Source: Nitrospirota bacterium (GTDB taxonomy: Bacteria > Nitrospirota > UBA9217). Taken from it: a DNA stretch of 64,000 nt. The notes beneath the pieces are model-generated. The model saw only the letters and a program-made list of their open reading frames with translations. It had not been told where the DNA came from and searched no databases. Of this stretch, positions 1 to 64,000 are shown piece after piece (positions within the stretch are counted from its first letter, which is position 1; every line of letters begins with the position of its first letter). Both the position numbers and the translations under genes were made by a program. The stretch is from contig JAGVOT010000128.1 of the NCBI GenBank assembly GCA_020052615.1, positions 72,250 to 136,249 on the forward strand. Direction: 5' to 3'.

Positions 1-1
1 T

Positions 2-235
2 GTGGACGCGGTCCTGCGCTTCGACAAGTCCTGCAAGCCTTACCTGGAACGATATAAGAACCGTAAGCAGAAGGTCCTCAGCGACGGCAGGATCGAGATG
101 AAGTTCCGGACGAACGGGACCAAGGGCTTAAAGCTCTGGCTGTACCGGTTCCTGCCGTGCGTAGAGGTGGTGAGCCCGAAGGACTTAAAAGAAGATATCC
201 GGAAGGAATTGAAGGCAGCTGCGGGGAAGATATAG
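2..235 (+). CDS. WYL-domain transcriptional regulator, C-terminal fragment (gene starts upstream of the window).
   Basis: Translation ...LKLWLYRFLPCVEVVSPKDLKEDIRKEL resembles the C-terminal (WCX-like) tail of WYL regulators. Compare the tail of the 33,896–34,891 WYL protein (...GPGVEVVSPDSLRKEV...). Confidence 0.45.
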   Translation: MDAVLRFDKSCKPYLERYKNRKQKVLSDGRIEMKFRTNGTKGLKLWLYRFLPCVEVVSPKDLKEDIRKELKAAAGKI

Positions 236-339
236 GGATGCATATTTTCGGGCCGGCACGAGAGATGAATAACCATGATAATACTTCTTGCCGCAATACA
301 CCATTTTAGGTATAATTCGTGTGTATGGAGGTGGCAGAT

Positions 340-552
340 ATGAGTGTACGAACGAACATCGTCATTGATGACGGCCTGGTCAACGAAGTGAAGGCCCTGA
401 CATCGCTCAAGACAAAAAAAGCTGTCGTCGACCTTGCACTCCAGGAGCTCCTGAAGCAGCTGCGGCGACGAAAGCTGCTCACCCTGAGGCGCAAGGGGCT
501 CTGGACGGGAGATCTGTCCCGCAGCAGAAGGGCGCGGCATGGTATTGATTGA
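340..552 (+). CDS. vapB: VapB-family type II antitoxin
   Basis: MSVRTNIVIDDGLVNEVKALTSLKTKKAVVDLALQELL... is typical of small antitoxins. A GGAGGTG RBS lies 7 nt upstream of the ATG at 340. The gene overlaps the downstream PIN gene by 14 nt. Confidence 0.7.
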   Translation: MSVRTNIVIDDGLVNEVKALTSLKTKKAVVDLALQELLKQLRRRKLLTLRRKGLWTGDLSRSRRARHGID

Positions 553-934
553 TACCAGCGCGTTCATCGAGTTTCTGAACCGCACGGGCGCCCGGGAAGA
601 CCTGATGATCGAGCGGTTGATCTCGAACAATGATGAGATCGCTATCCCCTCCGTTGCCCTGACCGAGATCCTCCAAGGCATCCGCAGCGACCACGAGCAT
701 GCCGAAATAAAAAAATCTCTCCTTACCTTCCCCTTGCTGTCGCTCCAGGATAATGAATCCTATTTGTCCGCCGCCGACCTCTATCGGAAGTGCAGGAAAC
801 GGGGGTTCACCGTCAGGAGCACCATTGACCTCTTCATCGCGCAGATCGCCATCGAACAGGGGGCTGAGCTGCTGCATCGCGATGGCGATTTCGACGCCAT
901 CGCCCGTGTTTCAGATCTCAAGATCTTTCACTAA
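539..934 (+). CDS. vapC: PIN-domain ribonuclease toxin VapC
   Basis: MVLIDTSAFIEFLNRTG... carries the acidic residues of a PIN domain. Translationally coupled to vapB. Confidence 0.85.
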   Translation: MVLIDTSAFIEFLNRTGAREDLMIERLISNNDEIAIPSVALTEILQGIRSDHEHAEIKKSLLTFPLLSLQDNESYLSAADLYRKCRKRGFTVRSTIDLFIAQIAIEQGAELLHRDGDFDAIARVSDLKIFH

Positions 935-937
935 CTC

Positions 938-2620
938 ATGCCCCTCTTCTACCCTCCCATAGATTTCGAAGCCGAGAAAGCAAGTGGTGACGAGATCAAC
1001 TATGCCGAGATCGCTGTACTCGAAGCGCTGGACAAAGGCCTCGACGACAAGTGGCACGTTTTTCACCGTCTCCACTGGCGCGAGGTGAGCCCGCAGGGCG
1101 AGAAGATGGGCGAAGCGGACGCCGTGATATTCCATCCTGTATATGGCATCCTGATCGTCGAGATCAAGGGCGGAGGCGTCCGGGCAAAGGACGGCGACTG
1201 GTTCCAGACCAATATCAGGACCGGTAAGGAGTATAAGCTCGACACTTCTCCCTTCGTGCAGGCCCGTTCCAGCCGCTTCCGCCTCTTCGACAAGCTCAAA
1301 AGGACCTCGCTCGGAGCAGGCTTTGAACCAAATACAGCCTTCACTTACACCGTCTGGTTCCCGGACATCACCTGGACCGAGGCTATTCCGGCGGATGCTC
1401 CGAACGGCGCATTTATTCTCGATTCCAAACACCTGAACAATCCGTCCCAGCACATCCGTAACATCCTGAAGCAATCCAACCCCCACGCGAAACCCTGGAC
1501 GGAGCGGGACACGAACATTCTCCTGCGGACCTTCGCTCCCGAGGTGAACCTGCTCGTCCCCCTCGGCGTAAACCTCGGCAGGATCCGTACCCGCATCTTT
1601 GCCATGACCGACAGCCAGCTCCGGGCGTACAAGGCCCTTCGGCAGCAGAAGCGGCTGCTCATAGAGGGCTGCGCCGGATCAGGAAAGACGCTTATCGCCG
1701 CATCCCTCGCCAGGGAACACCTGTCAGCTGGCAAGCGGGTGCTCTTCACTTGCTACAACAAGCGGCTCGCCCATGTGGTCGAGAATGACTTCGAGGGCAC
1801 ATCAGGCATCGACGTGGTGAACTTCCACGAGCTGGTTAAAAAGTACTGCGACGAGAGCGGAACCAAATACGCGGTACCCGATGGCAGGCAGGAGAAGGCC
1901 GACTTCTTCAAGAGTACCTGTGCAGAGCTTCTTCTGGACTGCTCGAGCAAATCTGATAAGCGCTATGACACGATCATTGTGGACGAAGCCTTCGATTTCC
2001 AGGAGACCTGGTGGACAGCGGTGGAATCACTAGGCGCGGAGGGATTTTCCTTCTACGTTTTCTTCGATCGAAACCAGGCGGTCTTCACAAACAGTACGTC
2101 GTGGAAGCCGCCCTTTGAAGCAGACCCTATCGTCCTGGAAACGAACGTTCGGAACACCCGACCTATCGGACGGTTCGCCGCAAAGCTCGGCAGGATAGCC
2201 GAAGCCCCTGATTACGGCGTGAACGAAGGCCCGGAGCCTGTGCTGCTGCCCTATAAGTCCGTCGACGAGATCCCCGAGATGCTGAAGAAGCTGCTCACAG
2301 AACTTACGGGCAAACAAAAGATCCTTCCGGGCAACATCGTCGTCCTGTCGCCGTACAAGCTGGACCACGAACGGCTGGGACTGGAGCAGTTCGTGAAGGA
2401 ACAGGAAAAACTGATCAGCACGGACCTGGAGGATGCGGAACAAGGAAAAGTCCGGATTGGGACGATTCAGTCATTTAAAGGATTGGAGGCGGATGTGGTG
2501 ATTCTCTGCGGCATCGACGGCCATCAGCCCGCCTGCAGCCCGACGAACCTCTATGTCGGCGCGACGAGGGCAAGATCGATGCTGTATGTGATGCATCAAG
2601 AGAAAACCCATATCCCTTAA
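938..2620 (+). CDS. NERD-domain protein fused to a UvrD-like superfamily-1 helicase
   Basis: N-terminal NERD-like region (AEIAVLEAL...GEADAVIFHPVYGILIVEIKGG). Walker A (CAGSGKTLIA) and Walker B (TIIVDEAFDF). C-terminal UvrD_C-like segment (IQSFKGLEADVVIL...YVGATRAR). Confidence 0.8.
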   Translation: MPLFYPPIDFEAEKASGDEINYAEIAVLEALDKGLDDKWHVFHRLHWREVSPQGEKMGEADAVIFHPVYGILIVEIKGGGVRAKDGDWFQTNIRTGKEYKLDTSPFVQARSSRFRLFDKLKRTSLGAGFEPNTAFTYTVWFPDITWTEAIPADAPNGAFILDSKHLNNPSQHIRNILKQSNPHAKPWTERDTNILLRTFAPEVNLLVPLGVNLGRIRTRIFAMTDSQLRAYKALRQQKRLLIEGCAGSGKTLIAASLAREHLSAGKRVLFTCYNKRLAHVVENDFEGTSGIDVVNFHELVKKYCDESGTKYAVPDGRQEKADFFKSTCAELLLDCSSKSDKRYDTIIVDEAFDFQETWWTAVESLGAEGFSFYVFFDRNQAVFTNSTSWKPPFEADPIVLETNVRNTRPIGRFAAKLGRIAEAPDYGVNEGPEPVLLPYKSVDEIPEMLKKLLTELTGKQKILPGNIVVLSPYKLDHERLGLEQFVKEQEKLISTDLEDAEQGKVRIGTIQSFKGLEADVVILCGIDGHQPACSPTNLYVGATRARSMLYVMHQEKTHIP

Positions 2621-2966
2621 TCCCTTTTCATAAGCATCGATAGATGAGGAGATACCAACACTATGGACGTTGAACAGCTTTTTAGCGATTTGGATATTTC
2701 TTTCAACAAGATCAATATCCAATTGTCGGCTACATCACGTGATGCGTTTGAAATACAGTTTAAAGAAGTATTCAGTTCGTTTGATCACTTGTAGCACCTA
2801 CGAATCCGTAATTGCGTCGGGTATAAACAATTGAGAATTACCATGTGAAACTTGCTGACGCGCTCGTGAGCCGCGTAGCGGCGGACTCGACGCGCTTGTT
2901 GATCGACAGTCATTTTTTGAGGAAAGTCCAAGCACCCAAGGTCTCGCTTTTATCACTATGCCGCGC

Positions 2967-3806
2967 TCAAATATAGCCGGCTACATATCGTTCGAAGCTC
3001 ATCCAATTAGGCGTTTGAGGTTTAGCCGGTAAGAAAGGAATTAATTTCGAATTGAGAATTCTACTCCTGAGATTGTGTTCCTCAAATCCAATAATCACTC
3101 TCATCGTATAAGTTTCATCCACTTGAATCCACTGCTCAAACCAACAGACGACGCCGACTGGCCTTTCCGCTTTCTCTACAATAACCTGTGCAGTACTTCT
3201 TAATTCACCTTCATGTTCTGCCCAATTGTCTGGAATTTTTATTAATATTATCGCCGGCCAATTTAGTGGCAATTGTTGCTTAGCCTTATGAAGGGAATTG
3301 GCAAATGAGGCTGTGGAGAACGCGGTAGTTTCGATCTTACACTTGATTTCGCAGAATAGTTCGTTTGAACCGTCGATGATGTGGATGTCGAAGTCTGCTC
3401 TCTTTTTTAGACTTCTTGTTACATACTTAAATGACAGCCCCCTATGCAAAAGAAATCTTCCACTTTCTATTTCAGCAATTACTGAATCCACATTCGCATC
3501 ATTCTTTAATCTTTCAAGAACATTTTGGAATCCTGCTATTTTACTCAAATTATAAAGACCTTCAGCTATGGTCAGTATTCTATTCTGAAGCTTCAATTCA
3601 TTCAACGAATTAGGCGAATCAGCAGTAAGGAAGGACAGATTCTTTTCAGTCAAGAGGCGTGTGCCCATCCATTCTCTGCCGTATAACTCAGAAAGTAAGG
3701 CACCTGACATTCCAAGCGCAATAAACTTCGGGTCATTATTTCCCAATTCCAATGACTTCCTATATAAATTAGATAGTGGGATGTTTTTCAACTTATTATG
3801 AAGCAT
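2967..3806 (-). CDS. Hypothetical protein with a possible PD-(D/E)XK-like motif; terminal gene of the AT-rich cyclase cassette.
   Basis: Long ORF in AT-rich DNA. Segment ...DFDIHIIDGSNELFCEIKCKIE... fits a D-x(n)-E-x-K restriction-endonuclease-like motif. No other recognisable domain. Confidence 0.4.
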   Translation of the reverse strand: MLHNKLKNIPLSNLYRKSLELGNNDPKFIALGMSGALLSELYGREWMGTRLLTEKNLSFLTADSPNSLNELKLQNRILTIAEGLYNLSKIAGFQNVLERLKNDANVDSVIAEIESGRFLLHRGLSFKYVTRSLKKRADFDIHIIDGSNELFCEIKCKIETTAFSTASFANSLHKAKQQLPLNWPAIILIKIPDNWAEHEGELRSTAQVIVEKAERPVGVVCWFEQWIQVDETYTMRVIIGFEEHNLRSRILNSKLIPFLPAKPQTPNWMSFERYVAGYI

Positions 3807-3965
3807 TTCTTCTTACTTTCTCCCAGAAGCTACTATTCCCGCGGCAACTAGACGCAGAATTATTGACGGAATACTTTAGCACAAAAATGCACTTTCTTCA
3901 CGAGGGTGCATTGGCGCCAACGAAGGAATTGCTGCGCGGAAAGTCTTTATCTAAAGAAGGCGAGA

Positions 3966-4268
3966 TTAAAGCGTTATGTCTTCAAGCGACCGAAGCTCTA
4001 CGCCTTCTAATATCGTAAGGCGCTTATGCATCATATCCAGCAATACCCTGATTTTATCATCAATCTGCTTTTCAGTAAGAGGGTTCTGTTGAGTGCTGTA
4101 AAGCTCGATCATTCTTTTTTGACAAAATTCGCGCATCTGTTTTGAATCTTCGTTCATCGGGAGGACCTCCTTTTTAAGACGTTTAGTTCCTGAAATAGGA
4201 CTCATTGTAATTATTGGGGCGCTTGCTTCGAGTCCGTCCTTACTCACTAATCTTTGTAGTCTCTTCAA
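3966..4268 (-). CDS. Hypothetical small helical protein. Overlaps the upstream ORF by 29 nt in another frame, so it may be the 3' part of a frameshifted gene.
   Basis: 100-aa ORF. Its 29-nt frame-shifted overlap with 4240..4542 is the only structural clue. Confidence 0.3.
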   Translation of the reverse strand: MKRLQRLVSKDGLEASAPIITMSPISGTKRLKKEVLPMNEDSKQMREFCQKRMIELYSTQQNPLTEKQIDDKIRVLLDMMHKRLTILEGVELRSLEDITL

Positions 4269-4542
4269 TGACCTTAGTGATTTCTCCCTCAGAAATATGA
4301 ACCTCTCTCCTGTTTATGCATATCTGACGGGAGCGGTGATGCTTGAGTTTATCATAAAGCCACGCCGCAACAAGACTAGAAGGAATGCCAGTTGCAACTC
4401 CAATAACGATGGACACGGCGATGTCGGTTCCAAAATCTTTTCTGATGATGATATCTGGCACTGTAAGTGAAATACCTGGAGGAACTTCGTTCTTCAGCAG
4501 AAGCGCATCTTTTTGGTTAGAAAAGGTCATTTCAAAATTCAT
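4240..4542 (-). CDS. Small protein with one predicted transmembrane helix.
   Basis: Hydrophobic stretch IAVSIVIGVATGIPSSLVAAWLY. Lies directly downstream of the cyclase-like gene on the same strand. Confidence 0.4.
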   Translation of the reverse strand: MNFEMTFSNQKDALLLKNEVPPGISLTVPDIIIRKDFGTDIAVSIVIGVATGIPSSLVAAWLYDKLKHHRSRQICINRREVHISEGEITKVIEETTKISE

Positions 4543-4616
4543 GAGGAATATTCTCCATTTTTAGATACAACGCCGCCTAAAGGTACGTGCTTGTTGGTAT
4601 TGTTGATAGATGACAT

Positions 4617-5354
4617 TCATCGCTTTGTGCTCTTGATAAAATTATAGAAGGCGATAGTGTTTCTGATTTTATTTCTGATTTTTCTTTCTTTGCACAAGCC
4701 ATGCGTTTGAGGTTTTTTCAAAAAGCTTTTCTCTATTAAAAAATTCAAATCAATATCCTGTGGGTTTTGGATTGCATGATCAGCCCAATTATACGCATAG
4801 ACCTCCTTCACAGTTCTATTCTTGAAAGGTATGGCGTATCGTGCAATAATTTTGTCTTTTTCGCATCTCAATTTTTCTTCATCACTGATTTTTTCAAAAC
4901 ATACGTCTGAAATCCAGCACCCGATCCAATCTTGTGCTTTTTCTTTTTCGAAAGCTTCTAAAAGTGGTTTTCCGGTAAGCATATCTTCGCAGGCGTAAAA
5001 TTCACCGCATGTGACTGTACCTCTGATTGGTAAGGCAAAGCAAATAGCAGCTTCAAACATACCGCGACAGGCATGCATAATTGTCTGGAAGCCTGTATCG
5101 GAGATTTCGTTTGTATAAATCAAAAAAGTATCAGCATAACTAAGTATTTTTATAATATCCTTTTGTAATGCATAATTCAATTGACTTTCAACATTTGTTG
5201 TAATCATGCGTTTCATATTCTTTTGGTCTATAGCAATTTTTTCAACGGTATTTACTTTGATCCAATCACGATATCCAAGAATATCGAAAAGAGCTATAAA
5301 ACCATACGTCGTATTGATGTCTTTTGGAGTAAGATTTAAGAAATTACAATTCAT
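4617..5354 (-). CDS. Minimal class-III nucleotidyl cyclase-like protein (adenylyl/guanylyl cyclase fold, PycC-like size).
   Basis: Motif spacing matches the class-III cyclase core. FIALFDILGYRDW matches F-x-D-I-x-G-F-T. ADTFLIYT matches the GD-[FY] metal site. IRGTVTCGEFY matches the R-I-G-I-H-x-G loop. GKPLLEAFEKE...IGCWISD matches the G-x-x-V-N-x-A-x-R-L-E ... I-x-V-S region. 245 aa. Confidence 0.5.
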   Translation of the reverse strand: MNCNFLNLTPKDINTTYGFIALFDILGYRDWIKVNTVEKIAIDQKNMKRMITTNVESQLNYALQKDIIKILSYADTFLIYTNEISDTGFQTIMHACRGMFEAAICFALPIRGTVTCGEFYACEDMLTGKPLLEAFEKEKAQDWIGCWISDVCFEKISDEEKLRCEKDKIIARYAIPFKNRTVKEVYAYNWADHAIQNPQDIDLNFLIEKSFLKKPQTHGLCKERKIRNKIRNTIAFYNFIKSTKR

Positions 5355-5434
5355 GGCAAATCCTCAAGAAAAACATGTTAAGGGGGACGTCAATAATACA
5401 TCGTGCCTATCTTATTATTTACTTCTGATACAAT

Positions 5435-5640
5435 GGCGCGAATGAGCGGCTGGTCCCGTAGGGACCGTCCGTTTCGATTCGCTTTGCTGGGCCGCGCTCC
5501 GCGGCACAGCAGAATCGACCGCTCATTCGCGCCACTGGGTCGCCGTCCGCGAAGCGGCGGCCCAGCGCGCGGGTGTTGGGCGCGTTTCGCAGCGACTCAC
5601 ACGCATGTTGGATCCTTGCGTCCAGTTGCGTCGAGTTCCA
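5435..5640. repeat. GC-rich palindromic structured element (REP/BIME-like or structured RNA) inside AT-rich DNA.
   Basis: Perfect 15-bp inverted repeat: GGCGCGAATGAGCGG at 5435–5449 and CCGCTCATTCGCGCC at 5520–5534. Nested palindromes GGTCCCGTAGGGACC and GCCGCGCTCCGCGGC. A further ~100 bp of GC-rich sequence follows to ~5640. It sits between the SEC-C gene stop and the cyclase gene start. Confidence 0.5.
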
Positions 5641-5672
5641 TTTGATCTGCAAAACTATTTGCTCTAATTCAT

Positions 5673-7289
5673 TTATTTGCCCATAGCAGCATATACGGTT
5701 CGCTCGCAAAAAGTAATTGCCAGTTCCTGCTGCTCTAGTTCTTTTAGTCTATCAATGTCGTCGTGATTTTTCATGAAATCTAATAATTTTTCTTTTGTAG
5801 TATCTTTGTAGACTTTAAAAAAAAAGTCAAAAAGCTCTAAGTGTGTTTCTGCTTTCCCCCCTTGCTCTCTGTAAACACCAAAAAACGTATCAGGGTATTT
5901 TTGGTATGCGGCCAACTCATCCTTGGTCAACGGGCAAGTTGCGGTGATGGACCGCCCATCTTCCAGTCTGTAAACACCCAGTGCTTTATCCCATGCGACA
6001 GTTGCTTCAACAAGTTCTCCTACAATGTCCTTTCCGTCATTATCAGGATCAGGAATAAGATATCGTTTTCCAACTATTAATCTTGCCTCTGTTTTACCAA
6101 AAGCCATTTCGGGTGCTTCCCCGTCGAAAGTTGATGGAATCTCCGAATGTTCGCGATTAGATTTAATCAGGTGATACATTTCATAGTGATCTTTTCGAAT
6201 CCTCAGACCTTCTCGGATATCAGACGTTGATAGTCCATAGTTGAACTCCGGAATTTTATAACCTTCAACGAAACCAAATCCTAATATGTTGGTAGCCTCA
6301 AGATTAAATTGATAGGGAAAGTTGGTAAGGAAAACATAGGCTGCAGGCGCGGGATTCCCTTTAATGAGAAGTCTCTCTTCGAGCTCACGAAGATGGGCAG
6401 ATATTTGTCGGACAAAATCTTTTATTTCATCGTTATTAGCCCTTGGAGGGCTATTCAATTCAATAAACACAACTCTTGGATGGTCTGCCCGCTTTTTCAA
6501 TGCACGGTAAAGTTGATCAGCTATATTTAGGGACGGATCGCCACCTTTTCGGGCTTTTGCTTCTACAGAAAATTTATTTCCGGTTTCCTTGTATGTGGCT
6601 GTGAATTCACAATGCGATGTGCTACTATCTGTCTCATCCTCAAGCTCTAAGACGAATCCAGCTTTTATGAATGAAGCGGCGACAAATGTTTCATAATAGG
6701 CACCAAGGAACTGGTCCATATTTTTAAGTCTATGCACGAGGCTTTTTTGCAATTCTACATTGTGAGCGAGTAAGTATAGATTATAAGAAAGTCCGAGATA
6801 GGCGTCGAGCGCACCTGTGGTTGGTGCTGAATGTATTTCTTTTGACGTATTGAAATGCTCTTTTGTGTATCTGCTTACAAGTTCGGCCCATATAAGAATC
6901 GAGTGCCTTTTTTGTGGAGCTTTAGCCACTTCTCCTAGCCACCACTCTTGGCCAAAGCAGGTTTTTATGTAATCGAATAAGAAATCATGGAATGTTTTCC
7001 ACTTTTCCGACCAGCGGAGTTCATTGCCTACTGCAATATATCTTTGACCTTTAAATTTTTCTGAAATAATTGGTCTTCCAAGCCCTTGTTGTTTTTGTCG
7101 TTGAAATTCTAATGCCGCATGTTCAGCAATTTTATTTTGGATTGATTTTTCAAAAGCTAAGTTGCTGGGTATCATTTTTTGTCTTCCTGCCGCATCACCA
7201 TGACATTTTTTAACTTTTTTCCCACTACCACATGGGCAGGGGTCATTCCGTCTCAGTTTTGCCCTTCGGTTTTTTTTACTCATTAGCAA
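5673..7289 (-). CDS. SEC-C motif-containing protein with a large uncharacterised C-terminal region.
   Basis: N-terminus ...RRNDPCPCGSGKKVKKCHG is a SEC-C metal-binding motif. The remaining ~500 aa have no recognisable catalytic motif. Confidence 0.55.
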   Translation of the reverse strand: MLMSKKNRRAKLRRNDPCPCGSGKKVKKCHGDAAGRQKMIPSNLAFEKSIQNKIAEHAALEFQRQKQQGLGRPIISEKFKGQRYIAVGNELRWSEKWKTFHDFLFDYIKTCFGQEWWLGEVAKAPQKRHSILIWAELVSRYTKEHFNTSKEIHSAPTTGALDAYLGLSYNLYLLAHNVELQKSLVHRLKNMDQFLGAYYETFVAASFIKAGFVLELEDETDSSTSHCEFTATYKETGNKFSVEAKARKGGDPSLNIADQLYRALKKRADHPRVVFIELNSPPRANNDEIKDFVRQISAHLRELEERLLIKGNPAPAAYVFLTNFPYQFNLEATNILGFGFVEGYKIPEFNYGLSTSDIREGLRIRKDHYEMYHLIKSNREHSEIPSTFDGEAPEMAFGKTEARLIVGKRYLIPDPDNDGKDIVGELVEATVAWDKALGVYRLEDGRSITATCPLTKDELAAYQKYPDTFFGVYREQGGKAETHLELFDFFFKVYKDTTKEKLLDFMKNHDDIDRLKELEQQELAITFCERTVYAAMGK

Positions 7290-7404
7290 TTAACTTCCTG
7301 ATTTCGCCGCCGTGAGGGGCGCGTTTTTAGCGACCCTCTCGGCGTGGTTGAAATTATTGTGTCGTTTTTTATTCGCGCCTACCGAGCTGTCTATGTTGAG
7401 GTGC

Positions 7405-8061
7405 TTAAAGCCTGCGAAGTGATTGATCAATAGCTTTCATGACAACTGGCTTCAAGCGTGTATACAATGTTCTGACATCAGTAGCAGAAATAAGAACATC
7501 GCCTTTCTCAATCAAGGGGCGTGGATGCATATCCAGCAGCCGCTTCGTTGCTCTGCCGCTGTTGTGCGTAATACAGTTACGAATTTCCCGCGAGACAGAG
7601 ATAAAATTTGTAGTCCAAAGTTGATTAGCAACGGCTGGCCCATATGCGTCGTTCAGGTATTTCGTATAGTTTCTATCTGTCACACGAATACTCTTCCCGG
7701 TCACAGATGCAAGCAGTCGCACAAGAAGATTTTCGTAAGCATAGTAAATGGCGCAGAAGGAGCCTTCGGAAATTTTCCACAGCGATGCTTTAAATGCATT
7801 CAATTTGAGATATTCGTTCCATAAATCCTGCTTCGACTTTCCAATTATCGGTGTCGTGCTGTTAACCGCATCGTAGACCCCCGTTACATAAAGCCATGGC
7901 AATACAAATGAGCGCGAAGCTCCCCACCAATGCGCGGAAAAATCCTCTACTGGCTCCAATAACTCTGATTTTTCGACTGCGGCAAAAAGCTTAACGAACC
8001 ACTCTTTGTCGTGGAAGTCTGCGAAGCTAGATAAATCGCTTTCAATAAATATGGTTTTCAA
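7405..8061 (-). CDS. Hypothetical protein
   Basis: 218-aa ORF in AT-rich DNA, co-oriented with the cassette. No recognised motifs. Confidence 0.45.
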   Translation of the reverse strand: MKTIFIESDLSSFADFHDKEWFVKLFAAVEKSELLEPVEDFSAHWWGASRSFVLPWLYVTGVYDAVNSTTPIIGKSKQDLWNEYLKLNAFKASLWKISEGSFCAIYYAYENLLVRLLASVTGKSIRVTDRNYTKYLNDAYGPAVANQLWTTNFISVSREIRNCITHNSGRATKRLLDMHPRPLIEKGDVLISATDVRTLYTRLKPVVMKAIDQSLRRL

Positions 8062-8571
8062 TAAAAACCCCAGTTGTTAACGCGCTGGTGAAACGACGTT
8101 CTCTGAGCGACATTCTTGAAAAGCCAGATCAAAGTGCCGCAAGATATGACGCCATGTTAAGCAACATGCCAACTCCAAGAAGAAGCAGGCCACCTACGAA
8201 ATTACGGAATAGTCAAATTGAAAGGGAGTTGCAGCAATTCGTATAGCAGCAAATCGGAGTGAAATATACAGTATTGCGACAACTGGTAACTACAACAACT
8301 ACAGGAAGGACCATACACTCCATATTTCAGTCAGCATTCTTCAATTCTAGTGGATCTTGGTCCCCGTGGCGAACACCTACAAGAGTGCAGTCAGAAGCTA
8401 GCGATAATTCTGAAAATTACGAGATGAAATCTGGATTGAACACTAGCGTCACTCGCCGCTTTCAGCGAGTCGATGTGCACACGAATGTTAAGGATATCAA
8501 ATTTAAGATCAAATATTATGATTATGGTGTAGCAGGCTGTGTTCCATTTGTGATTTTCGTCCATGACTTCA

Positions 8572-9621
8572 TCATGAAACTCCAAGTCGCTGAAGAATAA
8601 ATCTAGCTATCTCCGCGGGTTGATGCTGTCGTGCATCGATGTACCCGTCAATGGAGAGAAGCCCCTCAATAGGAGCATCGTCAAACCGAACGAACATTAC
8701 TTGGTCATCCAGCTTCGCCTTGATCATGTCTCGGACGGATCGCCACTCAAGGCCACACCATTGTTTGTCGGCATACTCTCCAGAAAGGAATATGACAACA
8801 AGATCAGAGCGATTTCGGTAAATGTCTTGTAGTAAGAAGTCTAGGTTCGGGCGGGATAACTGGGCCTGATAGTCAAAGTCGTAGAAGATCGAGTCGGTTG
8901 GAAGCTTCGGCCTGAGTTCATCCACGACCGATGATACGTGAAGGCGCCTCTCTCCAGGGAATGACATTGCAACGCGAAATCTGAGATGCTTGATGTCTGC
9001 AGTGGACCGATCCACCTTTCCAAACGCTTTATCGCGGAGGAGATGCTCAAGAGCAAGGAGAGAGAGGGAAAAAGGATCTGGCTCGATCCGCGAGGATCGC
9101 TCACGTCCTGGATTCGTAAGAGAAAGACGATACAGAAGGTAGTTGAGCCAAATCGCGAGTGGGTTGTCGTTCGAGCATGCGGTTGGCTTTGAAGATGGTA
9201 CACGTAACTTTTCAGACTTCAAAATATCATCGACAACCTCTAGCCGCAGAGCGTGTGCCTCATTTTTGTCAAAAAGAGAACCGGCTCGTTGCGCCATGCG
9301 AACAAAGAGATCGCACCCCTCTCCTTCAAGGATTCCCATGCACGTCAGGTCCGCGCCGCGGATACCCCACTTCAGGTCGCTCGATTCAATGCTCTTCGCA
9401 AGGCTCATAGCATTATCTTCGCCTTCGATAGCTCCGTAATATTGCCAAAGCATAATTGCATGGTTTGGACTTGCGAAGGCACGATTGAAGCTGACCCCAC
9501 TTTGAGTTACGTAAAACAGCGAGAAGCTCAAGGGGTGGAACTTGGCTGATTCAACCTCAAATGCTTTAATGAGTCTGGCAATTTCGTCTGTCTTATAGGA
9601 AAACGCCACGCTCTCTCCCAT
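8572..9621 (-). CDS. TIR-domain protein with an uncharacterised ~220-aa N-terminal domain.
   Basis: C-terminal region SIFYDFDYQ...RSDLVVIFLSGEYADKQWCGLEWRSVRDMIKAK...VMFVRFDD matches TIR hallmarks (DxFISY-like start, S-x-x-Y-x-x-S-x-WC-x-x-E). Confidence 0.6.
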   Translation of the reverse strand: MGESVAFSYKTDEIARLIKAFEVESAKFHPLSFSLFYVTQSGVSFNRAFASPNHAIMLWQYYGAIEGEDNAMSLAKSIESSDLKWGIRGADLTCMGILEGEGCDLFVRMAQRAGSLFDKNEAHALRLEVVDDILKSEKLRVPSSKPTACSNDNPLAIWLNYLLYRLSLTNPGRERSSRIEPDPFSLSLLALEHLLRDKAFGKVDRSTADIKHLRFRVAMSFPGERRLHVSSVVDELRPKLPTDSIFYDFDYQAQLSRPNLDFLLQDIYRNRSDLVVIFLSGEYADKQWCGLEWRSVRDMIKAKLDDQVMFVRFDDAPIEGLLSIDGYIDARQHQPAEIARFILQRLGVS

Positions 9622-9786
9622 TTTTTACTTAGAAGTCTGACCGCGTGAGTGTACCGTCGTACATTTCAGCGGACGGACACGACCGCTGTTTGGATTTATG
9701 TCTTTTTTGTCGCATTTCAATGGCTGATGCCCTTTTATTCATGATTGTGTCGTTCTATCTATTATCTGTATCTCTCGAAAACGCGC

Positions 9787-10914
9787 TTACTCGTCATTTC
9801 TGTCGTATCTCTGGACGCCGTTGAGCGAGCTATCTTCATCGCAGACTATTCCCACACTGTGTCTCGCTCTGGTGACGGCAACATAGAACTTTGCCTTAAC
9901 AGTTTCAATTTGTGCTAAGTCGCCGCTCTTCAGATATTCCCTTATTTTCTCCGTCGGGTAGATAAGTACCGTCTTGAAAGTCAGCCCTTTGGAGGCCCCG
10001 TAATTGTAATCTGGTGATTTGGCGTTGTTATACCGCAATATTGTGGATTTGAATTTCTCCCGGTAGTGTTCGACGTCCGCCTCTTTGACAAGAAATACTC
10101 CTTGGTGATCGGGAATATCTCTTCTGCACTCCTCGCAGTCACATGGTTCGCATTGCGTATATTCTGGATAGAGCTTTGAGGAAAACTGACAGATTTGCTT
10201 GTTGTTCCTGTGGGATTTGTTCAGCGACTTCGTGTCTATGGGGCAGATGCCTTTCTGACACTTGTCCGATATGAACTTGCTTATTCCTCCACCGCGATAT
10301 TGCTTGTGCTTCGATGAATCATTTGTGGAATAGGTGCCTTGCCTCGGATCGCCTACCATGAGCACGTGTGCAGGAGATTTGAAGAACAGCTTTAGAAGTT
10401 CAAAATCCCATCCGGCTAAGTCCTGCACCTCGTCTATAAAGATATATGGATATATCCTGGTCAACCTATTGATAACCTCATTCCCAACTATCTTGTTGCA
10501 CTCATAAACGAATTTAGAAATCTTGTCCGAATATATCTTGAGATCCCTGGTGAAATAGAACTGGTTGAAACTATTTTCGCCCCAATATATAGGTCTGCCG
10601 CTCTTGTCACAATATCTCAAGCCCGACTTCCCTTCGATCAGATAGAATCCGATCTTCTCGGAAAACAAATCCCCCATGGCTCCCTGGTATGGTCTGACGC
10701 CGTGCTGCAACAAGAAGGAAAACCACGTTTGCACCGTGATGTTGCTAGGGATGCATTTCTTCTTTGCGAGTATTTTGTCTCTTATTTCCTTCTCGTTCGT
10801 TTCCGTGAAAGTGGTGATCAGAACATTAGCATCCTGGACAGTTAAAGCTTCTTCTACCAGAAGAGTCGTCTTGCCCGATCCGGCCGCGGAAATAATGAAG
10901 CTGTTTTCACCCAT
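9787..10914 (-). CDS. gajB: Gabija GajB, UvrD-like superfamily-1 helicase
   Basis: Walker A (ISAAGSGKTT). DEAD-like IFIDEVQDLAGWD. C-terminal KGLTFKTVLIY...YVAVTRAR. Lies immediately downstream of the OLD-family ATPase-TOPRIM gene. Confidence 0.75.
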   Translation of the reverse strand: MGENSFIISAAGSGKTTLLVEEALTVQDANVLITTFTETNEKEIRDKILAKKKCIPSNITVQTWFSFLLQHGVRPYQGAMGDLFSEKIGFYLIEGKSGLRYCDKSGRPIYWGENSFNQFYFTRDLKIYSDKISKFVYECNKIVGNEVINRLTRIYPYIFIDEVQDLAGWDFELLKLFFKSPAHVLMVGDPRQGTYSTNDSSKHKQYRGGGISKFISDKCQKGICPIDTKSLNKSHRNNKQICQFSSKLYPEYTQCEPCDCEECRRDIPDHQGVFLVKEADVEHYREKFKSTILRYNNAKSPDYNYGASKGLTFKTVLIYPTEKIREYLKSGDLAQIETVKAKFYVAVTRARHSVGIVCDEDSSLNGVQRYDRNDE

Positions 10915-10917
10915 AAT

Positions 10918-12606
10918 TTATCCGACGGCGTCAATGATATATTGAGGAAACTTTATGTCGGCATCCGTATCAAAAATTCTTAACGCGCACTCAGTTTTGT
11001 TGGCTTTCATGTATCTGTGCAAGTCGCCTTCGCTCTCATAGCTTGTCCCCAAGATAGCATTGAGCTTGGCCAGGCCGTTAGCTTTTACTAATTTCGGTTC
11101 GAGCGTATTGTAATTGAAAGGTCGCTTGTTTTTGCCAATCGTCAGATCGCCGGTATCTTCAGTCTCATCGCAGTAAATTTTGATGAAATCCTTCTCGTTG
11201 ACTCCCAGATAATTGGCATATTTCTCTTTTAAAGCTTCCACGTCCCCGTCATTGTCCGTGATGACGGTCACCGGTTTTGATATTTTTTCTGCTATTTCCA
11301 AGAAACGCAAAAAGGACGTTCCGACTGAAATGACATCAATCTCGTCCTGTATCGGCAACCTGCCACTGTGGGATAAGAGGTAGGCTTTCTGTATGACCAG
11401 CTCGTCAGAATCGCCCTCAACCAAGATGGCTTTTTTACACAGGATGAGCCGCAAGGTGTCAAAGCCCGCCAGCTTCTCAAAGTAGGCTTTCGTTTCTGGA
11501 TTCAGGTCGTTGAGTCGTGTTTCTTTTCTGAGGCCGGTCTCTTGATCGACGTTCAGCAGAATCAGACTGGCCAGCCCCAGTTTGTTGGCAACAAAGCTGT
11601 TATGTGTCGAGATGATTATCTGCTTTTCATCGTTACTGCCTTGTATATGCCTGATCAGCTGGCTAAGTTTGGTGTGAGACAGGTGATTTTCCGGCTCTTC
11701 TAAAAGCAAGACATTCGCTTGCAGTGACTTTTTGTGGCTCAGTGCCAGTTTCGTCTTTACGATGCATTGTTCGCCCTTGCCAACATGATGAAACGGCACA
11801 TCGTTTAAATATGTCGTCAGTGTACTTTCCCAAGCGTTCTTGGAAGACAAGTCTACTGACAACTCCACCTTCTTATCGGAAATATTTATCGCATCCTTGA
11901 TCAATTCGTTGACTTTCTTGATGGCGGGGTCGTTGTTGAAGGCATCCTTCATCTTTCTATGCGCCTGATCGATCTTTATCTTATTGGCCAAATCCAAATG
12001 GTCCTTAAGGATACGTGAAATATAGATATCGGAGCCGTCTTGGTAACGGTTGCTCGAGGAGTCTATCGGGGCTGACTTGATCGGTATCGAGATGGGCGTC
12101 ACTCTGTCGTCGCGAGCAAAGGATGACCATGTGAAATGATAATATTCCGTGGGTATTGATTGGATATCACCGCTCTTAATCAGTTCTTCATAATACGGCT
12201 GATGTGCTTCATCCAGAGATACCTTGAACTGGACGCCACAGGCTTTCTGCCTGGTTGAATTGCCGTTGCCTTCAAATAGCGCTTTCAAAGAATCGTCTTC
12301 TATGCCCCCGATAAATATTTCGATTAAAATGTGCGGTGGCAGCGGTATTGACCGGGAACAATCAGCCTGCCTGATGTTTTCCAAATATTCGTCCCTGACA
12401 TCATTATTGAAAATATCCTGAGTCATCTGTAACTTGAAATATCTGCCATGCAAGAGGCCGCTCAACGCCAGATGGATAGAGTCTAAGACGGTCGATTTTC
12501 CAGTTTCATTGTCGCCGACAAGAATATTGAGGCCTTTATTCAAAGTTAAAGAAAACTGCCCCTTGAAACATTTCAGATTTTCAATTATAACTTTTTCTAT
12601 GTGCAT
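10918..12606 (-). CDS. gajA: Gabija GajA, OLD-family ABC-ATPase plus TOPRIM endonuclease
   Basis: N-terminus VIIENLKCFKG...LNILVGDNETGKST (AAA_15/21 ATPase). ...LLLEEPENHLS...QIIISTHN (Walker B/D-loop). C-terminal TOPRIM (KKAILVEGDSDELV...VITDNDGD). Confidence 0.8.
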   Translation of the reverse strand: MHIEKVIIENLKCFKGQFSLTLNKGLNILVGDNETGKSTVLDSIHLALSGLLHGRYFKLQMTQDIFNNDVRDEYLENIRQADCSRSIPLPPHILIEIFIGGIEDDSLKALFEGNGNSTRQKACGVQFKVSLDEAHQPYYEELIKSGDIQSIPTEYYHFTWSSFARDDRVTPISIPIKSAPIDSSSNRYQDGSDIYISRILKDHLDLANKIKIDQAHRKMKDAFNNDPAIKKVNELIKDAINISDKKVELSVDLSSKNAWESTLTTYLNDVPFHHVGKGEQCIVKTKLALSHKKSLQANVLLLEEPENHLSHTKLSQLIRHIQGSNDEKQIIISTHNSFVANKLGLASLILLNVDQETGLRKETRLNDLNPETKAYFEKLAGFDTLRLILCKKAILVEGDSDELVIQKAYLLSHSGRLPIQDEIDVISVGTSFLRFLEIAEKISKPVTVITDNDGDVEALKEKYANYLGVNEKDFIKIYCDETEDTGDLTIGKNKRPFNYNTLEPKLVKANGLAKLNAILGTSYESEGDLHRYMKANKTECALRIFDTDADIKFPQYIIDAVG

Positions 12607-12825
12607 AGCCGTCGGTTTTTGGGTCTTTACCAGTTTAGCAAGGATGATATCAATAGAAAATATCTAAGCGTAATCCGCAAGCCAATTTGCTCCTTGTTGA
12701 ATCCAGGTTTCAGGAAGTACTCTCTAACTGAACGACTATATCATAAGATGTAGATTACACACAGTACTTTTCATCGGTCATAACAACAGTGAATTTCTCT
12801 ACTTTCCTTGGTCGAGCCTCTCCTT

Positions 12826-15800
12826 TTATAATGCAAGGATCATAAGTTTGCCATACTTCACCCAGTTGATCCCCACGCCCAGTACCTTCTTCCCCTTCAT
12901 CGCCCCTTCGATGGCTTCTTTATACGCTTCGAGCTGCCGGGCATAGTCCCCGAACTTCATATCGAGGTCGTCGGCTGTGTCGGTCTTGTGGTCGAGTATC
13001 CAGAGGCCTTGAGCCGTTTCCACCACGAGGTCAACAACGCCCGACACGACGCTTCCGTCTTTGTTAAGAGCCAGAATTGGTACCTCTCGCGCGTGTGATA
13101 CAGGCTCGAAGTGCTTTTCAAGGAACTTCCCTAGATCAGCAACGACCCCCTTGATACCCTGATATTCCGTTTCCGTAAACGCATATCCCGTAGCCTTTCC
13201 CAGCGGTTCGATGCCGAGATCCCGCTGCACCAGGACCTCGAAGCATCGGTGCAGGATGTTCCCGCGCTCGATCGGTTCCAGGTCCCCTTCCAGTTCCAAG
13301 CCCTTTCCGTAGGTTTGCGTGATAAGCCCCTTGACCTTCGTCGGCTCTTCGACATGAAGCGACGACGGCGTGATTGCCTCAGGCGTAAGATCAGATGGCA
13401 CTTTACCCGGTTTGATGGCCCGCCGGCCGATAACCGGCAGTTCATTCTTTAAGGCCGTTCCCGCGCCTTCGAAGCAGGAAGGCGGATCATCTGCCACGGT
13501 CATCACGCAGCAAGGGTATTTATTGCCGGCAATATTCAAGGCAGGCCCGTCGATGCAGAGGTCAGCCTCACTCTTCAATAGGTTCCAGTAAACGTTCGTA
13601 CCTGGCTTGTAGTAGTCATGGCATTCGAGTATAAGCTTCTCCCGCGCGCGCGTCAGCATGACATACAAGAGCCGTTTCGCATCCTCTTCGGCGCTCTCCT
13701 GGAGCGAGCTTAGCACTGCATCCGTTTTTTCCTTGAGCGGGAAAACAGGCGATATTTCGATCATCGCCTTTTCCAGGATTCGGCCTATATTGCGAAAATC
13801 CTGATAGGCCACGTCAAAACGCTGGAGCCGCGCTTTTACATCCGCATCAAGCCCGGCGACGACCACGACCGGCCACTCACGCCCCTTGGATGCATGCCAC
13901 GTCACAAGCTGGACAGCCTGCTCGTCCACCACGTTAGGCGCCGGCTGAGCGTCATCATCCTCGGCTGCAGCATTCAGCCATGCAAGAAAGGTCTTGATGC
14001 CGGACCCGTAGAAACGGCCGCTTGCAAGCGCTTCCCGGTTCGCCGCTTCGAACTCCCCGGCCATACCCTGCAGCCGCAGGAGATTGGCTCGCGCCTGCGC
14101 CGCGTCGGGCCACTGAGCAACTTTCCCGTACAGATCAAGAGCATTGATGACATCCCGCACCATGTCCGGGACAGTCATGTCCGAACGACCGTTAATGACC
14201 TTATCGAGCATCGATAGGACCGGACTGGACGGTTCCTTTTTGGAAAGAAGCTCCTTCAGCGCGTCCTCAAGGCCCTTGTCCCCAAGCTCCGTCACCATGA
14301 GATAGAGCGCGGCGTGACGGTCCGAGGGGTCGGCAACATACGAAAGTGCGTAATACATGAGCTGGACGGACCGTGATCCGAACCAACCGTCCTGCTCCAT
14401 GCGGGAACGGATCCCGAGCGTCTGGAGAGTGGAAGAATACTCTCCCAGGCGGTCATGCGTAAAGCACAGGACCGCAATATCGCTCGGCCTGAGTGGCCGG
14501 ACGATGCCCAGGTGCCGGTCATAGACCTTTTCCTTGCCGGACAGCAGCCTGGCTATCCTTGCTGCCGTATGCTGTGCGCGGATTGCCTTGTTCGCCTTCT
14601 TCGTGAATACGATCGCTTCAAGCGGCTCCATGGTGCTCGCATAGGCTGCCTTAGGCGCAAGCTCCGTGTAGTCCTTCTTGAACAGGCCTTTTCCGACCGC
14701 GTTTAGACACTTCATCAGGTCAGGCGTAGACCGCCGGTTCTCCTTGAGCGGTTCGCATGTCTCCGGGTTCTGGCACTGCAGCTCCTCCATCAGGCGGGGA
14801 TCTGCGTCTTGAAATCCCATAATTGCCTGCTTCAGGTCTCCCACGATAAGCGCGGGGACACCCGCCTTGTGCAGGGACCAGAGCAGAGCGAACTGGAGCG
14901 GATTGGTGTCCTGGAATTCGTCGATAACAAGACAGTCGACGCGGTCTTTCAGCATCTTCAGCACCCCGGGCATTGTGAGGACGATATCATGGGCCAAGGC
15001 AAGCATATCAAAGAAGTCGATGAGTCCCTTGTCCCGCTTGTCAGCTGCATACTGGGCCAGGGCGTCCTGGCTACCTCCCAAGAGGGCATCACTATGGTCG
15101 AGCGCGTCCTGGAGAGGTCCGGGGTGGTTCAGAATACCCTCAGCTGCCTCCATAACATCCTCGGCGAGCTCCTTATATCCCTCGGTCAACTTCCCGCTCT
15201 TTCCCGATGTGCGAAGTTTTCTCAGGGAAGTCCAGAGCCGCCAGTCGTAATCAAGAGCGTCGGAAGTGGCGGCTCGCTTCAGGTCGTCGAAATTCTTCCG
15301 CATGTCCTTTTCCGCAGTATCGTTCACCCCGGCAAAGACACTTGACAGGTTGGCGGGATGCTTTTTGAGCAAAGCCTTGACCGCGTCAAGCAGGGCTTTT
15401 TTGAGGTCTTCCGCGTTTCCTGTCGGTCCGTAGAGCTTCTTAATGTGCGCCCGTGCGTGTTCCAGGAGTTTCACATCTTCGGACACCTTGCTAATGGACC
15501 TGAGCTTTCCGATCATCTGCAGGATAGCGTCCCGGAAGAGCTGTTCAGGCGCTTTCCCGATGTGCGAAAGATACTTATATCCGAGGGAGGTCAGCTTTGC
15601 AGTGACCTCATCGGTGCGGTCCGTCCGGTTCAGCGCAAGCCTGATGAGAATGTTCTCTTCATCCTCGCTCAGTTTCCGCAGCTGCGGCGAGATCCCGGCG
15701 TCAAAAGCGAATTCCCTCAGGATGCGAAGTCCAAAACCATGGATCGTCGAGATATACGCCTGATCGAGCCTAAGCGCGTCATCGAGCCTGCCGAGCGACA

Positions 15801-15981
15801 CCAGCTGGCCCCGGATGCGCCCTTTGAGCTCCGCGGCGGCAGCTTCGGTGAAGGTGACTGCAACGATCCTGTCGGGCGCAACATCCCCGTCAACGATCCA
15901 TTGGGCAAGCTTTGTCTGGATCGTATGCGTTTTGCCGGAACCCGCTCCCGCGGGGATGATGGTCAGGCTGGGGATCTTCAT
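12826..15981 (-). CDS. addA: AddA/RecB-type ATP-dependent helicase with C-terminal PD-(D/E)XK nuclease
   Basis: Start chosen at MKIPSLTIIPAGAGSGKTH (GGAGG RBS; ATGA overlap with the upstream gene). UvrD-like motifs. C-terminal GVVDLVVE...ILDHKTD nuclease motif. GC-rich like the housekeeping side. Confidence 0.8.
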   Translation of the reverse strand: MKIPSLTIIPAGAGSGKTHTIQTKLAQWIVDGDVAPDRIVAVTFTEAAAAELKGRIRGQLVSLGRLDDALRLDQAYISTIHGFGLRILREFAFDAGISPQLRKLSEDEENILIRLALNRTDRTDEVTAKLTSLGYKYLSHIGKAPEQLFRDAILQMIGKLRSISKVSEDVKLLEHARAHIKKLYGPTGNAEDLKKALLDAVKALLKKHPANLSSVFAGVNDTAEKDMRKNFDDLKRAATSDALDYDWRLWTSLRKLRTSGKSGKLTEGYKELAEDVMEAAEGILNHPGPLQDALDHSDALLGGSQDALAQYAADKRDKGLIDFFDMLALAHDIVLTMPGVLKMLKDRVDCLVIDEFQDTNPLQFALLWSLHKAGVPALIVGDLKQAIMGFQDADPRLMEELQCQNPETCEPLKENRRSTPDLMKCLNAVGKGLFKKDYTELAPKAAYASTMEPLEAIVFTKKANKAIRAQHTAARIARLLSGKEKVYDRHLGIVRPLRPSDIAVLCFTHDRLGEYSSTLQTLGIRSRMEQDGWFGSRSVQLMYYALSYVADPSDRHAALYLMVTELGDKGLEDALKELLSKKEPSSPVLSMLDKVINGRSDMTVPDMVRDVINALDLYGKVAQWPDAAQARANLLRLQGMAGEFEAANREALASGRFYGSGIKTFLAWLNAAAEDDDAQPAPNVVDEQAVQLVTWHASKGREWPVVVVAGLDADVKARLQRFDVAYQDFRNIGRILEKAMIEISPVFPLKEKTDAVLSSLQESAEEDAKRLLYVMLTRAREKLILECHDYYKPGTNVYWNLLKSEADLCIDGPALNIAGNKYPCCVMTVADDPPSCFEGAGTALKNELPVIGRRAIKPGKVPSDLTPEAITPSSLHVEEPTKVKGLITQTYGKGLELEGDLEPIERGNILHRCFEVLVQRDLGIEPLGKATGYAFTETEYQGIKGVVADLGKFLEKHFEPVSHAREVPILALNKDGSVVSGVVDLVVETAQGLWILDHKTDTADDLDMKFGDYARQLEAYKEAIEGAMKGKKVLGVGINWVKYGKLMILAL

Positions 15982-18740
15982 TCCTCCGCCTCCCCTGCCG
16001 GCTCCGAGGCATGCATGAAGAGCCGAACGAGCGGGCTCGCATCCAACGCGTAGGTTGCAGTGATGCCCGTGTTCTCGGCATACCACTCTTCATCTACATC
16101 CTTGTTCAGAGGCACAAGGCCCTTCCGAAGGTCCCGGAACCGCGTGCTCAACAGGGCCAGGCCCTGGTCTGCGATCTGCCGGCCCATCTCGGTCACGTCC
16201 TGCTGCCCTGTCCCCAGCCAATCCTTGCTGTCGGTCAATACCTTGCGATCGTTCAGCAGGGCATAGAGAACGCCAATTTCGATCTTTTTCGCCAGCGCTT
16301 CGGCGAGCGCCTTGTTCGGGGAGGCCGTGTAGTCGCCGGTCTCGAGCATTTTCCGGTAAAGCGCCACCTGGCTCGCATACCCTTCCTGCATCATGGTCCG
16401 GAACTTGGCGCTTGATGATTTCTTGTAGTCCACGACAAACAGCTGACCGCCGGACACCTGCAGGAGAAGGTCGGTTTTGCCCGTGAGCGCGACGCCGTCA
16501 TACTGGCCGTTCAACTTCGCCTCGGCGCCCAGCATCTTTGCGCCGAACTGGATGAGCCGCTCCCGCCACCATAATGCGGCTTCGAGGATCTCCTGCTCGA
16601 GATGCCTCTTTTCGATAGACCACTCAGGCAGATCGAGGAACGGGGCCACTTCCCGAATGACGATCCCGAACTGTTTCGGCGTTTCCCTCCGTATCACGGC
16701 CGGCTTCGGAATGGCCTTAGTGTCGTTGAAGAAGTACTCCAGCATGCTGTGCGCTATTGTTCCCTTCAGGGCGACGTTAAGCTCCTCAGGTCCCCATTCC
16801 GATGGCACCAGCCCTGCCCTCGCGAGCAGCCATCCAAGAGGCGAGACCATGAGCCATTCAAGCATGCTCGGAGACTCCGGCCTGGGTTTACCCTCGTCGT
16901 CTACGCGAATCGTAGTGAGCAGATCCCGCCCAAGGTTGAGATCGGCAATGACCGTTTTCCACGGCTCACCGGCCGTTGCAGGTTTCGCAAGAGCCAGCCA
17001 GCGCGCCGCAGCCTTTCCCTCTTCCGTATCGAGCTCCAGGAGGAGATTTCCGGCTTCCAGCGCTTCCCTCCCTTTGGGCGGATTGTAGAGCTTGGCCATG
17101 AACGGGAGGGTATCCGAGGGATGGAGCTCATCCCCGACCATATCTCTGCGGGGAATAAGGAACGTTATCCCCTCGGTTGCGGACAAAAGCTGCCGTCTGA
17201 GTAGATTTCGTCGGGACAATACATCGTCAGCGCCGGACTCGACAGCATAACCAAGCTTTTCCTTGAGTAGGGTGAGGTCCGACTCGAAAAATACCGGCGA
17301 TGTTCCCGATCCAGCAGGGTACCTGCCGGATGAGAAGCCGAAAACGATAAGGTACTTCACCTGCCGCGAAGGTTCTTCGTCCTCGGCAAATGCCGCGACG
17401 CCTTCCCGGACAAGGACCTCGTCATCCTTTGTTGGAAATGACGACGGCGAGGAATGGGCAAGAAGCTTTTTCCAGGGGATCTCGCCTGCCTTGGGCAGCA
17501 TCATGGCAAGTTCGAGCAGAAGGTCCTGTGCTCTGCTCTGATGCTCCTCGAGCGCTTCGCTGCCATTCAGCAGGCCTCCAAAATCGCGTAAAGCCTGCGC
17601 CAGCTCGGCAGGCGTTGCCGGGTCCCGCTTCTTGATGAGGTCCGCCATGTTCCTGTCATCAGAGGATGCATCTTTCGGGAGCCAGGGATCGAAACGGCCG
17701 TTCATGACCTCATTGGCGAGGCCAATGCCTGTTTTAGCTTTCCAGGGCATGAGCGGATTGGAATAGAGCGCGGCAAGCGCCATAACGGGTGCAGGCCATC
17801 GACGGGTAAAAAGGAAATTGAGCACTGCTTCACGCCCGAGGTCGCGGACCTTCCGGCTTGAATCGAGCCCGGACACAGGAATGCCTGCAAAGGAAAAGGC
17901 GTCGTGAATAGCGTCGGCGTATGATTTATTAGACGGGACAAGCAGTCCGATCTCTGCCGGCTTCAGTTTCTGCTCTTTCATGATGGTTTGGACCATGCCC
18001 GCGGCGACCTCGGCCTCCTCGAGGCAGTCGCGTACAGCGAGCCACTGGACCGATTCATCAAGTTTCACCGACTCTGCGCCAGGCTTGAACAGGTTGTCCT
18101 GGATCGCGGCGAGGGCCTTGGGACGCTTCTTGGGAGGCGCGGGGGCAAGGGCCTGGCTAAGCAAGCCTTCGAGTTCTTTGTCTTTTGCCGGGGGGAAGTC
18201 CTTCTCGATCTTGTCGATAAGGGCCTTCTGCCAAGGAGAGAGGAGCGGCAGGCCTTCGACACGGTAAAGAACAATAGCCGACAAGACATCATCCTTGCCG
18301 GCATCAAGCACCGATCTGATCGCGGCAAGCCGGATTGGCAGAACACCTCCCATGTCCTCGTGCAGCTTTGCAAGGTCAGCAAGGTGCTTGCGGGCGCGTT
18401 CGGGCAAGACCTTCTTGGTGTCGGGAACTATCTTTCCCGCTGGTCCTACCCCATCGATCAGCATAGTAAGATTCGCCCCTATGCTCGCCAGCGTCTCGTC
18501 AGAAGCGACCTCCATGCTTTTCTCCCAGAAGGCCTCCTTCACGGATGCGGCTGTCTCAGAGAGCTTTTCGTTCCAGATATCTTCTGGATCGGGCAGGAGG
18601 TACGCCTTGAGTGCCTGTTCGATCAACTCTGTCCAGGTCCCGGCGATCACATTGATCCGCGAAGCCTTCTCCGCTATTATGCGTTTGACGAGGCGGGAGG
18701 AGGAGTGGTCGGGAGTGAGAAGGAAATGAATGGTGTTCAT
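15978..18740 (-). CDS. addB: AddB-like PD-(D/E)XK nuclease/inactivated-helicase subunit
   Basis: 920 aa. C-terminal ...GKTDLLLQVSGGQLFVVDYKKSS RecB-type nuclease motif. Translationally coupled to addA. Confidence 0.65.
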   Translation of the reverse strand: MNTIHFLLTPDHSSSRLVKRIIAEKASRINVIAGTWTELIEQALKAYLLPDPEDIWNEKLSETAASVKEAFWEKSMEVASDETLASIGANLTMLIDGVGPAGKIVPDTKKVLPERARKHLADLAKLHEDMGGVLPIRLAAIRSVLDAGKDDVLSAIVLYRVEGLPLLSPWQKALIDKIEKDFPPAKDKELEGLLSQALAPAPPKKRPKALAAIQDNLFKPGAESVKLDESVQWLAVRDCLEEAEVAAGMVQTIMKEQKLKPAEIGLLVPSNKSYADAIHDAFSFAGIPVSGLDSSRKVRDLGREAVLNFLFTRRWPAPVMALAALYSNPLMPWKAKTGIGLANEVMNGRFDPWLPKDASSDDRNMADLIKKRDPATPAELAQALRDFGGLLNGSEALEEHQSRAQDLLLELAMMLPKAGEIPWKKLLAHSSPSSFPTKDDEVLVREGVAAFAEDEEPSRQVKYLIVFGFSSGRYPAGSGTSPVFFESDLTLLKEKLGYAVESGADDVLSRRNLLRRQLLSATEGITFLIPRRDMVGDELHPSDTLPFMAKLYNPPKGREALEAGNLLLELDTEEGKAAARWLALAKPATAGEPWKTVIADLNLGRDLLTTIRVDDEGKPRPESPSMLEWLMVSPLGWLLARAGLVPSEWGPEELNVALKGTIAHSMLEYFFNDTKAIPKPAVIRRETPKQFGIVIREVAPFLDLPEWSIEKRHLEQEILEAALWWRERLIQFGAKMLGAEAKLNGQYDGVALTGKTDLLLQVSGGQLFVVDYKKSSSAKFRTMMQEGYASQVALYRKMLETGDYTASPNKALAEALAKKIEIGVLYALLNDRKVLTDSKDWLGTGQQDVTEMGRQIADQGLALLSTRFRDLRKGLVPLNKDVDEEWYAENTGITATYALDASPLVRLFMHASEPAGEAEE

Positions 18741-18901
18741 GATGGCCTTTCTTCGGCGTGGAGCGAAGACTCCATGCAGTTTTCCTCAGGGAGCTTCAAT
18801 TCGCTTCTCGTGAACATAAAGCCTTCTGTTTCGTCCATGATCAGAATATCACAGGAGGTTGACAGCAGTGTGTCGGCAAACGCATGATTGATCGTCGACC
18901 T

Positions 18902-20104
18902 TTAATACATCCGATACAGCTCTTTCACCAATATTCCAGTGACCATCCTGTCATCGCTCTTTAACGATTCCGCCACTTTCAGCGCCCCTTCCATATGAGG
19001 CGTCGAAACCCCGATCTTTTTCGACATGTACGCCTCGAGGAAGGCCGAGAACTTGTCCGCTACTTCTACCAGTTCACCGTCAACGGGATTGAAGCGATCG
19101 TCGTTGTACTGTTTGCTGATGTCGTCGCTCGAAACGACCTCGATCTTCCCATCCTTCCGCACCTTGCTCGCGAATTCGTTCAGGGTGAAATACTTGAAAT
19201 CACCGAGCCACCCCTCTTCCAGCAGCGGGTAGATCTCTTCCTCGGCAAGCTCCCGCTCGATCTGGCTGATGGCCTCGGGCATACCCTCTACCGAATTCTT
19301 GACCGGCGAGATAATGTCCCGGGTCACGGCTTCGGGCAGATCGTGGAACAAGGCTCCGAAGAAGTTGTTGAAAAGCCGGCGATCGCAAGCTGGAATCTCG
19401 CGCGTTAGAAGGTAGGTTAAGCAGGCGGTCATAAGCATGTGACCCAGAACCGAGGTGCGCGGCAGCCGCGGGATGCCGCCCCATCGGACTTGAAACCGGA
19501 GCTGTCCACAGAGGTCGATGAAATCCGCTACCTTCCCGGCGGTCACGATCTTCCGCATGCCCACGAGGTCCATGTGCTGTTCGAGATCTCTCCTGAGCGC
19601 TTGCTCGATCTTCGGTATCTGGTACCCAAGTGGGTTGGTCTGGCGGATGATCTGAAATTCCCAATAGGTAGCGTAATGGTGTGCCGCAGCGAGGATCTTC
19701 CGCGTGAGAGGATCGAGGGTCTTCTCGTCCTCCAGGTAGTTCTTGAATTCGTCCCGAAGCGTCCCGCCCGCGACCGAATCGATCTCGGGCCCGATCTTCC
19801 CAAAGACCCAGCGGTTCAGTTCGGCGAACTGGTGAGGGTACTTGTCCTTGATCTTGTTATAAACGGGAGACTTGATGTCGGAGAGAACGATCCTGCGAAA
19901 GAGCTCGAACACGCCGCCCTTGATGATGCCGTGCCAGTCAACCTGCCGGCCTTCGCCCTCCTCGTATTTGCCGAGGCAGTAGGCGATGATCATCTTGTGG
20001 CTGTGCTTATCCAGCTCGGTCAGTTCGACGGGCCGGATCTTGTCGTTCCAACGCTGGATGTAGGATGCCTCGAAGAGGCGGAGCGCGAGTGCCTTGCTGA
20101 GCAT
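18902..20104 (-). CDS. HD-domain phosphohydrolase (long form, ~400 aa)
   Basis: SVLGHMLMTACLTYLL...GALFHDLPEAVTRD carries H...HD...D metal-binding motifs. GAGGAGG RBS upstream. Confidence 0.7.
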   Translation of the reverse strand: MLSKALALRLFEASYIQRWNDKIRPVELTELDKHSHKMIIAYCLGKYEEGEGRQVDWHGIIKGGVFELFRRIVLSDIKSPVYNKIKDKYPHQFAELNRWVFGKIGPEIDSVAGGTLRDEFKNYLEDEKTLDPLTRKILAAAHHYATYWEFQIIRQTNPLGYQIPKIEQALRRDLEQHMDLVGMRKIVTAGKVADFIDLCGQLRFQVRWGGIPRLPRTSVLGHMLMTACLTYLLTREIPACDRRLFNNFFGALFHDLPEAVTRDIISPVKNSVEGMPEAISQIERELAEEEIYPLLEEGWLGDFKYFTLNEFASKVRKDGKIEVVSSDDISKQYNDDRFNPVDGELVEVADKFSAFLEAYMSKKIGVSTPHMEGALKVAESLKSDDRMVTGILVKELYRMY

Positions 20105-20471
20105 GCTACCTCCTCAAGGGGTAGTAACAGAACGTGCAAATTGTAGCATAACGGCCTATAAAGACAACGAATATAATATTGAAACCTCTATAGGTTCAGA
20201 TATGACCTACGATGTCGTCTGATGAGATCGACGACCTGTTTCGCCGATTCCTCCAGGATCAATGACCCTGATATTGGGGTCCCAGTCGATCATTGGCCAG
20301 TCTTCGTTTATGTCCACGAATGCATTTCAACGACCTCCTCTTCTCTTATATAAGCTATCACGTTATACTGACAGCAGTTTGTCAGTGATTTAATGTATCG
20401 GAAATGCGATTATCCACAGTGCCAACACTATTTATGTTAATATCGGCCTCAGATACTTTTGCGGATATATC

Positions 20472-20735
20472 ATGAGACTTGCTACCATAAAAGAAGTGTC
20501 GGCTTTATTGAAAGTAAATACGTCCACACTTTATTCGTGGGTACATAGCCGCACCATCCCCTTTCATAAACTGAACGGATTGATCCGTTTTGACCTTGAT
20601 GAAATCGAAAAATGGGTTAAATCTTCTGGAATGGAAATCTCTCCACCTCCACAAAGAGCCAGGGCAAAATCAAAAAACATAGATATCGATGGGATTGTGA
20701 GGCGGGCAATAGATACAACCAAGGGTAGGAAATAG
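20472..20735 (+). CDS. Excisionase/AlpA-like helix-turn-helix DNA-binding protein
   Basis: MRLATIKEVSALLKVNTSTLYSWVHSRTIPFHKLNGLIRFDLDEIEKWV is typical of excisionase-family HTH proteins. Adjacent to the integrase module. Confidence 0.6.
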   Translation: MRLATIKEVSALLKVNTSTLYSWVHSRTIPFHKLNGLIRFDLDEIEKWVKSSGMEISPPPQRARAKSKNIDIDGIVRRAIDTTKGRK

Positions 20736-20785
20736 TTTGTCGAAAGAGCAGGCCCGACTGAAATCTCAGTCGGGCCTTATTGATT

Positions 20786-21513
20786 TTACCTGATGGCTTC
20801 CTGACATTCATTTCTGAAACTGCATACCCGGCATTTACCTGGTGTCGGTGTCGCCCTTGGTGACTGACGGAACTGCAATGCCTTTCGCATCTGACCAATG
20901 ATCGACCTCACCGACTGCATAGCCCGTTGCATTTTAGGATTATCCTTGCGGAACGTGAACGACTTGTTCGGATACCGCAGATCAGCCTCCTTCTTACCCA
21001 CCACAAGCATCTGGGCAGCAACATAGAGCACATCTCCATGCCGCGCATTGCCCTTAATAGTCGCGCTCTTATATTCGACGGTCTTTCCCCGCTCAACCAC
21101 ATCAGGCTTGCAGGACAAGCCCAGGTCGTTATTCCGGTAAACCGTGACGCCTCTGCCGTCCAGATCCTGGTCAACGACCCATGACGTGATGCCGATTTTC
21201 CTTCTATCCCTGCGAAGCTTCAAATAGTACAAAGCGCCTATTGTAAAAGCGACAAGAGCCAAAGTAAGCATGCAATACCTCCAATCGTCATGAATTTTGA
21301 TATGACCGACTGCGTCTTCTGGGCCTGTCTTACCGGCCCGGACTTTTGTTGATGGAATTCCTGGCCACGTCTGGAAGGCTGAGTTGAGCATGACTGCTGT
21401 TGCAGCCTCCTCCGGCCTCCTGTTCTCAGGAGATACCATTGTCTGGGGCAGAAATCCCACTGTTTGAGCTCCGATGCGTTGATATTAGGCTTGTTTTTCT
21501 TCGTCATTTTCAT
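20786..21513 (-). pseudogene. Cas4/DUF83-like PD-(D/E)XK nuclease, apparently frameshifted (two overlapping ORFs in different frames).
   Basis: Frame A (21,513→) encodes INASELKQWDFCPRQWYLL, a Cas4-like N-terminal Cys motif. Frame B (→20,786) encodes PDVVERGKTVEYKS...HGDVLYVAAQML and C-terminal GKCRVCSFRNEC (D...ExK plus three Cys). The frames overlap over 21,238–21,460. Confidence 0.45.
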
Positions 21514-22696
21514 CCTCCGTTAAGTTTTCAGCTGACGCGGCCTTCTCTTGTTCGGCCATCTTCCCATCAAGAAACTTCTCGAATGCCGACCCGTCCCTTC
21601 TGGTCAGGTTCGGGATAAACCGGGAGTAGACCTTGAACAACATCTCCGTGTTGGCATGTCCCAGCTGCCTTGCCACCCATTCCGGATTCTCTCCGGATGC
21701 CAGCCACATCGTTGCCGCCGTATGGCGGGTCTGATAGGGTGTTCGGTCGGACAGCTCTGCCTTCTTGAGCGTTGGATACCACACCCTCTTGGAGATGTTA
21801 TTATGGTCAAGCGGCTTTCCACGTTTTGTTGTAAAGACGAGGTCACCGTTCCCAGTCTTCTCCTTTTGCCTCTTCAAGGCTTCTTCAACTGCTTTACTCA
21901 TATCGATATCCCGGACGGAACTCTGTGTTTTGGGGCTGACCCACTGTCCGCTCTGCCAGGTTTCGCGGACTTGGATCCTTTTCCCCGCAAAATCTACGTA
22001 CTTCCACTTGAGCCCGTCGATCTCTGCGGTCCTCATACCGGTAAAGAACCGGACCACGTAGTAGTCGTTGAACTCCTCCGGAACATGCTTCAGAAGCTGA
22101 AATACCTCGTCCGGCGAGAAAGGCATTATGTCGGTCTTCTTGAGCGGTAAGGGCTTGAAGTTAGTGAACGGGGTAGTAAAATCGTACTGTTCCGCCGCCT
22201 CGTTCATGATCAAACGGAGCACCAGGATGATATTGTTGATCCGTTTGTTGCTGATCTTCTGATCCTTCTTGCCCGGCAGGTCCCCCAGAGCCGTCCTAAA
22301 CTCCTTCACCATCCACTTGGTGATATCAAGAACCGGCTTGTCCTTGAAGTACGGGATCAGGTGCCGCTTCATGACCGACTGGAAGTCCCGTTGGACCGAG
22401 GGTTTCCAGGAGATCTTGTTATTCTTGTACCAGGTGTTGGCATACTCCTCGAACATCACGCCGATCTTTGGGCCGGTTTCTTCATTGAATTTCGATGCGT
22501 TCTTGCTATCAGGAAAATACTTGCCGTAACTGAAGGTCCCGAGCCTAATCTCACTCTCGATCCTTTTAAGAGCATCGTTCATGAGTTTGATGTTCTCAGG
22601 ACTTTCCTTGAGCTCCGTATACTCCTTGCATCGAATTCCTTTATACCTGAAGTCGAAGTACAGATACCCGGCCTCGGTGCGACGAACCTTACCCAT
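21485..22696 (-). CDS. int: Tyrosine site-specific recombinase (phage-type integrase)
   Basis: N-terminal Arm-type DNA-binding region. C-terminal catalytic region ...RHTAATMWLASGENPEWVARQLGHANTEMLFKVYSRF carrying the R/H/Y residues. Confidence 0.9.
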   Translation of the reverse strand: MGKVRRTEAGYLYFDFRYKGIRCKEYTELKESPENIKLMNDALKRIESEIRLGTFSYGKYFPDSKNASKFNEETGPKIGVMFEEYANTWYKNNKISWKPSVQRDFQSVMKRHLIPYFKDKPVLDITKWMVKEFRTALGDLPGKKDQKISNKRINNIILVLRLIMNEAAEQYDFTTPFTNFKPLPLKKTDIMPFSPDEVFQLLKHVPEEFNDYYVVRFFTGMRTAEIDGLKWKYVDFAGKRIQVRETWQSGQWVSPKTQSSVRDIDMSKAVEEALKRQKEKTGNGDLVFTTKRGKPLDHNNISKRVWYPTLKKAELSDRTPYQTRHTAATMWLASGENPEWVARQLGHANTEMLFKVYSRFIPNLTRRDGSAFEKFLDGKMAEQEKAASAENLTEDENDEEKQA

Positions 22697-22940
22697 TGCC
22701 TCTGCCCCTTCTCAGCACGATCCTGTTCATCGGATTGTGTTCCGGTGCCGTAATAGGCATACCCCAGCTCACCATCATTTTCTCGATCTCATTCCAGATA
22801 TAAAGGATCTTTCTGCCGCCAAAGGGCTGGATGTAATGAACCCCTCTCTTGAACACCCGATCTTTCATCTGCTCCCGGATGTAACGGGGCTCGTATTTGA
22901 TCCTTGTGCTCAGTTCATCTGTTGTAAGATACAGAATCAT
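22689..22940 (-). CDS. Small HTH/excisionase-like DNA-binding protein
   Basis: MILYLTTDELSTRIKYEPRYIREQMKDRVFKRGVHYIQPFGG. The position directly upstream of int is typical of xis-like genes. Confidence 0.5.
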   Translation of the reverse strand: MILYLTTDELSTRIKYEPRYIREQMKDRVFKRGVHYIQPFGGRKILYIWNEIEKMMVSWGMPITAPEHNPMNRIVLRRGRGNG

Positions 22941-22943
22941 GGT

Positions 22944-23429
22944 TTATGCTCCTTTCCCTGTGGCTGCGGCCTTCCGGGACCGGCCGGTTTTCGAGGCCTT
23001 TGCTTCTGCTGCTGCCTTTTCCATCCGCTCATTCAAGAGCGTTACCATTGTCGCAAAACTCTCGCTGTAGGCAATGTTTCCGTCTTCAACAGACACAATC
23101 GCAGTGTTCTTAACCGTCCTGGGAGTCGGTACTTTCTCAAGAAATCTGCCGTCCATCTCGGATAAGATATAAATGGAGCCGATCTGATTGCACAGCGATG
23201 TGAGCGCCTCACGATCCCGCTCTATTTCCAGGTCGCCGAACCATATTTTCTTTGCTTTGGCATCAAAGATATTTGCATTGAAGATCGTTGTGGGTTTTGC
23301 CATGCTTTTGCTCCGATAGATCATCCTTCCATGAAGTCCCAGAAGCGTCACCGCAGCCAGAGAAATATTTGTTATTTTCCCGTCGATCCAGGGGGATTCA
23401 TTCTTCTTCATTGTTTCCTTTTTGTTCAT
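22944..23429 (-). CDS. Hypothetical protein (mobile-element cargo)
   Basis: 161-aa ORF co-oriented with the int operon. Confidence 0.4.
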   Translation of the reverse strand: MNKKETMKKNESPWIDGKITNISLAAVTLLGLHGRMIYRSKSMAKPTTIFNANIFDAKAKKIWFGDLEIERDREALTSLCNQIGSIYILSEMDGRFLEKVPTPRTVKNTAIVSVEDGNIAYSESFATMVTLLNERMEKAAAEAKASKTGRSRKAAATGKGA

Positions 23430-23473
23430 ATAGGGGCCCTCTCTTTCTGTCTGAACAGCTCCTTTGTCTTTGC

Positions 23474-23716
23474 TTATATGCCCTCTTTGACCGCCTGGTA
23501 GGCGTCATCAAGCATCCCCCGTGTGATGATATGGTTCGGCGCGATTGCCAAATCGGCAATTTCCTTGGCATCCCTGGCGTAGATCATATATTCTTCGATA
23601 CCCGTCTTTTTGCTGCACTCCAAAAGCAGCAGCTCCATGAAATCATGAGCCCTTCTGTTGTCAAGACTGTTGAACAACCGTTCCAAATGATCGTTATCTT
23701 CGTTTAATATGTACAT
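23474..23716 (-). CDS. Hypothetical small protein
   Basis: 80-aa ORF with a plausible start at the head of the int-directed operon. Confidence 0.3.
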   Translation of the reverse strand: MYILNEDNDHLERLFNSLDNRRAHDFMELLLLECSKKTGIEEYMIYARDAKEIADLAIAPNHIITRGMLDDAYQAVKEGI

Positions 23717-23884
23717 TACTGCCTCCTTTGATATGGGTTGATTGCCAAACCTCTCAAAATGCGTAACGCCAAGTGGTTCCTTGTGTATCCGGTGAGCCGT
23801 CCGTTCTTACTTGAAGATTGAGACCTCCTTGTTATAATGAGTGCCAATTTGTCATCCTGTATGTAATTTTATCTTTCATAATAT

Positions 23885-23945
23885 CGTTTGTCAAGACAAT
23901 TATACATTCTAAATGTAATTATTTTATACTGATTGACAATTTACT
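23885..23945. promoter_or_regulatory. AT-rich divergent promoter/operator region carrying a palindrome and TTGACA-like boxes.
   Basis: TTGTCAAGACAA palindrome. Second TTGACAATTTAC copy about 40 bp downstream. Lies between divergent genes (23,716 minus; 24,008 plus XRE). Confidence 0.25.
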
Positions 23946-24007
23946 ATGAAATGTGATAAGAAAAGGCAGGTTTATTCAGGAGATGCACGCTGAAGGGAGT
24001 ACAACAA

Positions 24008-24208
24008 ATGATCAAATGCCATCTGTCGAAATTAATGGGAGAGCGGAAACTGAAGATTGCTGATGTAGCCCGCGACTTGGATGTTCATCGAAATACGATC
24101 ACACTCCTCTATCACGAAAAGGCCAAGAGGATAGATTTTGAGGTCCTTGATAAGCTATGCAAATATTTTGATTGTCAGGTGGGTGATATCATAGAGTTCA
24201 AAAAGTAA
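24008..24208 (+). CDS. XRE/Cro-family helix-turn-helix transcriptional regulator
   Basis: LKIADVARDLDVHRNTITLLYHEKAKRIDFEVLDKLCKYFDCQVGDII is a classic Cro/C1 HTH. Confidence 0.7.
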   Translation: MIKCHLSKLMGERKLKIADVARDLDVHRNTITLLYHEKAKRIDFEVLDKLCKYFDCQVGDIIEFKK

Positions 24209-24216
24209 TTCTTACC

Positions 24217-25401
24217 TCATGATGTTCTTGTAAGCGCCGATAACGCAGATTCCACCCAGCCGAAGCCGATTCTTTCTTGCTCAAGACGCAGATTCCTGCG
24301 TATTCGGTTGTCTCGCAAATCATCATAAAGCGCCCTTTCCTCCGGATGCAACATAGCCAAGTCGCGTAGAGTCTGCTTTTCTTCCTCGCCCCATAGCGTT
24401 TCAAATGCAAACAACGTATTGCGGTCCATCAGAAACGACTCTACGTGTTCAAATTGACTGCGAAGTTGATCAAGGATCGCGAAGCCATGGGTATCAATAT
24501 CACCCCAATAAACAATACGGCGGTGGGAAAGCCACTCGGCTTTACTCAACATCTCGAAACCGTAGCCCGCGCCAAAGATAACCATACTGTCTTTGACCTG
24601 CGGAAAGGCTAAGAAGTTGATCTCGTTCTCGGTGATGAAGACACGTGAGACCTTGGGCTCGATACTGGCAAAACTCTCAGCATCAAGGGTAATGTCCTGT
24701 ATAAGAGCGCCCGGCAATAAAGCGCGCTTTGGATCGATTACCCGAAAGCGGATGCGCTCCGGCTTATCACAAAATCCATAACGCTTTGCGAATTGCCTCG
24801 TTCCAGAGGCCGTCGGATCAATTACTGCGGGCGATAGGACGATATCCAGCAACTCTTCGAGCACTGCACGATGGGCTTCGATGAACTTGCTGTGGACACT
24901 TGGGAGGTCTACTTGTCTTAGGTACACGCCAGGGCGTGGATGTTTTTGTAGCCAGCCGACTATTTCTAGCAGCAGACTCCACTCGTTAGAGAGCTCTAAC
25001 GCGCGAATCGGCCGTTTGGCCAACCAGCCCACCACTTGAGGCTGGCGCTTACGTGTTACATCGATCAACGCAGTGAAGCGGGTAACATCTCGTTGTTTGC
25101 TAATGAGTGCCAAGGCATCTTCGACGGTATCGATCCATACCTCATGGGGTACAGCATTTTCACCGAAGACACGGTGCTTGAACTCACGCATCTCGACTCG
25201 GCAGTGAGGCATCGCCCGAAGCTCACTGATCCAGGTGCGCGCCTCTTCGAAGTGATCGGCCATTTCACCCGACGTAGGGCCTTTGAACAGCAAACGCTTC
25301 GGGAATAGCGACTCACCCGTAACAAGACTGGCCAGCAGTTCTCCCCGATCCCATAACTTTTGCACCTGGGCACGAAGGTTAACCGGCCTTGTCCAATTCA
25401 T
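24217..25401 (-). CDS. jetD: Wadjet JetD (DUF3322/DUF2220, Toprim/topoisomerase VI-like)
   Basis: C-terminal VIFGAGYGFEML...IVYWGDIDTHGFAILDQLR matches the JetD/MksG Toprim-like module. Last gene of a four-gene jet operon. Confidence 0.8.
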   Translation of the reverse strand: MNWTRPVNLRAQVQKLWDRGELLASLVTGESLFPKRLLFKGPTSGEMADHFEEARTWISELRAMPHCRVEMREFKHRVFGENAVPHEVWIDTVEDALALISKQRDVTRFTALIDVTRKRQPQVVGWLAKRPIRALELSNEWSLLLEIVGWLQKHPRPGVYLRQVDLPSVHSKFIEAHRAVLEELLDIVLSPAVIDPTASGTRQFAKRYGFCDKPERIRFRVIDPKRALLPGALIQDITLDAESFASIEPKVSRVFITENEINFLAFPQVKDSMVIFGAGYGFEMLSKAEWLSHRRIVYWGDIDTHGFAILDQLRSQFEHVESFLMDRNTLFAFETLWGEEEKQTLRDLAMLHPEERALYDDLRDNRIRRNLRLEQERIGFGWVESALSALTRTS

Positions 25402-28400
25402 CCGACTATCCTCGCTTTTTCCGCGTGGTAATCCTCAATTGAGAGATTACGCAGTTTGGACGCTCGACCTTCCTCATTCTGAACAAACCCAACGCTAGAG
25501 ACGAATGGTTCAATGATGTGAATTTTCTGCAGAGGTGTGACAATCAGGATCTGCAAGTTGAGTTGGGCAAACAGTCGCAAGCCGTACTGTGCGGAGTCAT
25601 CTGATCCTCGCCCAAAGGCTTCATCGATGACCACGAAACGGAAGGATCGGGAACGTACCGCTCCCCATTCAAGACCGAACTGATAGGCCAGGCTAGCCGC
25701 CAAGATGGTATAGGCGAGTTTCTCCTTTTGACCTCCTGACTTGCCACTCGAATCAGAATAGTGCTCGTGTTCGCTATTGTCCTCGCGCCAGCGCTCGCTG
25801 GCGGCGAATACAAACCAGTTCCGCACATCAGTGACCTTGGCTTCCCAACGCCGATCCTGCTCGGATAACCCCTCTCGACCTCGAAAGCGTTCGATAATAT
25901 GCTTAACCTGCAAGAACTTGGCTTCGGAATATTGGGTATCGTCAGAACCGGTCAGTGCCCCTTCGGTACAGGCGCGCAGGTCGGTCTGAAAATCTCGGAT
26001 CTCGGCATCCGGTGTCGGTTGAGCTTCCAGCACGATATAGCGGCCGGCATTGTAGTCGATCTGGGTGAGCGACTTGTTGATATGTGCGATACGTTCCTTG
26101 ATTGTTTCTCTCTCGCGGGCCAACTGCGATTGAAAATTCGCCACCTCGCGGATGGTGTTTTCGTTCAGCAATTCCTTGAATCGAGCTTCAAAACGAGGTA
26201 GATCGTCGTTTTTTAGTTGGTGAAGCATATTCCGGTATTCGACAGCTGCTTCTATGCTGGCATCTACCTCTGCTGTTTCCAGCTTGAATTCTTCTTTGTA
26301 CGACGCCATTGCCTGGATGATCTTATCGCGCATACGTGTGCGCTTCAGGTCTTCGGCATCGATCCTGGACTGTAACAAGTCGCGCATGTCACGCTCGCGG
26401 TTGTCACAGGATTCGACAGTAAGTTGATGCTCGCCCACGGTCTCGCTTCGTATGGCATTAAGACGCTCGAAATGGAATGAGTGGCTCGTTTGCTCGGGTG
26501 TACTGACCAGCGCTAAGGCCTGGTCACGCAAATCTTCGGCAGCTCTGAGCTTGGCTTGAGTAGCCCCCAGTTCTTGGGTTTTTTTCGCAAGCTTTATCTC
26601 AGTATCAGCGAGTTCACCGCGAAGTGCTCTCAGTCGTTCGCTCAATTGCTTGAGCACATCTGAGGCAGACTCGAGCCTTTGCTTCTCGTCTGTAAGCTGA
26701 GCCACCTCCAAGGCAAGGGACTGCCAGTCGATTTCACGAAAATCAACGTACTCATCGAGTTTCGACAACGCCGTAAGGCGTTCGTCGAGCGTTTTTTGGT
26801 CGGATTGAATCTTGCCAATGAGGACGCCCAATTCTCCCAAGCTAGTCTCCAACTTTCTTTCTTTGGCTTCCAGTGCCGCTATTTTCGCCGCGTTAGTCCA
26901 GCCCAGCACATAGCGACCGCGATCATCCAGCCGGTAACGGTCGTCTTTTTCGTGACGCTCGCCGGGAGACTTGATTTGGCCCGCAAGCGTGATGGCGCGG
27001 GTCTCACGACGGAACTGCTCCTGTGTTGTGCAGCATGCCAGGTCGAAACGGTGAGCCACTTCACGTTCGAGCCAGTCGTAGAAAGGAGAGTCAGGCTTGA
27101 TGACTATTTTCCGCGCAAGGGAATCCCGGTGCAGATTAGGCAGATCGCGCTGAGAACCCTGGCGTATCCGAAAATAGACCAAACGTCCCCTTAGATGTGT
27201 TCTGTCGACCCAGTGAGACACCGCTACATAATGTTTATCTGGTACCAGAAGCGACAGACCGAAGCTACGCAATAGCCGTTCAGCGGCCCCCTCCCAGTCG
27301 CGTTCATCGTCACGGACTTGCAGCAGTTCGCCGGAAAAAGGCATATCCTCTTCTGGCAAGCCGAGTGCTTCGCATAACGCAGCGCGCATGGACACCTGCT
27401 CACCGGAAATGTTGCTGCGCCGGACTTTTAGACTGTTTATTTCCGAGGTCAGCTTTTCGTGCTCCTGCTTGCCCTGTCGAAAGTTCACGCCTTGCTCAGT
27501 GAGTTCGTTTTGCAGCTCCGCTTCACGAGTTTTCAACCCATTGCCCAGATCTCTGAAGCGACCATGCAACATAAGGAACTCGGCTTCCGTTTCGGCCGTG
27601 GCTTCGCCGACGGCGCGCACTAGCTTTCCGTATCGCTGCGCTTTCTCCAATCTTTTTTCCCGTTCTGTATCTTTGCTGCGAATGTCGGCTGCTAATCGCT
27701 CAATCCGATCGCCGCCGTTATCAGCGATACTTTGCTTGAGCTCGCCTTCGGTCACTCGCTGCGCGTCACGGAGTTCCTTAGTCCGCTTGACCTGGCTGTC
27801 TTGACGTCTCCATTCTCCATCAAGTCCTGAGATACGTTTTTCTAGCAGGCCGAGTTTCAGGCCTGCGAAGTAGGGTCCCAGCGCCTCGCGACAGGCGCGG
27901 AGTTCCTCCACTTGGGAAAGAAGGGAGTTATAGCGTTCACAATCAGAGACCAACGGTGAGAGCAGTTCCAGTTGACGCTTGGCCTTCAGTACAGCCACGT
28001 GCGCCCGGTTCAAGTCATCAAAATGGGCGATCAAGGCAGAGACGCGTGGCTCAACATCAAAAGGTTCAAGCATATGGCTGCGGACGAAGTCAGTCAGGTT
28101 ACCCACCGACTTCATCGACACCGTTTGGTGAAATAGCTCCAGTGCCTGTTCGTTCTCGATACCGAATCGACGACGAAACCAGGCGCCATAGGTCGGAAAA
28201 CTGTCAACCACCTCTGCGCCCAGACCACGCAATTTCTTCCGCAATCCGGTAATGTCCGGGCCGAAATGCGCGAAGTCCTCCGCAATCGACAATGCTCGCT
28301 CTGCGCCTACAAAGAAGCGGGCAGGCTGCGTCAGGGAGTCTTTCATCCAGAAGACCTGTGCCAGCGTGACCGTTTGTTCGTAGCCCGCGTTATGAAAAAC

Positions 28401-28772
28401 TCCCAGGATAACAGAGTAATTATTGTGGTCGCGAAGCGCTACAGGTTTGGCTGTGCCACTCACCTCATTGCGCTCGGACTTAAAATGCCCGAGCACATAG
28501 GATCGTAGCGTGCGTTCCTTGTTGTCGGCCCCGGCTGCCTTGTTGTAGGCGATGCGGTGCGCCGGCACCAGCAGCGTGGTGACCGCATCCACCAGTGTCG
28601 ATTTGCCCGATCCTATATCGCCGGTGAGCAAGATGTTCTTGCCGCTCGGATTCAGCGCCCACACTCGGCCATCAAAGGTGCCCCAGTTGAATACCTCTAG
28701 ACGATGCAAACGGAAGCCCGAAAGCACATCGCCGTCTGCACCAGCCAGACCCACGGTTTGCGCATCATCCAT
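25398..28772 (-). CDS. jetC: Wadjet JetC (SMC-like ABC ATPase)
   Basis: N-terminal Walker A (LLTGDIGSGKSTLVDA). Long coiled-coil middle. C-terminal signature/D-loop (GKSGGQKEKLAYTILAASLAYQF...FRFVVIDEAFGRGSD). Start placed at MDDAQTV to avoid overlapping jetB. Confidence 0.85.
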   Translation of the reverse strand: MDDAQTVGLAGADGDVLSGFRLHRLEVFNWGTFDGRVWALNPSGKNILLTGDIGSGKSTLVDAVTTLLVPAHRIAYNKAAGADNKERTLRSYVLGHFKSERNEVSGTAKPVALRDHNNYSVILGVFHNAGYEQTVTLAQVFWMKDSLTQPARFFVGAERALSIAEDFAHFGPDITGLRKKLRGLGAEVVDSFPTYGAWFRRRFGIENEQALELFHQTVSMKSVGNLTDFVRSHMLEPFDVEPRVSALIAHFDDLNRAHVAVLKAKRQLELLSPLVSDCERYNSLLSQVEELRACREALGPYFAGLKLGLLEKRISGLDGEWRRQDSQVKRTKELRDAQRVTEGELKQSIADNGGDRIERLAADIRSKDTEREKRLEKAQRYGKLVRAVGEATAETEAEFLMLHGRFRDLGNGLKTREAELQNELTEQGVNFRQGKQEHEKLTSEINSLKVRRSNISGEQVSMRAALCEALGLPEEDMPFSGELLQVRDDERDWEGAAERLLRSFGLSLLVPDKHYVAVSHWVDRTHLRGRLVYFRIRQGSQRDLPNLHRDSLARKIVIKPDSPFYDWLEREVAHRFDLACCTTQEQFRRETRAITLAGQIKSPGERHEKDDRYRLDDRGRYVLGWTNAAKIAALEAKERKLETSLGELGVLIGKIQSDQKTLDERLTALSKLDEYVDFREIDWQSLALEVAQLTDEKQRLESASDVLKQLSERLRALRGELADTEIKLAKKTQELGATQAKLRAAEDLRDQALALVSTPEQTSHSFHFERLNAIRSETVGEHQLTVESCDNRERDMRDLLQSRIDAEDLKRTRMRDKIIQAMASYKEEFKLETAEVDASIEAAVEYRNMLHQLKNDDLPRFEARFKELLNENTIREVANFQSQLARERETIKERIAHINKSLTQIDYNAGRYIVLEAQPTPDAEIRDFQTDLRACTEGALTGSDDTQYSEAKFLQVKHIIERFRGREGLSEQDRRWEAKVTDVRNWFVFAASERWREDNSEHEHYSDSSGKSGGQKEKLAYTILAASLAYQFGLEWGAVRSRSFRFVVIDEAFGRGSDDSAQYGLRLFAQLNLQILIVTPLQKIHIIEPFVSSVGFVQNEEGRASKLRNLSIEDYHAEKARIVG

Positions 28773-29406
28773 TGACGGCCCTTCCAGAGGTCGCAGCAAG
28801 CTGTGTCTGGTAGGCTGCCAATCGCGCATCGAAATCGGCCAGCCATTGTGCGTCCACAAAAGCCCTGAGAATTCGCCGCACCTCGAACATTTCTGCCTGC
28901 CCTATGCTCGGTTTAAGCCTGCGCAGGAATCCTAATTCAACTATCTTATTCAGATAGGTTTCAATCTGGTCGATTAACTTGGCTTCATTGCTGCTTTCGG
29001 GAAGGAACACCCGGATCAATTCAACGATGTCTTCACGGGAAAGCACAAGGCGCGTGTCGCCACCACTCGCGTCGAACTCTGCAAGCTTCTTGCGCAGCAG
29101 CGCCAGCAGCAGGCTCACCGGAAACGACAACGGACGCCGAGCCACCAAGCGCGGATGTTTTGAAGCCGCGTCTTCTTCACTTTCCTGGCGCGATTGCAAG
29201 AAGGCATAGCCCTCTGCCTCGTCAAACACCAGCTCCAGGCCCAGTACAGCCACATAGTCACGCACACGAGCTTGCAGGTTGAGCAAGGCGGTCCAAAGGC
29301 CGGCGTCAGCTTCTTGATAGATCACACCTTTGAGCAAGAAGATAAGCAGGGCCGACAAATCATTCGTTACCGCGGTGTTTACAGGTTTTTCTTCCGTCAT
29401 CTTCAC
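28765..29406 (-). CDS. jetB: Wadjet JetB (DUF4194)
   Basis: Size, position between jetA and jetC, and acidic/helical composition match JetB/MksE-like proteins. Confidence 0.65.
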   Translation of the reverse strand: MKMTEEKPVNTAVTNDLSALLIFLLKGVIYQEADAGLWTALLNLQARVRDYVAVLGLELVFDEAEGYAFLQSRQESEEDAASKHPRLVARRPLSFPVSLLLALLRKKLAEFDASGGDTRLVLSREDIVELIRVFLPESSNEAKLIDQIETYLNKIVELGFLRRLKPSIGQAEMFEVRRILRAFVDAQWLADFDARLAAYQTQLAATSGRAVNG

Positions 29407-30857
29407 CTCACAAAGATCACGCGCGGCAGACGTGCCTGCTTCGCATATTCCTGGCCAAGCGGACCTTCACAGTCCCAGACGACTGTTTCTGTCACGTTTT
29501 CATCCACCACGCTCTCGAAGACGCCACTGGCAAGCTGTAAATACGCCACCAGCTCTGCAAGGCCATGCTGCAGCGGCTGTATCTCGCACAGCTCACGCAA
29601 CGTAATTTGGGGACGATCCTGCAGGGCTTTCCGGATATGCCTGGCCAGTTGGTCTTTATCTATCACCACTTGAGTGTACAGTGCTACCGCATCCACTTCG
29701 GCGTCGCCTGACTCCAGATCGATATCGACAATCAAAGGTTTGATGGCAGGGGTATAGAGTGGCCTTTCCATCGGCAATTCGATGTCGGCAGCGATGTCTG
29801 CAATGTTCATCACCTCGCCCGGGGGCGGTGACTCTCGCAGTGCCAGTGACTTGGCCTCGATACCGTGCAGGATATCCATTATGCGGCGGTTCTCCAGCCA
29901 AGCCTGATCATCCAGAAAGCGCCGTAACTGCTGCGAAAGCTGGGCTACCATGCGCTGCGTATGCTCGCCAGCCTCAAGCCAATCGTAATGCAATCGGCGG
30001 GTGCGTGCGTCGGGCTTGAGCTCGGCGACCGCAGGCAGGGTCAAGACTCGATCAAGCAGCGCCGACAATTCGTCCTGCCGGCTGCTGGACATCAGGAAGT
30101 CCCAAAATGCGCGAAAACTACGTCCCTGATCCGAATCTGCAATCGCATCGCGTTCGCCCATGATTTCTTGCAGCAGCGTTCCTTTTGAACCCTCCCACAG
30201 CGCGATGCGTTCCCGCACGTGCCGATCCAGCCTAAGAAAGTTGTGTTCCACCTCTCGAAAATCGGTGAGCAGTTCACGCGCTAGCTGAATAAACTGTTGA
30301 AAGCGGTCCTTCAATGCTGTGTCGTCCAATAACGGAATGTCACCTGACAAAACGCGGGCAATTTCAGCATCAATCGCATCGCGTCGCTTATGCAATTCCA
30401 CAATACGAACTCGCGGATCAGTTTCGGTGCCTGCGTTCATCTGTTTGAGCAGTTCGAACAGTGTTAGCAAGCGCGACTCTGTACCCACGAAACTGCGCTC
30501 GGTGAGCGTTTCCAACCACGCAATCGCCTTCTCGGTCGCCGGGGTCAAATCGAAATGCGGCTCGTCCGAATCCTGCACGTAGAACTTTCGCAGCCAACCC
30601 TTCTCAGTCCCTGCCCAGTCGTTGAGGTAATCAAGCGGTGACTTCGGGAATGCGTCTGCGCCCAACCGTTCGCGCATGGCAAACAGTTCATCCTCAAGAG
30701 CCTCGGCCAAGTCCGCCTGAGATATCACTCGCACATTGTGTTCGATGAACACGCGCTGCAGAAAACTCGCCACCAGCGGCGCATGATCCGAGCGTAAAAG
30801 CCGCCAAGCAGGGTGGCTCTGCCGCAATTGATCGAGGGTTGTATAGTCGAGGGTCAT
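29403..30857 (-). CDS. jetA: Wadjet JetA (DUF3375, kleisin-like)
   Basis: 484-aa first gene of the operon. Overlaps jetB by 4 nt. Composition and size match JetA/MksF. Confidence 0.65.
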   Translation of the reverse strand: MTLDYTTLDQLRQSHPAWRLLRSDHAPLVASFLQRVFIEHNVRVISQADLAEALEDELFAMRERLGADAFPKSPLDYLNDWAGTEKGWLRKFYVQDSDEPHFDLTPATEKAIAWLETLTERSFVGTESRLLTLFELLKQMNAGTETDPRVRIVELHKRRDAIDAEIARVLSGDIPLLDDTALKDRFQQFIQLARELLTDFREVEHNFLRLDRHVRERIALWEGSKGTLLQEIMGERDAIADSDQGRSFRAFWDFLMSSSRQDELSALLDRVLTLPAVAELKPDARTRRLHYDWLEAGEHTQRMVAQLSQQLRRFLDDQAWLENRRIMDILHGIEAKSLALRESPPPGEVMNIADIAADIELPMERPLYTPAIKPLIVDIDLESGDAEVDAVALYTQVVIDKDQLARHIRKALQDRPQITLRELCEIQPLQHGLAELVAYLQLASGVFESVVDENVTETVVWDCEGPLGQEYAKQARLPRVIFVR

Positions 30858-30927
30858 GCGCTGGATGTCTTCAGCATATAATGATTCGATTAAATTTCAT
30901 GGTCGCTTAGCGTCCGGGGTCGGCGCG

Positions 30928-31125
30928 TCATACCTTTACGCTCCTGAGTTCTTCTGCGGTATGATTGCGGGATTGTTCGGTCGTTTTCCAGAGGAAGGCT
31001 TCTAGGAATTCCCCGGCTTCGATGGAGAGGGCTTCGGCGAGGTTCTTGGAGTCGTGGAATTGCGCCCAGTCGCGTTCGTTACGGAATGAGATGATTTTTT
31101 TCTGGATGGAGTCTAAATCAGCCAT
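30928..31125 (-). pseudogene. MazG-like nucleotide pyrophosphohydrolase, C-terminally truncated.
   Basis: FRNERDWAQFHDSKNLAEALSIEAGEFLEAFLWK matches the MazG/HisE-like core and the first E-x-x-E motif. The ORF stops where the second EE..D helix should begin. It lies directly upstream of jetA. Confidence 0.5.
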
Positions 31126-31215
31126 GCCCCTCCCCGACTGCTATTAATCCCATGATAATTTTGAACATTACTACAGGTGCGGGGAAAAGTCCAGAGGAGA
31201 GAAGAACCATTAAGA

Positions 31216-32556
31216 TCATTCGATATAGACGCCAAACTGTGTCCTGTGACTTAAACCAAGATGGGTATGCACCTCGATAATCATATAATGCAAACCGCGA
31301 TATGCCGTTTCTTCCCAATGTGAGATATTGTCATGTTCTTTAATCGTAGTTACCGTTTTTTCAGTAACATGACTCCCGAACATTTCGCCGCCTTTAGTGC
31401 GTGCATCGACACCGTGATTTTCAACTTTGAATTTTATTGTGTAAGGCAGCATCGGCATATAGGGTAGCTTCATACTGAACTTGATACTTTTCCCTTTCGG
31501 CAAAAACCGGCTTGTTGAAGAATAGGTGCCTTCAAACTGGCCGCCCCGTTCATTAAAAATATCAGCCGAAATCCGAATACCGTCGGCGTTCTTTTGGTAT
31601 GTCGGATCGAACTGCGCGAGTGGTGAGTGTTTCAAATAAGAGTTCCAGTTGAGTTCATATTGCTTGTAATTTATCGGGTTGCCTCGTGCATCGGTATGGT
31701 TCGGTTGTAGATACGGGATGGGTACTTTATTGCCATTCGATGTAATTGACTTCACAGAAAGCAATTCATCGGGGAAGTCGATAAAGCTTCGTATCGATTC
31801 ACCAATCATGATCTGATTACGACCAGCCGCATGCTGCAATTTAGAGGCAACATCGACGAAGAAAGAAGTAGCAGTGACTTCCTCCATACCAGGATAGCCA
31901 TAAGAACGCCAAAGGACATCTGCTTCTTTGCCAAAATCGACGCCAACGCGAATTCCAAAAGGCTCCTTATATCCCATTGAATTCAATTTAGGGACAACGC
32001 TCTGCTCAACAAAATAACAGAGAACAGACGCGCAGTTCAGGCCGTCGATAATTCCGGTCTCCGGTGCAACTGTGCTTCCGCCGAAATATGCCATTACAGC
32101 GTCCCCCATGATTCTGTGGACATGACCGTTAAATGACTTGACAATCTCCATCGCAACGCGGATGAATGCATTCTTGATCCGATATACATCTTCCAGCGGA
32201 TATAGCAGGCTGAGGCGCGTAGAGCTCTCAATATCCATGAACAAAGTTGTAATTGGACATTTAATCATCAGGTCGGTCCCGAGAAGGTGCTTGAAATCGG
32301 GATGGTCACCAATGTCCGGACGCTGCGGCTCACCTTTTTGATAGAGGGGTCGAAGTATCCTCTGTATTGAATATTGGGGCACCAGTTCACGCGATGTAGA
32401 TTCTGAAAAAGATACCGCAGAATCCATCGATTTCGATGCCATCAATTGAGTGGCATTCTGCCTGCTCGCATCTTCAAGGTAGCACGAAAATGTATTCTGA
32501 AAACTATCCCTTACTCCCATACCGCCACATCTCCCTTCAGATAAGAGCCCAGACAA
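31216..32556 (-). CDS. Class-III nucleotidyl cyclase-domain protein with a ~150-aa uncharacterised C-terminal domain (PycC-like).
   Basis: TTLFMDIESSTRLS matches F-x-D-I-x-G-x-T. HRIMGDAVMAYFG matches K-x-I-G-D-A-x-M-A-x-F-G. GIRVGVDFGKEADVLW matches R-I-G-I-H-x-G. NQIMIGESI matches the (V/I)-x-V-S-E region. Confidence 0.7.
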   Translation of the reverse strand: MSGLLSEGRCGGMGVRDSFQNTFSCYLEDASRQNATQLMASKSMDSAVSFSESTSRELVPQYSIQRILRPLYQKGEPQRPDIGDHPDFKHLLGTDLMIKCPITTLFMDIESSTRLSLLYPLEDVYRIKNAFIRVAMEIVKSFNGHVHRIMGDAVMAYFGGSTVAPETGIIDGLNCASVLCYFVEQSVVPKLNSMGYKEPFGIRVGVDFGKEADVLWRSYGYPGMEEVTATSFFVDVASKLQHAAGRNQIMIGESIRSFIDFPDELLSVKSITSNGNKVPIPYLQPNHTDARGNPINYKQYELNWNSYLKHSPLAQFDPTYQKNADGIRISADIFNERGGQFEGTYSSTSRFLPKGKSIKFSMKLPYMPMLPYTIKFKVENHGVDARTKGGEMFGSHVTEKTVTTIKEHDNISHWEETAYRGLHYMIIEVHTHLGLSHRTQFGVYIE

Positions 32557-33073
32557 CCGAAATAATCTTAACCAAAATCATCAAACCCAGAGCCGGAAGC
32601 TGAACGAATAGAATGGCACCTATCGCTATCTTCATTTTCCGAAATTTATCATTGAGCCCTTTGGCCAGAGCATGAGCTTGCATGCAGCAATCCTTTAATA
32701 GCTCTTCATCAGTGGTTTCCTTGACACATTGATGGTAATCTTCTGGATTTTCGAATTCAGCGATATGACCAAAAAATATCTTTGAATGGTATTTCGCCGG
32801 ATTCTTCGGAGATTTCAAGAAAGGATTAATGACTTGAAACACTGCTGCTAATGAGACAAGTGATGATATTGCAGCCATGAGAAGCAGCAAACTTACGAGT
32901 ATCGCCGCGACTGCCTGAGACCCGAACGTCTGAAGCAAATCACCCCATTTGAGGACAATGGCACTAAAGATAAAAGTATCAAAGGCTACGATCACCGTCG
33001 CCTTCGTATTTGTAGTATTAATATAATGATCGAAACGGTTAATCACTTTCCAGAGAAAATCAGCAGAAGACAT
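32537..33073 (-). CDS. Small multi-pass membrane protein (two N-terminal TM helices, helical linker, C-terminal TM helix). Candidate pore-forming effector.
   Basis: Hydrophobic helices VIVAFDTFIFSAIVL, AVAAILVSLLLLMAAISSLVSLAAVF and IAIGAILFVQLPALGLMILVKIISVVWALI. Overlaps the cyclase gene start by 20 nt. Confidence 0.55.
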   Translation of the reverse strand: MSSADFLWKVINRFDHYINTTNTKATVIVAFDTFIFSAIVLKWGDLLQTFGSQAVAAILVSLLLLMAAISSLVSLAAVFQVINPFLKSPKNPAKYHSKIFFGHIAEFENPEDYHQCVKETTDEELLKDCCMQAHALAKGLNDKFRKMKIAIGAILFVQLPALGLMILVKIISVVWALI

Positions 33074-33159
33074 ATCGGGTTCCCCTTTACGTTGTGGGTA
33101 TCACGCGTACTAAAACAAAACCGGCCGAGGCTATTAAAGATCAACCTCGCCCTTACCAG

Positions 33160-33333
33160 TTATTTTTCCTTCCGCACACCCTTGAAAGGATCTTTGTCTT
33201 GCTTCTGATCGATGAAGCGCCCGGTCTCCGTGTCACGCTTTACCCAGCGATCGTTGTGTGGATTATGGGTCTGCGAACGATCAATGACTTGCCCATGCCT
33301 GTGACCATCCCCACTCGGTGGATTCTTCGCCAT
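33160..33333 (-). CDS. Small hydrophilic protein (hypothetical)
   Basis: MAKNPPSGDGHRHGQ... ORF preceded by a strong GGAGGTG RBS. Lies immediately downstream of the LRAT-like gene. Confidence 0.35.
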   Translation of the reverse strand: MAKNPPSGDGHRHGQVIDRSQTHNPHNDRWVKRDTETGRFIDQKQDKDPFKGVRKEK

Positions 33334-33358
33334 GGTCTTCACCTCCTTTCTCAATGAA

Positions 33359-33772
33359 CTATGCCCCTTCGCCCGACATTGCGAGAAAGATAATCACTGC
33401 GAGCATTCCCGCAAAAAGCCCCATGGCTTGCAGCTGGGTGCTTTCCCGTCGACCGGTCGCAACATACCGCGCAAAGTGTTCGCAGTTGTTGCCGAACAGA
33501 TCATAAGCACTGTTTTCAACCGCCTTGTTGATTCTCGATATGGCATCGGGTTCATCGGTTATCCTGCCCAACTCTTTCCAGTCACCGGTATCCTCCAGGT
33601 GATCAAGACGGATTTGTGGAGGTGTCTGGTGAATAACAACTGGCCGCCGACCGTTCGGCAAATTCAACCGGTTACCGACATCAAGGATGCCGTAGTGATC
33701 AACCAAGACCCCTTTCATTTGGGTCTTCTGGATCAAGAGATAGAGTCCGGGTCTTCGAATATGGTGTGGCAT
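33359..33772 (-). CDS. LRAT/NlpC-P60 superfamily (papain-like) protein with a C-terminal membrane anchor.
   Basis: VDHYGIL (His motif) and YDLFGNNCEHFARY (NCEHF Cys motif), characteristic of the LRAT family. C-terminal hydrophobic GLFAGMLAVIIFLAM. Start uncertain (33,772 or 33,718). Confidence 0.5.
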   Translation of the reverse strand: MPHHIRRPGLYLLIQKTQMKGVLVDHYGILDVGNRLNLPNGRRPVVIHQTPPQIRLDHLEDTGDWKELGRITDEPDAISRINKAVENSAYDLFGNNCEHFARYVATGRRESTQLQAMGLFAGMLAVIIFLAMSGEGA

Positions 33773-33895
33773 GGATCCTCCTGCAGCCGATTCGCAATGT
33801 TTGGAATCTGTCGGCGTTCGCCTCTCTGCCAACGGTCTTCCAGTACTATCAGCCGGTATAATACAGAATGCCAGGCTCAAAACGTGAGCCCGGTA

Positions 33896-34891
33896 TTATT
33901 TCCCTTCGTTAGATTTTTCTCCCCCGCCTGGATACAAAGCTACGGCCGCGCTCAGCTGATCCGCAACCTCTTTCCGGAGAGAATCAGGTGATACAACTTC
34001 GACACCCGGTCCATGCTTCAAAATATCCATGACCAGCTCAAGCGAATTCGAATAGGGAATTGTAAGCACATAGCAGCCGTCTTTGAAGCACCCCTCCTGC
34101 TGCGGATGCCATTTTTCCTCGGACACCCAGCGTGCCCGTTCCGGCGTGAACCGGAGGACGGCTTTCTTCGTTGGTTTGCCGCCAAATATGCCGTATGAGG
34201 TGGCATAGTGAGCATCTAGCTCTTTGTCGGTAATTTCCTCGGCAGGAATGTCCAGCTCAGACGCTTTTCTGATCCGGTCGACTGAAAAGCTTCTAAGTAC
34301 CGTTTTCTTGTGATCCCATACGTCAAGGTACCAATTGTCCCTGTAATGGACGAGACGTTGAGGCGAGATCGTGCGCGCTGCCACCTCGTCCCGGGATCGG
34401 CTGTGATAAATGACCTCCATGCGTTTGCGCCGAAGCAGAGAACCCGCCACGCTTTGAAAATGCTCAGGATCCATGCGGCGGGCGGCCATGCCTAGGATAC
34501 GAATGCGTCGGGTGATCTCGCCCCCACCCATATGCTGAGACTGGAGAATCTGTTCGATACGGCTTCGCAAAGGAGTTAGATGGCCTTCAAGCAAGCCCGG
34601 CTGTACCTCGGTTAGCAATCGCTGAACGGTGAGCAATGCATACAGTTCCGATGCGTTGAACCATAGGCCGGGCAGTTCAAAAGGATGCTCGCCCGTCTTC
34701 GCATAATAGTACCCGGATTTTTCACGATCAAACTCGATAGGGGCGCAGAAGTAATTCCGCATATCACGGATGATTCGGTTGACCGTCGCGCGCGAGCACT
34801 CCAGCCGTTCTTGAAGGTTGTCACGTGAGACAGGATATCGAGCATTACTCAAAATCCGGTGCATGCTATAAATTCGATCGAATAGATCCAT
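33896..34891 (-). CDS. WYL-domain transcriptional regulator (HTH-WYL-WCX)
   Basis: AGGAGG RBS before MDLFDRIYSMHRIL. N-terminal HTH. Central ...LVHYRDNWYLDVWDH...RSFSVDRI WYL motif. C-terminal ...VLTIPYSNSLELVMDILKHGPGVEVVSPDSLR. Confidence 0.75.
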   Translation of the reverse strand: MDLFDRIYSMHRILSNARYPVSRDNLQERLECSRATVNRIIRDMRNYFCAPIEFDREKSGYYYAKTGEHPFELPGLWFNASELYALLTVQRLLTEVQPGLLEGHLTPLRSRIEQILQSQHMGGGEITRRIRILGMAARRMDPEHFQSVAGSLLRRKRMEVIYHSRSRDEVAARTISPQRLVHYRDNWYLDVWDHKKTVLRSFSVDRIRKASELDIPAEEITDKELDAHYATSYGIFGGKPTKKAVLRFTPERARWVSEEKWHPQQEGCFKDGCYVLTIPYSNSLELVMDILKHGPGVEVVSPDSLRKEVADQLSAAVALYPGGGEKSNEGK

Positions 34892-35204
34892 ATCTCCTCC
34901 TGGCCTTAGGAGTTTGTCCCCAATAAACGACAAAAGGCGACCTTAGAGATACAGGCCGCCAGCGAATATTTAATTGAATACCGGAAATTCAGCGTTTTTC
35001 TTCTACTAAGTCAGTTACGAGTATACATACAACATATTGTGGTGTCAATATATTTTTAACTACATTTAGCGATAGTCATGAGTTCAATTGACGGAACGTG
35101 TCTGAAAAAGAGATGGGTGGCGGATGGTGACTTCCCTCTTGATTTAGTATATTTTGTGTGCTATATTTCTCACCACAAGGGCTATTTAACGCCTTGGATA
35201 TACC

Positions 35205-36020
35205 ATGAAGACAGTCTCCGGAATAGGAAAAGAATCCCGCGTCCGCCTGGCTCAGATCATGCGCGAGACAAAGGGCACCATCACGGTGTTGCAGGCCGCA
35301 AAGATTCTGCGCCTCCCCGCTCCCACCGCATCGAAGCTCCTCTCCCGCTGGACAAATCAAGGCTGGCTTTCACGCGTTCGTCAGGGGCTATATGTCCCCG
35401 TCCCGCTTGAAGCGCGCACTCCCGACATTGCCCTTGAAGATCCCTGGATCATCGCTGAACAGCTCTATTCGCCCTGCTACATCGGCGGATGGTCCGCTGC
35501 CGAATACTGGGGATTGACCGAACAGCTCTTCCGCACCATCGTTGTGATGACGACGCGAAAGCCGCGCGATCGCAAACCCGCGATCAAGGACACGAACTTC
35601 CTCGTCAGAACAGTCCCCGCGAAAGCATTGTTCGGGACGAAACCGATATGGCGCGGCCAGGTCAAGGTGAACGTCTCCGACCAGACGCGAACGGTCCTGG
35701 ACATGCTGAACGATCCGGCTCTTGGCGGCGGGATTCGTCCGACCGTGGATGTGTTCAAGAGCTATTTGAAGTCAGAGCAAAAGGACACGACCCTACTCAT
35801 CTCCTATGCCGACCGCCTCGGGAACGGCGCAATATTCAAGCGCCTCGGCTTTCTTGCCGAGCGGTTCGCAAAGGACGAGAAGAACCTGATCGAGGCCTGC
35901 CGGTCCCGTCTGAGCGCGGGAAACGCGAAGCTCGACACTTCCCTTCCGGCCGACAGGCTGATTACAACGTGGAAGCTGTGGGTGCCTGCGGCATGGGCGA
36001 GGGAGAAGACCGGTGATTGA
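35205..36020 (+). CDS. abiEi: AbiEi-family type IV antitoxin / transcriptional regulator
   Basis: N-terminal HTH (...ITVLQAAKILRLPAPTASKLLSRWTNQGWLSRVRQGLY). Overlaps the AbiEii gene by 8 nt. Confidence 0.7.
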   Translation: MKTVSGIGKESRVRLAQIMRETKGTITVLQAAKILRLPAPTASKLLSRWTNQGWLSRVRQGLYVPVPLEARTPDIALEDPWIIAEQLYSPCYIGGWSAAEYWGLTEQLFRTIVVMTTRKPRDRKPAIKDTNFLVRTVPAKALFGTKPIWRGQVKVNVSDQTRTVLDMLNDPALGGGIRPTVDVFKSYLKSEQKDTTLLISYADRLGNGAIFKRLGFLAERFAKDEKNLIEACRSRLSAGNAKLDTSLPADRLITTWKLWVPAAWAREKTGD

Positions 36021-37443
36021 CAGACAGGAGATCATGGACTTTGCGAAGGAGTTCGGGCTTGCGCCGAATGTGGTTGAGAAAGACTACGTGCTCGGCTGGC
36101 TCCTGGCCGGGATAGCAAGTCATGCGGACCTCGGTCCCTCGTGGGTGTTCAAGGGCGGCACATGCATCAAAAAATGCTTCTTTGAAACATACCGCTTTTC
36201 CGAAGACCTCGATTTCACCCTCACCGCTGCGGCGCACCTTGATCAGGATTTTCTGAAACGATCCTTTACCGGCGTGACCCAGTGGGTCTACGAGAATTCG
36301 GGTATCGAGATCCCCGCGGACACGATCCGGTTCGAGGTCTATACCAACCCGCGCGGCAAGGTTTCTGCGCAGGGAAAGATCGGATACCGGGGACCACTGC
36401 AGCCGCGCGGCGATCTGCCGAGGATCAAGCTGGACCTGACAAATGACGAAGTGCTCGTGTTGCCGCCTGTCTCGCGTGAAGTCCACCACCCCTACTCGGA
36501 CGATCCGGAAGACGGCATCGCTGTCCAGTGCTACAGCTTCGAGGAAATCTTCGCTGAAAAGCTCCGCGCCCTGGCTGAACGCGAACGGCCGCGCGACCTC
36601 TATGATGTGATCCATCTCTTCCGGCACGAGGAGCTGAAGGCGAACCGAGAACAGATCATGAAGACGCTTGAACAGAAATGCGCCTTCAAGGGTATCGCTG
36701 TCCCGACCATGCAGTCGCTCGAGAACAGGCCGGAGCGCGATGAGCTTGTATCGGAATGGGATAATATGCTCGGCCACCAGCTGCCGATGCTGCCGGCCTT
36801 CGAGCAGTTCTGGAATGAGCTTCCTGCAGTCTTTGCCTGGCTGCACGGCGAAACGCCGCAGGCGGCTGTTGCTGCATCTATGCCTGTTGGGGCGGATGTC
36901 GATACCGCGTGGCAACCGCCGTCCATGGGCCATGCATGGCACGCACCGGTGCCTCTGGAAATCGTCCGGTTCGCAGCTGCAAACCATCTTTGCGTTGTGC
37001 TGGGGTATCAGGGGACGCAACGCTTAATCGAGCCCTATTCCCTGAGAATGACTAAGGACGGGAACCTGATTCTTGCTGCGGTCAAACACGATACCGGAGA
37101 AACCAGGTCCTACCGGGTCGACCGAATCGAGAGCGCGGAAGCCTCCACGGTTTCGTTCACGCCGCGTTATGTGATCGAGCTTACCCCTGCCGCGCCGATC
37201 CTCGCGCCGCCGACCAGGCGCACTGCGCATGTTGCGCGGACACCGAATGCGCGCAGTCCCTTTGCTTCACCGCGCAGAACAGGGAAAATAAAAACGAGCT
37301 GGGGTCCGACGTATGTTATTCAGTGTCCCATGTGCCAGAAGAAGTTCAACCGCAGCTCATACGACACTGCTCTGAACCCGCACAAGAATCAGATGGGTTA
37401 TCCATGCTCGGGCAGGACCGGTTATATCGTGGAAACGAAATAG
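36013..37443 (+). CDS. abiEii: AbiEii/AbiGii-family nucleotidyltransferase toxin (DUF1814) with a C-terminal WYL domain and Zn-ribbon.
   Basis: ...VFKGGTCIKKCFFETYRFSEDLDF plus downstream acidic motifs match AbiEii. C-terminal LCVVLGYQGTQRLIEPYSLRMTKDGNLILAAVKHDTGETRSYRVDRIES is WYL-like. Terminal C-P-M-C...C-S-G cysteine cluster. Confidence 0.8.
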   Translation: MIDRQEIMDFAKEFGLAPNVVEKDYVLGWLLAGIASHADLGPSWVFKGGTCIKKCFFETYRFSEDLDFTLTAAAHLDQDFLKRSFTGVTQWVYENSGIEIPADTIRFEVYTNPRGKVSAQGKIGYRGPLQPRGDLPRIKLDLTNDEVLVLPPVSREVHHPYSDDPEDGIAVQCYSFEEIFAEKLRALAERERPRDLYDVIHLFRHEELKANREQIMKTLEQKCAFKGIAVPTMQSLENRPERDELVSEWDNMLGHQLPMLPAFEQFWNELPAVFAWLHGETPQAAVAASMPVGADVDTAWQPPSMGHAWHAPVPLEIVRFAAANHLCVVLGYQGTQRLIEPYSLRMTKDGNLILAAVKHDTGETRSYRVDRIESAEASTVSFTPRYVIELTPAAPILAPPTRRTAHVARTPNARSPFASPRRTGKIKTSWGPTYVIQCPMCQKKFNRSSYDTALNPHKNQMGYPCSGRTGYIVETK

Positions 37444-37464
37444 TGAGCAGGATGGATCATTCAT

Positions 37465-37755
37465 TCAGACGTTAAGTTCGATTATGCTCATGACCTTTGC
37501 ATAATCTTTCCCATCAGGATCCTCGAAGGGTGCAAACAGAACCTTGTCTCCTGCTTTGAGATCAACCTTAGTTTGCGCAAGTGCCCGGTCATCGATTGCA
37601 TAGACCGCCTCATCAGCAAGAGATCGGATCTTGCCTTTCTTAGTGTTAAAATCGAATTCCAGGATCACCCCTTTTTCTTTTGCCAACATTTCGTCCCAGA
37701 AAAGCTCCTGGTCCTCTTCCGAAAGTCCAACGATCGGCTGATCGTCTTTCCCCAT
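37465..37755 (-). CDS. Hypothetical small acidic protein
   Basis: 96-aa ORF with a plausible start. No recognised motifs. Confidence 0.35.
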   Translation of the reverse strand: MGKDDQPIVGLSEEDQELFWDEMLAKEKGVILEFDFNTKKGKIRSLADEAVYAIDDRALAQTKVDLKAGDKVLFAPFEDPDGKDYAKVMSIIELNV

Positions 37756-37789
37756 GGCGGCCTCCCTTTTTCGGTAGCAGAGACACGAA

Positions 37790-37833
37790 ACAGGGAGTGT
37801 CCTGTTAGTGTCCTGTTAGCGTCCTGTTAGCGT
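37790..37833. repeat. 11-bp tandem direct repeat (GTCCTGTTAGC-like, 4 units)
   Basis: gtcctgttagt gtcctgttagc gtcctgttagc gtcctattact, about 55 bp from the tRNA 3' end. Confidence 0.6.
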
Positions 37834-37886
37834 CCTATTACTAAAGCAAAGGGGTTCCAGCATATGCTGGAACCCCTTGAAATGAT

Positions 37887-37963
<77 letters not shown>

Positions 37964-38009
37964 ATAAGAAATGCATAATAAGCTACGATGTACGCAATGT
38001 CAAGAACTA

Positions 38010-39542
38010 TTAAAAGATCTTCGGCGGTTTTGTATCGAGGAAAACGTTCACGACGGTCGAGGAAGCGCTCACGTTCCCCACGGCATCGGAGGTTACCGCG
38101 CTGAAGGCATTGTTGCCCTCCTGCAGGTTGACCTTGAACGCGACAGCGCCCTTCTCATCGGCCTTCAATGATCCCTTGGAAACACTGTTCATGAAAAGTT
38201 CGACCAGGGACGCAGGCTCCGCGGTCCCCTTGACGGTGATCACCGTGTCCCGGCTGACGAACGGCAGATCTCCGAGCTTGGGCGGAGCAGGCGGAATGGT
38301 CTTCAGGACCACGATGATACTGGCTGCCTTGGCCTGGTTCCCGGCCCGGTCGGTCGCGGTAGCGGTGATCGAGTTGCTCCCCTCGGCCAGGTTCACGCCG
38401 GAGAGCGTGAAGAAGCCCTTCGATACCTGGACCGGCGTGTTGTTCACCTTGACCGTGGCAAGGGAGTCGTCGATCGTGCCGGTAACTGCTATCATTTTTT
38501 TGTTCGTCAGGACCTGGTCCTTGGGCGCCGTAAGAGAGATCCTGGGCGGGACCGTGTCCACCGTGACCTTGATGGAAGAGGTGGCGCTGTTGCCCGCCTT
38601 GCTCACCGCCTTCGCCGTGATGGTGTTGACCCCTTCTTCGAGCCGGACCTCCTTCGCGGTGAACGTCCCCGGAGCGAGATCGGCTGCCACTGCCCCTGTC
38701 CTGGTGGGACTGGTCACAACGGTCACAGCGGCTGCCTTGCCGTCGGCAATACCCGATACGGTCACTGTTTTACTATTGATGAGGCTGTTGCTCTGGGGAC
38801 CGGTGATCTCGACCGTCGGCGGCTTGCTGTCAAGGACGACCACGATGGAATCCATGCCCGTATTCACAAAGGGATCGGTGGCGACAGCGGTAATGGTGTT
38901 GCTCCCCTCGACGATATTCACCCTGGCGCTGAACACGCCCCGCTCCAGGGAACCGACGACACCGTTCACCATGACCCGGACATTGGCGTTGTCCACGCTG
39001 CCGGTGACCACGATGGGCGACTGGTTCACATACTGGTTTGGCTTGTGGGAGTTGATCTTGATCTTCGGAGGCTGGGTATGGAGCGTGAAGCTCCAGGTCA
39101 CCGACGCGGGATTGCCCGCCTTATCGTCGATATCGACCTTCACCCTGTGGACACCGTCGGCGAGCGGCGCTGCGGGCGTATAGGTCACTTTGTTCGGAGT
39201 TGCCTGCGCCTGTGCCGAAACGTCGACGCCGTCAATGAAGAGTTTCGTTTCCGCCGGGTTGATCCCGATGCCGTCGTCGGAATATTCGGCTGTGATCGTG
39301 GGTTTGGCATTGTTGATGAGACTTCCGTCGGAAGGATTCAAACTGGTATACACCCGTCCAGTTGGAACGGTCTTTCTCTCGGCCGGAGCCTTTCTGGCGG
39401 CCGGCGCCGGAGACGGCGTTTGGGTTTGAGCACCGTAAATGGCGGTCTCTTGCAGACAGAACAACAAGGAAAACACAATAACAGCAACGCGTTTATGCAC
39501 GGTTTTTCCTCCAGCTTCAAAAATGGTACCAGAGATTACCAA
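38010..39542 (-). CDS. Secreted protein with tandem bacterial Ig-like domains
   Basis: Signal-peptide-like N-terminus (KRVAVIVFSLLFCL...AQ). Repetitive T/V/S-rich β-strand modules (...TVTVSGIADG..., ...ITAKAVSKAGNSATSS...). Confidence 0.7.
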   Translation of the reverse strand: MVISGTIFEAGGKTVHKRVAVIVFSLLFCLQETAIYGAQTQTPSPAPAARKAPAERKTVPTGRVYTSLNPSDGSLINNAKPTITAEYSDDGIGINPAETKLFIDGVDVSAQAQATPNKVTYTPAAPLADGVHRVKVDIDDKAGNPASVTWSFTLHTQPPKIKINSHKPNQYVNQSPIVVTGSVDNANVRVMVNGVVGSLERGVFSARVNIVEGSNTITAVATDPFVNTGMDSIVVVLDSKPPTVEITGPQSNSLINSKTVTVSGIADGKAAAVTVVTSPTRTGAVAADLAPGTFTAKEVRLEEGVNTITAKAVSKAGNSATSSIKVTVDTVPPRISLTAPKDQVLTNKKMIAVTGTIDDSLATVKVNNTPVQVSKGFFTLSGVNLAEGSNSITATATDRAGNQAKAASIIVVLKTIPPAPPKLGDLPFVSRDTVITVKGTAEPASLVELFMNSVSKGSLKADEKGAVAFKVNLQEGNNAFSAVTSDAVGNVSASSTVVNVFLDTKPPKIF

Positions 39543-39631
39543 AACAAACGGTCTTTGTCAATATTAATTGTCCCGGAACGGGGTCGAGTTCGGTCTTTGG
39601 CCAAGTTGAATTGCGATGGTCGAAGGCATGA

Positions 39632-40090
39632 TCACGAGGACGGTTTCCCAGTGTTCTCCCGTCGATACCGCTTCAACGACCAAAGAAAAGCGAAATAGGA
39701 AAGTCCCGCTGCGATCGAACCGACTGCGACCGTGCCCGCGAGATAAGGCCAGAGAAAGGGAAGGAGAAGATCGTAAAGCTCCCGGACGCCCAACGAACCC
39801 CAGGCGATATCCGGCACCTGCACACCGCTACGCGTCACCTTCACGCCGAACCAGAGACAGAAGGCATACATCGGGACGATGGTCCAGGGATTGTTCACAA
39901 AGGAGGCCGTCAGAACGACGACCTTGTTCAGACGGAACAGCCACGCCAGAAAGACCGCGGACACGATATGGAGGCCGAGCCAGGGGCTGAAAGCGATAAA
40001 GATCCCCAGTGCGAACGCCAGCGAAAGCCTGTGCGGCGGCTCGTCGAGCTTCAGGACCTCCCGAATGCGTTCACGGAGATACGTGCTCAT
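39632..40090 (-). CDS. DUF2062-family small membrane protein
   Basis: ...LSLAFALGIFIAFSPWLGLHIVSAVFLAWLFRLN... Multiple TM helices. Confidence 0.55.
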   Translation of the reverse strand: MSTYLRERIREVLKLDEPPHRLSLAFALGIFIAFSPWLGLHIVSAVFLAWLFRLNKVVVLTASFVNNPWTIVPMYAFCLWFGVKVTRSGVQVPDIAWGSLGVRELYDLLLPFLWPYLAGTVAVGSIAAGLSYFAFLWSLKRYRRENTGKPSS

Positions 40091-41100
40091 CGGGACGATC
40101 CGCGTCCGCGGCCGCTCCGAAAGTGATCGTACCCCGCGGGAGCCATCGGACGGATCTCGCCCTTTTCCGTGACCATGCGCATTCCCATCCTGCGGGTGAC
40201 CGCACCAATCACGGTGGCCCGAATTCGCAGAGACATGACCTCCCGCTCCCGTTCAACCGGAGACGTAAACAGCAGTTCGTAGTCCTCACCGCCCGACAGG
40301 GCATATTCAAATGGTTGTTGCTCCAGCCCTTTTATTGACGTCAGTTCATTCGAGAACGGTATTCGATCGGCATAGACCTCCGCCCCTGCCCTGCTCTGCA
40401 CGCAGAGGTGGCCCAGGTCCGATGACAGGCCGTCGCTGACATCGATCATGGCCGATGCAAGGCCTGACAGCGCGAGCTTCCGTCCCTCGGCAACGCGAGG
40501 TGTCGGCCGGAGATGCCTCTCAATCAACCTTCTGACTCCTGGCTTCCGGCTCCTGACCCCTGCCTTCAGCAGCTCCAGCCCTGCCGCCGAGTCCCCCAGC
40601 GTCCCCGTAACATAGATCAGGTCCCCCGGTCTCGCTCCCGCGCGGGTGATCACCCGTTTTCTGTCCGCTTCGCCAAGAACGGTCACGCTGATCACAAAGT
40701 CCTTCCGGGAAGCGCAGGTGTCACCGCCGACAAGGACCGTTCTCTGCTTCCTGATGCAATCAGAAAGGCCGAGATAGAACTCGTCTATCTGCTCAACCGT
40801 CAGAGACGAGGGTATCCCCAGCGCCGTCAGGCAGAACCGGGGCATTCCGCCCATGGCCGCGATGTCGCTCAGGTTCGCGGCCGCGGCCTTCCACCCCAGG
40901 GAGTACAGATCGGTGGTCTTAAGGTCGAAGTGGACGCCTTCGATCAGCATGTCGGTGGTGGCAAGGAGCGCGGCGGAAGGCGAAAGCAAAAGCGCCGCAG
41001 CATCGTCTCCAATGCCGATCGGCGCTCTTTTCGTGCTGCGTACTGCGGTCCGACCGATCCTGTCGATCAGTCCGAATTCACCAAGGTCGGATATTTTCAT
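40087..41100 (-). CDS. thiL: Thiamine-monophosphate kinase
   Basis: MKISDLGEFGLIDRI...IGIGDDAA...DMLIEGVHF... AIR-synthase-related fold typical of ThiL. Confidence 0.8.
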   Translation of the reverse strand: MKISDLGEFGLIDRIGRTAVRSTKRAPIGIGDDAAALLLSPSAALLATTDMLIEGVHFDLKTTDLYSLGWKAAAANLSDIAAMGGMPRFCLTALGIPSSLTVEQIDEFYLGLSDCIRKQRTVLVGGDTCASRKDFVISVTVLGEADRKRVITRAGARPGDLIYVTGTLGDSAAGLELLKAGVRSRKPGVRRLIERHLRPTPRVAEGRKLALSGLASAMIDVSDGLSSDLGHLCVQSRAGAEVYADRIPFSNELTSIKGLEQQPFEYALSGGEDYELLFTSPVEREREVMSLRIRATVIGAVTRRMGMRMVTEKGEIRPMAPAGYDHFRSGRGRGSSR

Positions 41101-41203
41101 GTTCATGATCATCACAAAGACACAAGGCACTAAGTTTTCCGAAGCGGGAATATCCTTCGTGTCTTAGTGCCTTGGTGGTTTCTTAATTCCTACTTCTGCT
41201 CTT

Positions 41204-43681
41204 TCAGTGCGTCGCCCGCGACCTGCCGGGCTTCTTTCCGCGGGGTATAGGGCGTCGCAGTTTCTTCTTGAGCGCGGTGCCGATCACATCGTCCATGGTC
41301 TCGGCCAGGACGAACTTCATGTCCTTCCGGATCTCCTTGGGGATGTCGTCAAGGTCCTTCTCGTTCAGTTTGGGGATGATGACGGTCGTGATACCCGCCC
41401 TCCGGGCCGCAAGCGTCTTCTCCTTGAGGCCGCCGATCGGCAGGACCCGGCCCCGCAAGGTGACTTCGCCGGTCATTGCCAGGTTCTTCCGCACCGGCTC
41501 GTTGGTGAAGACTGAAGCGAGCGCGGTGGCCATGGTGACGCCGGCCGACGGGCCGTCCTTCGGGATGGCCCCCGCGGGAACATGGATATGCACATCGGTC
41601 TTGCCGAACCGCTCGATGTTGATGCCCAGTTCGGTCGCCCGGGAACGGACATAGGTGAGCGCCGCGTGGGCGGACTCCTTCATCACGTCGCCCAGTTGGC
41701 CGGTGAGGGTGAGCGTGCCCTTCCCCCGCATCGTGGTCGCTTCTATGTAGAGGACGTCGCCGCCGGTCTCGGTCCAGGCGAGGCCCGTCACCACGCCGAT
41801 CTCGTCCTTCGTCCGCTCCGCCTCGGGCAGGAACTTGGGAACACCGAGGTATTTGTGCAGGTTCGCGGTCGTGATCGTGAACAGGCCGGTCTCTCCTTCG
41901 GCGATCTTCCGCGCCACCTTTCGGCAGAGATGACCGATCTCCCGCTCGACGTTCCGCACGCCTGCTTCCCGGGTATATTCCTCGATGATCTTGAGGATCG
42001 TCTTGTCCGGAATGGCGATGTTCTTCTCGGTGATGCCGTGCTCCTTCAGCTGCCGGGGGACAAGATAGCTTTTCGCGATGCCCAGTTTCTCATGCTCCGA
42101 ATACCCCGACAGCCGTATGATCTCCATCCGGTCCTTGAGCGGTCCCGGAATGGGGTCCGTCATGTTCGCCGTGGTGATGAACATCACGTTGGACAGGTCG
42201 AAGGGCAGGCCGATGTAGTGGTCGCTGAACGAGTTGTTCTGCTCCGGGTCGAGCACCTCCAGGAGCGCCGCCGACGGGTCGCCGCGGAAGTCCGCGCCGA
42301 TCTTGTCGATCTCGTCGAGCATGAACACCGGATTGTTCGAGCCCGCGGTCTTGATGCCCTGAATGATCCTGCCCGGCAGCGCCCCCACATAGGTCCTGCG
42401 GTGGCCGCGGATCTCGGCCTCGTCCCGCACGCCGCCCAGTGAGATGCGCACGAACTCCCGTCCCAGCGACCGGGCGATGGATTTGCCGAGCGATGTCTTG
42501 CCCACGCCGGGAGGCCCCACGAAGCACAGAATGGGACCCTTCATCTTGTCCTTGAGCTTGCGCACCGCGAGATACTCGAGGATCCGCTCCTTCACCTTTT
42601 CGAGGTCATAGTGGTCCTCTTCAAGGATCTTTTCGGCTGCCTTGAGATCGAGGTTGTCCTTGGTCACCTTGCTCCAGGGAAGCTCGGCGAGCATCTCGAT
42701 GTACGTCCTGGTCATGGAGGCCTCGGCTGCGTCGGGATGCATCCGTTCGAGGCGCCGAAGCTGCTTTTCGGCCTCTTTCATGGCCTTTTCCGGCATCTTG
42801 GCGTCCTTGATCTTATCCTTCAGCTCGCGAATGTCCTCGGACCGGTCGTCCGTATCGCCCAGCTCCTTCTGGATCGCCTTGAGCTGCTCGCGGAGGAAAT
42901 AATCCCGCTGGGTCTTGTCGATCTCGCCCCGGACGTCCGCCTGGATCTTCTGCTGCATGGACAGGAGCTCGATCTCCTTGCCCAAGGCCTCGTTGATCCG
43001 CTTGATCCGCTGCAGGGGGTCCGTAATCTCCAGGATCTCCTGCGCCTGCTCGACCTTGAGCCCCATGTTCGCCACGGCAAGGTCGGCCAGCTTCCCGGGA
43101 TCGTCCACGTTCTCGATGACCACCATGATGTCGGGTAGGATCACCTTGCCGAAGGACACGAGCTTCTCGATCTGCTCCTTGACGTTCCGCATGAGCGCTT
43201 CAAGTTCGATGTTGACCGGCGCCGGCGCGTCGGGAAAGGTCTTGATCTCGACGAGGTAGAACGGCTCCTTTTGTACGAATTTCGTGGTCTTCGCGCGCGA
43301 CACTCCCTGGACGAGGATCTTGATCCTGCCGTCGGGAAGCTTCAGCATCCGCATGATCACCCCGACGGTCCCCATGGAATAGAGGTCGGACGGCGACGGG
43401 TTCTCCACGTTGATGTCCTTCTGGGAGGCGAGATAGATCATCCGGTTCCCTTCCAGCGCCGTCTCGATCGCCTTGATGGACATCTCGCGTCCCACGAACA
43501 GGGGAAGCACCATGTAGGGGAAGACCACGATGTCCCGGATGGGGAGCAGCGGGATCTTCTTGGGGATCTCGATGGACTGCTGAAGGTCGGTACTTTTTGG
43601 TTCGGTCTTTGCCAAGATGGTCTCCTCTGACAGCGTTCGCGGCATTTGGTCGCGCACGTGACGCCGCCGTGAACTCGTCAC
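41204..43681 (-). CDS. lon: ATP-dependent Lon protease
   Basis: [23 protein letters not shown] (LON N-domain). [15 protein letters not shown] (AAA+). [17 protein letters not shown] (protease Ser site). Start codon uncertain (GTG at 43,681 or ATG at 43,645). Confidence 0.9.
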
Positions 43682-44553
43682 AGTTTCAATTTCTGCAGAT
43701 AGCTTCGGAACTCATTTCCGAACTCGGCGTTCTTAAGGCCGAACTCAACGGTGGCCTTGAGGAACCCGAGCTTGTCGCCCGCGTCATACCGCTTCCCCTG
43801 GAACTCATAGGCGTAGATCGGCTGCTTCTCCATGAGCAGCCGGAGCCCGTCGGTCAGCTGGATCTCGCCGCCCTTGCCCGGTTTCGTGCGCTCCAGCGCC
43901 GGAAAGATCTCCGGCGTCAGGATGTAGCGCCCGATGATGGCAAGGTTGGACGGCGCGTCCTCGGGAGCGGGTTTTTCAACAAGATCCTTCACCAGATACA
44001 CGCCATCCTCGATCTTCTTGGCGTCGATGACGCCGTAATTGCGGGTCTGCGACCGGGGGACCTTCTGGATGGCAAGGATCGTTGCCGGATACCGCCGGTA
44101 CACGCCCATCATCTGCCTGAGGACCGGCGTTCCGGCGTCAATGACGTCGTCGCCCAGGAGCACGGCGAAAGGATCATTGCCCACCACCAGTTTGGCCGTG
44201 AGCACGGCATGGCCCAGGCCGAGCGCCTTCTTCTGCCGGATATAGCAGAACGTCACCAGGTCGGCAATGCGCTGGATCTCGGACAGCATTTTGTGCTTCC
44301 CCTTGGCCTTGAGCTCCTCCTCGAGCTCGAAGGCCACATCGAAGTGGTCCTCGATGGCCCGTTTGCCGCGCCCCGTGACCAGCACCACCTCTTCGATCCC
44401 CGACGAGACAGCCTCCTCCACCACGTACTGGATAAGCGGCTTGTCCACCAGCGGCAGCATCTCCTTGGGAGACGCTTTGGTCGCGGGCAGGAACCGCGTC
44501 CCGAGGCCCGCGGCGGGGAACACCGCCTTCGTTATCTCTTTCGTCACATGCAT
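43678..44553 (-). CDS. galU: UTP--glucose-1-phosphate uridylyltransferase
   Basis: [40 protein letters not shown] is the canonical GalU N-terminus. Start may instead be the GTG at 44,547. Confidence 0.85.
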
Positions 44554-44634
44554 CTCCTTGCGAGATATCGCCAACGAACGTATTCTAGGGGACCGGTCAA
44601 GAAATGTCAAGAACGGAGCGGGACGCGGCGGCTG

Positions 44635-46044
44635 TTACCTCGGGACCGGCACGCTCCCCATGAGGTACTTCATGTCGTCGTCATCGAACCGCAGGCCGAC
44701 GCCGGCGAACCCGGTGGCGCGGGAGGAGTTCAGGAAGTTGTCATACCCGCCGTTCACGAACAGAAGCTTGGTGATATGCCAGGTCGCGGTCGCCTTCATA
44801 TGCGTGTTCAGGTTGTTCGGCTCTTTGCTGTTGAAGTTCCAGGCATCGATACTGAACTTCACCCGGTCGTCGAAAGCGAAGAGGTCACCGCCGACGCCGC
44901 CTTCGGACTCGAGGATCCCCATCCGGATCGCGAGGTTGCCCCAGCGCTTGGCGAACTCCAGGCTGAACTTGAGCTTGTCCTTGTAGGTCTCGTTGACCGT
45001 GGTGACGCCGTTGTTCACGCTCACGGTCTTGTCGTACTTGCCGAAGGGATCACTCAGGACCTCCACGATATAGTACTGGTCCATCTTGGGCTTCAGTTCG
45101 AGCGTGAAGTAGCTCTTGGACTCGGAGAACATGTACTCGTTCCGGAACGCAACGGTCGTCTTCATGCGCTCGACCTTCGACACGTAATCGCTGATGCCCT
45201 TGGCGGCGCTGTCGATGTTGCTGTACATGCTGTCCTCGTTCACCAGTTTGCCCAAGGTTCCCTCGCCCCGGTCGATCTTCTTCGTCACGTTCTCGATGGA
45301 GGCCAGGGCCATCTCGGCGCTCTTGGACGCCTCCTTGACGTTCTCGAGGGTCGTCTTAAGGTTGTCCTTGTTATCGTTCACCACGCCGTTCAGGTTCTCG
45401 GCGAGTTCGTTCAGGCGCATGATCAGTTCGCTCCCGTCGCCTCGCAGGGCGTAGGAGAACTCCTTGATGTTGGCTGTGGTCTGGCGGAGGTCCTGGAGAA
45501 TATCCTCCATGGACCTCTCCCCTCGCTGGCTGCCGAAAACATTGCTCATCGAGCCCGTGACCTTCTTGATATCGTCGGCGATGGCCGACAGCTTGCTGAT
45601 CAGCTGGTCCGCGTCGCTTGCCGGCACTGTCCGTGCCACACGGTCCCCTTCCTTGAGGAAACCTGAGCGTTCCTTCCCCATCTGCTCCAGTTCGGCCTGC
45701 GGTTGCGGGGGTATGAGATCGACGTATTTGTCCCCGAGGAGCCCCATGGTCTTGACGGCGGCCTCGGCGCCTTTCGGGATCTTGACATCGGGATTGATGA
45801 GCAGAATGACCTTCGCCTTGCTGTCTTCCAGTTCCACCGCCTCCACGGTCCCGATCTGGACGCCGGCCATGCGCACAGCCGCCTTGAGATCGAGACCGGA
45901 CACCGTATCGAACGTCGCCGTGACCGTGTAACCCTCCGGCTTGCCGAAATCGAACTTGCCGACCATCATGGTCATCCACAGGAGTATGACGGAACTCCCG
46001 AGAACCAGCAGGCCGACCTTCGCTTCAGCGCTTAAGTTATTCAT
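44635..46044 (-). CDS. MCE-family (MlaD-like) periplasmic lipid-transport protein with a long C-terminal helical extension
   Basis: N-terminal TM helix (VGLLVLGSSVILLWMTMMV). MCE domain (...VRMAGVQIGTVEAVELED...VILLINPDVKIP). Lies beside mlaFE. Confidence 0.7.
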   Translation of the reverse strand: MNNLSAEAKVGLLVLGSSVILLWMTMMVGKFDFGKPEGYTVTATFDTVSGLDLKAAVRMAGVQIGTVEAVELEDSKAKVILLINPDVKIPKGAEAAVKTMGLLGDKYVDLIPPQPQAELEQMGKERSGFLKEGDRVARTVPASDADQLISKLSAIADDIKKVTGSMSNVFGSQRGERSMEDILQDLRQTTANIKEFSYALRGDGSELIMRLNELAENLNGVVNDNKDNLKTTLENVKEASKSAEMALASIENVTKKIDRGEGTLGKLVNEDSMYSNIDSAAKGISDYVSKVERMKTTVAFRNEYMFSESKSYFTLELKPKMDQYYIVEVLSDPFGKYDKTVSVNNGVTTVNETYKDKLKFSLEFAKRWGNLAIRMGILESEGGVGGDLFAFDDRVKFSIDAWNFNSKEPNNLNTHMKATATWHITKLLFVNGGYDNFLNSSRATGFAGVGLRFDDDDMKYLMGSVPVPR

Positions 46045-46287
46045 TGCAGCTCCGGTAATGCGTGATCAGGCATCGATAATTCGTTCATTATGCCAATTTT
46101 GGTCCGCAAACTCAATCCTTTATTAACGACCTATAAAATAATCTTTGACACAGAAGATGCGGACCAGTACGTATGATAACGGCGGATACCGCGCAATCAA
46201 GAGTTTCTGTTCTTATCCGCCTTTATCCGTTCTTCGTCCGCCTTTTCCGTGTCAGAGATCCTGCTATAGCTGTCTTCTTCCTTAACC

Positions 46288-47046
46288 CTAGTCCGCCGTA
46301 ATGGGCCCCACCGCGCTGCCGGTGATGAACTGCTTCACAATGGGATTCGTCGTGCCCCGGATCTGGTCGGGCGTGCCGATCTCCTGGATCTCGCCCTTGT
46401 ACAGCATGGCTATGCGGTCGGATATTTTGTAGGCGCTGTGCATGTCGTGGGTTATGGCCACCGAGGTCACGCCCAGCTTTTTCTTGAGATCGACGATCAG
46501 ATCGTTGATCGAATCGGCAGTGATCGGGTCCAGGCCGGTGGTCGGCTCATCGTACAGGATGATCTCCGCGTCCATGGCAATTGCCCGCGCCAGCCCCACG
46601 CGCTTTTTCATTCCGCCCGACAGGTCCACGGGCATCTTGTCCTCCACGTTCTTGAGCCCCACAAGCGCCAGTTTCTCCGTGGCGACCGCCCGGATCTCCT
46701 TATCGGACATTTTCGTGTGTTGCTTCAGGCCGAAGCCGACGTTCTCCCAGACCGTGAGCGAGTCGAAGAGCGCCGCCATCTGGAAGAGCATGCCGAACTT
46801 CTTCCGGAGCTCGTTTAACTGGTGGTCGTCGAGATCGTTCAGGACCTGACCGGCGACCTTCACCTGCCCCTTGTCGGGGAACAGCAGGCCGATGATGTGC
46901 TTGATGAGCACGCTCTTTCCGCTGCCGCTGCCCCCGATGACCGTCATGCTCTCGCCCTTCTCCACGGTGAGGTTGACGCCGCGAAGGACCGTAAGGGCCC
47001 CGAAGCTTTTGTGCAGATTGGTGATCTCGATCATCGGTTCGGACAT
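46288..47046 (-). CDS. mlaF: ABC transporter ATP-binding protein MlaF-like
   Basis: Walker A GGSGSGKS. Signature LSGGMKKRVGLARA. Walker B ILYDEPTTGLD. Confidence 0.85.
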   Translation of the reverse strand: MSEPMIEITNLHKSFGALTVLRGVNLTVEKGESMTVIGGSGSGKSVLIKHIIGLLFPDKGQVKVAGQVLNDLDDHQLNELRKKFGMLFQMAALFDSLTVWENVGFGLKQHTKMSDKEIRAVATEKLALVGLKNVEDKMPVDLSGGMKKRVGLARAIAMDAEIILYDEPTTGLDPITADSINDLIVDLKKKLGVTSVAITHDMHSAYKISDRIAMLYKGEIQEIGTPDQIRGTTNPIVKQFITGSAVGPITAD

Positions 47047-47050
47047 AGGA

Positions 47051-47824
47051 TCACCAGAGGAGCGCCGACAGAAAATAGTCGAGGATCAGGATCAGCATGC
47101 ATGACACGACGACCGCGCCCGTCGTCGCCTTACCCACGCCTTCGGCGCCGCCCTCGGTATTGAACCCTTTATAGCAGCCGATAAGACCGATGACCGCCCC
47201 GAAGACCAGGGATTTGACCAGGCCGTACCAGATGTCCTCCACCTCGGTGTTGTTGATGCTCTGGTTCATGTAGGTCACCGGATTGGTTCCCAGCACCTTG
47301 ACGCCCACGAAGTAACCGCCCAGGATGCCGATATACATTCCCAGACCGGAGAGGAAGAACATCATGATCGTGCTCGCCAGGAACCGCGGCACGACGAGGT
47401 ACTTCATGGGGTTCGTGGCCATGGTATACAGCGCGTCGATCTGCTCGGTCACCCGCATGGTGCCCAGTTCGGCCGCCATGGACGCTCCGGCGCGGCCCGC
47501 CACCATGAGCCCCGTCAGGACCGGCCCCAGTTCGCGGGTCATGGAGAGCGATACCACGGCGCCGATGAGCGACTGCGCGCCGAACCGTTTGAATCCCGTG
47601 TAGCTCTGGAGTGCGAGCACCATGCCCGTGGAGATCGCCGTGGTCAGCACCACGGGGACCGAGTTCACGCCGATCTGCTCCATCTGTTTTAACAGGTTCT
47701 TGAGGTAGAACGGCCTGCTGAAGGTCCAGCGAAAGGTCTGTCCGCAGAATATGATGACCGCGCCCATCTCGCGAAGAAGGGCCAGGGTCTTTTTGCCGAG
47801 CAGTTCCAGCAGTTTGTTTATCAT
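47051..47824 (-). CDS. mlaE: ABC transporter permease MlaE-like
   Basis: Polytopic membrane protein with the MlaE/YrbE pattern. Lies 4 nt upstream of mlaF. Confidence 0.8.
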   Translation of the reverse strand: MINKLLELLGKKTLALLREMGAVIIFCGQTFRWTFSRPFYLKNLLKQMEQIGVNSVPVVLTTAISTGMVLALQSYTGFKRFGAQSLIGAVVSLSMTRELGPVLTGLMVAGRAGASMAAELGTMRVTEQIDALYTMATNPMKYLVVPRFLASTIMMFFLSGLGMYIGILGGYFVGVKVLGTNPVTYMNQSINNTEVEDIWYGLVKSLVFGAVIGLIGCYKGFNTEGGAEGVGKATTGAVVVSCMLILILDYFLSALLW

Positions 47825-48013
47825 ATCAATTCATTCTGCTCATTCAGCGTTCAAGATGGTTTACGGTTTCACTTCCATCATTCCCGCAGGGGTTCTGAGC
47901 GGGGATCAAGCCTCAGCGGTGCAATAAACTCTGGACCCCCGATTTAGACTCTTCGATGACGGTCGGGTGGTAGGTACATACAATAACGAGATCGCAGGTC
48001 AAACATGGAATCC

Positions 48014-49201
48014 TTAACCTTGAACCTGTTTTACGATCCTCGGCACCCTGCCGCTGATCCCGCAAAGCACCTCGTAGGCGATCGTGCCGGTCTTCGCGGC
48101 GATGTCATCGGCCGTGATACGTTCGTTCCCGCTACTGCCGATGAGCATTACCTCGTCGCCGGCTGCGACGCCCGGGATGCCGGTTACGTCCAGCATGGTC
48201 ATGTCCATGCACACCCGCCCCGCGACCGGTACACGCTTCTCCCGTACGATCGCTTCTCCCCGGTTGGAGAGCCCGCGGCTGTACCCGTCGGCATAACCGA
48301 TGGGAATGGTGGCGATAAGGCTCTCCCGTTCCGTAACAAAGGTCCTGCCGTAGCTGATGGGGACGCCGGCCGGCACCTTCTTGAGAGAGGCGATACGCGT
48401 CACCAGCGAGAGAACCGGCCGGACATTTGCGGCGCCCCTGTTCTCCAGCGGATCATATCCGTACAGCATCAACCCCGGCCGGACCATGGTCAGGAGCGCC
48501 CGGTCGTATTCCAGCACGGCGGCGCTGTTGGCCGCATGGCGGAGCGGAATGGTGATGCCCTTTGCGTCCAGTGAGCCCATCAAGGATTCGAACCGGTCCA
48601 TCTGAAGGGCGGCGAACTTCTTGTCCCGGAGGTCGGCGTCAGAAAAATGGGTCATCAGCCCCTCGACGAACAGGCCCGGCAATGTACTTATCGCGGGAAC
48701 GAACTCCGCTGCTGCCTCGGGCGTGAGCCCGATCCTGCCCATCCCCGTGTCGATCTTCACGTGCACCGGGACCGTTCTTCCTGCATTGCCCGCGGCGTCG
48801 GAAAGCGCTTTCGCGACCGGCAGAGTGTACACGAGCGCCGTAAGATCAGACGTGACCATCACTTCGGCCTGTTCGGGAAAGACCGGCCCCATGACGAGGA
48901 TGGGAGCTGTGATACCGGCGTCGCGGAGGCATCTCCCCTCCTCCACCAGTGCCACGCCGAACATATGGGCGCCCAGTCCCGCCAGGTGACGGGCGACAGG
49001 GATCGCGCCGTGGCCGTAGGCCTGCGCCTTGACCACTGCAAGGACCTTCCTCCCGCTGATGCGCCGCGTCACTTCGGCGTAATTATGGGTCAGGGCATGC
49101 AGGTCGATCACCGCCTTCGTCGGTCGGTCGGTGGCCGGGCTGTCGGCCCCGGAAACAATGGGCGAGCAGGCATACCCTCGATCAGTGTATGGTGCTCTCA
49201 T
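48014..49201 (-). CDS. alr: Alanine racemase
   Basis: ...VIDLHALTHNYAEV...LAVVKAQAYGHG... is the PLP-Lys motif. Start placed at MRAPYTD; the long N-terminal ORF extension is probably not translated. Confidence 0.8.
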   Translation of the reverse strand: MRAPYTDRGYACSPIVSGADSPATDRPTKAVIDLHALTHNYAEVTRRISGRKVLAVVKAQAYGHGAIPVARHLAGLGAHMFGVALVEEGRCLRDAGITAPILVMGPVFPEQAEVMVTSDLTALVYTLPVAKALSDAAGNAGRTVPVHVKIDTGMGRIGLTPEAAAEFVPAISTLPGLFVEGLMTHFSDADLRDKKFAALQMDRFESLMGSLDAKGITIPLRHAANSAAVLEYDRALLTMVRPGLMLYGYDPLENRGAANVRPVLSLVTRIASLKKVPAGVPISYGRTFVTERESLIATIPIGYADGYSRGLSNRGEAIVREKRVPVAGRVCMDMTMLDVTGIPGVAAGDEVMLIGSSGNERITADDIAAKTGTIAYEVLCGISGRVPRIVKQVQG

Positions 49202-49403
49202 TGATCTCCTCGAAGGTATTGGATGCGGGCAGTATCTCGATCTTGTCGAACGACTGGGCGCAGTCCATGCAATCCCAGTGGTGGATGGTCCAGAATTCAA
49301 AGTCCAACTCAAGGCTGTAGTCGTCGTCCTGGTACAGGTTCGTCCCGCCGCAGTACGGGCACATGATCGGTTCCATGATCAGCCTCCGATCGTCATTCTT
49401 CAT
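49182..49403 (-). CDS. Possible small zinc-ribbon protein
   Basis: MCPYCGG...CMDCAQ, two CxxC pairs. Weak call; it overlaps the alr 5' end. Confidence 0.25.
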   Translation of the reverse strand: MKNDDRRLIMEPIMCPYCGGTNLYQDDDYSLELDFEFWTIHHWDCMDCAQSFDKIEILPASNTFEEINESTIH

Positions 49404-49724
49404 TCTCCTGATGCTCCCCCATGAAGATCACGCAAACATGCGAATTCACGGAAACTTTATCACAGAGGGGCGTTATTTGCAAAATGTTTTTTGATCGGGA
49501 CCGTTCCGTTGCGTCACGGCCGTAGATCACATCCCCGAACCCTTTCCCTGCGGGCAGGAAGGTTCGCACCGATCCTCTTTTTTCACCCCTTTGGCTTTAC
49601 ATTCACCCCATGGCTTTGCTATAATGAGCGTCGTATGGAAAAGGCCTCTCCGCCAACGATGGATGATTTGGAAAGAGAGCTCGGGCAAAGACATAATCAT
49701 TCTCACTACACGGGGGTAAGCATC

Positions 49725-50153
49725 ATGAAAGTACGGGATCTGCTGGATTCAAAAGGGAAGGATATCGTGTCCATAGACGTTAACAGTTCAGTCGATGATG
49801 CCATACGTTCCATGAACGCCCGGAAGATCAGCGCCATCATGGTGACCGAGCAGGGAAAGACCGTGGGGATATTCACGGAGCGCGACGTCGTGCGGAGCTA
49901 TATCACCTCAAACGGAAAGAGCTTCAAGGATGCCAAGGTCCGGGACGCCATGGTGACCAACCTCATCGTGGCGGTTCCTGACGACGAGTTGAGCGATATC
50001 AGTTCGATCATGGTCGAGAAGAACATCCGCCACCTGCCCGTCCTGGACAACGGCAGGGTCATCGGCATGCTGTCCATCCGCGACATCATCCAGACCCAGG
50101 TCAAGAAGCTCACGGCGGACCTCCATTACCTTCGCGATTATATCGCGGGTTGA
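49725..50153 (+). CDS. CBS-pair domain protein
   Basis: MKVRDLLDS...ISAIMVTEQGKTVGIFTERDVV... and ...IRHLPVLDNGRVIGMLSIRDII, two CBS motifs. GGGGGT RBS. TTTACA-N18-TATAAT promoter-like sequence near 49,596–49,623. Confidence 0.7.
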   Translation: MKVRDLLDSKGKDIVSIDVNSSVDDAIRSMNARKISAIMVTEQGKTVGIFTERDVVRSYITSNGKSFKDAKVRDAMVTNLIVAVPDDELSDISSIMVEKNIRHLPVLDNGRVIGMLSIRDIIQTQVKKLTADLHYLRDYIAG

Positions 50154-50348
50154 TAAGGACCGGTCCCGGTCCGAACAAAGAACATTCTGATCCGGCGGCG
50201 GGAGCAAGATCCCGTCGCCGGTCCTGTTTTATTGCCTCTTTCCCTACCTGCCCTGTCTTCCCTGCAAAACTGTGTTCCTTTTAGTAACATTTTTTCATTG
50301 CAATAATATTTACCTGTGGTATTATTTATCGGTTTATTAATTTTACTT

Positions 50349-50822
50349 ATGGAAAAAACCCTCACAACCCTCCTTAAAAACCACCGTGAATCAGGCGGCA
50401 ACATCATCTCCCTCCTTCAGGAAACGCAGGATGTTTTCGGCTATATACCAAAGGAGGCCGTCGAGTTTTTCTCGGACCAACTCGGCCTCGCACCCAGCCG
50501 GTTCTACGGCGTCGCGACGTTCTACTCCCAGTTCCGCCTGAAGCCGCGGGGCAAGCACGTCGTCACGGTATGCTGCGGGACTGCCTGCCACGTCCAGGGG
50601 TCCGAACGCCTCCTGAACAGCGTCAAACTCGAACTCAAGCTCAACGACGAAGCGGACATGACCGAGGACGGCATGTTCACCCTCGAGAAGGTCAACTGCG
50701 TCGGCGCCTGCGGCATAGCGCCGGTCACTATCATCGACAAGAAGGTCCATGGCAAAGCGGTCTCGGAAAAGATCATCCGGGAGATCCGCGCCATCAAGGG
50801 TCCCCGCGATGCAAAGAAATAA
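50349..50822 (+). CDS. NuoE-like [2Fe-2S] subunit of NAD-dependent formate dehydrogenase/hydrogenase (FdsG/HndA-like)
   Basis: ...VTVCCGTACHVQGSERL...VNCVGACGIAPV... Thioredoxin-like 2Fe-2S Cys pattern of NuoE. Confidence 0.8.
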   Translation: MEKTLTTLLKNHRESGGNIISLLQETQDVFGYIPKEAVEFFSDQLGLAPSRFYGVATFYSQFRLKPRGKHVVTVCCGTACHVQGSERLLNSVKLELKLNDEADMTEDGMFTLEKVNCVGACGIAPVTIIDKKVHGKAVSEKIIREIRAIKGPRDAKK

Positions 50823-52590
50823 CATCGAGATTCGGGTATGCATGGGCACGGGCGGCGTCGCTTCGGGCGGCGCCGAGGTCCTCGCTGCGTTCCGGCAGGA
50901 AGTTGCAGCCTCGGGGATCGCGGCGAGCGTGAAGGAGCACTGTTCGACCCATCAGGTCGGATGCCGGGGCCTGTGCGCCAAGGACGTGCTCGTCGACGTG
51001 GCGATCGACGGCGAGAAGGTCACCTACCAGTTCATCAAGCCGGACATGGTGCCTCGGATCGTCAAGGAACACCTGCTCGAGAACAAGCCGGTGGACGAGT
51101 GGCGCGTCGGCGAGGACTACGAACGGTTCGGCCGGAAGCAGATCAAGGTCGTCCTTGCCGACTGCGGCAGGATCGACCCCGAAGAGATCGATGCGTACAT
51201 CGCCATCGGCGGATATGAGTCCAGCCGCGATGTGCTGTTAAACTGGTATCCCGAAGAGGTCGTCACGGAGATAAAGCAGTCCGGACTCCGGGGGCGTGGC
51301 GGCGCGGGATTTCCCACGGGCCTCAAGTGGGAGCTCGGCAAGAAAGCGCCGGACGACATCAAATACATCATCTGCAACGCCGACGAGGGCGATCCGGGCG
51401 CGTTCATGGACCGCGCCGTCATCGAAGGTAATCCTCACTCGGTCATCGAGGGTATGATCATCGGCGCGTATGCTATCTGCGCTCACCATGGGTACGTATA
51501 CATCCGGGCCGAGTATCCCCTAGCCGTCGAGCGTCTCAAGCGTGCCCTGGACCAGGCGCGGGAGCGAGGCTTCCTCGGCAACCGGCTCTTCGGCTCCAAT
51601 TTCGATTTCGACATCAAGGTCAAGCTCGGCGCGGGCGCATTCGTTTGCGGCGAGGAAACAGCGCTCATCGCTTCCATCGAGGGCCAGCGCGGCATGCCCC
51701 GGCCCAAACCGCCCTTCCCGGTGAACAAAGGCCTGTGGCAGCGGCCCACGGTCATCAACAACGTCGAGACCCTCGCCAACATCCCGACGATCATCCGGAA
51801 GGGCTGTGGATGGTACACATCCTATGGCACCGAAAAATCGCGGGGAACCAAGGTCTTCGCGCTCACCGGCAAGATCAAGAATCCGGGCCTCATCGAGGTC
51901 CCCATGGGCATCACGCTCCGGGAGATCGTCGAGGAGATCGGCGGCGGCATCGCGGGAGGAAAAGCGCTGAAAGCTGTCCAGACCGGCGGCCCATCGGGCG
52001 GGTGCATCCCAGCGAGCATGCTGGACCTGAACGTGGACTACGAGTCACTGGCCAAGGTCGGCTCCATCGTGGGCTCCGGCGGCATGATCGTCCTCGACGA
52101 GGACAACTGCATGGTGAACATGGCGCAGTATTTCGTGAAGTTCACCCAGGAGGAGTCCTGCGGGAAATGCGTCCCCTGCCGCGTCGGCACCAAGCGGCTG
52201 CTCGAGATCCTGGAGCGGATCACCAAGGGTCAGGGCAGGGAGGACGACATCGAGCGGCTTGAAACGCTCTCCGGCGGCATCCGGAACATGTCGCTCTGCG
52301 GCCTCGGCCAGACGGCACCGAATCCCGTGCTCAGCACCATCAAGTATTTCCGCGAGGAATACGAGGCCCACATCCGGGACAAGAAATGTCCGTCCAAGAC
52401 CTGCAAAGCACTGCTCACCTACAGCATCGATGAAAAGCTCTGCAAGGCCTGCGGTGCCTGCCTGCGGGCCTGTCCGGCAGGAGCGATCACGGGCGAGAAG
52501 AAAGTCCCGCACAAGATCGACCAGGCCAAGTGCATAAAATGCGGTAGTTGTTATGACGTCTGCAAGTTCAAATCGGTCATGCGGGACTGA
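50809..52590 (+). CDS. NuoF-like NAD(H)/FMN-binding subunit with a C-terminal 2x[4Fe-4S] ferredoxin domain (FdsB/HndC-like)
   Basis: GRGGAGFPTGLKWE (FMN/NADH site). ESCGKCVPCRVG (4Fe-4S). C-terminal CKACGACLRACP...CIKCGSCYDVC. Confidence 0.85.
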   Translation: MQRNNIEIRVCMGTGGVASGGAEVLAAFRQEVAASGIAASVKEHCSTHQVGCRGLCAKDVLVDVAIDGEKVTYQFIKPDMVPRIVKEHLLENKPVDEWRVGEDYERFGRKQIKVVLADCGRIDPEEIDAYIAIGGYESSRDVLLNWYPEEVVTEIKQSGLRGRGGAGFPTGLKWELGKKAPDDIKYIICNADEGDPGAFMDRAVIEGNPHSVIEGMIIGAYAICAHHGYVYIRAEYPLAVERLKRALDQARERGFLGNRLFGSNFDFDIKVKLGAGAFVCGEETALIASIEGQRGMPRPKPPFPVNKGLWQRPTVINNVETLANIPTIIRKGCGWYTSYGTEKSRGTKVFALTGKIKNPGLIEVPMGITLREIVEEIGGGIAGGKALKAVQTGGPSGGCIPASMLDLNVDYESLAKVGSIVGSGGMIVLDEDNCMVNMAQYFVKFTQEESCGKCVPCRVGTKRLLEILERITKGQGREDDIERLETLSGGIRNMSLCGLGQTAPNPVLSTIKYFREEYEAHIRDKKCPSKTCKALLTYSIDEKLCKACGACLRACPAGAITGEKKVPHKIDQAKCIKCGSCYDVCKFKSVMRD

Positions 52591-52739
52591 GAAGCCGACG
52601 AGGAGAAAAACAAGGACAGATTTTTTTCCACGGAGAGCTCCGAGGACACCGGGATAACAGCGTAAAATATTCGGATTTTATGAATTCCTCTGTGTCCTCT
52701 GTGGCGAAAGGCTTTTGACGTACCAACGAGGAAACAATC

Positions 52740-55439
52740 ATGGTATCGCTCACCATCAACAATAAGAAGGTCTCGGTCCCCGAGGACAGCACCATCCTCG
52801 AAGCGGCGAACAGGAACGGCATCAAGGTCCCGACGCTCTGCCACCATCCCCAGCTCACGCCCTTCGGCGGGTGCCGGCTCTGCGTCGTTTCCGTGAAGGG
52901 CATGCCGAAGCCGGTCGCATCGTGCACCACGACCGTCTCCGAGGGCATGGAAGTCGCAACCTCGACGCCGGAGATCGAAAATTTCCGTAAACTGGTGCTG
53001 GAGTTGATCCTGTCAGATCATCCCAACGACTGCATGACCTGCGAGGCCACGGGCAGCTGCGCCCTTCAGGAGCTCGCCTACGCCTACGGCGTAAAGGGGC
53101 AGGAGTACGCCGGCGAGCGGCGCGTTTATGCCAAGCGCGACGGCAATCCCTTCATCGAGCGGGACATGGAAAAGTGCATTCTCTGCGGCCGGTGCGTCAA
53201 GGTCTGCGACGAGGTGCAGGGCGTCGAAGCCATCGATTTCACCTACCGGGGATTCCGGTCCAAGATATGCCCTTCCTACGAGGACGACCTTGACTGCGAA
53301 TTCTGCGGTCAGTGCGTCTCCGTCTGCCCCACCGGCGCGCTCACCGGCAAGCAGTGGGCCCGGAAGGGACGTTACGAAGGCGTCCGGGAAGTCGACACGA
53401 CCTGCCCCTACTGCGGCACGGGCTGCACCCTCACGGCCCACGTGAAAGGCAACGAGATCGTGCGGGTATCGTCAAAGCCCTGGTCGCCGAACGAAGGCTG
53501 GCTTTGCGTCAAGGGCCGGTTCGGCTACAAGTTCGTGAACAGCCCTGACCGCCTTACCAAGCCGCTTATCCGGAGGGCCAGCGGCGAATTCGAGGAGACC
53601 TCCTGGACCGCTGCGCTGGAGTACACGGCGGCATGGTTCAAAAAGATCCGTGAACAGCATGGAGCGGACGCCATCGGCGGACTCTCCTCGGCACGGTGCA
53701 CCAACGAAGAGAACTACCTCTTTCAGAAATTCATACGCGCAGGCGTCGGCACGAACAATGTCGACCACTGCGCCCGACTCTGACACTCTCCCACGGTGGC
53801 CGGTCTGGCCGCCATCTTCGGTTCCGGCGCCATGACGAACTCCATCCGCGAGATCGAGGGCATGGAGATCATCTTTATCATCGGCTCCAACACCAAGGAG
53901 ACCCACCCCGTCATTGCGAACTGCATGATCAAGGCGTACCGCAAGGGCGCGAAGATCATCGTGGCCGACCCGCGCAGGGTCCCTATGGTGAAGTTCGCCG
54001 AGGTGTTCCTCAAGCTTCGACCGGGCACCGACATCGCCCTCTTGAACGGCATGGCCCACGTCATCGTAAAGGAAGGCCTGCAGAACGACGAGTTCATCCG
54101 TGAAAAGACCGAAGGATTCGACGCCTGGAAGAGCTCGTTGGAGGAGTTCACCCCGGCGAAGACCGAGCAGATCACCGGCATACCGAAGGCCGACATCATC
54201 AAGGCTGCGAAGATGTACGGCCGTTCCCGCAAGGCCGGGGTCTTCTACACCATGGGCATCACCCAGCACACCTGCGGCACGGACAACGTGCGAACCATCG
54301 CCAATCTCGCGACGCTCACCGGGAACATCGGCCGGGAGTTCACCGGGGTGAACCCGCTGCGGGGCCAGAACAACGTTCAGGGCGCATCGGACGCGGCCTG
54401 TCTCCCCAATGTCTTTCCGGGATATCAGAAAGTGGACCTCCCCGAAGTGCGCCGGAAGTTCGAGCAGGCATGGGGCGTCCCGCTCCCGCCCAAACGGGGC
54501 CTCTACGCCACCGAAATGATGACTGCCGCAGTGGACGGCAGCCTGAAAGCGCTGTACATCATGGGCGAAAATCCCGTCATTACCGATCCCAACCAGCACC
54601 ATACCATCAAGGCGCTCGAGAACCTGGAGTTCCTCGTCGTGCAGGACATCTTCATGACCGAGACCGCGTGCCATGCCCATGTCGTGCTGCCGGCGGCATG
54701 CTCCTTCGAAAAGGAAGGGACCTTCTCCAATACCGAGCGGCGCGTCCAGCGTGTTCGCAGGGCGGTCAGCCCTCCCGGCGATGCCCGCGACGACCTCTCC
54801 ATCATCATGGACCTGTCCCGTGCAATGGGTTACCCGATGGACTATCGTTCGCCCGAGCAGGTGCTGGAGGAATTCGGCAGGCTCTGGCCCGCGCTGGCAG
54901 GCATTACCTATGACCGCATCAAGTCGCGGGGGATCGCCTGGCCGTGCCCCTCGAAGGAGCACCCGGGCACGGAATTCCTGTACAAGGACGGATTCGCCAA
55001 AAAGATCCCCTTTATGCCCATTGCGTTCAATCCGCCGGCCGAGGGCGTGTGCGAAAACTACCCCTTCGTGCTCACTACGGGCAGGAACCTGTTCCAGTAC
55101 CATTCCGGCTCCATGTCAAGACGCGTCGAGGCCATCGAGAAGCATGCCGGCGAGGCATATATAGAATTGAACCCCGCCGACGGCGAGAAGATCGGGATCG
55201 CGAACGGGGACATGGTGAGAGTTCGCTCGAGGCGCGGAGACGTGACTATCAGGGCGCGGTTCACGCGGCGGATCTCGGCGGGGACGGTCTTCATCCCCAT
55301 GCATTACCGCGAAGCAGCGGCCAATGTGCTGACGAACGATGCCCTTGATCCCGATGTCATGATCCCCGAGTTCAAGGTCTGCGCGGTGGATATCCTGCCG
55401 ATGGAGAAAATGGCGGCAGAGAAGCCACGACCGGCGTAA
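52740..55439 (+). CDS. fdhA: Formate dehydrogenase catalytic subunit (NuoG-like N-terminus plus molybdopterin domain) with selenocysteine encoded by the in-frame UGA at 53,781–53,783.
   Basis: The two listed ORFs (52,740–53,783 and 53,796–55,439) are in the same frame. Joined they read ...[28 protein letters not shown], the conserved FDH active-site context where Sec/Cys sits. The N-terminus has 2Fe-2S and 4Fe-4S motifs. The C-terminus has molybdopterin-oxidoreductase motifs. Confidence 0.85.
53784..53825 (+). promoter_or_regulatory. Candidate bacterial SECIS hairpin directing Sec insertion at the fdhA UGA
   Basis: Stem GGUGGCC/GGCCGCC with apical loop GGUCU starts 12 nt 3' of the UGA. Spacing and the GGUC loop resemble the E. 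coli fdhF SECIS. Confidence 0.5.
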
Positions 55440-55472
55440 GTTAGCCCTCCCGGCCGCTACACCCAAAATAAA

Positions 55473-55502
55473 AAGAGGCAGCGAATTCGCTGCCTCTTTT
55501 TT
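55473..55502. terminator. Bidirectional rho-independent terminator
   Basis: GAGGCAGCGAATTCGCTGCCTC hairpin flanked by a T-run (TTTTTT) on the plus side and an A-run on the other. Lies between convergent fdhA and the 55,530–55,871 gene. Confidence 0.65.
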
Positions 55503-55529
55503 CATTTTGTCGATGCTGCCTGAGTTGAG

Positions 55530-55871
55530 CTATTCCTCGTCAGGCACCTCGAAATATTTGTTCACCGCGTCGGGGTCCGTATAGGGGTTCGACGGCTTGC
55601 CGGTTTTTTCCAGGTATTCCTTGCTGAAAGCAGGGATCACGCCGGCGCTCCCATCCTCGGGCGATATCATGAACCGATACGATACCAGCTGCCCGAAATT
55701 GTCCATCATGTGCTGCCAGCCCTTTTTGAAGGGCGCACACTCGTTGTTGTAGCACACCCAGAGAAATGTCGTGCCCCAGTCAAGATGCCGCGCATCCATC
55801 TTTTCCATCACCGCTTTGCAGTGCGGGCAGGTCGGCGCTTCCTTGATCTTGTAATCTGCTTCAATCGTCAT
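55530..55871 (-). CDS. Hypothetical Cys-containing small protein
   Basis: AAGGAGG RBS before MTIEADYKIKEAPTCPHCKAVMEK... CxxC plus C...C suggests metal binding. Confidence 0.5.
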   Translation of the reverse strand: MTIEADYKIKEAPTCPHCKAVMEKMDARHLDWGTTFLWVCYNNECAPFKKGWQHMMDNFGQLVSYRFMISPEDGSAGVIPAFSKEYLEKTGKPSNPYTDPDAVNKYFEVPDEE

Positions 55872-56109
55872 GGCAAAAGGACCTCCTTTACAGCAGGTGC
55901 GCATTATACAGCGCAGAGGCGGTCATTTGCAAGAGGTGAAATTATGCAGGAGGGATCGATGCGCTGACGGGGGGGGTCACGCTTCCTGGCGAGTGCAGCG
56001 AGACATCGCGAGTAGATCAATAAAAAGGGCCCACTGCGTTGTACAGTGAGCCCCGATCACGTTCGTTCGATCATAGGTCCCCGTCTATGGGGCTACGCAG
56101 GAAATGAGG

Positions 56110-56472
56110 TCAGCCTCGTACAACCGCCCGGTCCGCCGTCTGGTTCTGAAGCTTCTGCCGCGTCGAGGGAGATGCCTTCAGCTTGTTCAATAAGATGACC
56201 GAAAGGACGAATTTCGGCCCCTCTTCCCGTTTCACCTGCACGTAAAAATCACACTTTTCGCAGTTGTGATATTTCTGGGCAAAGGTGCCCTGTTCTTTTC
56301 CGCCGCAAAGCGTCCCCCCGACGACCCAGCATGCGCGTCCGCCGAACTTTCCATCATGCGTGCCGGTCAACCTCGACTCCATCGCGGTCGGACAGACGCC
56401 AAGCTCCGAGGTTTTGCCGCCTCCGATCTCCCGTCCGCACTTCTTTGCCTCCCAGCAGTTCAGCTTTCCCAC
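56110..56472 (-). CDS. Small cysteine/glycine-rich protein with repeated C-W motifs (2CW-like)
   Basis: MGKLNCWEAKKCGREIGGGKT...GRACWVVGGTLCGG...CEKCDF has repeated N/A-C-W and CG motifs. Function unknown. Confidence 0.4.
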   Translation of the reverse strand: MGKLNCWEAKKCGREIGGGKTSELGVCPTAMESRLTGTHDGKFGGRACWVVGGTLCGGKEQGTFAQKYHNCEKCDFYVQVKREEGPKFVLSVILLNKLKASPSTRQKLQNQTADRAVVRG

Positions 56473-56662
56473 ATTGACCTCCCCGTGAAGGAATATCCCC
56501 GATGCACTGCCAGGGAAAAGTGTTAAGGTTTTATATCAAGAACGCAGAGGGGTGTCAACTATAAATATTTGTATCAAACTATTTTATGTGTTACCACAGG
56601 TAACGCCGTCTTTCCTTGCTTTCACGTTATGTTTGTCTTGATGCAGGGAGGGGCGATCGGGA

Positions 56663-57241
56663 TCAATAGTTCTCTGCGGCTAATTCGAAGTAGGCCTTTG
56701 GGTGAAGACACGCGGGACAGACATCGGGCGCTTCCGTGCCGTCATGGAAATGTCCGCAGTTGCGGCATTTCCAGACAGATGGCTTGTCCTTCCTGAACAC
56801 CCTGCCCTTTTCCACATTTTCCAGCAGCTTCCGGTATCGTTTCTCGTGCTGCACTTCCACCTTGGCGATGGCGCGGAACGCCGCTGCCACCTCCTTGAAC
56901 CCTTCCTGGTCCGCCACGTCGGCAAAGCCGGGATAGAGCTTCGTCCACTCCTCGTTCTCTCCTTCGGCCGCGGCCTTCAGGTTCTCGGCTGTGGTCCCGA
57001 TGCGGCCCGCAGGGAAGGTGGCCGTAAACTCTGCCATGCCGCCCTCAAGGAACTTGAAGAAACGCTTGGCGTGCTCCTTCTCATTGTCCGCGGTTTCCAG
57101 AAAGAGGGCCGCGATCTGCTCGAATCCCTCTTTCTTTGCTGCGCTCGCAAAATAGCTGTAACGGTTCCTGGCCTGCGATTCTCCGGCAAAGGCTGCCAGC
57201 AGGCTCTTCTCGGTCTTCGATCCTTTGATCCCCATAACTTC
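56663..57241 (-). CDS. rbr: Rubrerythrin
   Basis: Ferritin-like diiron E...E-x-x-H motifs ([39 protein letters not shown]). C-terminal rubredoxin-like CRNCGH...[18 protein letters not shown]. Confidence 0.85.
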
Positions 57242-57391
57242 CTCCTCATGCATATGCCACACTTCTCTTTTGAAATATTGAAAACAGTCGCCTCCAGGCA
57301 ATACGGATGAAACAGGATCAGCGACAGTCAATAGTCTGGGTTCTTGTTTTTCACTTCTTACATCTTACATCTTACTTCTTACGCTGCTTTT

Positions 57392-58522
57392 CTATCTCAT
57401 CATCCTTGCCATTTCAGCCCGAGCAATGAAGATATCAAGGCGGGCCAGGAGCCAGGCGCTGATACGTTCCTTGATCTTCTGGAACAGCGGCCGTTCCTTC
57501 CATTCCGCCAAAGAGATCCGGTCGGACTGTGTCAGGTCGCCTTCGAAATCAGTGCGGGCCTGCCGCGCCAGTTCTTCATCATGCACGACCGCGACCAATT
57601 CATTGTTGATCCTGCCGCTCCGCACGTCCATGTTCGCCGAACCGGCCACCACGATGTCATCGATGATCGCGAGCTTGGCATGCATCATGGCAGGGCGGTA
57701 CTCCCAGACTTCCATGCCGGCGCGGAGCAGCCTGCCGTACAGGCCCCGTGCCGCCCAGCGTGCTACGGCCACGTCGCTCCTCTGGGAGAACAGGAGCCGC
57801 ACGCGCACCCCGCGCAGGACGGCACGCTTGAGCGCCCGCAGGATCCTGCCGCTGGGGTAGAAATACCCCATGGCAAGATCGATGCTCCGGCCGGCCCCCC
57901 CGATGAGCTGGCGATAGGCACGCCGCACCGGATGCATGGGGTCCTCGGGGCCGCTCTCGAGGAAGCGCAGGCTGCCGGATTCCGACAGTTCAAGCTTTCC
58001 GCGCCCCTGACGAAGCGAGAGGACCACTTTGCGGAACGGCATCTCGGCCCGCGTCCACATCCGGTCAAAGGAACGCCTGATCCGCTTCACCTCGCTGCCG
58101 GTGATCTCGAAAGCATTGTCCCGCCAGGCCGTTTCGCTGCCGGAACCAAGGAAGTACTCGTCGGCAATGTTCACGCCGCCGATATAGGCTATGCAGTCGT
58201 CCACCAGCAGAAGCTTCCGGTGGTTTCGCAAAAAGAACATGCCGCGCGAGACCGGCCGGAACAGCCTCATCAAGCCGCCGGCGTTCCGCAACCCGTCCCA
58301 GAAGTCCTTCGGAAGGGACCACGAGCCCACGCCGTCCACCATCACCAGGACCTGGACGCCCCTTCTGGCCGCGCTCACCAGACGTTCTCTGAACTCCCTC
58401 CCCGTGCCGTCATCAGCGAAGATATACATTTCAAGCCCAATGAAGGCAGTGGCGCGATCGATGGCTTCGTGCATCGCGGGAAAGATCTCAGAGCCGTTCT
58501 TGAGCAGCCGTATCTTAGCCAT
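57392..58522 (-). CDS. cls: Phospholipase D-family protein (cardiolipin synthase-like, two HKD motifs)
   Basis: NHRKLLLVDD and HAKLAIIDD HKD motifs. Confidence 0.8.
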   Translation of the reverse strand: MAKIRLLKNGSEIFPAMHEAIDRATAFIGLEMYIFADDGTGREFRERLVSAARRGVQVLVMVDGVGSWSLPKDFWDGLRNAGGLMRLFRPVSRGMFFLRNHRKLLLVDDCIAYIGGVNIADEYFLGSGSETAWRDNAFEITGSEVKRIRRSFDRMWTRAEMPFRKVVLSLRQGRGKLELSESGSLRFLESGPEDPMHPVRRAYRQLIGGAGRSIDLAMGYFYPSGRILRALKRAVLRGVRVRLLFSQRSDVAVARWAARGLYGRLLRAGMEVWEYRPAMMHAKLAIIDDIVVAGSANMDVRSGRINNELVAVVHDEELARQARTDFEGDLTQSDRISLAEWKERPLFQKIKERISAWLLARLDIFIARAEMARMMR

Positions 58523-58581
58523 AGAAATGATGACGAGCGATGGCCACAGAGGTCACCGGGGACACAGAGTGGCACAAAAGC

Positions 58582-59061
58582 TCACGTGTTCTCGAAGGTA
58601 TACTCCACCTTTACCTTCATGTCCTTCCGCAGCGAGTGGTACACGGAACAGTACTTCTCCTGGGAAAGGGAAATTGCCCGTTCGATCTTCTTCGCCGTAA
58701 GGGCTGACCCGGTAACGGTGATGACCATGTCGATCGATGTGTAATACTGGGGCGGCGTGGGGTTCCGCTCGCCCATGATGTCCATCTTGTAGGACTTGAT
58801 CCCGCATTTCATCTTCTGGAGGAACGAGACCATGTCGATCCCCATGCAGCCGGCCACGGACAGCAGCAGCGTCTCCGTGGGCGAACAGCCCCATTGCTGC
58901 TGGGCGTCATACTCCACCTCGTAGCCGCGGTTCGTGCGTCCGATGAAGATGAGCTCCTTGTCCCAGGTAAGCGTAGCTTTGTTGACCTGCGAAATCTTCG
59001 ACTTGTAAGCCTCAAGCCCGCCCTCGAGTTCGTGAATTTCCTTTTCTTCGGTCATGACCAC
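58582..59061 (-). CDS. OsmC/Ohr-family peroxiredoxin-like protein
   Basis: ...LLLSVAGCMGIDMVSFL...YCSVYHSL, the two conserved Cys regions of OsmC. Confidence 0.75.
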   Translation of the reverse strand: MVMTEEKEIHELEGGLEAYKSKISQVNKATLTWDKELIFIGRTNRGYEVEYDAQQQWGCSPTETLLLSVAGCMGIDMVSFLQKMKCGIKSYKMDIMGERNPTPPQYYTSIDMVITVTGSALTAKKIERAISLSQEKYCSVYHSLRKDMKVKVEYTFENT

Positions 59062-59101
59062 TCCTCTCTGTTCAAAGTGACTGTTAAGGGGCTTGCCCTG
59101 G

Positions 59102-59407
59102 TCATTCCATCTTCTCCCGGAGCAACCGCATCGCCTCTTCTTCCTTCCCCTCCTCCACTTTCAGCACATAGGTCTTGATGGCGGCCGGCTCCAGCCCGAG
59201 GGAGAACGAATCGTAGGTCGCCCGGATGCCCCGCGATCCGAGATAGCCGACCAGGTCCAGCATCAGGGAGTCATCGAATCCCTGGCCCGTATCCCCCCTA
59301 AGGACATCAATGAACGAAACGTCCTCAACACCGCCGGGCTCGTCAGGCGATCCTGTCTTCCAGGCATCACCGTATTCCCAGTCCTTGTCGTTTTCCTTAT
59401 CTTTCAC
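59102..59407 (-). CDS. Small acidic hypothetical protein (DUF2007-like)
   Basis: 101-aa ORF. Weak resemblance to DUF2007 small regulatory domains. Confidence 0.35.
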   Translation of the reverse strand: MKDKENDKDWEYGDAWKTGSPDEPGGVEDVSFIDVLRGDTGQGFDDSLMLDLVGYLGSRGIRATYDSFSLGLEPAAIKTYVLKVEEGKEEEAMRLLREKME

Positions 59408-59616
59408 GTTCCACCCTGTCCTGCATCCAGGAGCTCAATATAAAATAGTGGCATCGGACTGTCAAACAAAAAGATGTACGTCCGACCGCCCGCAATCCTC
59501 AAGAGAGCTTCCTTATCCCTTTGAGAAGATGGTTGCGCAGGAATGGAAAATCGGCTACAATCGAAACACTATTTTACGGGAATATCCACCCGTTCCAGTG
59601 TCTGAGGAGGTTCCCT

Positions 59617-60429
59617 ATGCGGATATTGAGATCCTTCAGCATATGCACTGCCCTGGCGGCAGTGCTGTCCCTTTCCTCCGCTGCCCCGGCGGCTGCGGCA
59701 GATCCCCCGTCACAGCCGGCGGAGATCGACTGCAATAAATGCCACGCCGGCCTCACGGTCAGGATCAAGGTCGTCCATGCCGCCGTCCAGATGGGATGCC
59801 CGTCGTGTCATACAGGCATTGCCGAAGCGAACAAGGTGCCCCACAAGAAGACCAATACGATCACCAGGGGCCTGTCGGCGGAACAGCCCGACCTCTGCTA
59901 CGGCTGCCATGACAAAGCCAAGTTCTCGAAAAAGACCGTGCATGCCGCCGTCGGAATGGGTTGTACGGGCTGTCACAACCCGCACGCGTCGAATAACGGC
60001 AAGCTGCTTGTTGCCCCGGCTCCCGACCTCTGCTTCAACTGTCATGATAAGGCGGATTTCTCCCGGAAGAACGTCCACGCGCCCGTGGCGGGCGGTATGT
60101 GCCTGTCATGCCATGATCCCCACTCTTCCGACGATCCGGGTTTGCTCACCAAGGCGCTCTATTCCGTCTGCTTCGATTGTCACGACGGAGTCAGCAAGCA
60201 GCCCCACGCGATCGCCGGTTTTTCCCAGAAGGGCCACCCCATCGGACTTCCCAAGAAGGCGCGAAAAGGAAAAAAAGAGAGGCTGACGGACGTAAAGGAC
60301 CCCAATCGGGAGGGCAAGCTGTTCTCCTGCGCCAGCTGCCATAATCCGCACAGTTCGGACAACGTAAAGCTCTTCCGGTACCCGGCAAAAAGGGCCATGG
60401 ACCTCTGCTCGAACTGTCACAAGTATTGA
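59617..60429 (+). CDS. Periplasmic multihaem c-type cytochrome
   Basis: Signal peptide MRILRSFSICTALAAVLSLSSAAPAAAA. At least nine CxxCH motifs (CNKCH, CPSCH, CYGCH, CTGCH, CFNCH, CLSCH, CFDCH, CASCH, CSNCH). GGAGG RBS. Confidence 0.8.
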   Translation: MRILRSFSICTALAAVLSLSSAAPAAAADPPSQPAEIDCNKCHAGLTVRIKVVHAAVQMGCPSCHTGIAEANKVPHKKTNTITRGLSAEQPDLCYGCHDKAKFSKKTVHAAVGMGCTGCHNPHASNNGKLLVAPAPDLCFNCHDKADFSRKNVHAPVAGGMCLSCHDPHSSDDPGLLTKALYSVCFDCHDGVSKQPHAIAGFSQKGHPIGLPKKARKGKKERLTDVKDPNREGKLFSCASCHNPHSSDNVKLFRYPAKRAMDLCSNCHKY

Positions 60430-60460
60430 TCGGTCGTGAGGCCGGGCAAGACAGGTTATT

Positions 60461-61096
60461 ATGACCAACCGGGAAAAGATCAGCATCATTACGAAGCGGC
60501 TGAAGAAGGAATACTCGGGCACTCCGTTGACCGCCCTGCGGTTCTCAACGCCCTTCGAACTGATGGTGGCCACGATCCTTTCAGCCCAGACCACCGACGT
60601 CCAGGTGAACAAGATCACGCCGGGCCTGTTCAAGAAGTACACAAGCATGGAAGCCTTCGCCAAGGCGAAGCCGGAGCAGATCGCGAAAGACATCAATTCC
60701 GTCAATTTCTTCAACAACAAGGCAAAGAGCATCCACAAGGCCGCAGTCATGCTCCTGGAATCCTTCGGCGGCACGGTCCCCCGCACCATGGAAGAGCTCG
60801 TCACCCTGCCCGGCGTAGCGCGCAAGACCGCGAACATCGTCCTTTCCAGCGCCTTCGGGATCAACGAAGGCATCGCCGTCGACACCCATGTGAAAAGACT
60901 TGCCTTTCTCCTCGGCCTCACGAAGCACACCGACCCCGTCAAGATCGAGCAGGACCTGATGGCCATGGTCCCGCAGAAGGAATGGGGCAACTTCTCCCAC
61001 CTGCTGATCTACCACGGCAGGGCCGTCTGCCAGGCCCGGAAGCCGCAGCACGACAAATGCGTGCTCTTCGATATCTGCCCCTCCCGAAATATCTGA
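60461..61096 (+). CDS. nth: Endonuclease III (DNA glycosylase/AP lyase)
   Basis: ...LPGVARKTANIVL... HhH-GPD motif. C-terminal C-x6-C-x2-C-x5-C 4Fe-4S cluster loop. Confidence 0.9.
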   Translation: MTNREKISIITKRLKKEYSGTPLTALRFSTPFELMVATILSAQTTDVQVNKITPGLFKKYTSMEAFAKAKPEQIAKDINSVNFFNNKAKSIHKAAVMLLESFGGTVPRTMEELVTLPGVARKTANIVLSSAFGINEGIAVDTHVKRLAFLLGLTKHTDPVKIEQDLMAMVPQKEWGNFSHLLIYHGRAVCQARKPQHDKCVLFDICPSRNI

Positions 61097-61317
61097 TAAT
61101 CCAGTCATAGAAAATCTACGGAAAGCATATGTTCTCGCAAAGACGCCAAGCTCGCAAAGAAAGACCAATGTAATGGCAGTTTAGCCAAGTTAAAAGATTT
61201 CCTTTGCGTACTTTGCGGCTTTGCGAGAGACGCCCTTTGACCTTATCCTTTTCGTTCAGCTTTACGCCGTCCAGGTGTATAGTACAGCAGTAGTACAGCA
61301 GTAATATTTCCAGCGAG

Positions 61318-61926
61318 GTGTTATCCATGTCTCAGAACGAAAAACCGCTTCCCAAGCCACCGTCAACACCCTTCACCCGCAAGAGGGCCGGTCAGCACAA
61401 CGATGAGCAGGAGCCCCTCACGGCCGATCGTATGGCCCAGGCGATGGCGGAAGGCAAGCTCGATGAGTTCCTCCAGCAGGAGATGCCCGACAACGAAGCC
61501 GCCAGAAAGATGGCCGCCATGATGATGGGAATGACGGGGATGATGCCGATGGGAGGCCCGCAAATGACTCCGCCAGTTCCATCTCCGGAACAACTGTCGC
61601 CTGAAATGCTCGCGGCAGAGCAGATATCTCCACCGGGAGAGGTGCCTGAGGATGTGAGAAGGGCCATCGGAAGCGGAGATGTCAAAGGTCTCAAGGAACT
61701 GCTTCGACGGGAATATCTCAAGCGAACGCCCGGAGCAACGTTCGAAGCGGGCGAAGAAGCCGCTGCGCCACCGCCATCTCAGCCGTCCGGCATGCCGACT
61801 ATCGACAAGGAATTGATCGACGCAATGATCGAGATAGCGAAGGAAAACAGCGTCACGATGGACTGGCTGATCCTGAGGGCCATCAAGGTCTATGTTGAGG
61901 AGTACCGGAAGACGGGGAAGCTGTGA
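61318..61926 (+). CDS. Hypothetical Pro/Met-rich protein with a C-terminal ribbon-helix-helix-like segment
   Basis: C-terminus TIDKELIDAMIEIAKENSVTMDWLILRAIKVYVEEY resembles CopG/RHH DNA-binding folds. Confidence 0.4.
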   Translation: MLSMSQNEKPLPKPPSTPFTRKRAGQHNDEQEPLTADRMAQAMAEGKLDEFLQQEMPDNEAARKMAAMMMGMTGMMPMGGPQMTPPVPSPEQLSPEMLAAEQISPPGEVPEDVRRAIGSGDVKGLKELLRREYLKRTPGATFEAGEEAAAPPPSQPSGMPTIDKELIDAMIEIAKENSVTMDWLILRAIKVYVEEYRKTGKL

Positions 61927-62021
61927 CTCCAGGAAGTGAATGTCTAGGTTTTAACGCTGATAAATTTAGGCTTGCAATCAGTTCTCTGTTCAGATAAATT
62001 TATTAACAGAGGAGATTAAGT

Positions 62022-62222
62022 ATGAAGATTGATATCGAGAAAGAGGATGACGGGCGCTGGATCGCCGAAGTTTCCGATCTCCCTGGCGTTTTGGCTTACG
62101 GAAAGACCCGTGAAGAGGCCATCGCCAAGGTTGAAGCGCTTGCTCTACGAGTGATCGCGGACCGAATAGACCATGGCGAAACCATCCCGGAACTCGATGA
62201 ACTCTTCGCGGTCCCTGCATGA
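62022..62222 (+). CDS. hicB: HicB-family type II antitoxin
   Basis: MKIDIEKEDDGRWIAEVSDLPGVLAYGKTREEAIAKVEALAL matches the UPF0150/HicB-like fold. Overlaps hicA by 4 nt. Confidence 0.7.
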   Translation: MKIDIEKEDDGRWIAEVSDLPGVLAYGKTREEAIAKVEALALRVIADRIDHGETIPELDELFAVPA

Positions 62223-62434
62223 GCCAATGGCCTTCCACGAAAGCCCGCACCGTACTTGCCGCTCTTCTTCATATCGGCTGGTCAATCAAACGAGAGACAG
62301 CCGGTTCCCACCGAGTTCTTTCACGGCCAGGATGGCCTGACTACGTATTCGCCTTTCACGATGGAATAGAAATCGGCCCCCGTATGCTTGCCCGTATTGC
62401 GAAGAAGACGGGCCTCCGCCCTGACGACCTTTGA
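62219..62434 (+). CDS. hicA: HicA-family mRNA interferase toxin
   Basis: ...KARTVLAALLHIGWSIKRETAGSHRVLSRPGW...AFHDGIEIGPRMLARIAKKTGL matches the HicA/YcfA pattern (GW...GSH...H...G). Confidence 0.75.
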   Translation: MSQWPSTKARTVLAALLHIGWSIKRETAGSHRVLSRPGWPDYVFAFHDGIEIGPRMLARIAKKTGLRPDDL

Positions 62435-62650
62435 CTCAGTGGTGAAGAGCGCGACATCCCTTATGTCGGAGTAGTGAGTCCGCCTCAAGTTCGTAGGTTG
62501 GGCAAAACGGTTCATCTTGTACAAATGGTTACAGTAGAATCTGTTGTGCGGAGCAGAACTGCTTAATCTACTAGCTGTAACTGTGTTCTGGCATGTGCCT
62601 TGCTAAACTCGATAATACCGGGTTAGCTTACATATACAAAGGAAGATATT

Positions 62651-63340
62651 ATGGATGATGCCCGTCGTTTTCTTCGCTATGTCTTGCCCGGAGTTGCTTT
62701 TGCGATCCAGACATGCATACTGCTTGCTCTATTACGGCCCGACCTGATTCCTACAGCGCTCAGTTTATTTGGCAAAGAGTCGGCTTTAGGTGCTGTGGTA
62801 GGTGCTCTTTTTGTAACGGGCGGCCTCGGTTACCTATTTAGCGTCATCCACCACACAATTCACTGGCGTCAGTCTGCCTCAACGATCGACCATAGAGAGA
62901 ATATCAAACGTCTAGCGGCAGAAGGCTTGATTCAGCCGAAAGATGTGCCCAACAAGATGAACCGCGAAGATGCCTGGGTACTCACCTCAATTCTTTGGTA
63001 TGAAAATAGGACAGAAAATAAGCTCATCGAAGGCGCAGATGAAAACGCGCGCACATTGACCGATTTAGCCCACATGCTTGGAACTACCAGAGTGGCTAGT
63101 GCGCTTGCGCTCATTTTCGCCTATATCATTGCAGCCGCAATGAGCAGTTTCTCGTTAGAAATCGAACCGATTCTTCGCTTCTTTGCCGCTTTAGTTCTTG
63201 GTCTTTTCGTGTATTGGGTTACTAGCGCCAGCTATCAGCGCACATCGCGTTTTGCGAATAGGGTTATTGATGGAGTTCTCTATAATGCCCTGCAGTATGC
63301 AAAACAAAGCCCCGGTCCAGATAAAGGGAAAAGTCCATAA
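62651..63340 (+). CDS. Hypothetical membrane protein
   Basis: 229-aa ORF with several hydrophobic helices (VLPGVAFAIQTCILLALL, ALGAVVGALFVTGGLGYLFSVI, ALALIFAYIIAAAM, FFAALVLGLFVYWV). Confidence 0.5.
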   Translation: MDDARRFLRYVLPGVAFAIQTCILLALLRPDLIPTALSLFGKESALGAVVGALFVTGGLGYLFSVIHHTIHWRQSASTIDHRENIKRLAAEGLIQPKDVPNKMNREDAWVLTSILWYENRTENKLIEGADENARTLTDLAHMLGTTRVASALALIFAYIIAAAMSSFSLEIEPILRFFAALVLGLFVYWVTSASYQRTSRFANRVIDGVLYNALQYAKQSPGPDKGKSP

Positions 63341-63440
63341 TTATCTGAGTTGGATCATTAGGCCTAACCACGCCGTCGAGAGGGTCGCTAAAAACGCGCC
63401 CCTCACGGCGGCGTTGAAGGTGTAGGAAAAGTCATTTTGG

Positions 63441-63470
63441 GGAACAGCTAGGGGGAACAGCTAGGGGACG
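63441..63470. repeat. 13-bp tandem repeat (GGGGAACAGCTAG x2.3) and a nearby REP-like imperfect palindrome upstream of the RAYT gene
   Basis: ggggaacagctag ggggaacagctag ggga. Also ACGCCGTCGAGAGGG...CCCTCACGGCGGCGT (13/15 complementary) at about 63,368–63,412. Confidence 0.4.
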
Positions 63471-63523
63471 TTGTTGCTATTTAATACTTCTTGACAACTT
63501 TACGGTTTTTACTATACTGCCCT

Positions 63524-64000
63524 CATGCCCCGCCAAGCCCGACTCGACGCACCAGGTGCCCTTCACCATATCATGGTTCGGGGCATCGACAAAACCGACA
63601 TCTTCAGAGACGATCAGGATAGAACGCTCTTCCTTAATCGGCTCGGGCTCACTGTCAATGTCGGCGATAACGCCGTATACGCCTGGGCGCTGATGCGGAA
63701 TCATGTACACCTCCTCTTCAGGAGCGGCAAGAGCGGCATTTCCGGCACCATGAGGAAGCTCCTGACCTGGTATGCACAGTACTTCAACCGCCGACACAAG
63801 AGAACGGGTCACCTGTTTGAGAACAGGTATAAGTCCATTCTTTGTGACGAAGACAATTGCCTCCTCGCCCTCGTTCGCTACATTCACCTCAATCCCTTGC
63901 GGGTAAAAGTCGTTAAAACCATCGAGGAGCTTGACCGTTATTCATGGACAGGACATCAAACGATCATCGGCAGAGCAAAACATCCCTGGATGGACGTGGA
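63524..64000 (+). mobile_element. REP-associated tyrosine transposase (RAYT / IS200-like Y1 HUH transposase), 3'-partial at the window edge
   Basis: My own translation from the ATG at 63,524 (this ORF is not in the supplied track because it has no stop inside the window) gives MPRQARLDAPGALHHIMVRGIDK...NHVHLLF (HUH motif) ...HLFENRYKSILCDEDNCLLALVRYIHLNPL (RAYT W-x-R-Y...YI-x-x-NP motif with the catalytic Tyr). Confidence 0.75.

Follow-up and report, generated by a model that had tools for sequence, protein, structure and literature searches.

A standalone class-III-cyclase-fold protein in a probably mosaic, possibly integron-type block of a Nitrospirota defence island

A survey of open reading frames (ORFs) in a 64,000-nt stretch of a Nitrospirota contig (hereafter the window) placed six co-oriented minus-strand ORFs at positions 2967-8061, as the initial annotation had described. 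The genes and associated features, in the order in which they are read on the minus strand, are the following.

7405..8061, minus strand: A218, a 218-aa protein forming a module of its own; no family assignment
7296..7356, minus strand: attC-like palindromic repeat, copy 1, 48 nt past the A218 stop, with a YYYAAC box and a 14-bp imperfect stem
5673..7289, minus strand: B538, an N-terminal SEC-C zinc knuckle and a conserved core; standalone module
5427..5618, minus strand: GC-rich structured element (GC 0.68-0.80), attC-like copy 2 (5556-5618) and two further hairpins
4565..5431, minus strand: window-specific segment of 867 bp, carrying only the C245 gene
4617..5354, minus strand: C245, a standalone 245-aa protein with a predicted class-III-cyclase fold
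4240..4542, minus strand: D100, a conserved membrane protein of 100 aa with a single membrane pass; opens the D-E pair
3966..4157, minus strand: E63, a soluble protein of 63 aa; follows D100 in the D-E pair
2967..3806, minus strand: F279, a helical N-terminal domain and a predicted PD-(D/E)xK nuclease domain; standalone module

In the GC profile no other part of the window is as AT-rich as this block, which has a GC content of 0.413 versus 0.557 at 13-64 kb and 0.46 in the TIR/Gabija block. Its neighbours in the island are Gabija, TIR, a NERD-helicase, Wadjet, an AGS_C protein (31216-32556, outside the six-gene block) and an integrase. The last is a tyrosine recombinase of the phage/P4 type at 21485-22696, with an Arm-DNA-bind_2 domain, 13 kb off the block and in the same orientation as the cassettes. 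These findings support the earlier proposal that the block was horizontally acquired, and place it inside a large integrase-associated defence island. The genes had also been described as a tightly packed, co-oriented set; the orientation is as described, but the packing was overstated, the intergenic gaps being 121, 318, 74, 82 and 159 nt. No consensus promoters were found for the mostly single-gene units of the block. Domain and defence-profile searches of the six proteins gave no match to cNMP-binding, SAVED, TIR, STING or SMODS domains, in agreement with the initial remark that the partner proteins hold no canonical cNMP-binding, SAVED or TIR sensor.

The structure of C245 was predicted with high confidence (pLDDT 93.3), and structural comparison identified the class-III nucleotide cyclase (palm) fold. 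As modelled, C245 has a genuine class-III-cyclase fold, as had been proposed for this protein from its sequence. Canonical adenylyl/guanylyl cyclases outscored PycC as structural matches; the Pycsar cyclases (7r65, 8jsf and 8jsz) were also similar. The best matches in BFVD were giant-virus proteins, one of them annotated with a guanylate cyclase domain. In the model, D24 lies at the end of beta1 and D75 in the beta2-beta3 hairpin. In an hhalign alignment of 16% probability, both residues fall on the metal-binding Asp pair of Cya2/CyaB, and R111 corresponds to the beta4 Arg; D24 and D75 are putative metal ligands. In canonical class-III cyclases the Asn and Arg of alpha4 (VNxAxR) are transition-state stabilisers. 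At these positions C245 has a hydrophobic and an acidic residue, L132 (Val in the family) and E136, according to the same low-confidence alignment (probability 16%). The proposed match to the motif order of the cyclase core therefore holds for both metal Asp residues and for the beta4 Arg, and fails at alpha4. With the alpha4 Asn/Arg replaced, and given the weak alignment, C245 might have an unusual activity or product, or none at all. PycC enzymes likewise rely on a pair of metal-binding Asp residues (PMC11224242).

Across 113 family members, which are only 20-39% identical to C245 and have a mean column identity of 17%, D24, R111 and G145 were invariant, and D75, G112, G117, K178 and K229 were conserved in at least 90%. 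A Lys in beta7-beta8 is strictly conserved in the family, and the helices that extend the C-terminus (residues 190-245, approximately) carry the conserved K229, T233 and F236. PF00211 was absent from the matches of 37 family members scanned at E ≤ 10 (best 25 of 26 families) and gave no match in a scan of 10 relatives; the C245 profile matched no cyclase in the PDB. PADLOC gave no match for C245. The 113 family members matched three families in PADLOC, none of which was the curated PycC profile.

The C245 family comprised 8,962 cluster representatives (50% identity clusters) at E ≤ 1e-3. Nearly all of the best 150 of these 8,962 were 200-280 aa long; members are about 240 aa and almost all standalone among the matches listed. 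Fusions to GmrSD_N/DUF262 and to TPR occur, with the cyclase-like domain C-terminal. Homologues adjoin Qat, Mrr, type I/IV R-M, TA and Abi genes and were found in defence islands, plasmids and proviruses, with HMM E values down to 5e-52 on proviral contigs. The six genes had been read as one Pycsar/CBASS-like cassette that might recur in other defence islands, and neither expectation was borne out. In 67 C245-homologue loci (47 distinct groups), tblastn detected none of A218, B538, D100, E or F279, and de novo clustering of the same loci revealed no recurrent neighbour family. A co-oriented small hydrophobic ORF followed the C245 homologue in only 5 of 35 loci, and blastn homology between C245 and its closest loci was limited to the ORF. 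The C245 family is very large, unnamed and unannotated, and these findings indicate that it occurs alone.

D100 lies 74 nt downstream of C245. It has one hydrophobic helix (residues 41-59; KD19 2.03), which agrees with the single transmembrane segment assigned to it initially, and its 27 homologues (53-92% identity) are all about 100 aa long. D100 and E are paired in loci L076-L079, and E63 is 65% identical to a 62-aa gene that follows the D homologue. A second 100-aa ORF overlapping D100 had been listed; it is an ORF-extension artefact and the real gene encodes 63 aa, as judged from a conserved GGAGG Shine-Dalgarno sequence with an ATG at 4157 and from in-frame stops in the homologous locus L076 within the supposed N-terminal extension. 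A family HMM found no C245-like ORF in L076-L079; D100-E63 is a conserved pair that is found elsewhere without C245. Co-transcription of C245 and D100, and a locally acquired functional link between them, are possible in this genome.

The remaining proteins have distributions of their own. The SEC-C motif reported for B538 was recovered as PF02810 (E 4.5e-8); translation probably begins at the ATG at 7283. An alignment of homologues revealed an invariant core E198...E226...E241-x-K243, and B538 may be a PD-(D/E)xK-type nuclease. Its plasmid homologues (30-44% identity) occur singly, next to a type I R-M system, ParB or IS3. The D...E-x-K motif of F279, also noted at the outset, was conserved in 17 homologues (E112/E114, D138/D140, E153 and K155), and its model has a PD-(D/E)xK restriction-endonuclease-like fold; on this model F279 is a PD-(D/E)xK nuclease. 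No Pfam family matched F279, and its N-terminal helical domain was without a match. Homologues of F279 adjoin N6/N4 DNA methyltransferases; no methyltransferase adjoins F279 in the window. Profiles of B538 and F279 were not related, and their homologues live in unrelated contexts; the two are independent modules. A218 matched no Pfam, NCBIfam or PHROG family, had no plasmid or PDB relatives, and was found in none of the examined loci with C245, B538, D100 or F279 homologues. An R-x4-H motif (RNCITH) and a weak PADLOC match to RTasHEPN (E 0.0066) give a weak hint that it is a HEPN protein.

The boundaries between several of these genes carry palindromic repeats. An attC site consists of an R'' box (RYYYAAC), an imperfect palindrome with extra-helical bases and an R' box (GTTRRRY), and spans 57-141 bp. 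The repeat unit found here is about 60 nt long. Copy 1 gave a 95% blastn match to the L076 element and scored 65.1 bits with covariance model R1 (E 3.9e-15); copy 2 scored 44.5 bits (E 1.1e-9). Behind B538 the repeat continues to a length of about 190 nt as the GC-rich element, which had an RNA fold z of -4.85; relative to the L076 copy, 13 of its 59 pairs were compensatory and none was broken. No Rfam family matched the element or the repeats. Copies occur in two lineages, the window and L076 (four in a row); all seven are co-oriented and lie 1-54 nt past gene stops. The R'' box matched at 6 or more of 7 positions in 7/7 copies (7/7 match in two) and GTT followed the stem in 5/7 (full 7/7 box match in one), for chance rates per flank of 0.18-0.22 at 6 or more of 7 and 0.011-0.015 at 7/7, the copies being non-independent. 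R1 found no copy after C245, D-E, F279, TIR or Gabija. By sequence, the palindromes possibly have the anatomy of attC sites.

The C245 segment adjoins the second repeat. The GC-rich element ends in ATTGTATC, which is the left boundary of the segment, and the 3' flank of the segment, AGGCGGCGTTGTATC, matches the 3' arm and R' box of the repeat. A direct repeat (A/G)TTGTATC bounds the segment (5427-5434 and 4564-4571), both junctions falling exactly at the R'-like box. Alignment with L076 showed that in L076 the corresponding flanks sit 6 nt apart. The segment is most simply explained as an insertion, relative to L076, between the GC-rich element and D100.

We consider it probable that the block is a mosaic of at least five modules, possibly of integron type, with a standalone cyclase-fold protein among them. 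The modules would be A218, B538, C245, the D100-E63 pair and F279, each distributed independently. From the attC-like repeats at two or more module boundaries and the discrete C245 segment, we infer that the region was most likely built up cassette by cassette, through site-specific insertion of single genes (integron-type, CALIN-like). The main competing account of the palindromes, to which we give an appreciable but lesser probability, is that they are REP-like repeats or terminator/RNA-stability hairpins, the block being an ordinary defence-island mosaic that arose through other recombination routes, and TTGTATC microhomology. It would fit the restriction of the repeat to the window and the L076-L079 lineage, the presence of three copies in 64 kb with one far from the block, the degeneracy of several R' boxes, and a boundary 8-mer that is not enriched in the window; no integron integrase (IntI) was seen in the window, which has only the P4-like recombinase. 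However, all seven copies follow the orientation of the upstream gene just past its stop, four mark off consecutive gene units in L076, the YYYAAC box is in register in every copy, with GTT after the stem in most, and the C245 junctions coincide with the R'-like box. In addition, the copies in the two genomes share 87-96% identity, compared with about 74-78% for the genes common to both.

In the mosaic reading, C245 would be an active, probably homodimeric, two-metal NTP-converting enzyme and a self-contained single-gene module, with no receptor or effector encoded in cis. It would take effect by converting or depleting nucleotides, or via a target encoded by the host or in trans, and the neighbours (the nuclease-like B538 and F279, D100-E63 and the possible HEPN protein A218) would be separate defence-type cargo. 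A Pycsar/CBASS-like system, in which the cyclase product activates D100 or F279 through a non-canonical receptor, was suggested by the C245 fold and its similarity to Pycsar cyclases, the conserved membrane protein directly downstream, the F279 nuclease and the co-orientation of the genes in a defence island. We regard it as very improbable: C245 was never accompanied by any of the other five genes in the 47 homologue groups, D100-E63 occurs where no C245-like ORF is present, F279 homologues accompany methyltransferases rather than cyclases, and a downstream small hydrophobic ORF is infrequent. C245 also looks like a recent insertion, and D100 and E63 have no domain of the cNMP-binding, SAVED, TIR or STING type. 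It is less improbable, though still quite unlikely, that C245 is a dead nucleotide-binding pseudo-cyclase with a sensing, sponge or regulatory role. One PDB entry, 6yii, was deposited as a class-III adenylyl-cyclase-like ATP-binding protein and suggests the existence of proteins of this kind; however, the (near-)invariance of the metal Asp pair and beta4 Arg at so low a column identity is typical of an active two-metal site, and the domain occupies an output-like, C-terminal position in fusions. As a speculation that we hold to be unlikely, the family as a whole could consist of self-sufficient single-gene enzymes of this fold that lack the alpha4 Asn/Arg, make or consume a nucleotide non-canonically in an anti-phage or counter-defence function without a dedicated receptor, and spread as integron-type cassettes.

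To our knowledge, the established cyclic-nucleotide immune systems (CBASS, Pycsar, type III CRISPR, Thoeris and Panoptes) pair a synthase with a dedicated receptor or effector. The C245 family travels alone in defence islands, plasmids and proviruses and so does not fit this pattern. Its members retain the metal site, whereas the catalytic helix is apparently altered; they could be single-protein nucleotide-converting defence or counter-defence enzymes, or synthases signalling to host-encoded targets; a single 245-aa gene makes them cheap to test. The repeats may help to separate one functional unit from the next in defence islands. The analysis also warns against the common misreading of co-oriented neighbours in an island as one system. 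Integron cassettes were recently found to stockpile phage-defence genes, and attC-like repeats bordering defence-type genes would extend that finding to an environmental lineage.

Compared with Pycsar, C245 has the cyclase fold with two putative metal Asp residues; Pycsar, however, is defined by a cyclase with a CNBD-bearing PycTM or PycTIR, and a partner of this kind is missing for C245 both here and across the 47 groups, D100 having only 100 aa and no cNMP-binding match. CBASS combines, in one operon, a CD-NTase cyclase (cGAS/DncV-like, Pol-beta fold) with a SAVED, STING, TM or nuclease effector; C245 has a predicted class-III palm instead of the CD-NTase fold, and SMODS and SAVED are missing from the six proteins. 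Canonical class-III cyclases (PF00211; 3et6, 1cs4, Cya2 2w01 and CyaB 3r5g), which act as head-to-tail dimers, share the fold of the C245 model, whereas C245 lacks detectable PF00211 membership, the alpha4 Asn/Arg and a regulatory domain, and adds a C-terminal extension. F279 resembles PD-(D/E)xK restriction endonucleases in its E...D...ExK motif, modelled fold and homologues beside N6/N4 methyltransferases, but has no Pfam match or adjacent methyltransferase in the window. The likeness of C245 to Panoptes/mCpol is that of a minimal standalone palm protein in a defence context beside a small membrane protein. A CALIN is a cluster of attC sites that lacks an integron integrase; two or more such sites must lie within 4 kb on the same strand (PMC4889954). 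The block has only two to three recognisable attC-like sites and no IntI was seen. It shares with CALIN/integron arrays co-oriented, mostly single-gene units, palindromes that are imperfect, about 60 nt long and RYYYAAC-like or GTTRRRY-like at their ends, cargo of the defence type, and a C245 unit with TTGTATC at either boundary, the pattern that a G|TT crossover would give.

The initial annotation read six co-oriented minus-strand genes as a candidate Pycsar/CBASS-like signalling cassette. All six claimed ORFs were present at the claimed coordinates; they are listed here together with E63, which replaces one of them (numbers in names are lengths in aa).

7405-8061, minus strand: A218
5673-7289 (likely ATG 7283), minus strand: B538, SEC-C protein
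4617-5354, minus strand: C245, class-III-cyclase-fold protein
4240-4542, minus strand: D100, membrane protein
3966-4268, minus strand: second 100-aa ORF of the initial annotation
3966-4157, minus strand: E63, 63 aa, conserved GGAGG Shine-Dalgarno and ATG at 4157
2967-3806, minus strand: F279, PD-(D/E)xK nuclease-like protein

The block was AT-rich, as had been claimed: its GC content was 0.413, compared with 0.557 over 13-64 kb and 0.46 in the TIR/Gabija block beside it, and that of the C245 gene was 0.343. Horizontal acquisition of the block is therefore plausible. Packing, which had been called tight, was instead moderate (gaps of 121, 318, 74, 82, and 159 nt). The second 100-aa ORF, which was said to overlap D100, is an artefact: the strong conserved GGAGG and ATG 4157 define E63. 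In the homologous locus L076, in-frame stops occurred within the supposed N-terminal extension of the E ORF. A promoter/terminator scan gave a result no better than shuffles. The sole Rfam match in 2.5-9 kb, a miRNA, arose by chance.

C245 had no match in Pfam, NCBIfam, or PADLOC, and PHROGs gave nothing meaningful, just a weak unknown-function PHROG (E 1.7e-4). Neither phmmer nor profile search against PDB revealed a meaningful match. A word-indexed protein search revealed 41 homologues, every one annotated as hypothetical, and the AlphaFold2 model made from their alignment (A1) was confident (pLDDT 93.3, pTM 0.90). GGDEF domains (at most 9.8) and Cas10 palms (about 9) appeared further down the fold-comparison ranking. 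Only two matches in the viral structure library were significant; both were giant-virus proteins, one carrying a response regulator annotation and the other that of a guanylate cyclase domain protein. The cyclase fold assigned to C245 by eye was correct. Exhaustive HMM search at E<=1e-3 revealed 8,962 representatives of 50%-identity clusters (3,484 at E<=1e-10), indicating that the family is far larger than the 41 homologues first found. Among the 150 matches listed, nearly all were 200-280 aa long and covered the whole profile.

Alignment A2 comprised 113 family members with 20-39% identity to C245 and had a mean column identity of 17%. In it D24, R111, and G145 were invariant, and conservation was at least 90% at L26, G27, D75, G112, G117, G128, A134, Q141, W143, P176, K178, K229, T233, and F236. 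The model places D24 at the end of beta1, D75 within the beta2-beta3 hairpin, and R111 at the start of beta4; in class-III cyclases, these positions hold the two Asp residues that bind metal and the Arg that binds phosphate. Profile-profile alignment of the family with Cya2/CyaB was weak (probability 16%, pairwise E 0.0017), with consistent topology. In this alignment D24 and D75 paired with the metal Asp residues, R111 with the CyaB beta4 Arg, and G128 with the Gly just before helix alpha4, while at the transition-state Asn/Arg positions of the alpha4 'VNxxxR' the C245 family had L/V and E. PycC enzymes depend on two Asp residues (PMC11224242). C245 belongs to a very large family of class-III-cyclase-fold proteins that stand alone and lack annotation; their metal site is conserved, and their catalytic helix is altered. 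Literature searches turned up no account of a class-III cyclase-like defence gene that stands alone. As part of the overall explanation, we lean slightly towards C245 being an active single-gene NTP-converting enzyme that would work without a receptor in cis.

Loci with C245 homologues were collected from exact-protein look-ups, species-representative genomes, and metagenomes, giving 67 loci that collapse to 47 distinct groups. A218, B538, D100, E, and F279 were absent from all 67 by tblastn. When 789 ORFs flanking the homologues were clustered de novo, no family was common to more than three groups, and the three groups that shared one were syntenic distant relatives. In a homology-free test, a co-oriented small hydrophobic ORF was downstream of the C245 homologue in just 5 of 35 loci. 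Between the window and its closest C245 relatives (66-77% nucleotide identity), homology begins at the ATG and stops within the ORF. These findings, with cassette members in none of the 47 groups and no recurrent neighbour family, contradict a six-gene signalling system: the fold call is right but the system call is wrong. In L013, the gene upstream of a close homologue of C245 encodes 538 aa and so has the size of B538, but is unrelated to it.

C245-homologue loci lie in typical variable or defence regions. The homologue lies directly behind a Qat system (L016), near Abi_C and PhdYeFM (L007), or adjoining Mrr, resolvase, and ArdC (L010), an HEPN/nucleotidyltransferase pair (L001), or PemK/XRE (L013); in one case it adjoins yceD-rpmF-plsX, behind an rve fragment (L008). 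PADLOC analysis of 141 neighbours revealed type I methyltransferases, type IV restriction enzymes, and several PADLOC candidate families. Distant family members are present on proviral contigs (full-length HMM matches, E down to 5e-52) and on Bacillus plasmids. In one such plasmid (L073, 5419-6735) and in protein P0100, the C245-like domain is fused behind GmrSD_N/DUF262. In two others (L074, 4337-5648; L075, 4302-5645) the gene is translationally coupled to an upstream ~220-aa gene having a PF21648 'integron cassette protein'-like domain; A218 has no similarity to this partner. Another relative (P0125) carries N-terminal TPR repeats. The PF21648 coupling and the GmrSD_N/DUF262 and TPR fusions may hint at sensor-output architectures. 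Partners are evidently lineage-specific, with none in the window's clade.

The D100 family comprised 27 homologues of about 100 aa each (53-92% identity); D100 has one hydrophobic helix, and no real relative was found in the viral collection. In lineage L076-L079, a D of 74% identity precedes an E of 65% identity at the same spacing as in the window, without C245, A218, B538, or F279, and the family HMM revealed no hidden C245 relative at the L076 locus. D100-E63 is therefore the sole conserved multi-gene unit of the block. Upstream of its D-E pair, L076 has genes of 545 and 219 aa that match B538 and A218 in size but are unrelated to either.

B538 homologues (30-44% identity) on Caballeronia, Agrobacterium, and Rhizobium plasmids stand alone, adjoining a type I R-M system, a ParB gene, or IS3. 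In addition to its SEC-C knuckle, B538 has invariant E198...E226...E241-x-K243 in common with these homologues, residues that, judged from sequence, would be compatible with a PD-(D/E)xK-type core; hhalign found no relation to the F279 nuclease family. A218 gave a weak PADLOC RTasHEPN match (E 0.0066) across an R-x4-H motif, and no relatives in plasmids or PDB. F279 homologues adjoin N6_N4 DNA methyltransferases in two loci, convergent with the methyltransferase in one and behind a methyltransferase and an MTaX1/HNH_2 gene in the other (L071, 6001-7884; L072, 4004-6837). The window F279 has no methyltransferase beside it, and may therefore be an orphan nuclease or a modification-dependent one.

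In the 318-nt spacer between B538 and C245 lies a GC-rich element of ~190 nt with three hairpins (5427-5618, minus strand; GC 0.68-0.80), which folds far better than shuffles (z -4.85) and matches no Rfam family. L076 has a copy of 74% identity (5783-5972), immediately upstream of its D100 homologue. The two copies show compensatory changes in 13 of 59 predicted pairs, and no broken pairs. Given its position in L076, the element may be a leader or ncRNA of D100-E63; it may also be an extended attC-like site. Alignment A7 revealed a clean junction:

L076: ...CCATTATATC / CTAAAAATGGAG...ATG(D)
window: ...GCCATTGTATC / AGAAG...[C245]...GGCGGCGTTGTATC / TAAAAATGGAG...ATG(D)

Thus, an 867-bp segment with C245 alone (4565-5431), flanked by a direct TTGTATC repeat, replaces 6 bp of L076. 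The boundary 8-mer GTTGTATC showed no enrichment in the window.

The 5′ hairpin of the GC-rich element also occurs elsewhere, as a dispersed repeat of about 60 nt. A covariance model built for it (R1) revealed three copies in the window and four in L076:

7296-7356: after A218
5556-5618: after B538
63362-63422, plus strand (opposite to the block): 21 nt after a 229-aa ORF; best-scoring, 74 bits
L076: after the 545-aa, 219-aa, HNH, and 159-aa genes

The third copy is separated from the block by 55 kb and lies in a patch where GC is lower (0.50); by eye, the 229-aa ORF (62651-63340) is hydrophobic and a 71-aa ORF upstream of it (62219-62434) is HicA-like. The L076 array (3001-10287, metagenome contig k141_249033) has the repeat after successive units: a HATPase_c_3-like 545-aa gene, a weakly HEPN-like 219-aa gene, D-E...HNH (279 aa), and an Mrr-like 159-aa gene. 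It resembles a sister cassette array whose cargo differs.

The repeat could be an attC site marking cassette boundaries, or a REP-like or terminator repeat. The latter is favoured by the absence of full R1 copies after C245, D-E, F279, TIR, and Gabija, by degenerate R' boxes in several copies, and by the restriction of the repeat to two lineages: R1 gave no further matches, either elsewhere in the window or among 60-odd additional loci, and no copy was present in the viral collection. At C245 only a half-site was found, its 3′ flank AGGCGGCGTTGTATC matching the 3′ arm of the repeat and a GTT-type box. Against a REP-like or terminator repeat, all seven copies share the orientation of the upstream gene and start 1-54 nt past its stop. 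Their anatomy also resembles that of attC, with a YYYAAC box in register in all seven (RYYYAAC 7/7 in two) and GTT directly after the stem in five (GTTGAAC = 7/7). Taken together, we consider the attC reading an even to slightly better than even proposition.

As a whole, the window is one large defence island, with Gabija-like genes and the following features:

938-2620, plus strand: NERD-UvrD-type helicase (PADLOC RTasNERD-Hel, DRT-associated helicase, 2.5e-60)
8572-9621, minus strand: 349-aa protein, C-terminal TIR_2 (E 1.6e-7), N-terminal 250 aa unannotated
12826-34933: rest of island, with UvrD/PDDEXK AddAB-like helicase/nuclease pair, HD-domain protein, and WYL/WCX regulator
21485-22696: tyrosine integrase, Arm-DNA-bind_2
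24217-30857: Wadjet JetD/JetC/JetA
31216-32556: AGS_C-domain (CD-NTase-associated sensor) protein

No reverse transcriptase gene was noticed beside the helicase. The TIR_2 protein, which had no PADLOC match, sits between the block and Gabija (gap 510 nt). A small ORF pair at 319-934 (plus strand; 77 and 131 aa, 'MVLIDTSAFIEFLN...') resembles VapB/VapC (PIN) toxin-antitoxin by eye.

The block is a mosaic of independent defence-type modules, in which the neighbours of C245 are unrelated cargo, and which were probably brought together by site-specific cassette insertion. The six-gene system dissolves, leaving two leads: an orphan cyclase-fold family and attC-like cassette boundaries. C245 has the class-III cyclase fold but not the receptor logic of Pycsar. 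Phage-defence genes are now known among the cargo of integron cassettes. A CALIN is a cassette array without a nearby integron integrase (PMC4889954). The repeats of the window and L076 resemble integron attC sites in anatomy. The window has a single integrase, which is P4-like and lies 13 kb from the block, a point that also favours a REP-like or terminator repeat.

Follow-up and report, generated by a model that had tools for sequence, protein, structure and literature searches.

A probable gene-less, attC-derived cassette at a cassette junction in an integrase-less defence array of a Nitrospirota bacterium

A GC-rich palindromic element lies between a SEC-C-motif protein gene and a gene for a 245-aa protein in the window, the whole 64-kb stretch of DNA analysed here. 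We consider it likely that this element, read on the minus strand, is a cassette junction of an integron-type array, made up of the attC site of the SEC-C cassette and, directly after it, a complete gene-less cassette that derives from an attC site itself, would be mobilised by an integron integrase and would behave as selfish DNA. Integron integrases recognise attC sites as folded single-stranded DNA, namely the bottom strand; such a site forms an imperfect hairpin of about 57-141 nt, with an unpaired spacer and extrahelical bases on one arm, and is better conserved in structure than in sequence. The gene-less cassette, referred to below as the module, belongs to a family whose hosts are the cassette arrays of uncultured groundwater and sediment bacteria. 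The features are collected in Table 1.

Table 1 Coordinates of the element, its parts, the adjoining genes and the attC sites of the window. R1 is the attC covariance model built in this work
Feature	Position	Strand	Remarks
SEC-C-motif protein gene	5673..7283	-	536 aa from ATG; cassette upstream of the element
Decayed attC closing the SEC-C cassette	5566..5613	-	R'' ATCCAAC at 5613->5607
Module, ORF-less cassette of 132 nt	5434..5565	-	CTGGGCC... to ...GCGCCA; member of a multi-copy family
Hairpin C of the module	5535..5565	-	CTGGGCCGCCGC-TTC-GCGGACGGCGACCCAG; 5' arm is the cassette start
Long stem, 5' arm	5519..5534	-	inverted copy of the attC L'-R' arm; the right-hand 15-mer of the earlier note
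Hairpin B of the module	5485..5511	-	3' arm bears the module's R''-equivalent GGCCCAGC (5493->5486)
L''-like arm of the module's own attC	5469..5482	-	GCGAAT-C-GAA-A-CGG
Hairpin A of the module	5452..5466	-	GGTCCC-TAC-GGGACC; variable terminal structure of the module's attC
Long stem, 3' arm	5434..5449	-	L' arm and spacer of the module's attC; ends in CA
TTGTATC, start of the next (245-aa gene) cassette	5427..5433	-	7-mer again at 4564-4570
245-aa protein gene	4617..5354	-	class III nucleotidyl-cyclase fold; cassette downstream of the element
Left arm of the inverted repeat	5435-5449		GGCGCGAATGAGCGG; exact reverse complement at 5519-5533
Inner palindrome 1	5452-5466		GGTCCCGTAGGGACC
Inner palindrome 2	5491-5505		GCCGCGCTCCGCGGC; within the longer hairpin 5485-5511
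attC after the 279-aa gene, last of the array	2853..2904	-	R1 31.2 bits, E 2.5e-6; R' is GTC
Possible truncated attC after the 245-aa gene	4571..4599	-	R1 9.6 bits, E 0.8-5, not significant alone
Decayed attC after the 218-aa gene	7301..7353	-	R1 19.6 bits, E 0.006; R' lost
Well-preserved attC after the TIR-domain gene	8435..8493	-	R1 39.6 bits, E 9e-9, whole window
Relic attC after GajB (Gabija)	9640..9695	-	by alignment only, to L128:10516-10576
Intact attC	63362-63419		R1 52.8 bits; GCCTAAC/GTTGAAG

The 318-nt intergenic stretch in which the element lies is bounded by the SEC-C stop (5673) and the 245-aa gene start (5354), and the palindromic build of the element, as an earlier note on this DNA had described it, was borne out. 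The perfect 15-bp inverted repeat with its loop of about 70 nt is present and can be lengthened to 19 nt at 95% complementarity (5431-5449 and 5519-5537, arms 69 nt apart), and only two local inverted repeats in the 64 kb are longer; the two inner perfect palindromes are also there, and more GC-rich DNA with hairpins follows at 5538-5613. The sharp compositional contrast that the note had drawn is equally real, with a GC content of 0.697 in 5434-5565 and 0.646 in 5566-5613 (0.68 for the element overall) against 0.354 (5355-5433) and 0.424 (5614-5672) in the flanks and 0.343 and 0.404 in the adjoining genes. On folding, the intergenic stretch reached -134.5 kcal/mol on the minus strand and -139.6 kcal/mol on the plus strand, compared with about -103 and -107 kcal/mol for its dinucleotide shuffles, giving z-scores of -6.1 and -5.9 with an equally good fold in none of 100 shuffles. 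An Rfam scan, which had been proposed along with the folding, brought no meaningful match to a known RNA family: the sole match of Rfam 15 in the whole window was a tRNA, and a permissive search of 5300-5750 gave at best chance miRNA or snoRNA matches (E of at least 0.11, far under thresholds). No sigma-70-like promoter or intrinsic terminator was predicted in the element, and no conserved -35/-10 is shared by the window copy and the family consensus.

The open reading frames through the element are spurious, as the note had supposed, since no protein among 5.8 billion clusters matched any of the six frames, no frame had a Pfam match, and the reading frame is not kept among family members, in whose alignment indels in the hairpin loops shift it. 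These empty searches and the unconserved frame also weigh against an origin of the element as leftover GC-rich coding DNA or as host sequence caught between two insertions, as does the recurrence of the unit with sharp borders in unrelated contexts; a mild minus-frame periodicity of GC by codon position at 5538-5640 (0.82 vs 0.56-0.66, about 34 codons) favours such an origin, which we regard as highly improbable.

The two adjoining genes are independent of the element. The protein encoded downstream is cyclase-like, as proposed, having the class III cyclase fold; at the loci of its homologues (L121-L123) and of a homologue of the SEC-C gene (L126) the element is absent, and DNA homology with these loci ends at 5366 and 5655. 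That the element is a conserved partner RNA of either gene was rejected because homologues occur without it. The earlier suggestion of a structured RNA in the 5' UTR of the cyclase gene fails on these homologues, on the occurrence of the module before unrelated genes and on the lack of an Rfam match. A retron-like msr/msd, or another defence non-coding RNA serving the adjoining genes, would accord with the long closing stem around hairpins and with the location in a defence island, but the scanned island ORFs include no reverse transcriptase (in agreement with the note, which had judged the element not to be a retron), the homologues of the neighbours do without the element, and elsewhere the module precedes many unrelated genes, so that we give this reading almost no credence, the least of any considered here.

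The right-hand part of the element is a decayed attC site. The stretch 5566-5613 scored 14.3 bits (E 0.036 within the island) with R1, can be aligned to the canonical attC sites beside modules in metagenome contigs, and occupies the position, directly 5' of the module, at which all other family copies have a canonical attC. It ends with G at 5566, the base that normally precedes the TT of the crossover, and its R' reads G|CT instead of G|TT, the two bases that follow being those of the module. The module itself scored 118.4 bits (E 5e-19) with a covariance model of the family (R2), is the only copy in the window and is 78.5% identical to the family consensus. Its start together with the preceding G, GCTGGGCC (5566->5559), is complementary to GGCCCAGC (5493->5486), and R1 aligned 5436-5484 to the L''-VTS-L' positions of an attC (18.3 bits, E 0.0025 within the island); taken alone, this attC-like part folds as an R box, an unpaired spacer and a bulged L box. 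The CA that ends the 3' arm of the module is invariant and precedes the TT of the next cassette, whose opening 7-mer occurs a second time after the truncated attC of the 245-aa gene cassette. The window copy departs from a canonical site in having AGC/GCT in place of AAC/GTT, and in all copies the module's own R' starts with A where G is the near-invariant base elsewhere. The long stem pairs perfectly, with no extrahelical bases, and with DNA parameters the long-stem fold comes to about -57 to -61 kcal/mol vs about -20 kcal/mol for the attC fold.

A two-arm pattern search of metagenomes returned 16 contigs, some with three exact-arm copies, all retrieved with a pattern built from the window's own arms and to that extent ascertained by them. 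With R2 and BLAST, six copies were found in the 14.7-kb contig L139, along with diverged members at L131:2157-2293 and L133:9065-9199, and the unit measures 132-140 nt across the family. In 20 other copies it is sharply bounded: pairwise identity averages 0.93 over the last 30 nt of the module and falls to 0.34 just downstream, and it is 0.44 just upstream, in the preceding attC. Every copy starts at the crossover (G|TT) of the attC before it and ends in ...CA|TT. The complementarity between the start and the module's R'' is kept through sequence changes (GTTCTCCC/GGGAGAAC, GTTCTGCC/GGCAGAAC, GCTGGGCC/GGCCCAGC in the window and GATAGGCC/GGCCTATC in L131), and hairpin C occurs in at least seven sequence variants, all of which pair. 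No copies were found in plasmids, phages or E. coli genomes by blastn of the element, nor in viral contigs in two scans; genome contigs scanned with the bare 15-mer arm gave 120 single chance matches, none extending beyond about 30 nt. The modules precede unrelated genes, and no locus pair with the same downstream cassette with and without a module was found. A tie to genes for secreted proteins was considered and rejected, the downstream ORF being signal-peptide or membrane-like in 17 of 25 cases after a module and, by an equal bias, in 13 of 22 after a plain attC.

The general idea of the earlier note, a repeated extragenic palindromic element that is not coding junk, held up, and the search for further copies, conserved structure and covariation that it had recommended came out positive (16 metagenome contigs; both-side changes in 26 of 53 pairs, see below); its three specific readings were all wrong. 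A miniature inverted-repeat element is at odds with the 18-19-bp repeat being internal, its left arm about 30 nt inside the unit, and with the lack of a target-site duplication. The note had further offered as a possible reading a REP/BIME-type palindrome cluster, pointing to a RAYT transposase encoded at the end of the window, which on this view would have spread it. A RAYT-like ORF with HUH and Tyr motifs does run off the window end (NCBIfam REP_Tyr_transpos, 58.6 bits, under the cut-off of 80), and the element is GC-rich, palindromic and extragenic, as a REP cluster is. However, the element is a 132-nt composite, about five times the length of a 20-40-nt REP; neither the arm nor the element has a second copy in the 64 kb, and nothing similar was found around the RAYT-like gene; all related copies sit at attC crossover points; and the RAYT-like gene itself comes after the attC at 63362-63419 and looks like a cassette, with no link to the module. 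We therefore hold the REP/BIME reading to be very improbable.

If the module were a non-autonomous insertion element with attC sites as its target and mobilised by a transposase, for instance a derivative of the IS1111-attC type, this would explain why it is always found in a single orientation and at a single attC position. The IS1111-attC group also targets attC sites. Group IIC-attC introns are likewise known to do so (PMC3001079), and the module shares with these elements its orientation-specific placement. Against such an element, which we consider improbable, the boundaries of the module are exactly the integrase crossover, G|TT and CA|TT; half of it is attC-like, and its first bases are complementary to its own R''; nothing in it marks an intron or an IS, it encodes no protein and Rfam gives no group II match; and no terminal inverted repeats, target duplication or related transposase gene were seen in any contig. 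An IS-like insertion at L139:7830-8760 interrupts a module and is not part of it.

The contigs that carry the family are cassette arrays. An alignment of 25 of their attC sites (about 60 nt, xxYAAC...GTTRRRY, with extra bases in the 5' arm) has compensatory changes in 11 of 16 pairs and an invariant bulged TC; the seeds were chosen by a regular expression requiring AAC...GTT, which makes these invariants partly a matter of construction, and the attC sites next to modules show AAC...GTT independently of that expression. R1 found ten sites each in L133 and L139, six in L131, four in L127 and three each in L132 and L128, co-oriented within each contig and alternating with co-oriented ORFs. The bases after each junction matched the complement of the R'' of the next site in 47 cases where 32 were expected (permutation P=0.00045) and matched the R'' of the same site at the random level only, consistent with the known behaviour of attC sites, where the sequence that follows the crossover is part of the next cassette. 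Downstream of a module, agreement with the R'' of the next cassette came to 1.7 of 4 positions vs about 1.45 at random, which with n=7 is not significant alone. No integron integrase was found in the fetched contigs, a weak tblastn match to IntI1 in L126 being the only hit.

The fold of the module is conserved. In a MAFFT alignment of the family 96% of cells pair, and 13 pairs have changed on both sides vs 3.8±1.2 in shuffles; with the diverged members included, both-side changes are found in 26 of 53 pairs vs 5.9±1.6 in shuffled alignments and 1-10 in slid controls. The long stem (helix 3) has such changes in 8 of 17 pairs and hairpin A (helix 6) in 5 of 7. In the copy at L139:2589-2727 a coordinated triple change keeps both alternative pairings of the L' arm. 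The helices are kept by compensatory changes also in copies without the AAC/GTT core, namely the window copy and the L131 variant. On the sense strand G·U pairs outnumber C·A cells by roughly 5 to 1, in a small count.

These observations show the anatomy of the junction, in which 5613->5566 is the attC of the SEC-C cassette and 5565->5434 a whole cassette without a gene. The last 70 nt or so of the module form an attC-like site (R'', L'', terminal hairpin, L'), its first 6-9 nt are complementary to its own R'' as in any cassette, and the approximately 60 nt between them are the module's own attC arms in inverted copy, so that the whole unit folds as a long branched hairpin that masks the attC fold. 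The mechanism is inferred: an integron integrase would excise and insert the module at the R' crossover, an action from which the constant G|TT start and CA|TT end would follow, and the module would spread within arrays as a minimal and probably selfish cassette. The module is not a proven integrase substrate, its perfect long stem being far more stable than the attC fold, and the local copy is probably immobile now, to judge from the loss of the canonical triplets at several sites (AGC/GCT for AAC/GTT in the module) and the lack of an integrase nearby.

It is possible, although we think it unlikely, that the module is instead a functional structured element selected for its fold and not solely a selfish cassette, a reading that is compatible with integrase-mediated mobility. 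In one version it would work as RNA within the cassette transcripts, for instance as an RNase III-type processing site, as an insulator or by stabilising the mRNA; in another it would work as DNA, switching its conformation so that the perfect hairpin hides the attC fold and thereby controls excision. The compensatory changes that keep the helices even where the AAC/GTT core is lost, the triple change that keeps both pairings of the L' arm and the excess of G·U over C·A all argue for selection on the fold, and gene-less cassettes of Vibrio are often promoters for downstream cassettes (PMC11014356). Arguing the other way, no promoter or terminator was predicted, no conserved -35/-10 and no Rfam match were found, the module is not associated with a kind of downstream gene (17/25 vs 13/22), hairpin-templated repair or gene conversion can keep the arms matched without selection, and the G·U count is too low to carry weight. 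Along the same lines, and only tentatively, the module may be a 'self-masked attC' in which the perfect antisense copy of its own arms toggles the site between an integrase-competent fold and a stabler inert hairpin. Selection would then keep both folds, as the coordinated triple compensatory change in one copy hints, and the module would be a regulator or punctuation mark of arrays and not mere selfish DNA, one that could control when neighbouring cassettes are excised or could be processed in the array transcript.

Arrays of Vibrio hold highly paralogous families of non-coding cassettes (Boucher et al. 2006, PMC1382264), and gene-less Vibrio cassettes have been described further (Blanco et al. 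2024, PMC11014356). The module resembles them in having no ORF, in being highly conserved and multi-copy in arrays and limited to related hosts, and in that selfish and regulatory readings are on the table for both. Unlike them, it is far smaller, at 132-140 nt essentially the size of an attC; what it carries as cargo is the inverted sequence of its own attC arms, which forms a long perfect hairpin competing with the attC fold; and it has an R' starting with A, no promoter-like sequence, another host lineage and GC-rich sites. The family is an instance of a compact gene-less cassette that contains nothing but its recombination site and the sequence masking it. Should the mask govern recombination or the processing of transcripts, integrons would gain a new regulatory layer, and the module would serve as a natural model for the design of structure-specific recombination sites; should it be no more than selfish, as we think probable, it would be a very small parasite of the integron system.

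The element lies in a longer series of cassettes. At least three significant attC sites fall within 2.85-8.5 kb of the window, plus relics, and all R1 matches in the island are on the minus strand behind minus-strand genes. The site after the TIR-domain gene has both core sites (CCTTAAC/GTTCAAT), the decayed site after the 218-aa gene is nearly identical to the intact attC at 63362-63419, and the relic after GajB, to which R1 gives no score, can be aligned along its length to its counterpart in L128. No IntI-like ORF was found in the 64-kb window, whose one integrase is P4-like. Clusters of two or more attC sites lacking an integron integrase are known as CALINs (Cury et al. 2016, PMC4889954), and since there is no integron integrase in the window, the AT-rich defence island is such a decaying cassette array, its sites having been called with R1, a family-specific model built here, and not with the general model of IntegronFinder. 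Like the sites of described CALINs, those of the family are imperfect hairpins of about 60 nt that have additional bases in one arm, R'' of the form ..YAAC and R' of the form GTTRRRY; they share one orientation and are separated by ORFs, mostly single ones, that run the same way. In the window both core sites are present at 8435-8493 and 63362-63419, and several other sites are decayed, with R' reading GCT or GTC or lost.

This reclassifies the defence island, with its Gabija, TIR, SEC-C and cyclase-fold proteins, as an integrase-less integron-type cassette array. Defence systems have been found as integron cassettes (bioRxiv 10.1101/2024.07.02.601686, 10.1101/2024.07.02.601719), and here too Gabija, the TIR protein and other candidate defence genes each precede attC-type sites; the window differs from the reported cases in that its array lacks an integrase, is partly decayed and lies on the chromosome of a non-Vibrio host of about 55% GC. 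This agrees with the recent view that anti-phage genes are stockpiled in integrons and carries that view to an uncultured lineage outside Vibrio, and the uncharacterised neighbours in the island are candidate single-gene defence cassettes.

The GC-rich palindrome cluster at ~5434-5613 (the element, read on the minus strand) consists of an attC site, the decayed site of the SEC-C cassette (5613 to 5566), and the 132-nt module (5565 to 5434), a discrete gene-less unit that occurs repeatedly, is bordered like a cassette and has an attC-like half of its own. It is bounded by the SEC-C-motif gene, whose stop is at 5673, and by a 245-aa gene that starts at 5354, with all neighbours on the minus strand. 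The 15-mer arms, inner hairpins and GC-rich tail of the earlier note were recovered exactly as described. GGCGCGAATGAGCGG at 5435-5449 and its reverse complement at 5519-5533 are the sole exact 15-mer copies in the window, and the inverted repeat extends to 19 nt with a 69-nt spacer that holds GGTCCC-GTA-GGGACC (5452-5466) and a 12-bp hairpin (5485-5511), further GC-rich hairpins continuing beyond the arms to about 5613. The intergenic stretch folds ~6 SD better than dinucleotide shuffles on both strands. GC content is 0.70 in 5434-5565 and 0.65 in 5566-5613, compared to 0.34-0.42 in the adjoining spacers and genes, a contrast explained by attC-type sites being GC-rich (0.6-0.7) and cassette bodies AT-rich.

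Rfam returned only tRNA over the window, with no credible match in 5300-5750, and no relative of the element was found in plasmid, phage and E. coli collections. No second copy was found within the 64-kb window, and scanning a genome collection with the 15-mer arm gave chance matches only. The one point in favor of a coding remnant is a weak GC3 signal; a six-frame protein search of the element produced zero protein matches. Homologues of the flanking genes in other contigs stand without the element, and DNA similarity ends at 5655 for the SEC-C gene of contig L126 and at 5366 for the 245-aa gene of L121, indicating that the element is a separate unit and not a component of either gene's system. 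The proposal of a leader RNA for the cyclase-like gene fails because homologues of the 245-aa gene occur elsewhere without the element. A retron or defence RNA was rejected, as no reverse transcriptase was found among the island genes scanned, in agreement with the earlier note, and the element is not conserved alongside the genes around it.

A metagenome scan requiring both arms (12+12 bases, 55-85 apart) returned 16 groundwater and sediment contigs, some with three copies, which were aligned in the window's minus-strand orientation. The module borders are sharp across copies: it opens with the TT of G|TT, immediately behind a variable ~60-nt hairpin, and closes with an invariant CA, beyond which come TT and then unrelated sequence. 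Between copies, identity reaches 0.93 over the last 30 nt of the module, compared to 0.34 immediately downstream and 0.44 immediately upstream. The window copy shares 78.5% identity with the consensus, and its helix differences are largely compensatory. A REP/BIME cluster had been suggested, and the window does end within a RAYT-like gene, but the single copy in the window, the composite unit and the location of all relatives at crossover points argue against it. An internal repeat and the lack of a target duplication led to rejection of a MITE. An attC-targeting IS derivative was judged unlikely, because the borders coincide with the integrase crossover and no parent element turned up. The earlier view of a repeated, structured and presumably mobile element stands; its assignment to REP, MITE or leader RNA gives way to an attC with a gene-less cassette.

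The variable hairpins preceding the module are canonical integron attC sites, carrying xxYAAC and GTTRRRY together with an unpaired spacer and a bulged stem whose 5′ arm has extra bases. Seed sites were picked by a pattern requiring AAC...GTT, and the attCs adjoining modules carry these triplets independently of that pattern. In the attC alignment, 11 of 16 pairs show compensatory changes. R1, a covariance model of attC sites, identified 10 sites each in L133 and L139, six in L131, four in L127 and three each in L132 and L128, on one strand only in each contig and interleaved with co-oriented ORFs. Post-crossover bases matched the R″ box of the next cassette 47 times against 32 expected (P = 0.00045) and R″ of the same site at random level. 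The diagnostic property of integron cassettes, whereby the crossover is followed by bases of the next cassette, thus holds in the metagenome arrays, and the module sits in arrays that obey this rule, with plain attC at many junctions and attC plus module at others. L139 carries six module copies, one split by an IS-like insertion (7830-8760; a 291-aa ORF between inverted GGACCTGACCCTATAAG repeats) that leaves the 3′ 56 nt at 8767-8822. At L132:1300-1356, L129:60-116 and L140:2427-2500, the module is preceded not by the usual attC type but by another element (...CTAGTAAAG...GGGGGCTAGTCAATACCTTG|TT), the junction still being G|TT. [quoted passage not shown]

In the window, R1 sites behind genes, together with a relic behind GajB that aligns to an L128 attC, identify the low-GC ~2.85-12.6 kb region as a cassette array in the order Gabija, TIR, 218-aa, SEC-C, gene-less module, 245-aa, two 100-aa ORFs and 279-aa. 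Gabija and the TIR-domain protein sit in it as cassettes, an attC or attC relic following each. The decayed site after the 218-aa gene is nearly identical to the intact attC near the window end, which follows a BA5345-family ORF and precedes the RAYT-like ORF, so that the RAYT-like gene appears to occupy a second, plus-strand cassette position. As the window contains no integron integrase, its sole integrase being P4-like, the array is a CALIN by the published definition (PMC4889954). GTT is lost at several sites and the module core triplets are AGC/GCT, so the local array looks old and is probably immobile now. On either side of it lie further likely defence or mobility genes of host-like GC, namely a NERD-helicase, the pair of 1086-aa and 920-aa ORFs, an HD-domain protein and the P4-like integrase.

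Features in and around the cassette array of the window (R1, covariance model of attC sites)
Feature	Position	Strand	Evidence
NERD-helicase	938-2620	+	PADLOC RTasNERD-Hel, 203 bits
attC site after 279-aa gene	2853-2904	-	R1 31.2 bits
Two overlapping 100-aa ORFs	3966-4542	-	
245-aa cassette protein	4617-5354	-	
attC-like site inside module	5436-5484	-	R1 18.3 bits
attC site after SEC-C gene	5560-5613	-	R1 14.3 bits
attC site after 218-aa gene	7301-7353	-	R1 19.6 bits
attC site after TIR gene	8435-8493	-	R1 39.6 bits
TIR-domain protein	8572-9621	-	
Gabija pair, complete	9787-12606	-	PADLOC GajA 680 bits, GajB 445 bits
Pair: 1086-aa ORF (GSGKT Walker-A-like motif) and 920-aa PD-(D/E)XK nuclease-domain protein	12826-18740	-	
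HD-domain protein	18902-20104	-	
P4-like integrase with Arm DNA-binding domain	21485-22696	-	
ORF before intact attC	62651-63340		BA5345-family match
Intact attC near window end	63362-63419	+	R1 52.8 bits
RAYT-like Y1 transposase ORF	63500-64000	+	

The module consensus reads TTCTCCCGTCGC-TTC-GCGACGCGAGAA-TGGGGCGAATGAGCGG-CCGATTC-TGTTCTCCCGCG-AAACCAG-CGCGGGAGAACA-AA-GCGAATCGAAACGGAC-TTGACCCC-TGC-GGGGTCA-GCCGCTCATTCGCCCCA. Its 3′ ~70 nt align to R1 and, folded alone, are attC-like (R box, spacer, bulged L box, terminal hairpin). The R″ of this attC (GGAGAAC) complements the module start (GTTCTCC including the preceding G), as in any cassette, and this complementarity outlasts several substitutions (GTTCTGCC/GGCAGAAC; GCTGGGCC/GGCCCAGC in the window; GATAGGCC/GGCCTATC in L131). 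The other ~60 nt repeat the attC arms in inverted orientation, lacking their bulges and terminal hairpin, and the minimum-energy fold is therefore a single long branched hairpin, made up of hairpin C, an 18-bp long stem, P2, hairpin B and hairpin A, at ~-57 to -61 kcal/mol with DNA parameters compared to ~-20 for the attC fold. Pairing holds in 96% of cells of the MAFFT alignment, where 13 pairs changed on both sides, compared to 3.8±1.2 when shuffled; after addition of two diverged members in a model-fitted alignment the count was 26 of 53 pairs, compared to 5.9±1.6 for shuffles and 1-10 for slid controls. The long hairpin is strongly supported. The attC-like alternative is compatible as well, and at L139:2589-2727 a coordinated change preserves both L′-arm pairings. 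A function of the module fold, whether in RNA processing or stability or as a recombination mask, is unlikely. No promoter or terminator signature was found in the element, and no link of the module to the type of downstream gene.

As a cassette, the module would rely on an integron integrase for excision and insertion at the R′ crossover and could multiply in arrays as a minimal, probably selfish cassette, a spread that would parallel that of the highly paralogous non-coding cassettes known from Vibrio arrays (PMC1382264). The case for integrase mobility is weakened by the missing integron integrase, an R′ that begins with A, the hiding of the attC in the dominant fold and the lack of any filled-site/empty-site pair among the loci found. 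The attC and CALIN reading is ordinary biology, and the self-complementary micro-cassette appears to be new within the known class of non-coding cassettes.

The 245-aa protein, for which no sequence match was found in Pfam, NCBIfam, PADLOC or PDB, is modelled with confidence (pLDDT 92) and has in this model a class III adenylyl/guanylyl-cyclase fold (Foldseek E 4e-7, TM ~0.5-0.65). Its family alignment has invariant aspartates D24 and D75 and an RG pair, R111 and G112. It may serve a defence cassette as a small stand-alone nucleotide cyclase. The cassette at L139:11035-11871 opens with a similar FLDVLGFS motif. The two 100-aa ORFs directly 3′ of the cyclase-fold gene, the first with a hydrophobic segment, might be its partners; no attC was found separating them from the 279-aa gene. 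TTGTATC occurs on both sides of the 245-aa cassette (5427-5433 and 4564-4570, minus strand), once after the module's CA and once after the G of the cassette's own putative truncated attC. This identity, with a chance of ~1 in 1000 given the fixed TT, is unexpected for ordinary cassette junctions and could mark a secondary-site insertion. Elsewhere in the window, an intergenic 30-nt inverted repeat (61133-61228; TCTCGCAAAGACGCCAAGCTCGCAAAG..., 83% complementary, 36-nt spacer) is unrelated to the element.

Follow-up and report, generated by a model that had tools for sequence, protein, structure and literature searches.

The N-terminal domain X and its TIR partner

The window (the whole 64-kb stretch of DNA that was analysed) contains a gene for a TIR-domain protein followed, on the same strand, by a gene for a 218-aa protein. 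An earlier note on this DNA had proposed that the TIR protein could be either a standalone effector with a new sensor domain or one part of a two-gene system with its neighbour. Which of these options applies, and what the N-terminal domain of the protein could do, are the questions raised by this locus. This domain is called X hereafter, and the protein X-TIR.

8572..9621, minus strand: X-TIR protein gene of the ORF list, 349 aa from the ATG at 9621, probably 345 aa from the GTG at 9609
7405..8061, minus strand: separate 218-aa gene, probably of HEPN type (TTG start; 86 homologues; R161 and H166 invariant)

Both ORFs, found as had been described (co-oriented, with 510 nt between them and ATG and TTG starts, respectively), are real genes, because the TIR protein has 589 homologues and the 218-aa protein 86. 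The best 120 of the 589 TIR protein homologues are full length throughout, with 60-75% identity. Since nearly all X-TIR homologues start at the position of V5, and a Shine-Dalgarno-like GGGAGAG (9612-9618) lies 5 nt upstream of the GTG at 9609, the true start is probably 9609, which would give a protein of 345 aa.

The X-TIR family spans many phyla: of about 186,000 species-representative genomes, at least 192 carry it, and its carriers are mainly free-living environmental bacteria. This distribution looks patchy and looks like that of a horizontally transferred gene. No match was obtained in the phage collection, in IMG/VR or in E. coli genomes, and full-text literature searches returned no description of the family.

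8980..9621, minus strand: domain X, N-terminal, residues 1-214, folded core about 4-196 (AF2 model, no family match)

X is predicted to be an alpha/beta domain with the order H-E-E-H-E-H-H-E-H-H, in an AF2 model of high confidence (pLDDT 90.9, pTM 0.87). It contains the conserved motifs ExxRLxxxFE, PNHxIxLWQYxG, IEGxxxxLFxRMAxRAGS, NxNPLAxWLN and DPFxxSL, and about 20 of its residues, mainly polar or aromatic, are near-invariant across phyla, including E13, R16, H54, Q60, R112, N151, D182 and S187. The novelty claimed earlier for the N-terminal part is borne out for a domain of about 200-215 aa: residues 1-214 match nothing in Pfam, NCBIfam, PADLOC or PHROGs and no PDB sequence, and fold searches with the model gave no match in the PDB (best E 0.07, probability 0.08) and nothing credible among the viral folds of BFVD. 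Judged by these searches, X is a domain of about 200 aa without described family or solved fold. A relationship with the N-domain of a 293-aa sister TIR family was considered and rejected (hhalign probability 0.1%).

Among 1.84 billion representative proteins, X is found in 109 clusters. Its partners are mainly TIR or SEFIR domains, with X on their N- or C-terminal side, and also PNP_UDP, CHAT, HNH and TM-WD40. To go by these counts and architectures, X is a module that is rare and portable, with a known effector domain attached to it in nearly all cases; in some X proteins, 267-391 aa long, a second domain cannot be recognised. When metagenomes were scanned for X in non-TIR architectures, only 10 short loci came back, mostly X-TIR again, and a match with 14 repeats of X (P0296) was discarded, as its perfect tandem repeat is an assembly artefact. 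The same TIR subtype (about 50% identity) carries elsewhere an unrelated N-domain of about 145 aa. Furthermore, mean pairwise identity is 0.48 for X and 0.62 for the TIR domain, and in only 6% of the pairs is X better conserved than TIR. A faster divergence of this kind is what one would expect if X were a sensor attached to a conserved enzyme.

Instead of being a sensor, X could have a catalytic or toxic activity of its own, or serve as a scaffold for assembly, regulation being provided from elsewhere (expression control or an unlinked inhibitor). Its near-invariant residues, E13, R16, H54 and Q60 among them, would suit such a role, as would the X proteins lacking a recognisable second domain and the architecture of P0247 (X, three TM helices, WD40), where X holds the output position. 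We nevertheless hold this to be distinctly improbable, as X has no enzyme fold or family match and is so regularly joined to a known effector, and as an unregulated TIR NADase would be toxic, yet no antitoxin-like neighbour is conserved.

The C-terminal TIR domain

8575..8979, minus strand: TIR domain, C-terminal, residues 215-349, about 135 aa (Pfam TIR_2, PDB profile match, Foldseek)
8746..8748, minus strand: codon of E292, putative catalytic Glu of the W-C-G-L-E motif (alignment, translation checked)

The TIR hallmarks that had been pointed out in the C-terminal part are confirmed by three kinds of search. Pfam TIR_2 (PF13676) matches residues 270-338 with 32.3 bits, above the gathering cut-off of 28, and is precomputed on nearly all X-TIR homologues. 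The family profile, compared with the PDB, matches the TIR of RPS4 at E 7e-4, and also that of RUN1. With the full-length AF2 model, Foldseek retrieves the TIRs of SNC1, RPP-T, RUN1, MyD88 and SPARTA with probabilities of 0.98-1.0, at target TM-scores of 0.5-0.67 and with only moderate pLDDT in the TIR part of the model. By profile and by predicted fold, the C-terminal 135 aa or so are a TIR domain.

The conserved Glu of the catalytic site, which the earlier note had proposed to look for, is present. In HMMER alignments, E292 lies opposite the Glu that RPS4 and RUN1 have in their WC..EL motif, and it is conserved in at least 95% of 47 full-length X-TIR members. Residues 275-296 are those of the peptide quoted in that note, VVIFLSGEYADKQWCGLEWRSV, and WCGLEWRS is encoded at 8737..8760 on the minus strand.

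This TIR subtype is also found at the ends of large multidomain proteins, with about 50% identity to residues 195-346 of X-TIR: it is C-terminal in a 1175-aa WD40-containing protein (L069) and N-terminal in a 901-aa protein whose long C-terminal region is rich in repeats (L076), as read from their sequences. X-TIR resembles NLR-like proteins in this respect, but differs from them in having neither NTPase motifs nor repeats, only the compact 200-aa X.

Genomic setting and search for a partner

The window is densely populated with defence systems, among them Gabija, Wadjet and Pycsar, and forms a defence island. Gabija lies directly upstream of X-TIR, whose region is a low-GC island, and a NERD-helicase is also present. 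Elsewhere, X-TIR relatives adjoin Thoeris, CBASS or restriction-modification genes or integrases, and some are carried by conjugative plasmids. Others are found among housekeeping genes, no housekeeping gene being consistently linked to the homologues. These latter positions, together with the fact that virulence factors are known among bacterial TIR proteins of this size, could suggest a non-immune role, as a host-directed factor of the Tcp/Btp kind or in NAD metabolism or signalling. Such a role appears very improbable: the carriers are mainly environmental and free-living, from many phyla, the distribution is patchy and horizontal-looking, with defence-island and plasmid settings, and no secretion signal is evident when the X-TIR sequence is read by eye.

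In 48 full-length loci from many phyla, no neighbouring gene family is held in common, and the largest neighbour cluster is present in 7 of them, at varying distance and on varying strand. No Pfam or PADLOC family is found more than 3 times among the 148 nearest neighbours of X-TIR relatives, and homologues of the window neighbours are found in 0 of 79 TIR-relative loci. X-TIR is without any conserved partner, and it behaves as the single gene envisaged in the standalone option. Three candidate partners besides the 218-aa gene were rejected: (i) Gabija, GajA and GajB homologues being present in 0 of the 79 loci, (ii) the 245-aa gene of the window as a cyclase partner, a homologue lying near X-TIR only in L047, and (iii) a hidden small flanking ORF, the only ones shared beyond near-identical relatives being antisense shadows of the 5' end of the TIR gene.

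7564..7581, minus strand: R-N-C-I-T-H, residues 161-166 of the 218-aa protein, Rx4H HEPN-type motif (translation)
8062..8571, no strand: spacer of 510 nt without a called gene or an Rfam match, and not conserved among related loci

The 218-aa protein had been called unknown. It has no significant match in Pfam or the PDB, and this sets it apart from recognised members of the HEPN superfamily. It resembles them, however, in its R-N-x3-H motif: over 39 sequences of the family, R161 and H166 never vary and N162 is conserved to at least 90%. The 86 homologues are 210-240 aa long. The PADLOC profile RTasHEPN (DRT-associated HEPN) weakly matches the protein of the window (E 0.0066) and 16 of the 39 members (best E 6.7e-4), and one homologue carries the UniRef name RiboL-PSP-HEPN. 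The protein is probably of HEPN type. Its HEPN-like part is preceded by an uncharacterised region of about 125 aa.

A two-gene system made of the TIR protein and the 218-aa protein would accord with their common strand, their spacing of 510 nt and their shared defence island, and TIR and HEPN domains are both common among defence effectors. Co-occurrence led us to reject it. Searches with tblastn and jackhmmer found 218-aa homologues in 0 of the 79 TIR loci, and five loci of such homologues (L080-L083, L085) have no TIR gene and vary in context. The closest homologue of the TIR protein (75% identity, L084) and that of the 218-aa protein (83%, L085) have different neighbours, and the taxa named for one family are not those named for the other. 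Such a system is hardly credible any more, and the 218-aa gene is, as far as co-occurrence tells, independent of the TIR unit.

In the spacer, promoter and terminator signals do not rise above those of shuffles, and similarity to related loci is limited to one 54-nt match (L085). The plus-strand ORF 8259..8600 (113 aa) and its variants have no family match and no annotated product. A gene or RNA in this spacer was rejected, given no Rfam match, no called product and no signal above shuffles.

Comparison with known defence systems

The absence of a ThsA-like partner, remarked on previously, holds for the 64-kb window, where neither ThsA (sought by tblastn with two ThsA proteins) nor ThsB was found. 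X-TIR resembles ThsB of Thoeris in being small and cytoplasmic, in the catalytic Glu of its TIR and in having a non-TIR part presumed to sense infection. It differs in having a C-terminal TIR of TIR_2 type and in failing the ThsB models, with no match to ThsB_TIR (PF08937) and no PADLOC ThsB match at E <= 0.1, as well as in lacking ThsA in the window and in most loci. Two homologues nevertheless occupy the ThsB position of a Thoeris operon: the gene order is ThsA, ThsB, X-TIR, ThsB and a further TIR protein in L035 (Poseidonibacter), on one strand and with short gaps, and ThsA, ThsB and X-TIR in L037 (Colwellia), with a 53-nt gap before X-TIR. A ThsA/ThsB pair also lies 2.3 kb from X-TIR in L008, and a ThsB_TIR gene two genes downstream in L084. 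As the X-TIR proteins of the Thoeris-linked loci are only 45-52% identical to one another, these associations arose independently.

One possibility, favoured by these gene orders and by their independent origins, is that X-TIR is a generator of ThsB type, X sensing infection and the TIR domain making a cyclic-ADPR-like or ADPR-conjugate signal for a ThsA-type effector encoded elsewhere. We consider it unlikely. Of the 48 full-length loci, only L035 and L037 have ThsA next to X-TIR, and L008 has it close by; about 45 of the 48, like the window, have neither ThsA nor ThsB. The closest relatives of the L035 protein (L032 and L034; 84-85%) have none in their fetched flanks. Besides the failure of the ThsB models, the same TIR subtype ends the large multidomain proteins of L069 and L076, as effector TIRs do in NLR-like proteins.

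X-TIR also shares the layout of CBASS and Pycsar TIR effectors (TIR-SAVED, TIR-STING, PycTIR), in which a regulatory domain is joined to a TIR NADase. SAVED, CARF and STING sensors are likewise fused to TIR, HNH, CHAT and PNP-kind effectors, and X has the same partner repertoire. X is however unlike SAVED, STING and cNMP-binding domains by sequence and fold, and no cyclase is conserved near X-TIR. A CBASS operon precedes X-TIR on the same strand in Bradyrhizobium and in Mesorhizobium, also on a conjugative plasmid; on plasmid L086, 50 nt separate the SAVED-nuclease effector gene from X-TIR. SMODS is found in 3 of the 148 X-TIR neighbours, apparently from one lineage (L039, L041, L042).

X could then be a receptor of nucleotide second messengers, and X-TIR an accessory effector to CBASS, Pycsar, Thoeris or type III CRISPR signals. 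The partner repertoire, the post-CBASS position, the conserved polar core of X and the Pycsar cyclase of the window would all fit. This appears quite improbable to us, since the CBASS association is confined to one lineage, with no cyclase conserved near the family as a whole, and the PycC of the window (31216..32556) is 22 kb from the X-TIR gene and has its own overlapping TM effector gene. In addition, no solved fold resembles X, though the PDB holds SAVED, CARF, STING and SLOG domains, and a receptor of a fixed ligand would be expected to diverge more slowly than X does.

SpbK, SEFIR, DSR1 and DSR2 combine, in one polypeptide, an NAD+-degrading domain and a non-catalytic domain responding to a phage cue, and are found in mobile elements and defence islands. 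X-TIR would share this single-polypeptide layout, and it has the same kind of setting. It differs in that X has no detectable homology to their sensor regions, and PADLOC, which covers several of them, gives no match.

Effector-associated or Death-like adaptors are small domains recurrently fused to TIR, CHAT, PNP and other such effectors (Kaur et al., 2021; PMC8195603). X is also recurrently fused to TIR, CHAT and PNP, but it is an alpha/beta domain of about 190 aa found once per locus. Those adaptors are reportedly short all-alpha domains that work as pairs from neighbouring genes. With the X HMM, each of 54 loci gives a single copy, as does the 64-kb window; the only double match is a frameshifted gene (L043). 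X as a homotypic adaptor pair was rejected because of this single copy.

Proposed mode of action

With moderate confidence, we propose that X-TIR works alone, as an immune module encoded by one gene and mobile by horizontal transfer, with sensing or regulation in X and NAD+ consumption in TIR. The C-terminal TIR would be the catalytic part, acting on NAD+ via E292, and X the sensing or regulatory part, which would keep TIR inactive at rest. A cue of infection, which could be a component of the phage or a small molecule linked to infection, would act on X and cause self-association, so that TIR domains could build active sites across subunits. Active TIRs would then either exhaust NAD+ (abortive infection) or give off a product derived from ADPR. 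The 218-aa HEPN-type gene would be unrelated and independently mobile, and the upstream Gabija a separate system. While a defence role and NADase activity are what we infer for the protein, the sensor role of X and activation by oligomerisation are proposed by analogy, because they are established for other bacterial and plant TIR enzymes.

Some observations sit less easily with this proposal. The near-invariant residues of X would be more at home in a pocket for a small molecule, or in an enzyme, than in a sensor of phage proteins that evolves fast, and P0247 has X where an output domain would be expected. A Thoeris operon encloses X-TIR in L035 and L037, and in one lineage X-TIR comes directly after a CBASS operon; it may therefore rely on other systems. 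Certain relatives have housekeeping genes around them, and the full-length model is only moderately confident in its TIR part.

Significance

TIR enzymes are an immune currency common to bacteria, plants and animals, and the sensing of infection is what differs between them and what is hardest to find. TIR NADase-type immunity was already known, X was undescribed before, and the TIR and 218-aa 'system' is removed as a false lead. X-TIR offers a compact, single-gene case, with a regulatory half that is confidently modelled and has no known relative. It is quite conceivable, though we put it forward tentatively, that X represents a new class of immune sensor or switch, of unsolved fold, portable across at least four effectors of unrelated chemistry (TIR NADase, PNP-type nucleosidase, CHAT protease and HNH nuclease), within a 345-aa protein acting without a partner. 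If so, X would let one 345-aa protein detect infection and then kill or arrest the cell by itself. If its cue is a conserved small molecule, this would be a new signalling input to bacterial TIR immunity. Once worked out, the cue would explain several uncharacterised protein families together, because X recurs with nuclease, protease and nucleosidase effectors, and X could serve as a small transferable switch for effector domains.

Organisation of the locus

The TIR protein consists of an N-terminal domain, here called X (residues 1-214), and a C-terminal TIR domain, an architecture abbreviated X-TIR. Downstream lies the 218-aa gene suggested as a possible partner in the earlier note.

8572..9621, minus strand: X-TIR ORF, 349 aa
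8259..8600, plus strand: mechanical 113-aa ORF in the spacer, with a 29-nt overlap with the TIR stop
8062..8571: spacer between the X-TIR and 218-aa ORFs, 510 nt
7405..8061, minus strand: 218-aa ORF, same orientation as X-TIR
7564..7581: RNCITH motif of the 218-aa protein

The TIR peptide originally quoted corresponds to residues 275-296. In a collection of 5.8 billion proteins, X-TIR has 589 homologues, the best 120 of which are all full length (342-430 aa, 60-75% identity), and the 218-aa protein has 86, mostly of 210-240 aa. Both ORFs are genuine genes under selection. Since nearly all X-TIR homologues start at the position of V5 and GTG 9609 has a GGGAGAG run 5 nt upstream, this codon is probably the true start, which would give a 345-aa protein and place the annotated ATG (9607..9621, minus strand) four codons early. 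The spacer has positive AT and GC skews, unlike most of the minus-strand genes flanking it, and its plus-strand ORF has neither a family match nor a called product. A 54-nt stretch of the spacer (8447..8498) shares 80% identity with the HEPN/DUF6438 junction of L085, the locus of the closest 218-aa relative.

At positions 3,000-13,000 (approximately) the GC content falls to 39-49%, most of the remaining window having 51-63%. A complete Gabija system lies directly upstream of X-TIR, and the window holds further defence-related genes.

539..2620, plus strand: 131-aa ORF reading by eye like a PIN/VapC toxin, then a 560-aa NERD-UvrD helicase
4617..5354, minus strand: 245-aa protein, family unrecognised
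5673..7289, minus strand: 538-aa protein, N-terminal SEC-C zinc motif, body otherwise unrecognised
9787..10914, minus strand: GajB (Gabija), 375 aa, PADLOC E about 4e-134
10918..12606, minus strand: GajA (Gabija), 562 aa, PADLOC E about 4e-205
24217..30857, minus strand: Wadjet operon
24217..25401, minus strand: JetD
25398..28859, minus strand: JetC
28765..29406, minus strand: 213-aa ORF, JetB assigned by position
29403..30857, minus strand: JetA
31216..33073, minus strand: Pycsar locus, PycC (446 aa, PADLOC E 4e-129) and a 178-aa ORF

The NERD and UvrD-type helicase matches the PADLOC DRT-associated NERD-helicase model (E 2.5e-60), and the window also encodes a 1086-aa UvrD-type helicase. The PADLOC match of the SEC-C protein is limited to the SEC-C-like tails of CBASS E2 models. 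The 178-aa ORF overlaps the PycC start and shows, by eye, several hydrophobic, TM-like segments; its product is probably a PycTM-type effector, encoded upstream of the cyclase.

The C-terminal domain is a TIR

The protein matches Pfam TIR_2 at 32.3 bits (gathering cut-off, 28 bits), and the PDB sequences matched by the family profile include the TIR domains of plant RPS4 and RUN1. In these profile alignments E292, within the motif W-C-G-L-E-W, aligns with the Glu of the plant WC..EL motif, established as the catalytic residue of enzymatic TIRs. E292, W288, C289, G290 and L291 are each at least 95% conserved among 47 full-length members. The AlphaFold model of the full-length protein (pLDDT 75, pTM 0.68) matches solved TIR domains in Foldseek with a probability of about 1.0 and target TM-scores of 0.5-0.67. 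As the TIR fold is matched and E292 is conserved, the initial assignment of this region stands on both structural counts.

X-TIR has no conserved partner

One genome from each of 185,579 species was scanned, and 192 loci encoding a relative of the protein were found. The best 79 were fetched (L-numbers denote fetched loci), and 48 of them hold the full architecture, in Beta-, Gamma-, Alpha- and Deltaproteobacteria, Campylobacterota, Planctomycetota, Verrucomicrobiota, Bacteroidota, Acidobacteriota, Spirochaetes and a Brevibacillus. No family member was found in the phage collection, IMG/VR or E. coli genomes, and two conjugative Bradyrhizobium plasmids carry one. In L043:7878-9280 (Bryobacterales), the gene is split into two overlapping ORFs, likely a frameshift or pseudogene.

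None of the 79 loci contains a homologue of the 218-aa protein, GajA, GajB or the SEC-C protein. When ORFs were clustered all against all, only the X-TIR gene and its shadow ORFs were widely shared; the largest neighbour cluster spans 7 loci at varying distance and strand, no conserved small flanking ORF was found, and each Pfam or PADLOC family is represented at most three times among the 148 nearest neighbours. The closest TIR relative (L084, 75% identity) and the closest 218-aa relative (L085, 83% identity) have different neighbours, and the four fetched loci of three further 218-aa relatives (L080-L083) show no TIR gene. Because neighbours are not shared, co-occurrence in the 79 loci is nil and the relatives' contexts differ, the suggested two-gene system is rejected, and the standalone alternative raised in the earlier note is retained. 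The X-TIR gene is autonomous, and its adjacency to the 218-aa gene is as expected in a defence island.

The 245-aa protein of the window, whose N-terminal ALFDILGY resembles by eye a class III nucleotidyl-cyclase motif, has a homologue in one of the 79 loci (L047:9834-10556, tblastn E 2e-6), two genes downstream of X-TIR in a Granulosicoccaceae genome. This may be a coincidence or the mark of another defence-island gene family.

The 218-aa gene is most likely a separate accessory gene, RNase-like and of the HEPN type. In its family R161 and H166 never vary and N162 hardly does, giving R-N-x3-H. A PADLOC DRT-associated HEPN model weakly matches the window protein and 16 of 39 members (best E 6.7e-4), and UniRef names one homologue RiboL-PSP-HEPN; no match was found in Pfam or PDB. 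In two Shewanella loci (L082:6001-8548 and L083:429-2976), a 484-aa Ser/Thr protein kinase lies about 440 nt downstream of the homologue; as both carry an identical HEPN homologue, they are not independent evidence.

Associations with Thoeris and CBASS

Some X-TIR genes lie beside known systems.

L035:95-5103, Poseidonibacter ostreae: ThsA, then four TIR genes (ThsB, X-TIR, ThsB, 377-aa TIR protein), Thoeris-like
L086:2656-9026, Bradyrhizobium barranii plasmid pBb323S2b: type II CBASS operon, then X-TIR, same strand

In L035, X-TIR thus has a ThsB gene on either side, all three being downstream of ThsA, and the 377-aa protein joins an N-terminal TIR of the same subtype to an unrecognised C-terminal half. 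X-TIR directly follows ThsA-ThsB in L037, and ThsB-type genes are close to it in L008 and L084. From this proximity, X-TIR could act as a ThsB-like signal generator. Neither ThsA nor ThsB occurs in the fetched flanks of the L035 protein's closest relatives (84-85% identity), and the X-TIR proteins of Thoeris-associated loci are only 45-52% identical to each other, so these associations are independent but not retained.

In Bradyrhizobium and Mesorhizobium, X-TIR is preceded by a CBASS operon on its own strand. The annotated operon of the conjugative plasmid in L086 encodes MPN/JAB, ThiF E1, a small gene (likely the cyclase) and a SAVED-nuclease effector, which ends 50 nt from X-TIR; L039, L041 and L042 have the two upstream ORFs in common. 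SMODS and SAVED matches occur three times among the scanned neighbours.

X is a novel domain joined to various effectors

X has no match in Pfam, NCBIfam, PADLOC or PHROGs, and a 53-sequence profile has no credible match among PDB sequences. Modelled alone from this diverse alignment (pLDDT 90.9, pTM 0.87), it is an alpha/beta domain of order H-E-E-H-E-H-H-E-H-H, for which Foldseek found no relative among solved structures in PDB (best E 0.07, probability 0.08, query TM-score at most 0.19) or viral predicted ones in BFVD, the two sets to which its lack of a known fold refers. In these libraries, the N-terminal part is as novel as first supposed.

Against 1.84 billion representative proteins, the X profile matched only 109 clusters, most of them X-TIR, and 27 of 53 longer representatives have a TIR_2 match. 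Other architectures (P-numbers denote representatives) are as follows.

P0237, P0240, P0257: X C-terminal to a TIR
P0252: X and a TIR/SEFIR domain
P0246, P0249, P0275: X and PNP_UDP_1 phosphorylase-type domains
P0255: X and a CHAT protease
P0309: X and an HNH nuclease
P0247: X, three TM helices and WD40 (single case)

An X-like protein with 14 apparent repeats, P0296 (963 aa), was discarded: it repeats a single 68-aa unit in perfect tandem and is almost certainly an assembly artefact. In L088:2743-7059, an HSP70-like gene, a 71-aa TIR fragment and a 384-aa unknown protein are encoded upstream of a protein with an N-terminal TIR followed by X, possibly a distinct, multi-gene setting for X.

Conversely, the same TIR subtype (about 50% identity) is also joined to partners other than X. 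In a sister family of about 293 aa (L058-L071, L073 and L074; e.g. L059:7608-8492), it stands behind an unannotated N-domain of about 145 aa (MYNLLVT...RTHWAVKDEDLFEIL), unrelated to X (hhalign probability 0.1%). Read from sequence, L076 encodes it in a 901-aa protein with a long repeat-rich C-terminal region, and L069 in a 1175-aa WD40-containing protein. Within the X-TIR family, X is the faster-diverging half: its mean pairwise identity is 0.48 versus 0.62 for the TIR (0.31 versus 0.55 in the most distant pairs), and in only 6% of pairs is it the better conserved of the two. Each locus has a single X copy, which rules out a paired adaptor. Given the varied fusions, the other partners of the TIR, the faster divergence and the single copy, X has the behaviour of a portable module, regulatory or sensing, that is attached to exchangeable effectors.

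What X does can be envisaged in other ways. The CBASS adjacency and the repertoire of fusion partners together raise the idea that X may bind a nucleotide messenger. Alternatively, its role may be enzymatic or that of a scaffold, given its approximately 20 near-invariant polar and aromatic residues and the X-TM-WD40 protein.

A model for X-TIR

NADase activity and activation by oligomerisation are established for bacterial and plant TIR enzymes. By analogy, and with a defence role suggested by genomic context, we propose that X-TIR would be a standalone immune module in which X, as the putative sensor, keeps the TIR inactive until an infection cue acts on it. Self-association would then assemble TIR active sites around E292, and these would consume NAD+. 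Full-text literature searches found no paper describing the X-TIR family or the X domain. X-TIR would represent a known kind of immunity, TIR-based, equipped with what appears to be a previously undescribed control domain.
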